Positions 1 to 64,000 of a DNA stretch of 64,000 bases are shown piece by piece; the stretch's first letter is position 1; each line of letters starts with the position of its first letter. The notes beneath the pieces are model-generated. The model worked only from the letters and a program-made list of their open reading frames with translations, was not told where the DNA came from and made no database searches. Position numbers and translations under genes: made by a program. This DNA is from Macrostomum lignano (taxonomy: Eukaryota), in the NCBI GenBank assembly GCA_002269645.1, contig NIVC01003605.1, forward strand, positions 24,470 through 88,469, read 5' to 3'.

Positions 1-200
1 TCACCAAAAGTACATTACACTCGGACAGTCACTAAAAGTACATTGCACCCGGACAGTCACCAAAAGTACATTACAACAGGACAGTCACCAAAGATGCAGT
101 CCGCATTAACAGTCACCAAAAGTACCTTGCATCTGATTATCACCAAAAGTACATTACGCACAAACAGTCGCTAAAAGTGCATTACATCCGAACTTTCAGC
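1..200. repeat. Degenerate ~29-bp intronic tandem repeat (CAGTCACCAAAAGTACATTACAC...)
   Basis: About 6-7 diverged copies of cagtcaccaaaagtacatt followed by a variable tail; runs off the window start. Confidence 0.75.
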
Positions 201-355
201 AATAGTACTTTCCGGTACATGAAAGTTCATTCGTAAATCTTCATCAGAAAACAATTGAAATTAACTACAAAAAAGCACAGAGCAAACAAAAGTACACTGA
301 ATCTGAAGCAGAATCAACAAAAGTACATCTCCCTCTAAATCGCCCCACACCGCAG

Positions 356-15797
<15,442 letters not shown>

Positions 15798-18700
15798 GAG
15801 CAGTCCCAGAGAATTCGATGAAAAGTAGCCATGTGTCAATTGCAAATATGAGCTTATCCTGATTCTTATTTGTAACTGAAAGCAGAGCTTATCTTCAAAG
15901 ATTCCAGCTGCAGCAAATAGCTTTTTGAGCAAAATTTGCGCGAGCTTTTTCCATGAAATTCCCGACTTTTATCTACTTTTTTAGCGTTCGATCCTTTTGT
16001 GCTTATCTGAGCAGTATCTGAATATATTCAATACTCCAATATATTATTCACATAGCACTGTTGTGAATGAACTTTGTAACACTGATGTGACTGTCTTTTT
16101 ATTTTCCTATTTAATAATTGATCCAATGGCTATATCATTCGTATTGTTCGATGTTCGACGCAATCCTTGTATACAGTGCTTGGAGGTTACATAATTTCAT
16201 CTTGTGGTGCCGTGACGTCTGTGTACATGTTCGTAATCGTTTCTGTACTATATTTGTACTATTTCATTAAGTAAAATAATTACATGTAATTTGGACTGGT
16301 ATAAATTTTTCATTAAATTATTTTATTTTTTTCCCTAATATAATAACCGTGACGTTATTTTGTTTTAGGGTGTAAAATTTGTCCACGCATCTTGTCTGGC
16401 TGATGTCCTCATTAACTTTCTATTTCCTTTGCGACAGTCTTTTGACAAAACTGTTCCTGTTCGTTGCTGTGTGCGCAAAAATTGCGTTTTGTCGCATTTT
16501 TTATCTACAATTTCATTATTTTACTAACCATGTATATTTATTAAGCTATTTTTAACTGAATTGTTATATTGCTTTAAATTCGAAACTTTATTTGTCAGTC
16601 CTAGCTTCTATTGTTCAATGATCGAGCAGAATTACCAACGCGTATTAAAGAAAGCAAAAACACCCTTTTTAACAAATTATTTATAATTTTCTCTATTGTA
16701 TTTGAAACCGATGGTTTCTTTAAATTTTTGGCGCCAAAGCACTAATTGCTAAAACTCATGTCGAGTTGCTGTCATCGCATCTGTGTTAAGCAAGCTTTTA
16801 TTATCAGGCTTGCTGATTTATTCTTTGTCTTAATTCTTCGCGCCATTTTATTAAGGAATTTATCGCTAATAACTATCAAATTTTGTGTCATATTTACTAC
16901 ACTTGCCGACTTTACTGTGAATCATTTAGTTTTTCTCTTTTCCTATACCTTCTCTTACAGTTTTATTGAAATATTTGTGTCTTTTGTGTATTTTCATTCA
17001 CTAAAATAAATACAAACCAGGGGAGACCGGGATTTCTTCGAGATGTATTATAGTTTGTGTTCTTAAAATGCTAGTGTTTTTAGTTATACCAGTCAACTAC
17101 AAATTTTACCTACTAAAGTAGAGTTGATTGTGTAAAATTTGAATTACGGTACATGCACATGTACATGTACACGGGTAACTCATTATTAATTAAAAAATCA
17201 GGTATACAATTATTTCGTGTGCATTGAAACCTCCAGTTGGAAAAAATGCAGTACATATGCAGTTTATGGTGTCTTTCTGAATGATGCTCATACATATATG
17301 TGATCAGTTGTGCTGAAAGCAAGTAGCATGCGTGACCATGGGGTTTCCATTTCCAAAGGAAACAGTGTGATGTTTTGAGCAAATTTATATTTTAAAATAA
17401 TTAACACTATTAATTATTACAAAATTTGCGTTTCTCTACTGTTTGGAGAACATTAATATGAAAAATAAGCTGAAAATGTAGTTGTTAAGGACTTGCCACA
17501 ATTGTGCGCTTGTTCGTTAAAAAGCGTTCAGTTTTTTAATAGCTAGCGTTGATTAATTGCATGATTGTGTAGTTAAAATATTTTTAATTACCAGGTTAAC
17601 GAAATTTTCGTTAGAAAGTTTCATTTTTACCACATATAGATAGCTTTAATTTTGTCTGAATAAGTAGCTCCGCAAATTCTCCATCATTTATTTTGCTTTC
17701 TACTGGTAGCAATTAGCTATGCATATGTAACGATCGAGAATTATCGACAGGTCCATAAATACATAACCGTAGTTTTGAATATGGGCGACATCGCTATCCG
17801 GGGCTTATGTTGTTACTATTCTGAAAAGTAGGCGGATTTTTTTGGAGAGATCAGTAAAATAAATAAATCGAATGAATCGACAAGGTCGCAACCATGTTCT
17901 CAGCTGTCCTAAAAAGACATCTGCAACGTAATATATAGCGCATATGTTCCTTTCAGTTAACCTTAATGATTAGCTTATTGGCAATAAGCGGTTTCGGTAT
18001 TTTTTGTAAACAATGAGTTGAAAATTTAGGCTTTTTTAGTTAATGACTCGCCAATAGAAAACAAACGAGTCAAAGCCAAGAAGTCAACGCTTTTCAGGAA
18101 CCGATAACATGCTCGATATATTTTGAACAAAGTATTCTAATCAGCCGTTGGCTGGTCATCATAGAAATCAGTAAATAAAAATATTGTCTTTAGATACAAA
18201 TAACACAAAAGAGTTTTCTTCCGATACCATTACCCTGCCTTCTCCAATAAGAAGACATTTCACGGTTGCTTTGTTTTGACATTTGATGTCTCAATTGTCA
18301 GAGGTGTGAACCAGCCTTAAAAGCATACTTTTACTTTAACAAATTACCTCAATAAGTATGAATTAATTCTTATTAGCTTTATATTGCGATAAGTAAAACA
18401 ATTTAGCCTTCACAGAAGGCAAACAAAAAAAGCCGTAATACTCGTAAGAGAACAGTAAACATCTGTTTCTTTGAATTTGAAAATATGTCAAAACAGCCGC
18501 AAAGAAATCGAAAAGTTAAAAACGCAAAGAAAAATTAATTATTCAAAGAAACGAAAATTCGACTGCATGGAGAAAGTTTTGCGAACTGGATCCAGTTCAG
18601 AAGGTATTGCAGGAGTTTCGCTTATTCCACAATAGTGAAAAGTTGTACAATGGCACAAATTCGAAATTTAATTAATATTAATGAAGTCCAGAAATCTTGG

Positions 18701-18954
18701 AGTAAAGTTTTTCTTCTTCGCATTAGCAAATTAATCGATGATGCAGATTGCAAATGAGATGGAAGATCGTAGAGAGCTTTCTGGTGATCTTTCTTTGCGT
18801 TGCAACAACTGTAATTATAAAGTACTGCGTACATAAAAACGAATTCAAATGGTTTGATTGGTACCAACTGCTCAAAATGATCTATCTTGATGTTCACTGC
18901 AAACAGCTCATCAAAACGCTTATAATTTTCTACTAGTCATCAGCATCGACTGAA

Positions 18955-21673
18955 TCAGTTCAATTCCAGCAGCTGGCCAGGCACCAGACCCCTGTGCCCA
19001 TTCACCTCAGCGTTATACATTCCGTCGGGGCGCATCGGACCGAACGTCGTAACATCGTCGCCGCGGCGCAGCTCAAGTTCATAAGAGGGAAAAGCGGATG
19101 GTGATTCTTCACTCGGTCGGTAGTCTCTAGCAGCGCGTCGCTTTGCACCCTGTTGCTGCTGTGGCTCCTCATGAGGCTGCAGATGTGACGGTGAAAACTG
19201 CGGCGGTGACTGCTGTGACTGATACTTGGGCGCCGGCGAAGAGTAATATGGATCCATAGGCCCGCTGCTTGGCCGGCCTATGGGGGCGTCGTCCCTGCCC
19301 GGACTGCGACCTTTAGCGGCATCGCCTGCCGGTATTTCAATCTTGTCCGATGTTTCACCATCGTAGCCGAATGTCTGAACGCCCAGTGAGACGAGAGCGC
19401 CAAGTGAAGTCTTCGGAATGAGCGACTTGGTTAGGCGGCAGCTCACCACGGTCTGCTCCTCGACACCATTCACGAACACTCTGTAGCCAGCAACCACAAC
19501 GCCTTGGTTCCGGTCCAGATTGTCCAGCTGCGGCGCTTCCCACTCCAGCATGATGCTGCCGTCGCCAAGGACGCGGCTAATGCGTACGTTCATCGGCGGA
19601 TCGAGCAGCCGAGGTGTCGGCCGATTTCTTGTGGGCTCAATGTCGGCGCGACTCAACCTGGCAGCAGTAGGTCTGGTCTGTGGTGGCGAACGGCCCCGCT
19701 GTCGCACTGGTTCGGGCTGCACAGGGTACGCCGCAGCTGCTGGACTATAGGGACTCGAGTACGGATCGTCAGCGGGATGATTTTGCGGCTGTCGCGAGGC
19801 GCGAAGTGATGGATAGTCATTTGAATCGTCACGTGTCGGTTGCTGTTGCTGCGGATGAGACTGGTACTGAGGTTTAATTGGATCTTCCGGTTGCTGGTGT
19901 TGATGTGGATCACGATTATTAGCGTAATTTGGGTAATCACTCTCAGGCTTCTGCTGCTGCGGCTTCTGTTGTTGCTGGTATTGTGTGGCAGCGCGCGGCT
20001 CGTATGCGGCTTTTGGCGACGCTGGAGGATCTTCATAGGCAGGTGAGTAATAAGGCTGTTTTTGTGGCTGCTTCTGTGGCTGTTTTTGCTGCTGCTGCTC
20101 CGATTGCGACAGTGGTGAAAGCGGTGCCTGGTCACTGGATCTGGGTCGACCCTGTGACTTTGCGACGATCTGCTCTGAGAGCGGCGTGTCGTCCGGGTTG
20201 ACCAGGTAGTCGATTGGATCAACATAGTCATCTACAGTTTTCCTCTGATTCTGATCCGCCTCCTGCAGCAGCTCCCTCGGCAAGCGCTCCCCACCTCCGC
20301 GAAGCTCGTTAGCCAGGCGTCGAATCAGGTCGTCCTTCTCCTTGCAGCGTTTTTGCAAGCGCTCAACTTTTGGCCTCAGCTTTGCAACAAGCAGCTCGTT
20401 CTTGAACTTGTCTCGCTCTAGGTCTTCGTAGCGCTTCTTAATTTTGTGAAAGTCAGTCTCAAGATCGCGGTAGAAGTCATTCTCACGCTCAAGCTCGTTA
20501 AGAACATCCTTGAGCTTCCCCAACTCCTGCTGCAGGCCCTGTTCATCTGTGGACTTTTCTCGCAACATGTCCTTGAGCTGCTGGGTCTCAACTAGCAAGT
20601 CTCGTCGATCCTTTAAAACTTTATTTTTGTCCTTTAAGGCCATTTTCAGATCATGCACTAGTTCCTCAAGGGTCTCCTTGTCTCGTTTAAGTGTCTCAAG
20701 ATGGAACACTTTAGCTTCCAGTGCTCGCACAGCTTCAGAAATATAGGCGTTCTCTTCTTCAAGGTTTCGACATCGTTCGCGGTAGTCAGCGAGCTTGTCC
20801 ACCTGCTCTTTAAGCGCCTTGTTCTCGCGCTCGGCTGTTCGATAGTGACTGTCCGACACCGCTTTTTCGTTCTCCGCACTAGCGATGGAGCTCTTAGCTT
20901 CAACAAGTTCGCGGTTTAGGTTCTCAATCTGCTCATTTTTTGCTCTTACCTCTCTCTCCTTTCTCGCTAGCTGGTTTTGCAGACTTTTTAACTCAGATTT
21001 GGCGCCATCAACCTCCAACTCGATGCTTGCCAGTTCATCTTTGGTCCTGTCTAGCTCCTCGCTAACCGCCTGCAATCTTTCAGCCTCCTTCAGTGCATTC
21101 TTAGCGACAATGACTCGATCCAGGTTGTCTACTTCTGACTGCAGCTGAAATATCATGCGCTCTTTGTCAGCAATGTCTTCACCAAGCCTTGCATTGTCCT
21201 CCGTGAGGTCGGCGATGACTTTCTCCTGGTTGCTGATTTGTCTCTCCTTGTCCTTGATCAGGTGCCTCAGCATGTAGGCATCGTCCGCTATTTTCAGCTT
21301 GCGATTCATTTCGCGTTCAATGTATCGATTTGTGTCCAGCTCGCGGCTTTGAGCACGGTTCTCCGTTTTCAGATCGTCTAGCTCAGACTCATGGGGCTGG
21401 TGAGAGCGTCTAGCTGCTTGAGAAGCGTAACTAGTACCGTTCTCAGCGCCACCATTCTCTTGCTGCAACTGCTTATTGAGCCAAGGTGACGTCACTGGCT
21501 GGGTGCCGTTTGGATGTTCGTCCCTCAGGGTGGAGTTCTTCAAACGCTGTGGGTCCTGATGTTGGTGCTGATGAGGCGGCGGTTGTTGGCTTTGACCGAA
21601 CCCGTTGTCTTCGTGTTGATGCGGAGGACGCTCTCGAATTGACGGCTTCTTTGGCACTGGCGGAGGCTGACGT

Positions 21674-21705
<32 letters not shown>

Positions 21706-21774
21706 TTGTTGCTGAAACTGGTTATAGCTCAGCGGCCTAGGATTCGGATATGACTGCGGCTGCTGACTTGTCAT
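18955..21774 (-). CDS. RIMBP: Intronless RIMS-binding-protein-like protein (939 aa): Q/P-rich N-terminus, long coiled coil, one FN3 domain, C-terminal SH3
   Basis: Uninterrupted 939-aa ORF. FN3-like PPMNVRISRVLGDGSIMLEWEAP...VAGYRVFVNG; RIMBP-type SH3 with the SP insert, ARDYRPSEESPSAFPSYELELRRGDDVTTFGPMRPDGMYNAEVNGHRGLVP; heptad-rich centre. Confidence 0.85.
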
Positions 21775-22595
21775 GATTATACAATTGCAGCAACTTCGCT
21801 CTCTGCTTCAAAGTTTTTTTGAAGTTTTCCTTAGAAAACTGTTAATAGCCTGTGTCTGTTGTTGAAGAATCGCTAATCCTGTATCAAAGTTGGTCGCGCC
21901 TCTCTGCGTAACGCTTCTAGCTTTTATTGACGGAATAAGCTAACTATCGAGCTGGTTGTCAAAGCTAATTTGGGCGGTTCCCTGCCAAACAACAGGCGTC
22001 TAGAGAGGAGAGAGGCGGGGGTTGTTAACGGAGTCGGTACGAGCTCTGTGCGCATAAAACACCGCGGGAGGCAGAAGGCTTGTGCGACTCTTAGGCTGAA
22101 CAGCTTGGCTGCCTAGGTCTGACGCACTTTGGGGAGGGGGGGGGGCTGGCTGAAAGGGCTGCTCAGACCGAGGCAAGAAGCCGAAATATGCGGGTGATCA
22201 GAATAATCGATTTCTTCTCGCCGCGATCGCCTATTTGGACGTCAGGGTCTCAGCTGGCCCTAGCAGTCTCGGGCTCTCTCTCCCTTTTCCTCTCTCCATT
22301 GCCACGTTTCAACCCCTGCTCCCGTGAGAAGGGGGTAGAGGGGAGCGAGAGGAAAAAATAGCTGCGGTATTTTAGTAGCAAAGCTGGTGGCAGCATACCA
22401 GCGTAGCTGTGCAGATCTTATTGATCTGATCAATTCCTTTCGGCATGCTGGAATGCTTTCACAATCCCAAGTCAGAAGCACCACCAGGCTTAAGCAAGTT
22501 TCAGCTCTTCGAGGTCACTTTAGGAAGGAACTTTGTGAAGGATTATTTAATCAACTTTGCCTGTTCGCCTTGCCTATGTCCCTAGTGTTAAGCTC

Positions 22596-24260
22596 GCGGA
22601 GATTATTGGTAGCGTTAACTCCGCTACCATAGACAAACTTAAAATTGATAGTAAAACAAAAACACGTATATTTATTGAACGTTAAAACGGTAAACAAGCG
22701 TTTAGTCAGTTATAGTTGTTTTAGTTCGTTAGTCTACAACTTTTTATTGCTATCACTATTGCATCTTGTTTGTCGGGGAACTGAAATTGATCGTGGTTGG
22801 CCCGTAGAAGTTTAGTACAGGGGCGGACCATTGTTGACTTAGAGCCAAAGCCTGCGGTCCGGAAATATTGGAGTTGCCTTTGGCAATTGCTCTTCAACCT
22901 CACTCACGCCGCTCGTTTTGGCTGCGGCAGTGGGCTCTCCATATAGTACTGCCGACATGTTCTTCTCTGACTTACGGACGTCGATGTAGGACCTGTCAGC
23001 CTTTTCGGTAATCCTTCCAGTCTTCTGGCTTGCTATTTCCTTACTGATGCCGCCTTCCACCAACCTAGTCTTGCAGGTCCGACGCAGACTACTGTTCGTG
23101 ATAGGTCCGGTCGTACTGCCGGCTTCAATCTGCTTGCCAGAGAACAGATTCTTCACGACGTTTTCAATCGTATGCACACCCATTGGTTGACTACGATACC
23201 ATATATCAGATGTCGGCGCCTTGATCGGTGTCAGATAGAACGCAGAGTGACCCTTGAGTCCGAATTGCTCCGGCCGGTGACGAACGTAGGTCTTATACAT
23301 CGTGATGACACATTTGTCTGGGTCGCCATTCGAATAGATCCTGGTTGTTTTCAGCTCAACGTGTGCCTTGTGCAAACCAACTCTCCCGTTCTTCGACATT
23401 CGCTCGGTGTACACCAGACATTCAGTGTCATTTTCCTTGACGAGCACAAGCTGCGATCGCTCACCGAATTCTAACGCGCGATGTTCAGCACTCGCTCTGA
23501 GCGATAGGTGCAGACCTACCAGGGGTAAGTGGTACAGCAGGGTATTCACCAGCTGCGTCGGATTAGACATTCCGAAACGTCCCTCTGCCCAGAGTTGCAC
23601 TTCTTCGTCTAGGCCGATTACCCTCGCTCGCTTTGGTGTAAGTAAGATGAAAACCTGATTTGGCACTCAATTTCATGGCGGCGTCGATGCACTGCCTGGT
23701 TAGGACGAACTCGTTGTCCTTGAAGATGGACCAATCATGCAGAAACTTTGTTTGTAGGTGGAACTGGATACTGGCGACAAAACCTTTGATCGTGGCAGGC
23801 GGGTACATATCTCCGTTGTCCTTGCGCAGTTCAAGCAGAAAGCACTGCAGCACGTAGTCCCATTCCTTCTTGCTCCACTCGAACATATCCTTCACAACTT
23901 TCAACTGAGCAGTTTGGCGCACTCGCCAGTCAGTATACCAAGCGCACAGTTTATTCCAATTGCTACGAACCTTTTTGGCCGTTGTTTTTGGAATTCGCGA
24001 GTCTCTAAATTCGGCAAGCCGGACGTCAACGTTGGTGCTAGTGCTTTGCACTGTAGACGCTTCTTCATTGGTAATCGTTCGCATCACTTCCATTATATCG
24101 TCAGCGGTTAGCTCCTCCATTTTGGTAAAATTTGTGGCTTGTTTATTTCACAGCTTGCTTCTCTCTTCCTAAACCATCAGTCCTCTTTGATTTAGACTTG
24201 GTATTTTACCATAGACAATACAGGGAGCGGAGATTTAAATCTCCGCCGGAGATTAACTCG
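22596..24260 (-). mobile_element. Crypton-type DNA transposon (DUF3504 / ZMYM-like tyrosine recombinase)
   Basis: Recombinase ORF flanked by the 12-bp direct repeat TACCATAGACAA (22625-22636 and 24207-24218) and by GCGGAG...CTCCGC inverted repeats (22596-22624 and 24227-24246). Exact ends are uncertain. Confidence 0.7.
22839..24120 (-). pseudogene. Crypton tyrosine recombinase ORF split by a single 4-bp duplication
   Basis: ORFs 23563-24120 and 22839-23666 fuse if one GTAA at 23638-23645 is removed. Motifs LQCFLLELRKDNGDMYPPATIK, LSLRASAEHRAL, YTERMSKN, FYLTP..WY..QPMGVHTI and TNSSLRRT...TG..SY are typical of the DUF3504 family. Confidence 0.88.
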
Positions 24261-24327
24261 TGCTAAATATAGATTGCCTCGAGGCTTACAGGCTGTTGAT
24301 TAAATTAAAATCAACCACTGAAGCGAA

Positions 24328-24444
24328 ACAATAAATGTGTAATAAACCACTGAAACGAGGAGATACTCTATGCAGATTCAGAAGCCGAGGAGATTTTGCC
24401 ATAGAGTATCTCCTCGTTTCAGTGGTTTATTACACATTTATTGT
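24328..24444. repeat. Perfect 45-bp inverted repeat with a 27-bp spacer
   Basis: 24328-24372 is the exact reverse complement of 24400-24444. Confidence 0.95.
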
Positions 24445-24497
24445 GCGGAAATGGGCTGTGGAAGACGGGTTTTATAGATTAAAAAATTACACAAATG

Positions 24498-24730
<233 letters not shown>

Positions 24731-25223
24731 CTCAAAACCAAAGATAAAAAATCAGTTCAGAAAACACTCAGTATCCCGAAAGTGCTTTGAGAGCGCTTTG
24801 TCCCAGGCTCCTGCTTAGCTAGTCAAGTAAATCAATCAATCATTCCGTACTAGTAAACAAGCAGTTCGCATTGGCACCCGCATTAGGCAGTGACAAGTAT
24901 CTTGGCTCTCTGCAGCGTAAAAATAGGATGGAAAAGCCCAGCTTACTCCCTCTGAGTTCCAAGGCCGGCCATCTTTGACATGAATAATTAAATGGTATTA
25001 GAGTTGCAGAAGCTCTTTGGAGGTGCTCAGCTCTGGTCGCGGACGAAAATAGATTGCAGAAAGACGTGCGACCCGCTCGCTCGATCGTGTCTGCCAGTTC
25101 AAGTGGTGCATCTAACAGTCAGGTTCGAGTGCTCTTAGAGGCTGTCTCAAGGTTACTGACGGGCTGCGCTCGGCTAGTTTCTGCGAGAATGACGCAATCG
25201 AAAATCTCCCTCTGATACAAGAA

Positions 25224-25380
25224 TGCGTCAGCAAGAAGGCAGTCGACGAAACGCTGAGTGCGGGTCTGCCCACGGTGCCTGCAGCATCAGAAGCAACACC
25301 TCCAGCACCGGCTGCGGGCAGTACGTCTCGGCGCTGTCATGTGGCCTTCCAGCTGGAGTTGCCGACGTCGCAACAGGTCA
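25224..25380 (-). mobile_element. Non-LTR retrotransposon (RTE-like) ORF C-terminal fragment
   Basis: With frameshifts, the minus strand reads LQLEGHM..AETYCPQPVLEVLLLMLQAP..QTRTQRFVDCLLADA, matching the LAGH-type C-terminus of LINE ORF2 and the copy at 27430-27790. Confidence 0.65.
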
Positions 25381-25401
25381 CTTGGACGGACCAGGCCAGT
25401 T

Positions 25402-25552
25402 TACATGACTAAATCCGTACAGTATTGTTTTTAACACTCATTATGGCGCCCTGAAGCAAAGTTATTGATTTCCATAACGGGTCACAAGGTGGCGCGGGAG
25501 GACAAAGCACTGACATGTCCCCCAGCCCCCCCCCCCGGTGGCAACGCCCCTG
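25402..25552 (-). mobile_element. Partial copy of the MITE at 8961-10466, lacking the minisatellite array
   Basis: Reverse complement begins CAGGGGCGTTGCCACCGG; 25462-25491 is identical (reverse complement) to 9051-9080. Confidence 0.8.
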
Positions 25553-27374
25553 TTCTAGCATGACCTTTATCCTCACCCGAGGTTGTAAAATACGTACTCA
25601 TACTACCAATACTAATTTCAGCATTATACTAATTAGCCATTACTTATAGCAGATTTGATAGCTAATTTCAACTGATACCCAGCAATCGTGTCAGGACCTT
25701 CTTCCAGCAAAAGAAGTAGCTCGCGAAACTGGCCCATTCACAGGGGAGAGACGTGGAGAAAGTGAGGTTGGAAATGATAGATGGTAGCGGGCAGCGACTT
25801 AGAGGAAGTTGTGCCAAGGAGTGTGAGATAGCGGCTTATTTGGTACGGAGCGCCTGTGCCGCAGATGGAGGGAAGGGGGGGGGGCTAACACCGACCGAAA
25901 GTGGGGAAGATTAGAGGGGATCGAGTGAGGTTCGCCGGCACAGCCACTGCTGCTGTCCCCCAATCGCCTTCCCCCTTCAGCGAATCCAGCTGGACCCTTT
26001 GGTTCCACCTCGTCCCTCTTCGTTCTCCCCTCCTCATCCCCTCTTCCTGTCGACTTCCTAAGCCCTAGTCCTGAGTTTTTTGCATCTCTGATCTCTCTCA
26101 GCCAGCCAACCGCCCAGCGCCAACCGGTCTTCTGCCGCCCTCCCCGGTTCCCTCCTACCGTATTTTAGCTCCCATAGCTGCCCCCCCCCCCTATCTTGCT
26201 GTCCCAGTCGCGGGGAGAAGAGATATAGAAGTGAGGGTGAAGGCGGACAGAGAGACTGAGCGGCCGTTTCAATATTCAGACTGCTGCGCACAATATCTGG
26301 CCTCAGCTGCCACCCCGCACCTCATCGCAGCTGCGCACGACTTCTGAGGTGCCGGGGCCCGTGTGGAATTTTCGAGTCCACCTCCCCATCTCCCTCTCCC
26401 TCCAAGTTCTCCTATTTTTTTCTCCCGATTTCGGCTATCCAGCTACTTCCCGGATCCTGCGGCCTTTCTGTTTCTTGCCAACTAGCATTCGAATACTGTT
26501 TTTTATCAAAAAAGAGGGCCGAGAACGAGAGGGGCCTTGAGAGCTGAGCACAGGAGCCGAACCCGCTGGTCTCGCTGTCTCGCTCTCCTTTACCTTTGCG
26601 CTTTGAAGCAGAAACAAACTTTTATTTCATTGCTTCACTATTCTTATCTTCGATCCTGGTGTACTTTTTCGGAATTTGGCAGCATAAAAACATTTTTTTC
26701 GTAGCCGAATTGGCTTGCCCGCGTGCAGCTCCATCTACTGCGGCGCAGCGTACGCGACTTTGAAGATCTGATTCGATCAGTACGACGCCATGTCCAAGTC
26801 GCCGCGTGAAAAGCACAACAGGTGAGTTTATAGTTTCGATGCGAAATTGGGAAGAAAATAGTTCGCAAGAACTGGTGGATTTCCGTGGCGGACAAAATTG
26901 TGGGCAAAAATGGTAGATCAGTTGAGATACGGTGGAGCGAAGGTTGCGTTGTCGAAGCCACACGCATGCAACTTGTGCCCGTAAAAGTTGTTTAACTAAA
27001 AACAAGTGGTGTCCCTCTTTACGTCCGCAACGATATGCCCTAGGGGGGGGGGTTGTTTCGCAAAGCAGAGTTTCATCTTAGCCCTCTACTTAGGTCCGAT
27101 GTTGGAATTGTAGGTGTTTGACAAAACTATAAGGTGTCGTTTAATAAGGAGTCGAATTTTAGATGTCTCATAGAATTTATTTTGGCTGGCTTCCAAGTTC
27201 GGTGCGACTCAAAGAGAGAGAGAGAGAGAGAGAGAGAAATCAAATTTAAGAGTGAAGTGCTTCACGTAAGAAGTCTGCGGTGAAACCAAAACCATCTGTG
27301 GTAGCAAATAGGTTAAATCGAATGAATATACTTGATACATGCCTCAGCTCAAAATAGAGAAGTATCAGATAAGC

Positions 27375-27790
27375 AAAACAACAACAACAATAACAAAACA
27401 AAAAAGAGTACACGGTCCCAGTAAGTCAGTAGAGGAGCGTCAGATGGGGCTCCAAAGAGCCAGCGAGCGGACAAAGTCCGGCCCATTGACAGTGTCAGGC
27501 GTCCCAGAGTCGCTCAGGATGCAGTCCACGTATCTTTGGGCCCTCACTTGATCGTTGATCCCACCCGAATGATCTTGGCAAAGTGAGCAGCAGGATGCCC
27601 TGGAGAGGCTGAAGGCAGTAGCTAACTGTCAGCCAGGATCATGTGGCCTGCCAGTTGGAGTCTCCGCCTGCACGGGATGGTGGATGGGCGTTGCAGCTGG
27701 GCCCTCTCGTATATTGCGTTGGACCGGACGCTCTCGTCAACTTGAAAGGCTGCCCGAAGCAGCCCCGAGTGAGCCGACGCTAGCGTGGCC
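27375..27790 (-). mobile_element. 5'-truncated non-LTR retrotransposon (RTE-like) 3' end with a (TTG)n tail
   Basis: Minus strand reads AHSGLLRAAFQV..SNAIYERAQLQRPS...RRRLQLAGHMILA..YCLQPLQGILLLTL..QRYVDCILSDSG..DFVRSLAL*, followed by a TTG-rich tail at about 27375-27405. Confidence 0.7.
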
Positions 27791-29384
27791 GTCAGCGTGG
27801 CCGTTAGTGAATGGTTCACTAAGAAGGAGGAAGCCATTTCTTTTGTCTTGGAAATAATCCAATGATATCCAAGCAAAAAAAGGAAGGCGTTGTGTGGGAA
27901 TTATAGTGTAGTGTGGCGGAGAACAGTGAATGAACGTAGATTTTTTGTCTATAGCTTGCCTTTCAGGTACTAAGGGGAGATACAAAGACTCAGACCCTCC
28001 CCAGTCTGCCCAAAAGAGACTGGGCCGCACCATTGACTCAAAATAGTACGGACTCAAAAATGGTTAAGCACCAACCAGGAATAGAGGTCAGACAAGAACT
28101 GGTTTTAACCAGTGGGGTCAGTTAGGATGCAGCTTGTGCGAAACTCCTCCCCCTTCCCCAGAGCCTTAGAGGCATCTCAAGAGCAGGACTAAAACTGAAC
28201 CAATGAGCTCCAAATTAGCAGAGGAATAGAATCCCTGCGATTAGATCGGGCTTGGCATTGGTTTTGATGCGGCGATCCTGGACTGAGGAAGCCGCAGGCC
28301 GGCCCTGGACTGCTCAATTATTGATGCCCTGATCCGACTCGTTTGCCCAACCGCTGTGAATGGATGCGTTCCCTGTGATGATGGGGCATGAGAGAATCTG
28401 AGACTGAAGTAATTGGAAGATTGACTCGAAAGGTCAGCGCATCGGGGGGGGGATGCACAGAGAGTGCGACCTGCTTATGCTTTAGCTATTACCCTCGCGT
28501 GGGGGCAATAAATTTAATGCAGATGGGACCGGCAAGAGCAGCTGGAAAGGCCGTGACAGAGTCGGTCGCGGCCTCTTTTTATTTCTAGTGTTCCTAAACC
28601 ATCCAACACAGTGCAAGCATAAACAATGTCTGGAAACACAGACGCAAACTGCAGAATCAAGTACGCGGTGAACTTCAAGAGGCTCCAAACATTCCTGACC
28701 TTCAAGGATGTCGCTGGCTTAGGCTACAGCGGCCATGAGCTGCCTAATTTATTTACTCGCTAGTGGGTAGCGTAACCCCCCCCCTACCGCCGATGAAAAC
28801 TGGCTCGACTTGGGTAGCGAATTGAGCAGCCAAAAAGGGGGTTGGGGTTGCGTGATCCGGGCCAGCTGCCTTTATCTCTGGGGGTCCGGCGGTGCCAAAG
28901 CCGCTGAATAATTCCCCCAGCCATTATAATTCCGTATCTTTCTTGCCGCTCCGAAGATAGATTAGTACTGCGGCTCTGGCTGGACTCATTCCGGTGCCCA
29001 GATTTTATCCAGCTCTTTTTTCCTCTTTGTTGGCCTGCCAGAGTCGGCCCGTCACGGGGCTTCCGTTGCCAGCACCGAATTCGCCTGCTATTCCCAGATG
29101 GAGAGAAAGAGAATTTGACTCTTTCCCTCTGCTCAGCGCTTCCCCGCAGCAGACTATTGCTGATTGCAGCTCTTCTACTGCTGCTAATTTTTTTGTTAAT
29201 TTGCTGCCGACTGAGCTTAAATTTAGCAAGCGTCGACCAGCCTTGATTGCGAAGTAGCGAAGTATAAAAAAACTGCTGAGCCAAGAATTTAAATTTCAAT
29301 TTTGCGCAGTCCCCAGATTATTGAACAGCACGTGCAAGCCAAACTGCAAACTTATTTGTCGTTTAAAAACTCCCCCCCCCCAAG

Positions 29385-32300
29385 GAGTGCCAGCCTTCGC
29401 AAAGCGGCGCACCAGCTGCTCAGCAGGGAGGAATGCGAGACCTTCAAGGCGGCGCTGCGAGCTTTCCGCGAGACCACAACAGCGGGGCAGCTGATCAGCA
29501 GCCTGGAGAAGATCATCGACTCGCCGAAGAAGCTCAGCCTGCTGCGCGAGATCGCCCTGCTGCTGCCGATGGAGCAGCGCCGGGATTTCATACGCATGTC
29601 GCGCCAGCGATTCAAAGGCTCCGAGCTGCTGCTTCAGGAGGAGAACATCGCCCAGGAGGCGGCCAGCAGGAACCGGTTGAAGAGCAGCAGCTCAGCCTGC
29701 CTGCCGGGAATTGCGGAGCCGTCGCAGGGACCGCTGATTCGGCAGCAGCTGCAGCTACAACTGCAGCAGAAGCATCAGCAGCAGCCGCAGCAAAGGCTGC
29801 AGCGACCTGGCGGAGGCGCCGCCACCTTCAGCGGCAAGCGGCTCAGCATCAACCAGTTGGGCTTGTCGGACAGCGCCATCGGGAAGCTGGAGCGAGCTGT
29901 GGGACTGGCCGAGAAGATCACCCTGGCTGACAGCGCACCGATTCGAAGGCTAAAAGACGATTCAGCACCCCGGGTGATCAAGTTGAACTCGGCCACGTTT
30001 CAGGTAAGCTATAAATCATGCCACAGAACAGCACCTGATGGGATGATGGGATGGCAGATACCAGCTGATGTATTCGGACCTTCTTTGATTCAATGCACTT
30101 CTTAACTTAGAATATTTGTTTCTTACACAGTTTGCTTCTGCTTTGAAAATTTGGCTCTCTGCCAAAAGGAGGCCTCTCAATCACGGTAGCCACTTACCGC
30201 TGCTATTGATTTCCGTAGGTGCGCTACAAGTCTCAGATTTCGCCCATCACCGGACTGTCGCAAGGAGACGGCAGCGTGAGCGTCGTTCAAATCGCTGGAC
30301 CATCGACCTCTTCGACAGGAGCTTTGGACAGCTCGTCCAATTCAGCAGCGGCTCCAGTCAAGTTCCAGTCGCTCGGCTTCGTTCGTCAGCAGCATCCGCA
30401 GATCTCCGTCATCAAGGAGGAGTCGCCAACAGACGAGGCGAACACTGGCAGCGGAGCCCGCGGCAGTCCAGCCGGTGGAAAGTCTCCGGCCAAGACGGCG
30501 TCTTCAGCGTCCGCCTCGGCTTCGGCAGCGGCATCGACAGCGCAGGATCCGGACGATGAGCTGATGGAGCGCATCAAAAACCAGATGTCAAGACCGAGAC
30601 CACCGCTGGCTGCACTGCAGGACAAAGGCTTCTGGGCACTCAACAGTCCGCGAAGAAACCTGCAGGAGCAGCGCAAGCAAGAGCGTCGGTTGCTGCAAGA
30701 ATCGGCCAGTGAGCTGATGCAGGCGCACGCATCGCCTTCAGAGACACCTCAGAAAATCGTTACAGAAGCTATTGTAGCAGAGCAGCCGCCTCCGCAGCCC
30801 CAGCCTCCTGCGCAGGAGGAGATCCACATCATGCCGTGTCATGATGAGACCAACCATGGCATCTGCGACGTGATCCTGGACCGGCCCGACTCAGAGATCA
30901 CCACCGGCTTCTCCACAGACACAGACACTGAGGCTGCGCAGCCGGTATCGGCAGCGGCTCTGGCGGCTGCAGCAGCTCTCGCTCTCTCGTCTTCGGCACC
31001 GCCGACTTGCGCTTTCCCAGAATCCTCGGCGATAGATGGCGAAGCAACGCCACCGGCGGAGAATCACAGAGATGTTGCCGAGACTAGCGAAGATGTGGAG
31101 ACAGCGGTTGAGGCTGAGGAGAAACATGAAGATGAGAATAATGTTGATGAGGATGTGGTTAAGCCATCTGAAGCCGTGACTCAACAATCAGAAAAAATGG
31201 AAAAAGTAGCAAAAGAAGACTCGGAACCAGATGTAGTTGGCAGCTTAAGCGAAGATTCAAGCGCCCAAAATGCCCACGCGGTTCAGGATGACAATGATGA
31301 CAGAAATGTTGACGCTGACGCGGAACCAGATGTGGATTTCCATGCAGACGCAGCCAAAAATGCTCCAACGGTCGATTCTGACAGCAGGGAGGCGAGCGAT
31401 GCTGAGCGCGAGGCCAGACACGGTAGTGCAGATCTCATCAGCAGACGGTCGGTGTCCATGGTGGAGGTGGCGTCCGCTGCCACCGCGAGGACGGAGCCTC
31501 GATCAGGCGGCGAAGACGCTGGTGAGTTTCGCGATAAAAGCTTTCTCAGCCCTGTTACTGCATGACTAGTGCAATTCCACTGTTTGAGTTGAAGAGCCCA
31601 CTCGAGTGCAAACCCGCATCAAGACAGAAATAAGCACCCCAGACAACAATCTGATTATTCCAATTGCGTGGACTTGTCCGTGTCGAGAAGGTCCACGGGC
31701 TCCCAAAGGGGCCCCGCAGTGCTGATTGTATCGCGCCCTGTAATAAGCCAATCTGCACGAGCGCGCTTAAAAGCTTATACTCGTAGAAGAAGCTTGGAGA
31801 CAAAGTGGCTGGATTTGGGATGGGAGAGCAGATTGGTCCAGACAGAACTCGGCGCCTAGATGAGGGAAAGCCTGATAGCCTGACGTTTGCGTCAGAAAGG
31901 ATTATTGGAAGAATTCGTGTGCTATGGTGCGGATTTAGGAAATATTTTATTACTCCATGTGGCTCTTCTGTAGAAGTAAACAGATATCTGTGTTCAACTT
32001 ATTATCGTTTTTTATTAGCGTACGAGTAATGGTACACTAAATGTAGAAACGAGCGCTGGAAACCGGACTGTCGGTAAGATAAGACCCCATCATCATGCCA
32101 GCGCTGCCGCTTGATTGAGAGTGAAAATGGGAAGAAAGTTCAGACAGACCACCGTATGGAGGGCCGGAGTAGGAAATATGAAAAACTAAGAATGGAAGAT
32201 TTTTTGACAGGGACGAATGGTTCGCTGCTGTGGTTTCCCTCTCCTTTACTGTTCCCTCCAACGGTCCCAGCCAGGAAATACCTGGAGCTACCTGGAAAGG

Positions 32301-35300
32301 ATTTGCAAAGTTGATATTCTACGCACTTTAGGGGCGGGGTTTGAACGCCTTCATACCCATCAGAATCTTGCGCGAATCTGCAAGGCATAGATGGTCCAAG
32401 GGCCGGCACTTCATACCAGCTGAAGCGAAATGTGGAAGGTTAAGTTTCGATAGGAGGCCGTGTAAGTTGAACTTCGGTTGCTTGTTTTTGGTATTCATGC
32501 GTTCTACGGGTCAAAAGATAACTGCCGAACGTTGCATTCGCCGGTGTGAAGCAAACTTACATAGCAAAGCTTACTGACCAATGTTTTCAATGTTTTCAAT
32601 GCTGGGAACGTAAGCAAGGAAAATTTCCCAACGTCATCTAACTGTTGTTATATGCTATATAATCAAAACAAAGCAAATATTTAGTGTTACTAAACCCGAC
32701 TGAGTCAAAGTTAATTGGAGAAGATACAGAGGAAGAGATACGCTCATAAATGCAATGCAAGTACGCATTTCATCCAACAGGCCAACAGGCCCAATAGTGA
32801 CTGGAAGCCCGTCCTCAGATCTCCGCTGTCCAGAAATGATGATTGCTTTTGCGTGTGCTGTCCCCCCTCTCTGTTCAAAGTCCGCGTGTGCCAGTTCCCA
32901 TCCGTCTGCCAGGGTCCACTGGATTGAACAGCTGTGCGCTTCATTTGGCCATCTATGCAACCTTTTCATGGCTTTGCCTTGAATACGTCCTGTCCCAGTG
33001 CCTCTCTCGGCAAGGCCCGTGGTTAATAGTCCATTGCCCACTGAGCCGCAGTAATTTTATTTACCCGGAGAAAACTACAGAGATCGATGCGAAGTCTAGC
33101 TTTTCAGTTTAAGCTTCACTGCGAACGTTTTAAAGTGAAGAATATGATAAAATTGCATCATCAATCCATTAGCTTTGCAGTTTCAATAGCTGGGATGTGC
33201 TGGGATGTGCTCACAATCATATTGTAGCTGCCGGAAGCAGCAAAACAAAAATCATGGGACAGTACAATACGAATTATCTTAAAAATCCTGTGAGCAAACT
33301 GAATGAATGCGTGATGCAATTTGTTTCCTTTGTTTTGGAGAGAGCACCTTCCAAGTAGGAACTTTCTCGATTGTTCTCTCTCGCCGAAGCTTGTAGGAGC
33401 GACTAACGGGGTTCGGCAAGATTTTTTTACCTCCAAGGCCAAATGGAGAACCTAGAGAATGACTACGGGCCGGAGGAGGGGAGAGAGGAGAGGGAATAGC
33501 GAAGAGAGAAGGGAGATAAGAGAAAGAGAGGCGAGAGTATAAGGAAGAAGAAGAGTGGAGAGAAGAGGAGAGAGAAGAGAGGAGAGAGGAGATGAGGAGA
33601 GAGGAGAGAGGAGAGAAAACGAGAGGAGAGAGGAGAGAAAACGAGAGGAGAGGAGAGAGGAGAGAGGAGACGATAGAGAATAGGAGAGGGAGAAGAGGAG
33701 AGAGGAGAGAGAAGAGGAGAGAGGAGAGGAGAGAGAAGAGAAGAGAGAAGAGAGGAAGAGAGTAGAGAGGAGATTAGGCAAGAGCACGGAGAAGAGACAT
33801 AAACATTGAGCGGGCTGGATTGCTATTGTGAAGTTTCAAACGACCCGAGAAGGGTCGGATGGAGATACTCTGCGGGCCGCATGTGGCCCACGGGTCGGAG
33901 TTTGTCGACCCATAGCCTAACTTCACAGGAGAGCTTTGGAATTCGATACTGATTTAGCCAGTCGTGACCAAATAAGTTGGAACGGTCTGGAGCATACACA
34001 TGTATCACTGCTGGGAAAGAAGCTGAGGGTTCGCAGAATCTCGCGCCAAACTGACTGACTCCATGTGCCAATGCATTTGTTTTAGACCTATGCAATTCTG
34101 CCAATGCACAGGGTTGTTTAGTTTCGTACAAACACCTGAAAATACGCTCGTAAGAACTTCTGGGCCGTGTACACAAGTCTTTAGCGACATCTTTATGGTA
34201 TTGTTCGTGAAAATAGTTTAAAAACTAAAATCTATTGTCAGATGCGCACGACAGCCAGGCGCGTCTCCGCCAGGTTCGCGAGAAGAGCAGCTCGCTGCAG
34301 CGCGACACGAAGTCAGCCAGACTTGGAAACGACGGCTGCTCGTCGCCGCCGCCTCCTCCGACGATGCCGCCGACAACAAGTGCCGCGTCAGCGGCCATGT
34401 CAGCAGCCGCCAGGGCCAAGTTCTCCAGCAGCCCGCCTGTGGCTGACAACCAGCTGTACCGCATGCTCTACGGACCGAGCACCGGCAGCGGAAAGGAGGA
34501 GGATGATCAGGTTTGATCACGTATTTGAATCTTGATAAAAATGAAGGAAAATTAAAAATAAACAATGTCAAAATCAGTTGAAGTGAAGTGAATTAGTGCG
34601 ATGAATTGTAATCATCAAAAGAAACAAGCCGTGACGGAAGACGCAGAGATGGATTGTATGGCACATCCAAATCTCGTTAAGCGTGATAGGGTTCAGGGAC
34701 AATACGGTCTCAACGCATGCATGTAGAAAACATACTAAAATTTTTCTACCTTATCGTCATCTCCAGGTTTCTGTGACGTCATCGGTACTAGAAAGCGAGT
34801 ACCTGAAGTCGCGTCTCATCCAGGGCTGGCCCGTCGTTAGTGGGCCCGTCGCGGCGACAGCATCAACTGCGTCGGCAACATCGCGAGTGACGGCTGGCTG
34901 CCAAACGGAATCGCAGCTGACGCCTGAAGGTCACGCGGACTTCGGCCTGCAGGTGTCCATGCACTCCGACTACAGCGTAGGCAGCGGCGGTGGCGGCGGG
35001 GGTGAATCAGCTGGTGACGTCTTTCGCCGGCTGAGACCCGTAGACAATCGGGAGATTCAGTGCGACCTGGGCAGGCCTCTGCTGCAAGACTCAACGACAT
35101 CGCCGGCAGAGAGTGAGTTGCTGGGCTTTGCTGGCGTTTAATAAGCTACCGGTGGACTTTAAATCAATTGGCAAAAAAGTATCCCCAGAGACCAGCTGGG
35201 TTCATATCTAGATATAGACGAACCGCAACTAACGGGGAAACAATTGTAGCCCCGCTCAGTTGGCTGACCATGAAGGCATGCATATTCGCATATGGACGCA

Positions 35301-38300
35301 CAAGCTAGGTGCATCTCGTACTATAAAGATCTCTCCGATTTTCTTGTACTAGGCAGGTCACCCTTTCTTCTTTGTCGGACTTCATAGTCGTGGAAGGGCA
35401 CAAAAATTGTCCAGCCCACTGAGTTTATACCCACGGACTTTTTGTACGAGAGTTGGAGGCGTGGTCTCTCACTACTCACCCATGCTTCTGTTCCGGACTC
35501 ATTGTCAAACGTTGATGAGTGGTTCAGCTTCTTTCACGCTTTCTCGTAGTCTCGTCGTATTTTATGCATACATTACCGTCTTCAAGGCAGCCTCTGGACA
35601 ATTCCCATTTTGAGACTTATCTCTCGTGCCTTACTCATAAGTGTGTTTATTGCAAGCGTAATGTATTTTATTAGTCACGTGCGTCTGTGAATATTTTTGT
35701 GTGCCGCTGGAGAGTTGAAATTTATTAATAATTTAAATTCCACAGAAAGCTGAAACAACATTAGATCCAGCCGATCACAGAAATGAAGACTAAGAGCGGT
35801 TATCTTATTGCAACACTCCTTGACAGTGTCCTCTTGAAAATAATATTCTAGTTCCCTGGTTACAGCTGATTATTTTCACTATGTTGTCAGAGGGAATTTT
35901 GATGTGATTAAAAAACTAAAGCGTGTAAGTCATGCTATGACTCATAGATACTTGCTCATAATTGATTATTTGCTGGAACAGATCCAAAAACAGAAGAGAA
36001 AGCAAAAGCAGAAGAAAATAAGCGGAGCAACAGGATGCAGGGAGGATCTGGATTTGAAAGCGACAAAATTAATCCACCACTCATCAATTCCATCTTGGCC
36101 TCGCTCCTCTATCCCTCTCTGCCTTCCTATCTGCCCAGTCTGACCTGTTGGAGACAGCCCATCAGCATTAGGCGATCAGTGAGGCCAGGGAACAGAGACG
36201 GAAATTGAGATCAATTTCATTTCACAGGACCCTACCTCATCTAACCGGGTCGTCTGCAGTCAGGAGGAAACCAAATCAAATTGGGCACTGGAAAACGGTT
36301 TCAACTTGCTTCCAAACTGAGCGTTTGCTCTGATAAAACCTCGATGGCAGCAGGCAATGGGCTCGCAGTGCCAAAGTGATGCTGTGCGAATCAAGCGTGC
36401 ATGAGTTTTATAAAAATAAACTCTGTAGAAGCTTTGAATCGGATGGATGTTCTAAACATAGTGGGATCCTCTGCGTTCAGGCACGAAAGCTGCAGAATTG
36501 CACCAATGCGTGTTGGATGTCAAAGACAGATTGTTGAACAAATGAGATGGGTTATTTTGCTTTCGTTTAAAAAATTACTAATATGTGCCTTTTCCCGATT
36601 AAACCGTTACCTAGGCCAAGAAGCGTCCCAGAGTGAATTGTGTAAAGATTGGAGTCAACGTAAAATAGAAAGAAGTGACTGTAGACGACTCTAAAACGAT
36701 GAGATATCACGGTACAAGTCACCAAAAAGTTATCAATGTCGCCTAAGAGTTACTTTGAACCGTTTTTATCGTGTGCGACTTTGAAACGACTCTGGGGCGA
36801 CAGAAGTGACACTGAAGACTGTAGCGTCATTTAAACCGCATTTGCGCCGCTTAATGAATTAAAGCCACATCTCTTGCAAAAGTTAAGCGCCAAAACAACG
36901 ATTATTGAAAAACTCACATCTCAGGTGACGCGCTTGTGACGCAACAATTGCCTCTCCGTTGCATTAGACGCATTGTAGTTGTTACAAAGTCACAAGAGTC
37001 GCCCCAAAGTCGCTAGAGTTAATTGAGTTGTTTGCTATTCTTTTTCCGGTATCGTTTTCAACGGGTTTATCTGAGATTTTCGTGCAGTTTCGTGTTCTCG
37101 GTTGAAAATGTTTCATACAACTGGCCTTGGACCCGCAGGTTTGAACCTCCCCGGAAGCCGCCGACGAACGCCTCCGTCGCCTCTGGCGCTTTCGCTTGGA
37201 AAGCCACCTCAGCTGCAGCAACAAAATCAGTCTCCGTCGCCTGCGACCGAGCCCAAGGAGGCCAAGACGGCTGACGAACCGAAACCAAACGATGCTGAAG
37301 ATCTTGATGAAGTTCTGCAAGAAGCTGAGCTATTGTACGCAATGGACGCTGCGGAGGAGGAAGCATCTAAAACAGAAAGAGGGGAAGACCCGACCCGACC
37401 CGGCCAGACTGCGGATTCTCAGGAAATGACACCTGCCAAACTCCCAGGACACACGGAGGCCTCGCAGCCGATCTCTATCGACACAGGTCTGCGTCAGCAG
37501 CGTATCAGACGCAGCAGCAGCAGCTTCAGCAACACCGACGATTCCTCGATGCCGTCTGCTTCCGCACCGACTACAAGTGCCGCCACCGCCGCTGCCGCTG
37601 CTTCCGCGGCTTCGGGACCAATGCCATCAATGCAAGGCGCAGCCGCAATGTCTTCCACAGCCGCAACTCCGCAGTTTCCTCATCCGGCCGCTCTTGGCGC
37701 AGCTGCCGCTATAGGGAGCGCTCCGAACTCAGAGTTTCCGTTCGGCTATTTCTTTCCACCACCGCCGCCACCGCCACCGCAAATGATGATGAGCTCACAG
37801 ACTCAGTCGAGACCAATCTCTCCAATGTCGCGCAGCAGCCAACAGCAGCAGCCGCAGGTGCCTTACAGCTCTTCCTATCCCGGAAACCTGTTCTTCCAGT
37901 GGATGACAGGCCAGATGATGATGCAGGCGGCCGCCGCGCAGATGCCGTACGCGGGCTTTTCGCCAGCCGACTTTTTCAACCAGTTGTACGGCCAGCACCA
38001 TCCCCAGCAGCAGCAGCCGATGCCGAGCGAGCCGGATGTCAGACAGATTACTCTTGTCAAAGCTGGAGGAACTTTTGGATTGTCCGTCACGATGGCGAAA
38101 CGGGAGGGCGACTTGCCCGCTGTGTTGGTCTCCGCTGTGGCCACGGGATCTCCGGCCTACCAGCAAGTGAGTAGCTATATTTAAAGTCTTATGAAAACTG
38201 ATGCAGGGTTCTTTGTGTAAAACATCGTGTGTCGTTTCCCAATTGACAGGGCATTCAGCCTGGAGACGAGCTGCTGGAGCTCGAAGGCGAGAAGGTGTCC

Positions 38301-38396
38301 AACATGACTCTGCACCAGCTGGGCATGGCCATCCGCAACCAGAGCAAAATACGGCTCTCCATCCGAGCTAAGCACAAGACAGACTCAACCGCCTGA
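29385..38396 (+). CDS. Harmonin-N-like (HHD) domain, long disordered region and C-terminal PDZ (whirlin/PDZD7-like); start exon unresolved
   Basis: Exons 29385-30003, 30219-31521, 34242-34510, 34767-35112, 37139-38166, 38250-38396 (TGA), with consistent phases. HHD: LRKAAHQLLSREECETFKAALRAF...LISSLEKIIDSPKKLSLLREIALLLP. PDZ: ITLVKAGGTFGLSV..VLVSAVATGSPAYQQ|GIQPGDELLELEG. Confidence 0.85.
33407..33915 (+). mobile_element. hAT-Charlie (MER58-like) MITE with a ~330-bp internal GA-rich tract
   Basis: 5' end CGGGGTTCGGCAAGATTTTTTTACCTCCAAGGCCAAAT..ACTACGGGCC; 3' end GCGGGCCGCATGTGGCCCACGGGTCGGAGTTTGTCGACCC; homologous to 56932-58533 and 40085-40340. Confidence 0.7.
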
Positions 38397-39659
38397 GTCT
38401 AGCTGGTGTTCACGGGATTATGCATGCATAAGTCCCTACTTTGATCTGCCCCTTTGTTCTCCTGACCCGCGTCGCTGTCTCTCTTGTCTTCATTTATAGT
38501 GCAGTCACATTTAGCCTGTATAAAACCGCCAGCCACACCGCACAGCACTGGTTAATCAGTTATTCTCTTTGACACGCTGCTCTGCGCTTAACATGCTCCG
38601 TCGTGTATTTTTGCGCTATATACTACTCGTATATGTAAGTGTAGCCCTCCGCGCAGCGCTTATTCGCTATCATTTCTCTGCCGCACTAAACCCATTTTGC
38701 GAACTATTTACGGTAGTTTAAATTGAAAGCTTGATTAAATTATAGCTTGGCAGCCTGAACTGAGGACAGGTTAATCTTATAGCTCTAATAAGGGCTGCCT
38801 ATAGCATAGCCAATAAGCATTAGAGAAATCTGTGCTGGCATCCGCTGGTTTTCATACTGTTGAAAATAATCCTACATACTAAAATGCCGCTCGCTATCTG
38901 CTAGAAATTGTTTTTGTTTCTGATAAAAAGTACAGGATGTACAATAAATTATGTTTGTTGAATAAAGCTAGATGGTCAGACAAATATGCAAGTGGTTCGG
39001 TAAGATTGGCATGACATTGCAGTAGTCCTGTGGGCATTAATTAACATGTATGATCACACTTAATTGTCTGAAATAATTTGCAGTTTATAGGTGAATTTTT
39101 GACGCAATAAGAGATACCATACAAGTCAAATTGTGTGCGTTGTCTACTGCAATGCCAAGCCATTGAATTGTGTAGGAGTTTGTTTTGAATGAATAAAACG
39201 CCTGCAACACCTGCAAACTCCTGCTTTAGCGAAATCGCGTGGCCTATTGAACTGTTTGAATCAAAGTCAAATTTGACCAAACATAAATTTAGCTTGAGCT
39301 GACTCCAGCGAGTTGCTTTGATTCAGAAATTATCTGGGGGGAATTCAATTGATGCTTGAGTTTGAATGCAGTCAGCAGCTTACGAGGCTAAATATAAATG
39401 TTAGTTACGCTATTGTAATCAGTTAATTTATTAATTAATTTGCTACTCAGCTTGGCATATCGAGGAGAATTGTTTGGCTTGATGTTTCATTGTTGGCATG
39501 GTGGCTTTTCATTCAGATTTGATTATACATGAAGTATTAGTAAAAGGTAAAGTCAGCAGTTCGATCCATGGTGTGTCGCTCAAATATGCACTGTATGTTA
39601 TACTTACGTTTTAAAAGTTATACTTGCATGTTCGCATAAAAATATGAACAATACGGTCT

Positions 39660-39990
39660 AAGGGGGCGCTTTTATGTGCCAGCGGTCCAGGCTCGATTCC
39701 AAGTGCAGTCACATTACTTTGGGGCTAAATTGGAATCTCGGCTTGGCTCTGCTCTTGCAATAAACGCCCTTGAGGGCCAACCCCCAAGGCACAGTGAAGT
39801 GTACACGTGCCTAACGATAAATAAAGTTAGGGCCGCTGTACACTCCTGTGTGAGTTGTGTGCCCGTGCGCTTGGTGTGCCTGCTCAGGGGATTCGCCGGA
39901 TGGGCAGTAATGCCTCGCCGGTTAAAGTGTGACAATGTCGCTTAAAGTGAGCCAGGATGCGCACAGCACTCAGCCACGCGAATCTAATAA
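39660..39990 (+). mobile_element. SINE-like element
   Basis: B-box-like GCTCGATTCC near 39690, 3' part shared with 10830-10975, and an A-rich tail (taataaataaaa). Confidence 0.55.
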
Positions 39991-40084
39991 ATAAAATATG
40001 TACATGTAAATCTATATACATCACTTGTTGGAAGACCCGTTTTAGTTAACTTTCAAGTACACGTACAATTTACATGTAGCCTAC

Positions 40085-40340
40085 TGCTGGTAAGCTCTTG
40101 GTTGCCACATGCAGCCCGCCAATTAGCCTCTGATCTATCCGGCCATCGGGTCTTTCGAAACTTCACAATGGCAAATCTGCGGGCGCTCAATTGGAGTCCT
40201 CTCTTATCTCCTCTCTCATCTCTTCTCTCTCCACTCATCTCTTCTCTCATCTCATGCAACTTTCCTCTTTCATCTGGCCCGCAGCCAGGCAGTAGCTAGT
40301 TTAATCTGTATCTGGCCGTAGGGTTAAAAGCACTTTGGAT
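40085..40340 (-). mobile_element. Inverted copy of the GA-tract MITE (~70-bp tract)
   Basis: Reverse complement contains CGGCCAGATA..GGCTGCGGGCCAGATGA, then a GA tract, then GCGGGCTGCATGTGG. Confidence 0.6.
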
Positions 40341-41363
40341 AGTATAGCTTTACATAATTAATTGGTTGCCATCCCTGTGGGGAGCAGTGGCGCTGGAGTT
40401 GCTTATGAGCTACACTAATTCAGTTTATTTTGGTTTATTTTGGCTAAACCCAACTGAAATTCCGATTAAACAATGTTAATGTTTCAACGGCCTTCACAAT
40501 ATTCGATCATTATAGATTGCTTTCAGTGTTACATGTGCATTAAGACCCTCAATCTCAGGGAAGCAGGAGGGACAATCGAAATTGGTTGACACGCAAGGGC
40601 ATTGTGATGGCTGCCCACCGGAAAAGCAATTTGTCATTCTCAATTTTTCTCTTAGACTTGTCGTGTAGCCGGCCTCCTGTGCCAGAATCTGTAATAATTG
40701 ATGATGCATGCAGCTGAGTTCACGAATTGAACTGGACCGAAGTCAATCCGTCAACACACAGCAATAGAAACATGTGATTCATAATAACAATGGACACCCA
40801 TTGTATAATGATTTATATAATAATACTCATTGTACAATGAGTATAATGATAAGGTTAAACATTAACAAATGCAGAAAGGAAAGATTGAATGGAAAAACTC
40901 AATTTATCAAGCTAAGCCAAGGTTTCTAAAGCGTATGCTTTTACGCTACTTTAAGTAGCTGAATCGATTGCATATATTTCTGTGCAAAGAAAGTAAAGTT
41001 TTTTTCGATACATATCGGAGATATAGGATACAACATACATGTACTAGTGGTAGCTGTTAAGTTTTGTGCATATAAATTTGCAAGGAATGGAATTTTACAC
41101 TTCATAGGTGAAGTCTACCACTCGGCACTATTATTAATCGCTATTAAATTTTACCTTTTGGCTTTGAGTTGAAGTTAAAATTAAGATAAAGTCCAGACTC
41201 AAAGGAATCAAGAACGAATGCAATGGCTCAAGAAAATAAAATCGCTTTGACTAAGCCAGCTTTGTTCTTAACTTAAAATTTATGAACTGTTGTTTTCACA
41301 ATCCATCTAAAAGTCTAAAACGAATTCTGATGTCAAAATAACAATGGAATTGTGCAAAAACTA

Positions 41364-41436
41364 TGGTTCGGCCCGGGCTCGAACCGGGGACCTTCTGTGT
41401 GTGAGACAGATGTGATAACCACTACACCACCGAACC
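41364..41436 (-). tRNA. trnV-CAC: tRNA-Val (anticodon CAC)
   Basis: GGTTCGGTGGTGTAGTGGTTATCACATCTGTCTCACACACAGAAGGTCCCCGGTTCGAGCCCGGGCCGAACCA: 73 nt, perfect 7-bp acceptor stem, anticodon arm TCTGT-CTCACAC-ACAGA, A and B boxes, and a downstream T5 Pol III terminator (41356-41360). Confidence 0.97.
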
Positions 41437-42372
41437 GTTACTCCTATAAGTGTAGCATAGTACTTATATTGCAGAGAATTTTGCCAGAGCAACTGCTGTA
41501 CTGTACACTCCACAGTGCAGTGACCTCTCATTTCAAACGCATTTTATGCACATTTCACGTTTTGCAGTAGAATAGATACTCGTACAAGCTATCAATAAAG
41601 ATTTTTTATAAAGTACATTATTGTCATTGATCGTGTATGATCTATATTTCATGACATTTTTTCAGTTTCTATGGTTTAAATAATGATTAGCTTTATAAGC
41701 CCAACTGCCCAACATTGGAGCAATTTCTATTTTTTGCTACTGTAAGTAGTCAAAAATAATTATTTAACGCAAAATTCAAGCATTTAGCTTACAAACTACA
41801 TGTAGAAACTAGCAAACGATTCCAATAAATAAATTTAAGCCGCAAATGCTACACAGACTACTTAGTAAATGTGTTATAATAGGAAAACTCAGTCGCGAGT
41901 ACAACGCGCGCGGGATTCTTGTACACAACAACAAAACAAAGGTATATTTGCAGGAAAATAGACACACACAGAGAAAAAGGCATTGCAAAAAGCAGCAGCA
42001 GCAAGCAGATTAAATGAATGGGCAAAATAAGGAGATTTTGTACAGAATGGAAACCGAAATAGTATATGTTAATGTTTGCCCAGGTAAAAAGTAAAAAATC
42101 CCAAAACATCGATAAAAGGAAAAAAACTTTACTGCCAAGGATAAAAGAAGTAAAAAAGAGAGCATTATAACAATAAATAATGCTTTGGCTAGTAAATGTT
42201 TCCGCTCAGAAAGTTATATAATAATAGTAAAACTCGACAACGCTATGCGTATAATAAAATAATTAAAATCACACAATTAAAGGCATTAAAGCTTTTTTAT
42301 TATGAATAATTAAGGCTTCATCTGTCACTTAAAATTCATCTGATTTGCAAAAATGAAATCTGCAATATTGAG

Positions 42373-42376
<4 letters not shown>

Positions 42377-42419
<43 letters not shown>
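42377..42419. repeat. (CT)n microsatellite
   Basis: Directly visible. Confidence 0.95.
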
Positions 42420-42421
<2 letters not shown>

Positions 42422-44639
42422 CAAATCGGTCATAATAAACAATAATAAAATCGTGGAGTTTAGCAAGAAGTCATACAGCAAGTTGGTCACCCACAGGAAA
42501 CATGAGGATACAATCACAGATTCTAAAATAACAAGATGGGCCACTCAGGCAATTATACTTCGTAAATCAGCTTTCTACTTTCAGTTCAGTAGTAAGGAAG
42601 AATATATAAACTATTTTATAAAATAAAGGCAGCTAAAATGACTTTGATAAGATTAGAAGCCCAAGCTTGCAGGCGTAAACAACTTGCTAATTGGCTTAGC
42701 AGTAATGTACAACAATGTACATTGGCCCGTCCAGAGAAATGTACATGGCAGCTTTAGGCTGGAATTCCGAGAAAGGCAATAAAAATTGGGGTGGCGGGGG
42801 TGGTGTGGAAAGGCGCGATTTAGGCTGGGGGTAGGAGCCAATAAAGTGAGCCTTAACTTTAAGAACATATTAAAATGCTTATGTTTAACTTACTACTGAA
42901 CTGAAAGTAGCTTACACGCAAATCAAGATAAGTGGCCCATCTAGTTGTTCCAGAATCTGTCGGCACTGCCAACCTTAGAAGATCTCAAACAGATCCAAGG
43001 CATGCTAGTTCGATATCTTGAACTTGAGTCGACTAATTTTATTGTTCAAAGGAAGTAATGAATTTTATTCAAGTACAACTGGCCGCGAGACATGCATAAA
43101 CCTGCATAATTCTTTACAGTAGAAACGAGTAATAATTAACACGGCAATCAGGACCCGCTTGCGAGCCTCGGGAAGACAGGCTTAGGGACATATCATGATT
43201 AAAAAGTTGAAAATGGAACCACAGATAAACAAAATTATGTAAGTTAGCTGTATTGGTAATTTCATATTTACACAGTCAACAAGATTTAAAGCCGGAAAAC
43301 AATAAAACAATGGATGCTGCCGAAGTAAAAAAACACAATTAAAGTCAAGTTTCTTCTATTAAAGCAGAATTTTACACGTACAAAAAACTGCTGACCAAAA
43401 ATGAAATTGCAACAAATCCCCGTAAACAGTGTTAATCCGTCATTTTAGTTTATTTTTTTCGATACAAAACTTAAACAGTCTTTGCCACAGATAATACAAT
43501 AACTGCTACTCGTTTCTCAGTAGTAAAATTAGCGTTTTTTGTCTTTATTAAAGTTTCCCAAGATAATTAAATTTAAAGTTTACCTAAAGTAGTGACATTT
43601 TCTACCTAACCTACCCCAATACGACAATACAATTGGAGCAGTTGCAACATTTTACTCAGACAGCCGGTCTTGACAATTAAAACACTTGACGATCTGTGCA
43701 GAAACCAGTGAGAAACCAGTTCAGCAACCTGATATCTATGCATCAATATCTGTACAAACAAAAGTGAGCAAAAGCGATACGGTATTCAGTAAAGCCAAAA
43801 ACTTCCGCGTGTACCGAGCGCATAAGTCAGATTTTTGGAAGACACAAAAAGACGCAATAAAACTTCTCTACAATAGAGTTAAGATTCAGTTGGCCACGAA
43901 AACACACTACTGTCAGTAGGCAGCACACTATTCATATTTACAGACGCAGGTCAGTGAATTAATCTGGTAAAGGACAGAAGGCAACGTGTACGGTAATTTT
44001 CTGAATAGAAGTCAGCAAAAGACTATTTAACAGTTGGAAGGGTTGGGCGCACTACTTACTCGGCAGTAGTATAGCCAATAGCCCATCGTTTCAAAAAAAG
44101 GAGAGAGAAAAGCTCACCCTGGATTGGCAACCAGTACTAAAACCAAAAAAGTCTTATTGACACAATATAAGCCAACTGCGCTACTGTTCAGTAGGCAGCC
44201 TGCGCATTTTACAATCTAAAAAATCAAAACACCAAGGAAAACAAAGAAATTAAGATTTATAAATATGCGTGGAAAAATAATAAAATAAGGAAATTGGGAT
44301 TACATGAGATTCAGTAAAACGGGATAACGGTTGATGGGGCAGTGAAAGGTGGTTTACATGCGGGGATGTATATATGAATATATCAAATGTATATATTAAT
44401 ATCAAAAACACTTCAATAAAAGGTTGTTAGGCTTTAATGAATATAATTAACCATTTTTGTCAATAACAAGGCAAAATTTGTCCGGAAGACTTAAAATCTA
44501 CCAAGTAAATTCAGAAATAAATCTGACAGCAACACGGTGTTGAGAGAACCGATTCATTAGTCATTAATTTTCCTCTCTAGGCAAGCTTTTCGGCGCAATA
44601 TGGAACTTTTGTTGTGTTGGAAGTTGTTTGCTCAAAATG

Positions 44640-44990
44640 GGACTTGGCGGCACAGATCAAAGGACTGAGGAAGGGTGGACTTGCCGGCACAGATCAAAGG
44701 ACTGAGGAAGGGTGGACTTGGCGGCACAGATCAAAGGACTGAGGAAGGTGGACTTGCGGCACAGATCAAAGGACTGAGGAAGGTTAGACTTGCGGCAAGA
44801 TCAAAGGACTGAGGAAGGTTAGACTTGCCGGCAAAGATCAAAGGACTAAGGTAGACTTGCGGCACAGATCAAAGGACTGAGGAAGGTTAGACTTGGCGGC
44901 ACAGATCAAAGGACTAAGGGTGGACTTGGCGGCACAGATCAAAGGACTGAGGAAGGGTGGAACTGGTGGCCTAGATCAAAGGACTGAGGA
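44640..44990. repeat. ~37-bp tandem repeat GGACTTGGCGGCACAGATCAAAGGACTGAGGAAGGGT (~10 copies)
   Basis: Head-to-tail copies with small indels and no spacers. Confidence 0.95.
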
Positions 44991-45084
44991 AAAAAACAAA
45001 ATGACAAACAGAAGCTACAGGCCTGCGATCCCAGACTGAGTAGACAATCTGACAGACTACAGTTTCCATCCCATCAGGCTACAG

Positions 45085-46100
45085 CTACAATTGTGGCGCA
45101 CTGGGACCGGCAGTCAACAGCTTGTGCTGCAACCAAATCGCTTTCAATGCGTTAGCAACTTCTGGGCTGAGTGGCGGCGGTGGCGGAGGCTGCTGCTGCT
45201 GCTGCCGATGTTGAGGCTGCTGATGAGCCTCCGCTGGCGAATGCAGAGGCGGCGGCGGAGGCGTCAGCTGAATTGCAGCTAAAATGCGAACGACAAAAAT
45301 GCATTTGTTTCAGGCCCTGATCGCGCTACTTATAGTAGAAATATAAAGGAGTAGTGGCACAAAAGTATGTTTAAAAATCATACACGCGGTGAAAATACAC
45401 AGTTGAGGCGTGTCAGAGTCGCTGTACAATCACCGAGTTGCGTCTAAAGCGCATCTGCTTCACTCAATGAAACTAGAATACAGAACTCACGTTGCGTAGT
45501 CAGGCCCTGGCCGGCCGCATGAGTGGTGTAGTGCTTCCTGAGATAATCTGCCCTAGCAAAGCCTTTGCCGCAGAGTTCGCAGCGGTGCGGCTTGCAGCCG
45601 GAGTGCACGGTGCGCACGTGCCGGTTCAGGGTAGACCGGTCGAAGAACTCTCGGTCGCAGGCGGTGCAGGCCAGGCGGGTGGCGGCCGCAGAAGCTCCGC
45701 TGGCACCGGCAGCGGATGGCGAAGGTCTCAGCGGCTCCGGCTGAGGCGATGCAAACCCTTTTCCCGCGGCGCCGTCTTTGATTGACAAGTCGAGCGGCGC
45801 CAGGGAGCAGCCGCCGCCACCGGCGCCTGTGTCAATGTCGGCCTCATCTTCGTCCTCGTCCTCCTGGTCGATGTCCTTGAGCTCGTTGTCTCCGTCTCTG
45901 AGCAGCAGCAGACTGCTGTGTCTGATATCAAATTTTGCCTCTGTGTCTTTTTTAGCTTCATAATGCCGCGGCAAAAGGCTGATGGATCGGGACGGCGGCT
46001 GCTGCTGCTGGTCCTGCGGCTGCTCCTCCAGCGGCGATGGTGGAGACGGCGGCGGCCGCGGCACGGGGCCGCGCAGCGAGATAACTGGCTTCCGCCGCAT
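45085..46100 (-). CDS. C2H2 zinc-finger protein (two fingers) with a PLDLS CtBP-binding motif
   Basis: Exons complement(45491-46100) and complement(45085-45278); donor C|GTGAGT and acceptor ttttag|CT, both phase 1. Fingers CTACDREFFDRSTLNRHVRTVH and CELCGKGFARADYLRKHYTTH; APLDLSI motif. Confidence 0.85.
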
Positions 46101-47149
46101 GGCCAGCAAGGTACATAAATTTTTAAGGTTTCAAAGTTCAAAGCCTTCAATATACAGTAGCACTGAGAGCTTTCCGCTCTGTATAGCCATGCCAGCTACA
46201 TAGCCAACTTCAAAACCGGCATCAATCAATCCAATCCAAGTTTAAAATTGGTCTGCAGACACAAAGTATAAATTTTATTCAAATTTGAGAATTAATAAGA
46301 GTATGAGATGAATATTAATACTTTTAAATAATGCCAACATGAAGTTGATATACATGTCGGGACAATTTTAACATGATTTTTATATTAGCTGAAGACCAAA
46401 ACATACAGTAAGAATACAAGCTACATTACCTAGGGTAATAATGTACCTTACAATTCTGTAAACTGTCAGCCAATAAGGGAATAATTATACAGCAAATAAG
46501 CTTAAGCTATGTGAATACATTTGTATGCATTGCTAAGGCCTAAAGAAACTAAAATAAAAAACTATTTTCAACATTTAGGCACAACTGCTATTTGACAAGC
46601 CAAACTAAATGGCATGATTGTGGTAGATCAGGGTAAGCCACAAAATTTATGACTTTTAGTTTATTTATGATTTATCTTGCTAGTGCAAGTGACAATGTTG
46701 CAGCAAGTCAATGGGCAAAGTAGGTAATAATATCTTCAACATATATGCATGACTACTAGAAGACTAGCAAATACAGCTAATATAATTGTAATAGACAAAG
46801 AGTAAGTCATAAAAAGATTTATTTTTTTAGGAATTTGACAATAAATTGAAGAATTTTTAGATTGTTTTGAATAATTTGAAGAACTGAATAGAATTCTTAA
46901 ATCAAAACCTAGTCACATATAATTTCAGGGATTATATATAACAATCCAAAATTAGGTAAAAATAGTACTAATTCCTATTTCTTTAAATTCCAATATAACT
47001 ACTGCTTTGTAAAGTTTTATAACAAGAACCATTTTAACATCTATGCAACAAACCAAAAAACTGTCACACCCTTTGCCAAGTGAATGTATTATATATAGAA
47101 TTTTTACTTTTCTCCCATTCTAGATAGCAGTTAGCTCCACATTAGATCT

Positions 47150-47900
47150 TAATAGAGAATTAGATATAAGCTGGTTCACTGCAGTTAATGAGCAAATTGA
47201 TGGATCTAAAGTTGAACATTCCCAGTGACCAGGAAAAAGAACAGTAATTATAAGATATGAGAACTATGGCATCTTGTTGAAGATATCACTAATGTCAGGC
47301 TAGTACCTGTCTGAGTTCCTCTTGCGTATCAAAAGTTAGACCCAATTTGCAACATCCTAAGATTGTGAACAGAAAGAAGAGTGTATCAAGCAGAATGGTC
47401 CAACATATGTGCTGAACTAGGAATACATAGTTGATATGGGAAAACTGATTGGAATTATTTTGCTATGTTGGAGTTGCAGAGACAGTGCATCTGGATTCTA
47501 TACTTGTTCCTCTTCATTAGGATATATTGCTTGAACAGCAGTCTTCCTTTGTATAGCATAAGACTTATTGGTATATAACTGCTTATAAAGCCTATATCTT
47601 AGCCAAGGGATCCCCTATCCAGAGCCTCAATGCAATCATCAAGATGCAAATAAGATTAAGCTCTACTTGAATCTGTCTCTAAGAAGACAACAAGGCTTAG
47701 CAAGAAGTGCACAAGTGAAAAGCTAAACTGTATAGCCAATAGCTAGAGATTTCAAGTCTTGTCTAGTCTTATTGACCTACCTATGGAATTTTCAGATTCT
47801 CACATCAATTGAAGCCAACCAATTGTTTGATGATAGACTGGGCTATCAAAATTTGTCTACAAATGAAGGTTGTGGCATAGCTTAGCTTTGCCATATTTTT
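47150..47900 (-). pseudogene. Heavily mutated piggyBac transposase remnant
   Basis: Across frameshifts the minus strand gives EISSYW, LRDRFK*, SYLHLDD, DPLAKI*, TNKS-LMLYKGRLLFKQYILMKRNKYRIQMHCLCNS and YARGT. These follow the piggyBac order (YW..MSRxRF..LHF.D..D.LxKIR..IDES..FKGR..FKQYIP.K..KYGIK..LCDS..GT.R). Confidence 0.75.
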
Positions 47901-48624
47901 CTTTGCCTAGGCTATCATGTTTTCACAGATAGCTGGTTCAATTCTTATAGACTTGCTATATGGTTGCTACAATCTTTTTATTCTTCTTATTGTCATGGTA
48001 TACAAAAACTTGACATTGTTATACATTGAAGTAAATTATGCTATTTAGCTATACTATGCTATTTGTAATAGAAAAGAAGAGTAGAGAAACAAAATATCAA
48101 TTCTTAGTTTTCAATTTTTTCTATTATAGCATAAGTAGTGCAACTGTATAATCACTGTATATGCAATCAACCTGAACCTATCTTATTACCTAAGCACTTG
48201 TACAACTTAGTGGCATTTAATAGGCTTGCAAAAGATAAAACAAGTATACCTATTGAGGTAGAAGCCAGCATAATAATTGCAAACTTGCTAAAAGAAATTG
48301 ACAAAAGGGGATGAGAAATTTGAAAAATACACTCCTAGAGAAGACATTCAAAACTGGCTCATTTTGCTTGAACCCCTATTAGAGTAAATATAGAAACCCT
48401 ACTTAATAAATACTTTTCATTGGCTGAGACCATGCTTGGGAGCAACCTAAGGATTTACCTGGCTGTTTCTATTGGCAATACACATATAAGTCACTATTGG
48501 ATGGAATAGTAGTCATATGACTGCTCTTAGCCAATAGCAACTTATATGTGTATATTGCTAATAGAAATGACCAAGTGATTCCAATGGTTGCGCATGCATA
48601 GCTAAGACTATGGTTGTGTCTTTA

Positions 48625-49410
48625 GGCTCATTCCATATAAGCATGGTCGTAACATGACAGGTTATTTTTACTTATAAAATGAAATCTAATAATACAATAT
48701 ACTAAACCAATATTTTAAATGAAAGTTTATTTTGTCTAGAATATATTTATAGAGTTTCATATAGATATCATCATTAGTATAGATGCTATTAAACCTTAAA
48801 TGACACTTATGGTCGTAACGACAGGATTTTTGACATATAGAAACTAAAAGGTAAAAGTCTTATAACATTTTTCATTTTTGATATTTTTCAATACATTTTT
48901 AAAATTTGACTAAGAACATCTTTAGAAATCATACTCTTTTATTAGAATATATAAACTCAAAAGGCAACAAAGATACAAAAGAAAAGGCAGCCTTATGGTC
49001 ATAACATTATGGTCGTAACATATTTTTTTCTGTCAATTCAGTAACTTTGAGGTACTAATACATTAAAAATATAATAGATTATTTGGTCACCAATGCTTTT
49101 ATCTGATGATGCAAGTACTATACTTTTATCTATAGTTTGTTTCAATCTTCAAAAGCTTTCTATTTGTTTTTAAAAGGTACAAAATCTTAATGATGTCTTT
49201 TGCTTCGAAAAATGTCCAAATTTTTACAAAAATGACTTTTTGCCAATTGATAACATACTAATCCAACATTTTACCATTCCTTTATTCTTAGATTGTATAT
49301 ATTGCACAATATAAAAATTTGGTAAAAAAATAGGCTAATTAGGCAATGGCAAGCAAAAATATTGACTTTTTTCTATTTTCCAAATATGTCTATCTTATAT
49401 GGAATGAGCC
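48625..49410. mobile_element. 786-bp MITE with perfect 17-bp TIRs (GGCTCATTCCATATAAG) and TTTA direct repeats
   Basis: TIRs at 48625-48641 and 49394-49410; TTTA at 48621-48624 and 49411-49414; internal ATGGTCGTAAC repeats. Confidence 0.88.
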
Positions 49411-50240
49411 TTTAGCTTTTGCTAGTTGGAGTGCATTCATTAGTTGGAAGTACATTTGAACTAGATTAAAACTTTCAGGGCCAAAATGTATTACTTCATT
49501 GCAATAGTATCTACTTTGACTCTAGTTGTGACACTAGAATATTAAAATTATGATGGATAGTCAGATACCTTTGCCCACTAATCTAATAGGGGCTTGAACA
49601 GCAATTCAAGAGCAAAAAGCTTAGTGAATTAAAAAAGAATATAAAAAAGAACTATTTACTATTGTATTCTTAACAAATGCAAATGCAAATGCTTATTTTA
49701 TATCTATGGCTTAGCTATGCTCAAATATATAGATAAGTAAGTTGTAGCCCCAAAGGCTGATTATTTCTTTTCTAGCACAAGAGCTAGCATACCATTAATA
49801 CAACATTTACAAATTTAAATATTCTAAAAGAGAGTAAGCATAGAATGAACAATAGAAAAAATAACTTTTAATATTAATATATTTGACAAAGAAGTATCAA
49901 ATGAGTACAAAGTGAATAAAGCACAGAAACAAAAGATATGAATAAAAGCTAAAAGTAAAAATATTATTAGACTTAGAGTGCCTAGTCATTTTGTCTTTGT
50001 TTTGATAATAATCTTTACAAATATAAGCCTAAAGCCTAGAGACCAAGCGAGATTAGTAGAAGTAGACATTGTAGCTAATGCCAAACCAAATTTAAAAAGA
50101 CATAGATTCAATAAGTAGGCTTGAACCAAAACCTGGCCATTGTTTCTTCTATAATCAACTAGGACCTATGAGACCATAGGTAAGATACTATTACCATTGC
50201 CAGATTAGCTTCAGCCTTCAATTGATATAGGCCTACCTAG

Positions 50241-50444
50241 CAGAGGTAGCAGAGCCTAATATTTTAGGGGGAGGGGCACTGGGTACAGACAGGGCAAGGG
50301 GGGCACAGGTACCTTTATAAGCTGCTAATAAGGGCCTAAAATCAGAAAAAGCACTAAAAATTAACATGTGGTCTGTGGACTCATTTTCTGGGAGAGGGGG
50401 GCATAAGGATATGCCCCTAGTGCCACAAGCTCTTGCCGCCCATG
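50241..50444. mobile_element. Small hAT-type MITE
   Basis: Left end CAGAGGTAGCAGAGC versus right end (reverse complement) CATGGGCGGCAAGAGC; GGGGGCA/TGCCCC internal motifs; 8-bp flanks CTACCTAG and ATGCCTAG. Confidence 0.65.
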
Positions 50445-52349
50445 ATGCCTAGCAGAAGCTCCCATAAGATATCATAAGAAAGTGACTATAAAGTAGGCCT
50501 AATATATAAATTTTGATAATAATAGCTTAATAATAGCCTAATTTTAGATATAGCTAAGCCAATAGAATTTCATATGGCCTAGGCTAGGCCTATTTATTTG
50601 TAATTAATTAAATGCAAATTTAGTCTAATACTAATAGGCCTAGTGTAGCCTATCTCAAAATCATGGTCATGGTATTGTTTTTTTAATCTATGGTCGATTA
50701 GGCTGTTTTATGTTTTGTTAGGCGTATATAGTAATAGTTGTAGGCCTACCCATATTAGCATGTTTTGATATAGTAATATAGTATACTGTAGGTATAAGTA
50801 GGCCTATGTATGCTAATCAGCATAATATAGTTGTTGTTATGCTGTATGTGTATATGTATTAAAATGCGTATCTAGAGCCTGTCTCTGATTAGCGGTATAG
50901 GCCCTAGTTTGCCTGATCGCCCCTAGGGCCTAGTCAATGAGGCCTTGACACTTGACACTGACAGTAGGCGGCGTAGGCCCCTAGAACTAACTAGGCCTAA
51001 CACGAACAGCCTACAATAGTTTAAAAGAATTAAAGACAAAACCAACGTATAAAAATATGTGTATAGTCATACAAATCATAACATATCAAACTCGCCAGAC
51101 AAGAGTGGTTGAGATGATTAACAGGGTCTAATCAAGCATTTCGTTAATATCTTGACAACAAAAAATGCTATCTACCGGTTTCTACCGCTGCGTCACAACT
51201 TTTCATTTCATGTATTTGTTTATATTAAATGCCATATAAAAAGTTAAAAATGTTTTTTTAAACTTTGCTATCACCACAAAAACATGCGATTAGCTTAAAG
51301 CCGCTTTTAACTCTACGTAGCTTTGTTTAGACGCTTACCATTTTTATGTTTTATATTTAAATTTGAAAAAGTAATTTTTTTCCATGAACTTCAAAGTATT
51401 CTTATTATAAAATAGAGACACACACAGATTGAGGCAGGGCGCTGCATGTTACACATTACACTTAAAGTTGGACTAATAATTGTATAATTTATGTTAAGCA
51501 ATTTTTACAAGTGTCAAGTAACCGACAAACTTTATGCCAGTACTGAGCCATCATTTTAATTAAAATTCAGTTAAATCTAGCATTTTGTGATAGTTTTACT
51601 TAGAATGAAAAATGAAGTTCTCTGGCCTAGCTGGCCTGGCCTAACATGATATTTATATGGCTAAGATGAATTTAATTTTCGTTTTATTTAAACCAGTAGG
51701 TCAATAGCTACTTAGAATAATGAAATCTAGTCTAATGTGCAATTGCTGCTCTGCTTTTACCTTTTGTTTTGTTGGGTGTCTAAATCTTTAGGGCCTATTT
51801 ATTTAATATTAGAATTGGGGCACTCAATATTCGCATGGTACCACGTAAATCGGGCTTTCATTGAGGTAAGGTGGCACGCTTTAGAAGGCAAAGAAATATA
51901 AAAGTGAAAATCAACATAGATTATATTATAATGCTATTCTTTTGACGTGTTTTGGTCCAACTAGGCTAGGGCCATCTTCAGGTCTACTGTCTTTTTAGTC
52001 ACAAAACAACTTTTATAAGAGATAAGTGAACAAATGTTTACTATACAGTCCAAGGGGCATATCATGGGCAGAATTTTCAAAGTAAATAAAATCTTATTTA
52101 CTTTGAAAATAATTTGAGTAGAGATTTAATTTAATTTTAATTTTAATTTTTAACTCATTAAGCAGCTTTTCAACTGCTTAGGTAAAAAACAGCTTAAATA
52201 AGTAGAGTGTCAACTGTCAATGAGTCCTGCTACCTACTAGGGCCTACTACAGTCTATATTAATGCAAAGGATTAGTCAAGTCAGTCACGTTGAAACTTTT
52301 TCTGGGCAATAGATGCAAGCAAAGGTGTCATAGCTGCCAGCTCAGCAGT

Positions 52350-54652
52350 CTTCCTCTTTAAAACTAATTGCATAATTCGCTCTAACTCTTCTTCATTCCT
52401 TTTCCAAATATGATCCTTCGCCTTTCGAAGCTCTTCAAGCTCATTTTCGTGCATCTCTGCTTTCTACTAAGCTTCTTTAAGCAACAGAAGTGCAACACTC
52501 TTCTTTTTTTCCCTAATTTCCATTGCATTTGAAACATCCATTTGCAAAGAGCTGAATTGCTTGCTAGCTTTCTTTTTTGCCTCCACTTTAGTGAGCACCC
52601 CTTTCGTTAGCTTTTTATAGCGCTCTCACTTTGCTTCTGCTGCCTTATCCTTCAGTCTCTGTCAGTATGCCAAATGAGCACTTGCGCACATGTTCAGAGA
52701 GCTAAGGTGACGGGCAGATTTGCAGCAGTCTATTTCTTTATAGACAAACAGGAACAAGTGACAATTAACTTAAGGCCTTGACAGTGAAGGGTGCCGAACT
52801 CATTTGCTTCTTAGTAACTGTGTCCCAAACCATAAACCAGACTCAAGACTCACTCAAATTCAGCATTCCCATGTGGGAGAATAAGAAGTGCTTTGACAAA
52901 TCTGATAGAGGATGATTACTAGCCTTAGATACAGACTCCCAAAGCTCAATAACATTTGACAACTCTAACTCTAGAATCTCTATCTGGTGTAGACATACCT
53001 CAACTTCCACATTGCCAATCTCCATGTCAGTGAAAGCAAATTACATTTCCGCCGCAAGGGTTGTAACCCACTTAACATACAATAAATTACACTGCTCCTT
53101 CAGATCCAGCATTTTCAGGCCTTGACGAACTTACTCTTGAAGGGCAAGTAGTCCCTTAGTTTTTCAGTTCCAACTTGGAAGAATTTTTTCATTGCTTGAA
53201 GACACACTTGCTAGTCGTTAGCACTCATGTCAACAAACAATCCCTTTGCTGGCTCACCCATCCTAATGCTATAGGGCCCTAGCCAGACAGCTGGATCATC
53301 CAAGTTGACTTTCCATGGATGCCACTTGGAAAGCTTGGCCAAATCTACAAATTGCATCAGCTAGCACTTTATCAAGTCTAGCATTTGAATGTGTAGGATG
53401 TGGAGCTAGGAGCTTTCCTGCTGGAAAAGAAGCTCAAAATGCTAAAGTGGCTGCAAAACCTTGACTAAGAAGCAAAGAAAGAACTCAGTCTTTGGATCTC
53501 TTAGGGCCTTTTTATGGTACCAGTGTGCAGCCCTGAGTCCCTACTCTTGATGTTCAGTTCCAAAAAAAACTTATCAATTGGTGCATATAGATAGAGCACT
53601 TGTTCAAGGATAGGCAGCACTTAGAGCCACCAGGTGTCCACAGGTCTGAGGAATGCGAGCTTCTTTATCTCACAGAAGCTGTCAGCTAGAATGTCATCAA
53701 AACCATCCAATTGCACTATCTTAAAGAAGGCGTAGATCTCCTTAAGCAAGTGTTCTATTGACATTCCAAGGTCTGAAGAACCATAGGCATATCTAGCCAC
53801 GTTAGTGATATGGTGTAAGGAACAGCCTCCTAGATTGATTATGTTAGGAAACCCATTGGTTTTTAGCCTAACAACTGTACCACTCTTGACACCACACATA
53901 GCATTATAACTGTCACTCATAATAGAGAGACAGTTGTTGCTATTGATTCTACACTCCAACATTGACTGATGGATGGAAGTCGCCATTGCCTCTGCTGTTG
54001 TAGACTTTAACTTACACAAGTCAATGCAGACCACTTTAACGTCAAAAGACAAGCTGGGCAGGAAGCGGGCAACTACTCCAAGGTATTTGGATCCTTTATT
54101 AGCCTCATTGATTTGGAGCGAGAACCATTTAGCTGTGCGGATCTCTTGCAGCACTACTTCTCTGATGTATAGAAACAATGCATCCTAAAAGAGATAAGCA
54201 ATCTTGCTTTCATGGAGCTGCATACAGGGAGGAATCTTTGAATCTCGACAAATCGCAGCAATATTCTCAGTGAGATCTTCTGATTCGAAGCTGCGTGCCT
54301 TGATTACAAGTCTTGTAACACATCGGATCTCAGCTGCCCATGTATCAGCAATTGTACTGCTTGTGTCTAATGTAGTTGAAGCAACTATATTGCCTGAGCT
54401 GGCTTCAGCAGCGCCTTCAACATCAGTTTGGGTTTGAGTCACCACCGGCAGTGGAGCGCAGTTCTTTCTACTGGACAAAATCTTTTTATGTTTGCCAGCC
54501 TCTGCGTGGCTTCTAAAGTTGGTCAGGCCACTTTTTATTTCAAAAGTTTTGGCACCAGTTGCAGCGCACTGTGCTACTCTCGCTGTTGAGCTTCTTTGCC
54601 CAGATACCAATCTTTTTGCCATTGTTATCAGTGCACTCCAGCCAGTCTTCAT
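52350..54652 (-). pseudogene. Decayed hAT transposase
   Basis: Zn-finger-like N-terminus (LTNFRSHAEAGKHKK), FSLQINE (first D region), IMSDSYNAM, GGCSLHH (CxxH), DTWWL (RW motif), LLILPHGNAEFE*VLS (catalytic E region), and a Lys-rich tail; multiple stops and frameshifts. Confidence 0.87.
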
Positions 54653-55768
54653 TCCAAGCCACTGGTAACCTCGGGCTATTACTTAGGCTTATGGAGGCAC
54701 TGGATTGAGTTGTTGAATGGCTGAAAGTATCAAAAGATAAACAAAAGGTATAAGCAGACTATGCTAGCTTTTACAAATCCATAGTTGCATAGATAACACA
54801 TTTATCTATCTCATGATATTTATTATTAGACGAATCCTAAAAATCTATACATTTAACAAAATAAAATGTTTGATTAAGACAATAAAAACATGGTGATAGC
54901 TTCATTTTATTCAAGTACTACACAATAAAGAATAAAGAATTCAGTAGTCAAAAATTTATTTAATAAGCATTTGTATGAAGGCCCATTACACAACACAATT
55001 CTTTAGAAAAACTTATAAGAAGCATTTTGTTTTTTTTTTGCATTCTCCATTGCCTTCAATTTTTGTGTCCGGGTGATAGAATTTGCATATCCACGTTATT
55101 TTCGTGTTTGACATGAATTCGCGTCATGTCCACAGCCCTTAGAGGTCTATATACTCGTAATTTATCAAGCTTAGAGAAGTTCCGAAGTATCAATTTCATT
55201 TTCCAAAATTTGAATTTTTTAAAAGCAAATTTCAATTTTGAAAAAAATTAGAAGTCAAAATTTTAGAAGTGTCTAAAAAGTTGCTAAAATAAACTAATTT
55301 CTGCTACATATACATGTATTTCATTTTGCATAAGCAGTAAATTGAAAGTAAAAAGTGAGTGTTGGTCATACTAAACTTACTAAACTAAACTTTTTCTGAA
55401 TTTTGATTTTGGAAAATTTCAATTTCTATTTTGGAAAGTTACCAAATTTTGATTTCAACAAAATCGAAATGGAAATCCTAAAGCATGGTAAAATAGTTTG
55501 ACTCTTTTCTAAATGCGCGTCTGCGAGTTTTACATTTATTCCAATAGAGCTTGACTGAACCAAGGGTGAAGGGAGTCTGTATTTATAGCCCAAGAATCCC
55601 TAGTGCACCTTTGTGCACAAGACCTTCTGACTTTTTCTTTTTTAGAACTGATGTCACTTCCTGCCAGAGCGAATGCAGGGTCCCTAGGCAAAGTGCACAG
55701 GGCTGTGTGACTCACTGTCTATTTTTAGAAACATGAGTCACCTCTGGCAAGGGCTCCGGGGCACGTGA

Positions 55769-56460
55769 TCTCTAACTATAAAAATCAAAACTCTGTCTGT
55801 GTGTCTGTCTGTCTGTCTGTGTGTCTGTGGACAATTTTGATCGCTATGGACTCCCAAACCACTCAACCAACTAACACCAAATTTTACACCCACCCTAAAC
55901 TTACTACGGAGAATGTCTTAGGCTATCTTTCAATTTCCTAAATTTGAGTCTTCCTACCTAAAAGTGCAAAAAACTGCTCAAAATGCGCGATTTTTTCACT
56001 TAATCCTCCATAGCGCCGCTCCACTTCTACCGATTCTCTTCAAATTTGACACAGATAATCTTTAACTATTTTGGCACAATCATGTAAAATTTTGAGTCTC
56101 AAAGTTAATCCTGAGCGGTGCTGGGCACTTTTAAAGTTAGGCTGTTTTTTTCAGCGTAGCAACCACCCCAACCTCCACCCGCCTGCCTCTCCCGATCTGG
56201 GCAAAAGGTGTAAATAGGTTTTAAAATGACTAACTTTCGGCTGCCATAAGTTTTCTCCACGTGAGGCGATTGGCTTCAAATTTGACACAATTCTTCATTG
56301 ACTCATTCTCTGTCTAAATGTAAAGTCTCAACTCTGTATCTTAATCAGGACAGAAACTATAAGCATGTAAAGTTTGTCTGCTTTTTCTGTTGTTTGTGCC
56401 ACTCACTCACTCATTCCCCAGAGCCAGACGAAGGGTCAGGCGATAGGGCTCAATGTACAT
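55769..56460 (+). mobile_element. Possible non-autonomous Helitron/DINE-like element
   Basis: A|TCTCTAACTATAAAAATC start, (GTCT)n microsatellite, AAACCACTCAACC..CCAAATTTT motif and a 3' GAGCC..GGCTC hairpin. No clear CTRR end. Confidence 0.4.
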
Positions 56461-56931
56461 AGCGAATGTACAGTGTTTTGGAATAACTTTTTAATAGCCT
56501 TCTCTGTACCCCCGCGAGTGGAGAGGCGTGGAGAGGAGAGAGTTTAGCGAGAGATTCAATTTCAAACCAGTGTCCTCTGAATAGACAAGTCTGCAGCAGT
56601 TAAACAAGGATGGCAAATCAAGGCGATATGGGATGGTTTGTAAAAATATCGAAAAATTAATGAATAACTGATTACAATGCAATCCTACTAAATTAGTTAC
56701 ACCATGAAAATTCTAACATTAAGATTCGCATAAGGTAACTTTAAAATTTAAATGGCCTCCTAAGAAATGCATATTTCCATGGTTGTTAGACTGCTGCAGA
56801 CTGTGGTGGTGGAGCTGGAGATATACAAATTTCTCTCAGGGCTGCTAATTGACCAGAAAGATGACGTGATTAAAGCATGAGAAATGATAACAACCATGAT
56901 AGTATTACGTCCCACAAACTGGCTTTCGAAG

Positions 56932-58533
56932 CAGGGATCGGCAGATTTTTATCTCAAAGGCCAGATAAAGAATCCAGCTCATGGCTACGGGCCAGATGAG
57001 AGTGAAAAGGAAAAAGAATAGACTATTAGAAAGGGAGGAGGGGCGAGAGGAGATAAAAGAAAAGATAGAAGATAACAGGAGAGACGTACGAGGAGGTTGA
57101 GGAGAGAGCAGAGAATATGGGACGAAGAAGCGAGAGGAGGGGAGAGAAGAATGTAGAGGAAATAGTAGAGGTGAGAAGATGGAGAGAGAAGAGGGGAGAG
57201 ATGAGACAGAGGATCGATGAGAGAGGAGAGTAGAGAAGAGTGAGATGAGAGAACAAAGAGGAGATGAGAGTATCGAGAGGGGGGATTAGAAAGGATAGAG
57301 GAGAAGAGATAAGAGGGGGAGAGACGAGTGAGAAGAGAGAAGATAGAGATGAGAGAGAGAGTTGAGAAAGAAGAGAGGACAAAGGAGAGATGATAGAGTA
57401 AAGGGAAGAGGAGAGAGGAAAGAGATGAGATTGTAAAGATGAGTGAGATGAAAGGAAATATGAGAGAGTAGATTAGAGATGAGAGATGAAGGAAGAGAGA
57501 GCAGAGTGCGGAGAGACGAGAAAAGAGAATAGAGGGGAGAGAGTATAGAAGAGGGAAGAGAAGAGAGGAGTAAGGAAAGAGAGGAGTCAGAAGAGGGGAA
57601 AGAGAAGAGTACACAGTAGAGAGGAGAGTAGAGATGACAGAAGAGAGAGGGGAATGAGAGAGCAAAGATGAGAGTGAACAGACGATATAAGAGAGGAGAG
57701 AGGAGAGTGAGAGAGAAGAGAGAAGACAAGAGAGGGAGAGAGTATAGAAGAGAGAAGAGAAGAGACGAGAAGAAAGAAGAAAGGATCGAGTCCTCCTGAG
57801 TCAAAAAGGGGAAAGAGAGGAGTACAAGGGGAGAGAGGTGAGAGAACATATGAGAGGAAAGATGACAGATAAGAGAGGGGAGATGAGAGAGCAGAAACGA
57901 GAGTGAACAGACGAGAGATGGGAGAGTAGAGAGAAAAGAGGAGAGATAAGAAATAAGGGATGAGAGGTGGAGACAAGGGAGAGATGAGAAGTGAGTGAGG
58001 AGAGAGGAGGGGAAGGGAGAGAATCGAGAGGACAGGGGAAATTGGTGAAAAGGACGAGAGAGGAGAGGAAAGAGGGGAGAGAAGAGAGAGAAGAGAGATG
58101 AGAGGAGAGAGTGGACAGAGGAGAGGAAAGAGTTGAGAGAAGAGAAGAAAAAGGAGAGAGTAGAGATAAGGAAAGTGTTGAGAGAGGGTAGAGTAAGGAG
58201 TGAGAAGAGAGGTGAGGGAAGAGAGAGCAGAGAGCAGAGGGAAGAGAGAGTAGAGAGCAGAGAGAAATGAGAAAAGATAAAACAGGAGAAAGGAGATATG
58301 AGAGACCAGAGACCAGAGCGAAGAGAGGAGAAGAGAGAGAAAAGAATAGAGGGGAGAGGGAAGAGATGAGAGAAGAGACAAGAGAGGAGAGAAGAAAGAA
58401 GAGATAAGAGGGGAGAGAGAGAAGAGACGAGAGAGAAGATAAGAAACAGAAAAGAAGATGGAAGTTTCAAAGAATGCAAAGGACATAGGGAGAGGCAGAG
58501 GTACGTAGAGGCCAGAGTTTGCCTGACATTCTG
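56932..58533 (+). mobile_element. hAT-Charlie (MER58-like) MITE with a ~1.5-kb internal polypurine (GA-rich) tract
   Basis: Starts CAGGGATCGGCAGATTTTTATCTCAAAGGCCAGATA..GGCTACGGGCCAGATG; ends GAGGCCAGAGTTTGCCTGACATTCTG; GA tract about 56997-58490. Confidence 0.7.
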
Positions 58534-59064
58534 CGCAGCACCCCAGCCAACAATATCAATGTTTGCCTCAAATCCTAATTTTACATGAATGTACACTTTT
58601 TTATGTTTAACTCTATCCTAACTATTAACAAGGGAACAAGTTTCTGTTTGAGTTTTACCTCAGATTTTAGAAAACATGCAAAAATAATTCCCGGGAATGG
58701 AGTTCCCCGGGTTCAAAATCCGCGGGTTTCAACAGCTTGTTTCCTATAAACACAGACAAGCAAGTGTAGCAAATATGTTTAATGCACTTTAGGACTACAA
58801 GAAGACAAGGCTTGTCATATGACTAGGTCATATGAAAATGAAAACAGGCCACCATCGTGACCTCAGGACATAAGCGAAACAAGAGCAGACCACAGCAGAG
58901 ATAACCGTGGCTACAAACAAGAGGGTAGAGAACAGACAGAAAATGAGGGGGAGGGCAGCAAACAAGCAGACAAAAGATAGCAAAAAGCTCTTCTGCAGAC
59001 AGTCTGGTAGACAGTCTCTGGATGTCTAGCAAAAAAACATTATAGCATCTATAGTATGTGGTAA

Positions 59065-59200
59065 GAGGCTGTAGCCTAGTGGTTAGGTGATAAGACTGAA
59101 ATGAAAGGTTGAGGGGGTTCAATTCTCAACCCATTCGGAAGAAAATTTGTCTCCTTGAGAAGGCACCTAACTCTGCACACAGCCTGCATATGTTTTGTTG
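59065..59200 (+). mobile_element. tRNA-derived SINE head
   Basis: A box TAGCCTAGTGG and B box GGTTCAATTC, followed by CCTTGAGAAGGCACCTAACTC; no tRNA acceptor stem. Confidence 0.6.
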
Positions 59201-59390
59201 GCGCTCAGATTTCCTATGAAATGTGATAAGTTTGTGTCCACAAATTGCTACACACTGCTCAAAATATCATGAGTTGGGTGAGATGTACACCCGGACCCCC
59301 GGACACTGTTCGGACACTTGTGCAATGCAACCTCATTACTTCCAGTCTGCATCAGCGCCAGACGAAGAAGCGGGTCCAACTTCGTCGTCA

Positions 59391-62075
59391 ATGGAGCCGA
59401 CGGAGGCGTCGGAGGCGGGCATCAGCCGCGCCAGCAGCGAGGCAATCTCGATGATCAACGCAGACGTCTGGGCTTCTCTGTCGCCGGAGCAGCAGGCCGG
59501 AGTCAGGGCCGCTGTGGACCACCTGAGCGGCGAGTTGGCTCGGGAACGCGAGCGACGCCGCGTGGTCTGCATCGACAGCGAGCAGCAGGTGTTCGACGCT
59601 GAATCGCGCACCTCCGGACTGTCGGCCCGGCTGGCCTCGCTGCAGGCCGAGGCGGAGGCGGCCACGGCGCGAGCGGCCGAGCTGCAGCAGCAGCTGGCTG
59701 GCGCCGAAACCGTGCGGCGCGAAGCTGACGAAGCGCGCTCGGCTTGCAGCGCCGCTGTGCAGCGGGCGGAGTCGCTGACGGCCGAGCTGGCCGATGTTCA
59801 ACGCCGACTTGACGATGCCGAGGCGGCGAAGGACGCTGCGGTGGGCAAGCTGGAAGAGCTGGAGAGAGAGCGGCTGACTCTGGCTCTGCAGCTGGATGAG
59901 AAGTCCTCACTGGCTGACTGCCAGACTGGTGAGTGAATGGTGACAGAGTGCCATTTTGTGACTGTGTGCTCAGCATAGAGTGCCATTTTGTTGTGACTGT
60001 GTGCTCAGCATAGAGTGCCATTTTGTTGTGACTGTGTGCTCAGCATAGAGTGCCATTTTGTGACTGTGCTCACTATAGAGTGCCATTTTGTGACTGTGTG
60101 CTCAGCATAGAGTGCCATTTTGTGACTGTGCTCAGCATAGAGCGCCATTAAAAATATGTTTTAGAAAAAATGCATGTTTTAAACGTTTGTGGCGGCTGAA
60201 TTCTTAGGAAAGCACCTATTCAAAATATTTTCACAGAGTCTCAGTTGCCAGCTGCCCCATTCCCGCCCCAATGATTGCCGCGCCTCTGAAATTGTTATCC
60301 ATCTGCAGAAAATCTGCGGCAAAGCTGTTGTTTGATCAGCTGGTTTGCAGGACGTGCTCTTTTCATTCATAATTGCCCTCTATTTTTGCTAATATTTCGC
60401 CAGGTAGAATTACTTGCCTTAAATATTTGCCTTTACAAAGTGTTTCAACTTTGATGATGCAGCTTCCAGATTCCTAAGATCCGCATCTTATCTCAGCTTA
60501 GGTCCCCAAGATCCCAATCTGAAAAAATCCCAAATCTGTCTAGATCATCTAGAATCCCACCTGAATGCAGCATCCATATCCCCTAGAATCCCATCTGAAT
60601 GCAGCATCCATATCCCCTAGAATCCCCACCTGAATGCAGCATCCATATCCCCTAGAATCCCATCTGAATGCAGCATCCATATCCCTAGAATCCCCACCTT
60701 AATGCAGCATCCATATCCCCTAGAATCCCCATCTGAATGCAGCATCCATATCCCCTAGAATCCCCATCTGAATGCAGCATCCATATCCCCTAGAATCCCC
60801 ACCTGAATGCAGCATCCATATCCCCTAGAATCCCCACCTGAATGCAGCATCCATATCCCCTAGAATCCCCACCTGAAAGAAGCATCCATACCCCTAGAAT
60901 CCCCACCTGAAAGCAGCATCCATATCCCCTAGAATCCCCACCTGAATGCAGCATCCATACCCCTAGAATCCCCACCTGAATGCAGCATCCATACCCCTAG
61001 AATCCCCACCTGAATGCAGCATCCATATCCCCTAGAATCCCCACCTGAATGCAGCATCCATATCCCCTAGAATCCCCACCTGAATGCAGCATCCATATCC
61101 CCTAGAATCCCACCTGAATGCAGCATCCATATTACCTAGAATCCCCACCTGAAAGAAGCATCCATATCCCCTAGAATCCCCACCTGAAAGAAGCATCCAT
61201 ATTCCCTAGAATCCCCACCTGAAAGCAGCATCCATACCCCTAGAATCCCCACCTGAAAGCAGCATCCATATCCCCAGAAAGGCCATTTGTATAGTTTTCA
61301 GATCCCCCTATTCCAATGCAACTGCGCCATTCAAATCCCTAAAATGTCACCTGCACGTGGCTTTGAGATCTCTAAAATCCCAGTCTGAAACAGCATTAAG
61401 ATGCCACCTGCTTGCTGGTGCACCTGGCCAGGTAGAGCAGCTCAATCAAATCCCCAAATCAGCCAGAATCCCAACTGTGCGCTGCCCAATCACAATAATA
61501 ATTATCCCAGAATCCGCATCCCCATCCCTGTAGGCCAAATTGAACGCCTAGAAACTGAGCGCCAGCACCTGGAGGAGCGAGTCCACCTGCTCGAATCCCA
61601 GCTAGCTGAGCAGGAGCAGCAGAATCAGCAGCAGCGGGGGTTGCAGCTTCATCAACAGCAGCCGGCCCAGCAGAATCCGCAGCTGCAACTGCGGCCAACG
61701 AAGAGCTGCTGGCCAGCCTGAGAGCCAAGCTGGACAATGCCGAGTCCAGGGCTGCCGACTTGCAGGCGCGCCTGGACGCGGCTGCCTCCCGCAGCGAGTC
61801 GGACAGGGAGGAGCGCCAGCAGCTGGAGGAGTCCTACCAGCGGCAGCTGCTGGCGAGAGGGCCGCTGCTGAGCTGTGCAAGACCAGCGCTGAGGAGCAGT
61901 CGGCTAGGTGAGCTGCAGCTTCATTCTGGTTTGCCTCATCCACCTGCTGAAGGGTTATCTAAACGGAACTGCTTCTGCTCTCTGGGGTGTTCATTCTCCC
62001 TCTCCTCATTCTCATTCTCTCCTCTCCTCTCTCCATGTCATTCTTTCCTCCTCTCTCTCTTTCCCTCCATTTGCG

Positions 62076-62158
<83 letters not shown>

Positions 62159-64000
62159 GCGCCTCTCCTTTCCCCTAAATGTAATCTGTAACTTCCAGCT
62201 GTGTGATAGGGTCCGTTCTAAAAAGATAATTGCAAGAATTGCATATTTGCAGGCTCCCCAATTTTAAAGAATCTTATCTTTTGAAAATATCCCCATTTCT
62301 ATCAAAATCATAGCTTCCCATCCGGACTGATCCCTCTCTCTCTCTCTGTGTTTGCACCTGTCAGCCTGTGGCCCGTCTGAGAATCCTTCCGCGTGGGAAT
62401 TATTTTTTTCAACTTTTATCCCGTCGCCTGAAAACAGATTCCTTCTTGTCTCTGAAAATGCAAGTACAAATTTGGAATTTACTAATCGGTGCCTTTTTGC
62501 TACGCCTTAAAACCAATTATGGATTCATTTAATGACTTTCGTCCTTTACTTTTGCTGGCGCTCAACTCAACCCAATCATTGAGGCCGCTAGCGTTTAAAC
62601 CAGCTGTTTTTAACCTAGCATTTTTTTATAATCACAAGATTAATAAATTGTACAGCATATCTGCCAATAAAATCAACATGTACTGATGTATTCTATTGAA
62701 CTCTGACCCATAATGACCAGTAAGGATCCTGACACACAATGACTCTTTACACTAGTACAGTAGGTACTCTCTGACCTACAATGACCCAGTAAGGACTCTC
62801 TGACCCAAAATGATCCAGTAAGGACTCTCTGACCCACAATGACCCAGAAATGAGTCTCTGACCCACAATGATCAATGTGTAAGTACTCTCTGACCCACAA
62901 TGACCCAGTAAGAACTCTGACCCAAATGACCCAGTAAGAACTCTCTGACCCACAATGACCCAGTAAGAACTCTCTGACCCACAATGACCCAGTAAGAACT
63001 CTCTGACCCACAATGATCCAGTAAGGGCTCTCTGACCCACAATGACTCAGTAGGTACTCTATGACCCACAATGACTCAGTAGGTACTCTATGACCCACAA
63101 TGACTCAGTAGGTACTCTATGACCCACAATGATCCAGTAAGCGGCTCTCTGACCCACAATGACTCAGTAGGTACTCTATGACCCACAATGACTCAGTAGG
63201 TACTCTATGACCCACAATGACTCAGTAGGTACTCTCTGACCCACAATGACTCAGTAGGTACTCTATGACCACAATGACTCAGTAGGTACTCTATGACCCA
63301 CAATGACTCAGTAGGTACTCTATGACCCACAATGACTCAGTAGGTACTCTATGACTCACAATGACTCAGTAGGTACTCTATGACCCACAATCAACAAGTT
63401 GAAAAAGTTGACTCTGACTCGGTTGACTCAGTAGGTACTTTATGACCCGCAGTGATCAGTAAGGACTCTCTGACCACAATGACTATAAACGCATCACGCT
63501 GAAAACTTTTGCAGATGCGCGGAGCTGTCCAGCGCGCAGCCGAAGGAATGCGCGCCCGACTGTCCGAGTTTTGGCCGCGAACGCGAGTCCATCGAGCGCC
63601 GATTCTCGCCCAGCTGTCCGAAGCGGCAGCCGCCAGTCCGAGCTGGAGGCCACTGTCAATCAGCTGCGAGCCCAGCTAGACGAAGCTCGCTCCGAAGTTG
63701 ACCGCCTGCGCGCGGGAATCGGCGCCCTATCCGAGGCCGAGATCGAGCGCCTGGCGCCAGCGGCCGCCGCCACCAGTCGAATGCTGAAGCGAGGCAAAAC
63801 TCTCACTCAGATCTACGCCGAGCACGTGGAGGTTCAGGGCCAGCTGTCAGCGGCCGGCTAGAGGCCGACAAAGCCAATCTCGCTGTCGCGCACATCCTGG
63901 AGGAGGTGCAGGCCAAGGTGCCGGTCATCCGCCGGCGCCAGGAAGAATGTCGGCGGGTGCGCCTGTCGCTGTGCAGCTGGCCAAGCGGCTTGACGAGTCC
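59391..64000 (+). CDS. TPR: Nucleoprotein TPR (Mlp/Megator) orthologue, 5' part; multiple 1-bp indels in this sequence
   Basis: Exons 59391-59928, 61534-61907 and 63515-64000+. Peptides IDSEQQVFDAESR, ELCKTSAEEQSAR, RLAPAAAATSRMLKRGKTLTQIYAEHVEVQGQL and, after a shift, HILEEVQAKVPVIRRRQEE parallel TPR motifs (VESEQQYFEIEKR; LYKSAADD; SPTAAAVAK..GMKLTELY; EIVKEVEAKAPILKRQREE). Confidence 0.85.
59944..60148 (+). repeat. ~32-bp tandem repeat AGAGTGCCATTTTGTGACTGTGTGCTCAGCAT (~6 copies)
   Basis: Begins about 15 nt after the TPR donor at 59929. Confidence 0.92.
60545..61275 (+). repeat. ~35-bp minisatellite CCTAGAATCCCCACCTGAATGCAGCATCCATATCC (~21 copies)
   Basis: Visible periodicity in TPR intron 1. 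Confidence 0.95.
62075..62153. repeat. (CT)n microsatellite
   Basis: Directly visible. Confidence 0.95.
62700..63480 (+). repeat. ~29-bp minisatellite ACTCT(A/C)TGACCCACAATGAC(T/C)CAGTA(G/A)G(T/A) (~26 copies)
   Basis: Visible periodicity in TPR intron 2, running up to just before the acceptor at 63513-63514. Confidence 0.95.

What the first reader, a model, noticed from the sequence alone, without database searches (positions are those of the whole stretch)
46250..50700. Sharply bounded CpG desert with a CG-to-TA mutation signature: candidate targeted (RIP-like) transposon-mutating system in an animal
Seen: my manual count is only about 10 CpGs in about 4.5 kb (on the order of 100 expected from base composition), with none between about 46360-47320 or 47330-48585. 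Equally AT-rich DNA at 16000-18900 and the Crypton, LINE and MITE copies elsewhere keep CpGs. TAG/CTA words are abundant. Where the ancestral state can be inferred, CG often became TA rather than TG or CA (see the piggyBac and MITE findings). Established: 5mC deamination gives CG to TG/CA, and after the first hit the site is no longer CpG; CpA-to-TpA is the context of fungal repeat-induced point mutation. Inference: an excess of TA implies concerted two-strand deamination, or deamination/methylation at CpA, confined to a nested transposon domain. This would be an undescribed genome-defence process in this lineage.
Basis: partly seen in the sequence, partly recalled or inferred. Interest (0 to 1): 0.85.

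Follow-up and report, generated by a model that had tools for sequence, protein, structure and literature searches.

The report
Flatworm repeat block that loses cytosines
A repeat-rich stretch between two genes of the flatworm Macrostomum lignano has lost almost all its CpG sites because cytosines there, and only there, keep mutating to thymine, which is most simply the footprint of local DNA methylation rather than a new fungus-like genome-defence system.

Summary
The CpG desert is real: 11 CpGs in 4,451 bp against 110 expected (o/e 0.10), while AT-matched DNA nearby has o/e about 1. The window is Macrostomum lignano, a flatworm reported to keep DNMT1 and DNMT3. Two other copies of the locus in the same assembly carry the same desert, so it is native and older than their roughly 2% divergence.

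Differences between the copies show what is happening:
- **Inside the CpG-poor block (46.25-55.7 kb):** C/T transitions are raised at CG (18/57 and 3/13 sites), at CAG (21/194 against 26/769 for other CpA) and about 2.8-fold at all other cytosines. T-to-C is unchanged.
- **In the flanks:** none of these effects is seen.

No CG-to-TA double change was found among 32 CpG changes. RIP indices fail, CpA as a class is not favoured, and there is no 5' base preference of the AID/APOBEC type.

The best explanation is a germline-methylated, transposon-rich intergenic domain (CG, plus weaker CAG and other non-CG methylation) that decays by deamination. The oldest part has run out of CpGs. The methylation itself is inferred, not measured.

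The parts
46250..50700 (.). CpG desert proper: AT-rich (GC 0.315), non-coding, CpG o/e 0.10 (0.03-0.06 outside the MITE). It is the oldest, CpG-exhausted part of the hypermutable block.
   Evidence: for composition. One search found no Pfam domain in six frames. One search shows the same depletion in all three copies (11, 11 and 7 CpGs). Searches give CpG transitions 3/13, YAG 5/66, and non-CpG C>T 3.25% against 1.15% in the flank.
48442..48591 (.). Imperfect 150-bp palindrome (foldback), 75% complementary.
   Evidence: The arm alignment shows a CA-versus-TG mismatch (AAGTCACT against AAGTTGCT), which points to an ancestral CG that decayed separately in each arm. A weak mir-96 hit far below threshold is only the hairpin.
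48626..49409 (.). Young non-autonomous TIR element (MITE-like, 784 bp) with perfect 18-nt TIRs at 48624-48641 and 49394-49411 and a repeated TATGGTCGTAAC motif. It holds 5 of the desert's 11 CpGs.
   Evidence: for the TIRs. Searches show it is absent from copy L004, whose empty site reads GTGT|CTTTAG|CTTTTGC, so the target-site duplication is CTTTAG. It is 100% identical between the window and L003. CpG o/e is 0.39-0.40.
50228..50994 (.). Cluster of 19 TAGGCC/GGCCTA words (the palindromic word TAGGCCTA) that straddles the right-hand CpG boundary.
   Evidence: 10 words lie before 50695 and 9 after. The boundary of CpG loss is therefore not a boundary between sequence families.
50701..52200 (.). 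TAG-rich segment that keeps its CpGs (o/e 0.6-0.7) and shows no CpG hypermutability. It is a gap in the hypermutable block. Homology with copy L003 ends at 52201.
   Evidence: for composition. One search gives CpG transitions of 1/47, 2/46 and 3/43. Searches place the L003 break.
52201..55700 (-). CpG-poor block (o/e 0.31-0.35) with a decayed hAT-like transposase reading frame (ORFs 53621-54178 and 54185-54652, broken by stops). It is a younger part of the same hypermutable block, with the classical TG/CA excess.
   Evidence: for the ORFs. for composition. Searches give CpG 18/57 (31.6%), YAG 14/102 (13.7%), YAH 12/291 (4.1%) and other non-CpG 29/871 (3.3%) between the window and L004. The hAT assignment rests on motif resemblance only, with no Pfam or database hit.
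45085..46103 (-). C2H2 zinc-finger gene (BOX15_Mlig001326g2). It is CpG-rich (o/e about 0.95) and its start codon lies about 150 bp from the left edge of the desert. It marks the unaffected flank.
   Evidence: Flank spectrum: CpG 14/851 (1.6%), YAG 5/399 (1.3%), other 38/3212 (1.2%).

Best explanation
The desert is the oldest part of a roughly 9.5-kb transposon-rich intergenic block (46.25-55.7 kb). The block lies between two divergently transcribed genes of Macrostomum lignano.

In the germline this block, but not its flanks, is densely cytosine-methylated by the DNMT1/DNMT3 system the species retains. Methylation is near-complete at CG, partial at CAG and low at other cytosines. 5-methylcytosine deaminates to thymine, so CG decays to TG/CA, CAG to TAG and other C to T. 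T-to-C back-mutation stays at the background rate. Old sequence therefore runs to CpG exhaustion and becomes AT- and TAG-rich. Later arrivals (the hAT-like element and the MITE) are only partly decayed.

Apparent 'CG to TA' cases are two ordinary steps. One example is CCG to CTG, whose other strand reads CAG, followed by CTG to CTA.

**Shown:** the depletion, its presence in three copies, and the context- and domain-specific substitution rates. **Inferred:** that methylation is the cause, and which enzymes are responsible.
For: - **Organism.** The window is M. lignano. The species is reported to keep DNMT1 and DNMT3 with low overall 5mC (PMC11292947, PMC9246332, PMC10658182).
- **Native and old.** The desert is present and equally CpG-poor in three contigs whose divergence matches that of the flanks.
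- **CpG hypermutability only in CpG-poor DNA.** Rates are 18/57 against 29/871 in 52201-55700 (p 1e-11), 3/13 against 32/972 in the desert (p 0.009), and 14/851 against 38/3212 in the flank (not significant).
- **CAG effect only inside the block.** YAG is 21/194 against YAH 26/769 (p 1e-4). It replicated in the hAT part at 14/102 against 29/871 (p 5e-5). The flank shows 5/399 against 13/1036. The polarised direction is CAG>TAG 6/93 against TAG>CAG 2/244.
- **Cytosine-specific.** Non-CpG C>T is 3.25% against 1.15% (p 0.0003), while T>C is 1.07% against 1.03%.
- **The 3' context matters, the 5' base does not.** The -1 base at the 14 CAG events is T4 A5 G2 C3. TAG and CTA are symmetric, 59 against 61. 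This is how methyltransferase targets behave.
- **Classical decay index.** (CpA+TpG)/(ApC+GpT) is 1.41-1.53 in CpG-poor parts against 1.16-1.19 in controls.
- **Boundary position.** The right boundary cuts through a homogeneous word cluster, and the young MITE keeps more CpGs.
- **Simulation.** CpG hypermutability plus the measured AT-biased spectrum reproduces TA o/e of about 1 and CA/TG of about 1.1-1.2.
Against: - No methylation data were available, so 5mC on this DNA is inferred.
- CpG o/e of 0.03-0.06 needs a CpG rate multiplier of about 20-40 in the simulation. Recent substitutions suggest only about 7-10 relative to other cytosines in the block, or about 20 relative to the flank.
- Five of about six ancestral CpGs in the desert are conserved in all three copies, so the survivors may not be hypermutable.
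- A 2.8-fold rise in C>T at all non-CG cytosines would need several per cent germline non-CG methylation. To my knowledge that is unusual for an invertebrate.
- The segment 50701-52200 sits inside the block, is TAG-rich, and is not CpG-hypermutable.
- Counts are small (21 CAG events, 21 CpG events) and come from one locus. The 52-55.7 kb part has only two copies, so it is unpolarised.
- The recently inserted MITE is already CpG-poor and CAG-poor, so some of the composition is inherited rather than made in place.
Confidence: 0.62

Rival explanations
1. An active, transposon-targeted cytosine-mutating defence, RIP-like in function. A DNMT-like or deaminase enzyme converts C to U/T directly within marked repeat domains. 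The mutation itself, not methylation, would be the point.
For: C>T is raised at every cytosine context inside the block while T>C is unchanged. CAG, a subset of CpA, is preferred. The effect is confined to a transposon-rich block with sharp edges. CpG loss is more extreme than the recent rates predict.
Against: - RIP indices fail, at 1.41 and CRI -0.39. CpA as a class is not preferred.
- There is no 5' context of the AID/APOBEC type and no strand asymmetry.
- The whole locus exists in three 97-99% identical copies, yet only the block is affected, so duplication is not the trigger.
- The ranking CG >> CAG > CH is what DNMT3-type methylation gives (my own knowledge of mammalian DNMT3 flanking preferences).
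- The host has DNMT1 and DNMT3 (PMC11292947).
Confidence: 0.1
2. Inherited composition. The desert is made of transposon copies that were already CpG-poor and TAG-rich when they inserted, through long decay of their families elsewhere or arrival from another genome. In-place decay would be minor.
For: The MITE inserted after the copies split. It is 100% identical between two copies and absent in the third, yet it already has CpG o/e 0.40 and TAG:CAG of 27:6. TAG richness extends past the CpG boundary, to 52.2 kb. The surviving CpGs in the desert are mostly conserved.
Against: Apart from the MITE, no transposon ends, coding remnants or family relatives were found for the desert. The right boundary cuts through one homogeneous word cluster. 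CG and CAG hypermutability and the raised C>T are seen in place between homeologous copies. The palindrome arms record in-place CG decay.
Confidence: 0.2
3. Assembly chimera, contaminant DNA, or chance composition.
For: None beyond the sharp change in composition.
Against: Three separate contigs (NIVC01003605.1, NIVC01001803.1 and NIVC01003425.1) carry the block in the same gene context. Their divergence inside it is 2-3%, as in the flanks. The chance probability is about 1e-24.
Confidence: 0.01

Closest known systems
5mC-driven CpG depletion of germline-methylated DNA (vertebrate genomes, and methylated transposons or gene bodies in mosaic invertebrate methylomes)
   Same: Local CpG o/e far below that of neighbouring DNA. 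TG/CA excess over AC/GT. Remaining CpGs mutate by single-step transitions several-fold faster than other cytosines. Sharp edge next to an unmethylated-looking, CpG-rich gene start.
   Different: The depletion is more extreme (o/e 0.03-0.06) than typical vertebrate bulk DNA. It affects an intergenic repeat block rather than gene bodies, which keep o/e 0.8-1.1 in this window. It occurs in a free-living flatworm, a group for which a 2022 review calls genome-wide methylation patterns unknown (PMC9246332).
DNMT3-type non-CG methylation (mCAG/mCAC in mammalian germ, stem and neural cells) and plant CHG methylation
   Same: The target is defined by bases 3' of the cytosine. The ranking is CG >> CAG > other CH. 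CTG may also be slightly raised (6/94 against 3.3%).
   Different: Here it is seen only as a mutational footprint, not as methylation. To my knowledge a germline non-CG component strong enough to shape sequence has not been described in an invertebrate.
Fungal repeat-induced point mutation (RIP)
   Same: C-to-T mutation concentrated on repeat-rich DNA with sharp limits. It yields AT-rich, stop-codon-rich, non-coding sequence.
   Different: No CpA-wide preference. The substrate index is 1.41 rather than below 1.03. CpG is the main target. Duplicated flanks are spared. The premeiotic dikaryotic stage in which fungal RIP acts has no counterpart in an animal.
AID/APOBEC editing of mobile elements
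   Same: Cytosine-specific C-to-T change.
   Different: There is no dependence on the 5' neighbour (TC, CC or WRC) and no strand-biased clustering. The dependence is on 3' bases instead.

Membership tests
Fungal-type RIP | C-to-T mainly at CpA, giving TpA/ApT above 0.89 together with (CpA+TpG)/(ApC+GpT) below 1.03 (positive composite index) | tested here: not met
   The indices are 1.02 and 1.41, and the composite index is -0.39. Polarised C>T is CpA 16/458, CpC 7/211 and CpT 15/501.
Fungal-type RIP | Triggered by sequence duplication, with all duplicated DNA above the length and identity threshold mutated | tested here: not met
   The whole locus is present in three copies at 97-99% identity, but only 46.25-50.7 and 52.2-55.7 kb are affected. 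The flank spectrum is flat.
Fungal-type RIP | Dependence on a RID/Masc1-type enzyme | not testable with these tools
Germline 5mC-methylated domain decaying by deamination | CpG o/e depressed relative to composition-matched neighbouring DNA | tested here: met
   The desert is 0.10, or 0.03-0.06 without the MITE. Controls are 0.78-1.07.
Germline 5mC-methylated domain decaying by deamination | Remaining CpGs show an elevated transition rate, limited to the domain, by single steps to TG/CA | tested here: met
   Rates are 18/57 and 3/13 inside against 14/851 in the flank. All 32 changes are single-step.
Germline 5mC-methylated domain decaying by deamination | Excess of the deamination products TpG/CpA | tested here: met
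   (CpA+TpG)/(ApC+GpT) is 1.41-1.53 against 1.16-1.19 in controls. The CA/TG o/e alone is not clearly raised in the right half of the desert, at 0.96.
Germline 5mC-methylated domain decaying by deamination | DNMT1 and DNMT3 present in the organism | not tested
   This rests on the literature only. PMC11292947 and PMC9246332 cite Wasik et al. 2015, and that primary paper was not held.
Germline 5mC-methylated domain decaying by deamination | 5-methylcytosine actually present on this DNA in the germline | not testable with these tools
   No bisulfite or long-read modification data were available.
DNMT3-type non-CG (CAG) methylation footprint | C/T transitions raised at CAG relative to CAA, CAC and CAT, inside the domain only, in the direction C to T | tested here: met
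   YAG is 21/194 against YAH 26/769 (p 1e-4). The flank is 5/399 against 13/1036. CAG>TAG is 6/93 against TAG>CAG 2/244. Counts are small and come from one locus.
AID/APOBEC-type editing | Preference set by the base(s) 5' of the edited C, with strand-coordinated clusters | tested here: not met
   The -1 base at the 14 CAG events is T4 A5 G2 C3. On the + strand, TAG is 59 against CTA 61.
MITE / non-autonomous TIR transposon (element 48626-49409) | Terminal inverted repeats, target-site duplication, and presence/absence polymorphism with an intact empty site | tested here: met
   The element has 18-nt perfect TIRs. The target-site duplication is CTTTAG and the empty site is in L004. Its superfamily was not determined.

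The most novel reading that the evidence does not exclude
Macrostomum lignano has a germline system that marks particular repeat-rich domains and drives cytosine-specific hypermutation there at CG, CAG and, more weakly, every other C. In this reading the system is a mutagenic transposon defence (functionally RIP-like, or unusually dense non-CG methylation for an animal), and the decay is not a passive by-product of ordinary CpG methylation.
Probability: 0.15. Interest if true: 0.8.

Novelty: new variant of a known kind. Interest (0 to 1): 0.45.

Why it matters
[quoted passage not shown] M. lignano is one of the few flatworms reported to keep DNMT1 and DNMT3.

This locus gives a sequence-only prediction about that pattern. 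Methylation, or some other cytosine-specific process, appears targeted to intergenic transposon blocks rather than gene bodies. It appears to have a CAG-preferring non-CG component. It also appears strong enough to erase CpGs completely.

The species' duplicated genome offers built-in homeologous copies, so the mutation spectrum can be measured genome-wide and set against methylation maps. If the non-CG component is real, it bears on when DNMT3-type non-CG methylation arose in animals. It also bears on whether methylation acts as a mutagenic brake on transposons outside vertebrates.

Tried and rejected
- **Pfam scan of the desert.** Six-frame translation of 46201-50800, with stops masked, gave no domain and no piggyBac transposase.
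- **Relatives of the desert.** BLAST of the desert against the window and against the other M. lignano DNA fetched found none. The whole window has only one dispersed repeat pair (10877-10974 and 39867-39968), and both copies keep their CpGs.
- **hAT-like ORFs.** They have no Pfam hit and no homologue in the protein database.
- **Sampling more M. lignano DNA.** An attempt through the Crypton-like ORF failed. The exact product is not on record, and its homologues sit on contigs of 1.5-2.4 kb.
- **Contig NIVC01001159.1 (L002).** It is nearly identical to the window, with 4 transitions in 5,655 sites, and stops short of the desert. It added no control data.
- **RNA searches.** Rfam and tRNA scans of 44-57 kb found nothing above threshold.
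- **Candidate TIRs.** A 20-nt pair at 51750 and 54739 has no matching target-site duplication, so I did not use it.
- **Dcm-like CCWGG origin for CTAG.** I considered this, but TAG is enriched after A, C and T alike and CCAAG/CTTGG is not enriched.
- **Transgene or CpG-free vector origin.** I considered this and rejected it, because the three copies differ by 2-3%.
- **Primary literature.** The Wasik et al. 2015 paper with the bisulfite data is not in the library.


Full report
**1. The observation.**

Window 46250-50700 has 11 CpGs in 4,451 bp (GC 0.315), against 110 expected from base composition, so o/e is 0.10. Two thousand shuffles gave 110 +/- 8.8 and never fewer than 84. Poisson P is about 3e-24 even at the window-wide o/e of 0.78. 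The CpG-free runs 46358-47325 and 47325-48591 are the two longest in the window. The AT-matched stretch 16000-18900 has o/e 1.07, and other DNA of the same organism has 0.7-1.2. TAG/CTA words are enriched. TAG:CAG is 211:69 against 218:237 in AT-matched controls (p 1.6e-13), and CTAG is 3.8-fold enriched.

**2. Where it is.**

A 939-aa ORF of the window is encoded on NIVC01003605.1 of assembly GCA_002269645.1, and the window is the last 64 kb of that contig. Protein names identify the organism as Macrostomum lignano.

The desert begins about 150 bp upstream of the start codon of a CpG-rich C2H2 zinc-finger gene (45085-46103, minus strand). It lies in a roughly 10-kb intergenic region. The next gene, a 2,122-aa product on the plus strand, starts near 56.3 kb (inferred).

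The desert has no Pfam-detectable coding remnant, no Rfam or tRNA gene and no relative elsewhere in the window. Its recognisable features are:
- **A 784-bp TIR element at 48626-49409.** It holds 5 of the 11 CpGs.
- **A 150-bp imperfect palindrome at 48442-48591**.
- **A cluster of TAGGCCTA words at 50228-50994.** It straddles the right-hand CpG boundary.

To the right lie a TAG-rich segment that keeps its CpGs (50701-52200, o/e 0.6-0.7) and a decayed hAT-like element (52.2-55.7 kb, o/e 0.31-0.35).

**3. Three copies.**

The zinc-finger protein has two near-identical paralogues on other contigs. Fetching their loci gave two more copies of the region. L003 matches window 35085-52201 at about 98%. 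L004 matches 35095-55772.

All three copies carry the desert with the same depletion, at 11, 11 and 7 CpGs. The desert is therefore native, not a chimera or contaminant, and it predates the roughly 2% divergence of the copies. The TIR element is absent from L004. Its empty site reads GTGT|CTTTAG|CTTTTGC, which makes it a young insertion with a CTTTAG target-site duplication.

**4. What the copies say about mutation.**

Pairwise transitions between the window and L004, per site with a strict alignment filter:

| Region | CpG | YAG | YAH | Other non-CpG |
|---|---|---|---|---|
| hAT-like block 52201-55700 | 18/57 (31.6%) | 14/102 (13.7%) | 12/291 (4.1%) | 29/871 (3.3%) |
| Desert 46250-50700 | 3/13 | 5/66 | 12/347 (3.5%) | 32/972 |
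| Segment 50701-52200 | 1/47 | 2/26 | 2/131 | 8/353 |
| Left flank 35085-46249 | 14/851 (1.6%) | 5/399 (1.3%) | 13/1036 (1.3%) | 38/3212 (1.2%) |

Further points:
- Over the whole block, YAG is 21/194 against YAH 26/769 (p 1e-4). The hAT part is an independent replication of a hypothesis raised from the desert's composition (p 5e-5 against all other non-CpG cytosines).
- With three copies the direction can be read: CAG>TAG 6/93 against TAG>CAG 2/244.
- Non-CpG C>T is 3.25% in the desert against 1.15% in the AT-rich non-coding flank (p 0.0003). T>C is 1.07% against 1.03%.
- The base 5' of the mutated C shows no preference (T4 A5 G2 C3), and TAG and CTA are symmetric.

The block is therefore subject to a cytosine-specific, domain-restricted C-to-T process ranked CG >> CAG > other C, and that ranking is set by the 3' context.

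**5. The CG-to-TA claim.**

Among the three copies, all 32 transition-type changes at CpGs are single steps to or from TG or CA, and none involves TA. At 2% divergence this excludes only an ongoing concerted process, not a past one.

Two older records inside the desert agree. The palindrome arms differ by CA against TG at one site, the mark of an ancestral CG that decayed separately in each arm. The MITE motif variant TATGGTCATAAC is a CG-to-CA change.

RIP indices fail. TpA/ApT is 1.02, but (CpA+TpG)/(ApC+GpT) is 1.41 and the composite is -0.39. CpA, CpC and CpT cytosines mutate alike.

TA richness does not track CpG loss across segments:

| Segment | CpG o/e | TA o/e |
|---|---|---|
| hAT block | 0.29 | 0.75 |
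| 50700-52000 | 0.65 | 1.10 |

A simulation with the measured AT-biased spectrum and CpG hypermutability alone moves TA o/e from 0.82 to about 1.0, and TAG:CAG to about 2.5. The TA and TAG excess is therefore what old, neutrally decaying sequence becomes. The CAG effect adds to it. Routes such as CCG to CTG to CTA account for apparent CG-to-TA conversions as two ordinary steps.

**6. Mechanism.**

M. lignano is reported to retain DNMT1 and DNMT3 and to have low overall 5mC (PMC11292947, PMC9246332 and PMC10658182, all citing Wasik et al. 2015, which I could not read). The simplest account is germline methylation of this block with spontaneous deamination. Methylation would be near-complete at CG, partial at CAG and low at other cytosines. 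I know that ranking from DNMT3 enzymes in mammals, and I did not test it here.

On this account the desert is the old, CpG-exhausted part. The hAT-like element and the MITE are later arrivals caught in mid-decay.

What is shown is the depletion, its age and the context- and domain-specific rates. What is inferred is the methylation itself and the enzymes.

Points of tension:
- CpG o/e of 0.03-0.06 needs a larger CpG multiplier (20-40) than the 7-10 seen recently within the block.
- The few surviving CpGs are mostly conserved.
- The segment 50701-52200 is spared.
- The young MITE arrived already CpG-poor, so part of the composition is inherited.

**7. Rivals.**

- **Active RIP-like or deaminase-based mutator.** It is not excluded, because C>T is raised in all contexts. 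It lacks every RIP hallmark tested, and it lacks the 5' context of AID/APOBEC enzymes. The triplicated flanks are spared.
- **Purely inherited composition.** It is weakened by the in-place rate differences, by the palindrome record, and by a boundary that cuts through one word cluster.
- **Chimera, contaminant or chance.** These are refuted.

**8. Verdict.**

The finding is real, and it is more than old methylated repeats, because a non-CG (CAG-preferring) and general C-to-T component is measurable. It is best read as a strong local instance of methylation-driven cytosine decay in a flatworm, not as a new RIP-like system. The evidence comes from one locus with small counts. Methylation maps and a genome-wide homeologue spectrum would settle it.

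Noticed in passing
window 48626-49409: A 784-bp TIR element with perfect 18-nt inverted ends (AGGCTCATTCCATATAAG) and three or four copies of a TATGGTCGTAAC motif. It is present in two copies of the locus and absent in the third, whose empty site is intact with a CTTTAG duplication. A similar ATGGTCAT/TATGGTCGAT motif recurs at about 50662-50698. The superfamily was not determined.
   Followed up: partly
window 50228-50994: Nineteen occurrences of TAGGCC/GGCCTA (the palindromic 8-mer TAGGCCTA) lie in under 800 bp, against one or two per kb elsewhere. Its nature is unknown (degenerate short palindromic repeat or protein-binding array).
   Followed up: no
window 52201 / L003 1-3892: Homology between the window and copy L003 stops abruptly at 52201. 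The 3.9 kb beyond it in L003 has no match anywhere in the window and has normal CpG content (o/e 0.9-1.2). This is a structural difference between homeologous copies, either an insertion or a rearrangement.
   Followed up: partly
window 55773-58739: About 3 kb present in the window is missing from copy L004, which jumps from 55772 to 58740. It contains long low-complexity Ser/Leu-rich ORFs (56985-58596).
   Followed up: no
window 8966-23631 / L002: The start of contig NIVC01001159.1 is almost identical to the window (4 transitions in 5,655 filtered sites). Nearly all differences fall in the tandem repeat at 9.0-10.4 kb. The two contigs probably represent the same haplotype assembled twice, or a very recent duplicate.
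   Followed up: partly
window 42000-43000: A small patch in the otherwise normal flank has CpG o/e 0.56 and 4/32 CpG-site transitions between copies. It may be a second, minor hypermutable patch.
   Followed up: no
window 44640-44991: A 37-bp tandem repeat (about 10 units, CpG-containing) lies just downstream of the zinc-finger gene. Its copy number and register differ among the three copies of the locus.
   Followed up: no
window 22839-24120 (minus strand): Crypton-like ORFs whose homologues carry DUF3504 (PF12012), and in one case a phage-integrase domain. This element keeps a normal CpG content (o/e about 1.0-1.1), so not all transposons in this window are depleted.
   Followed up: partly
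window 2500-3500, 5000-6000, 60000-61500: These other CpG-poor stretches (o/e 0.04-0.2) are tandem repeats whose unit lacks CpG. They are a different phenomenon from the desert.
   Followed up: no
window 51750-51769 and 54739-54758: A 20-nt inverted repeat pair (95% match) brackets the hAT-like reading frame, but no matching target-site duplication was found. The element's true ends remain undefined.
   Followed up: partly
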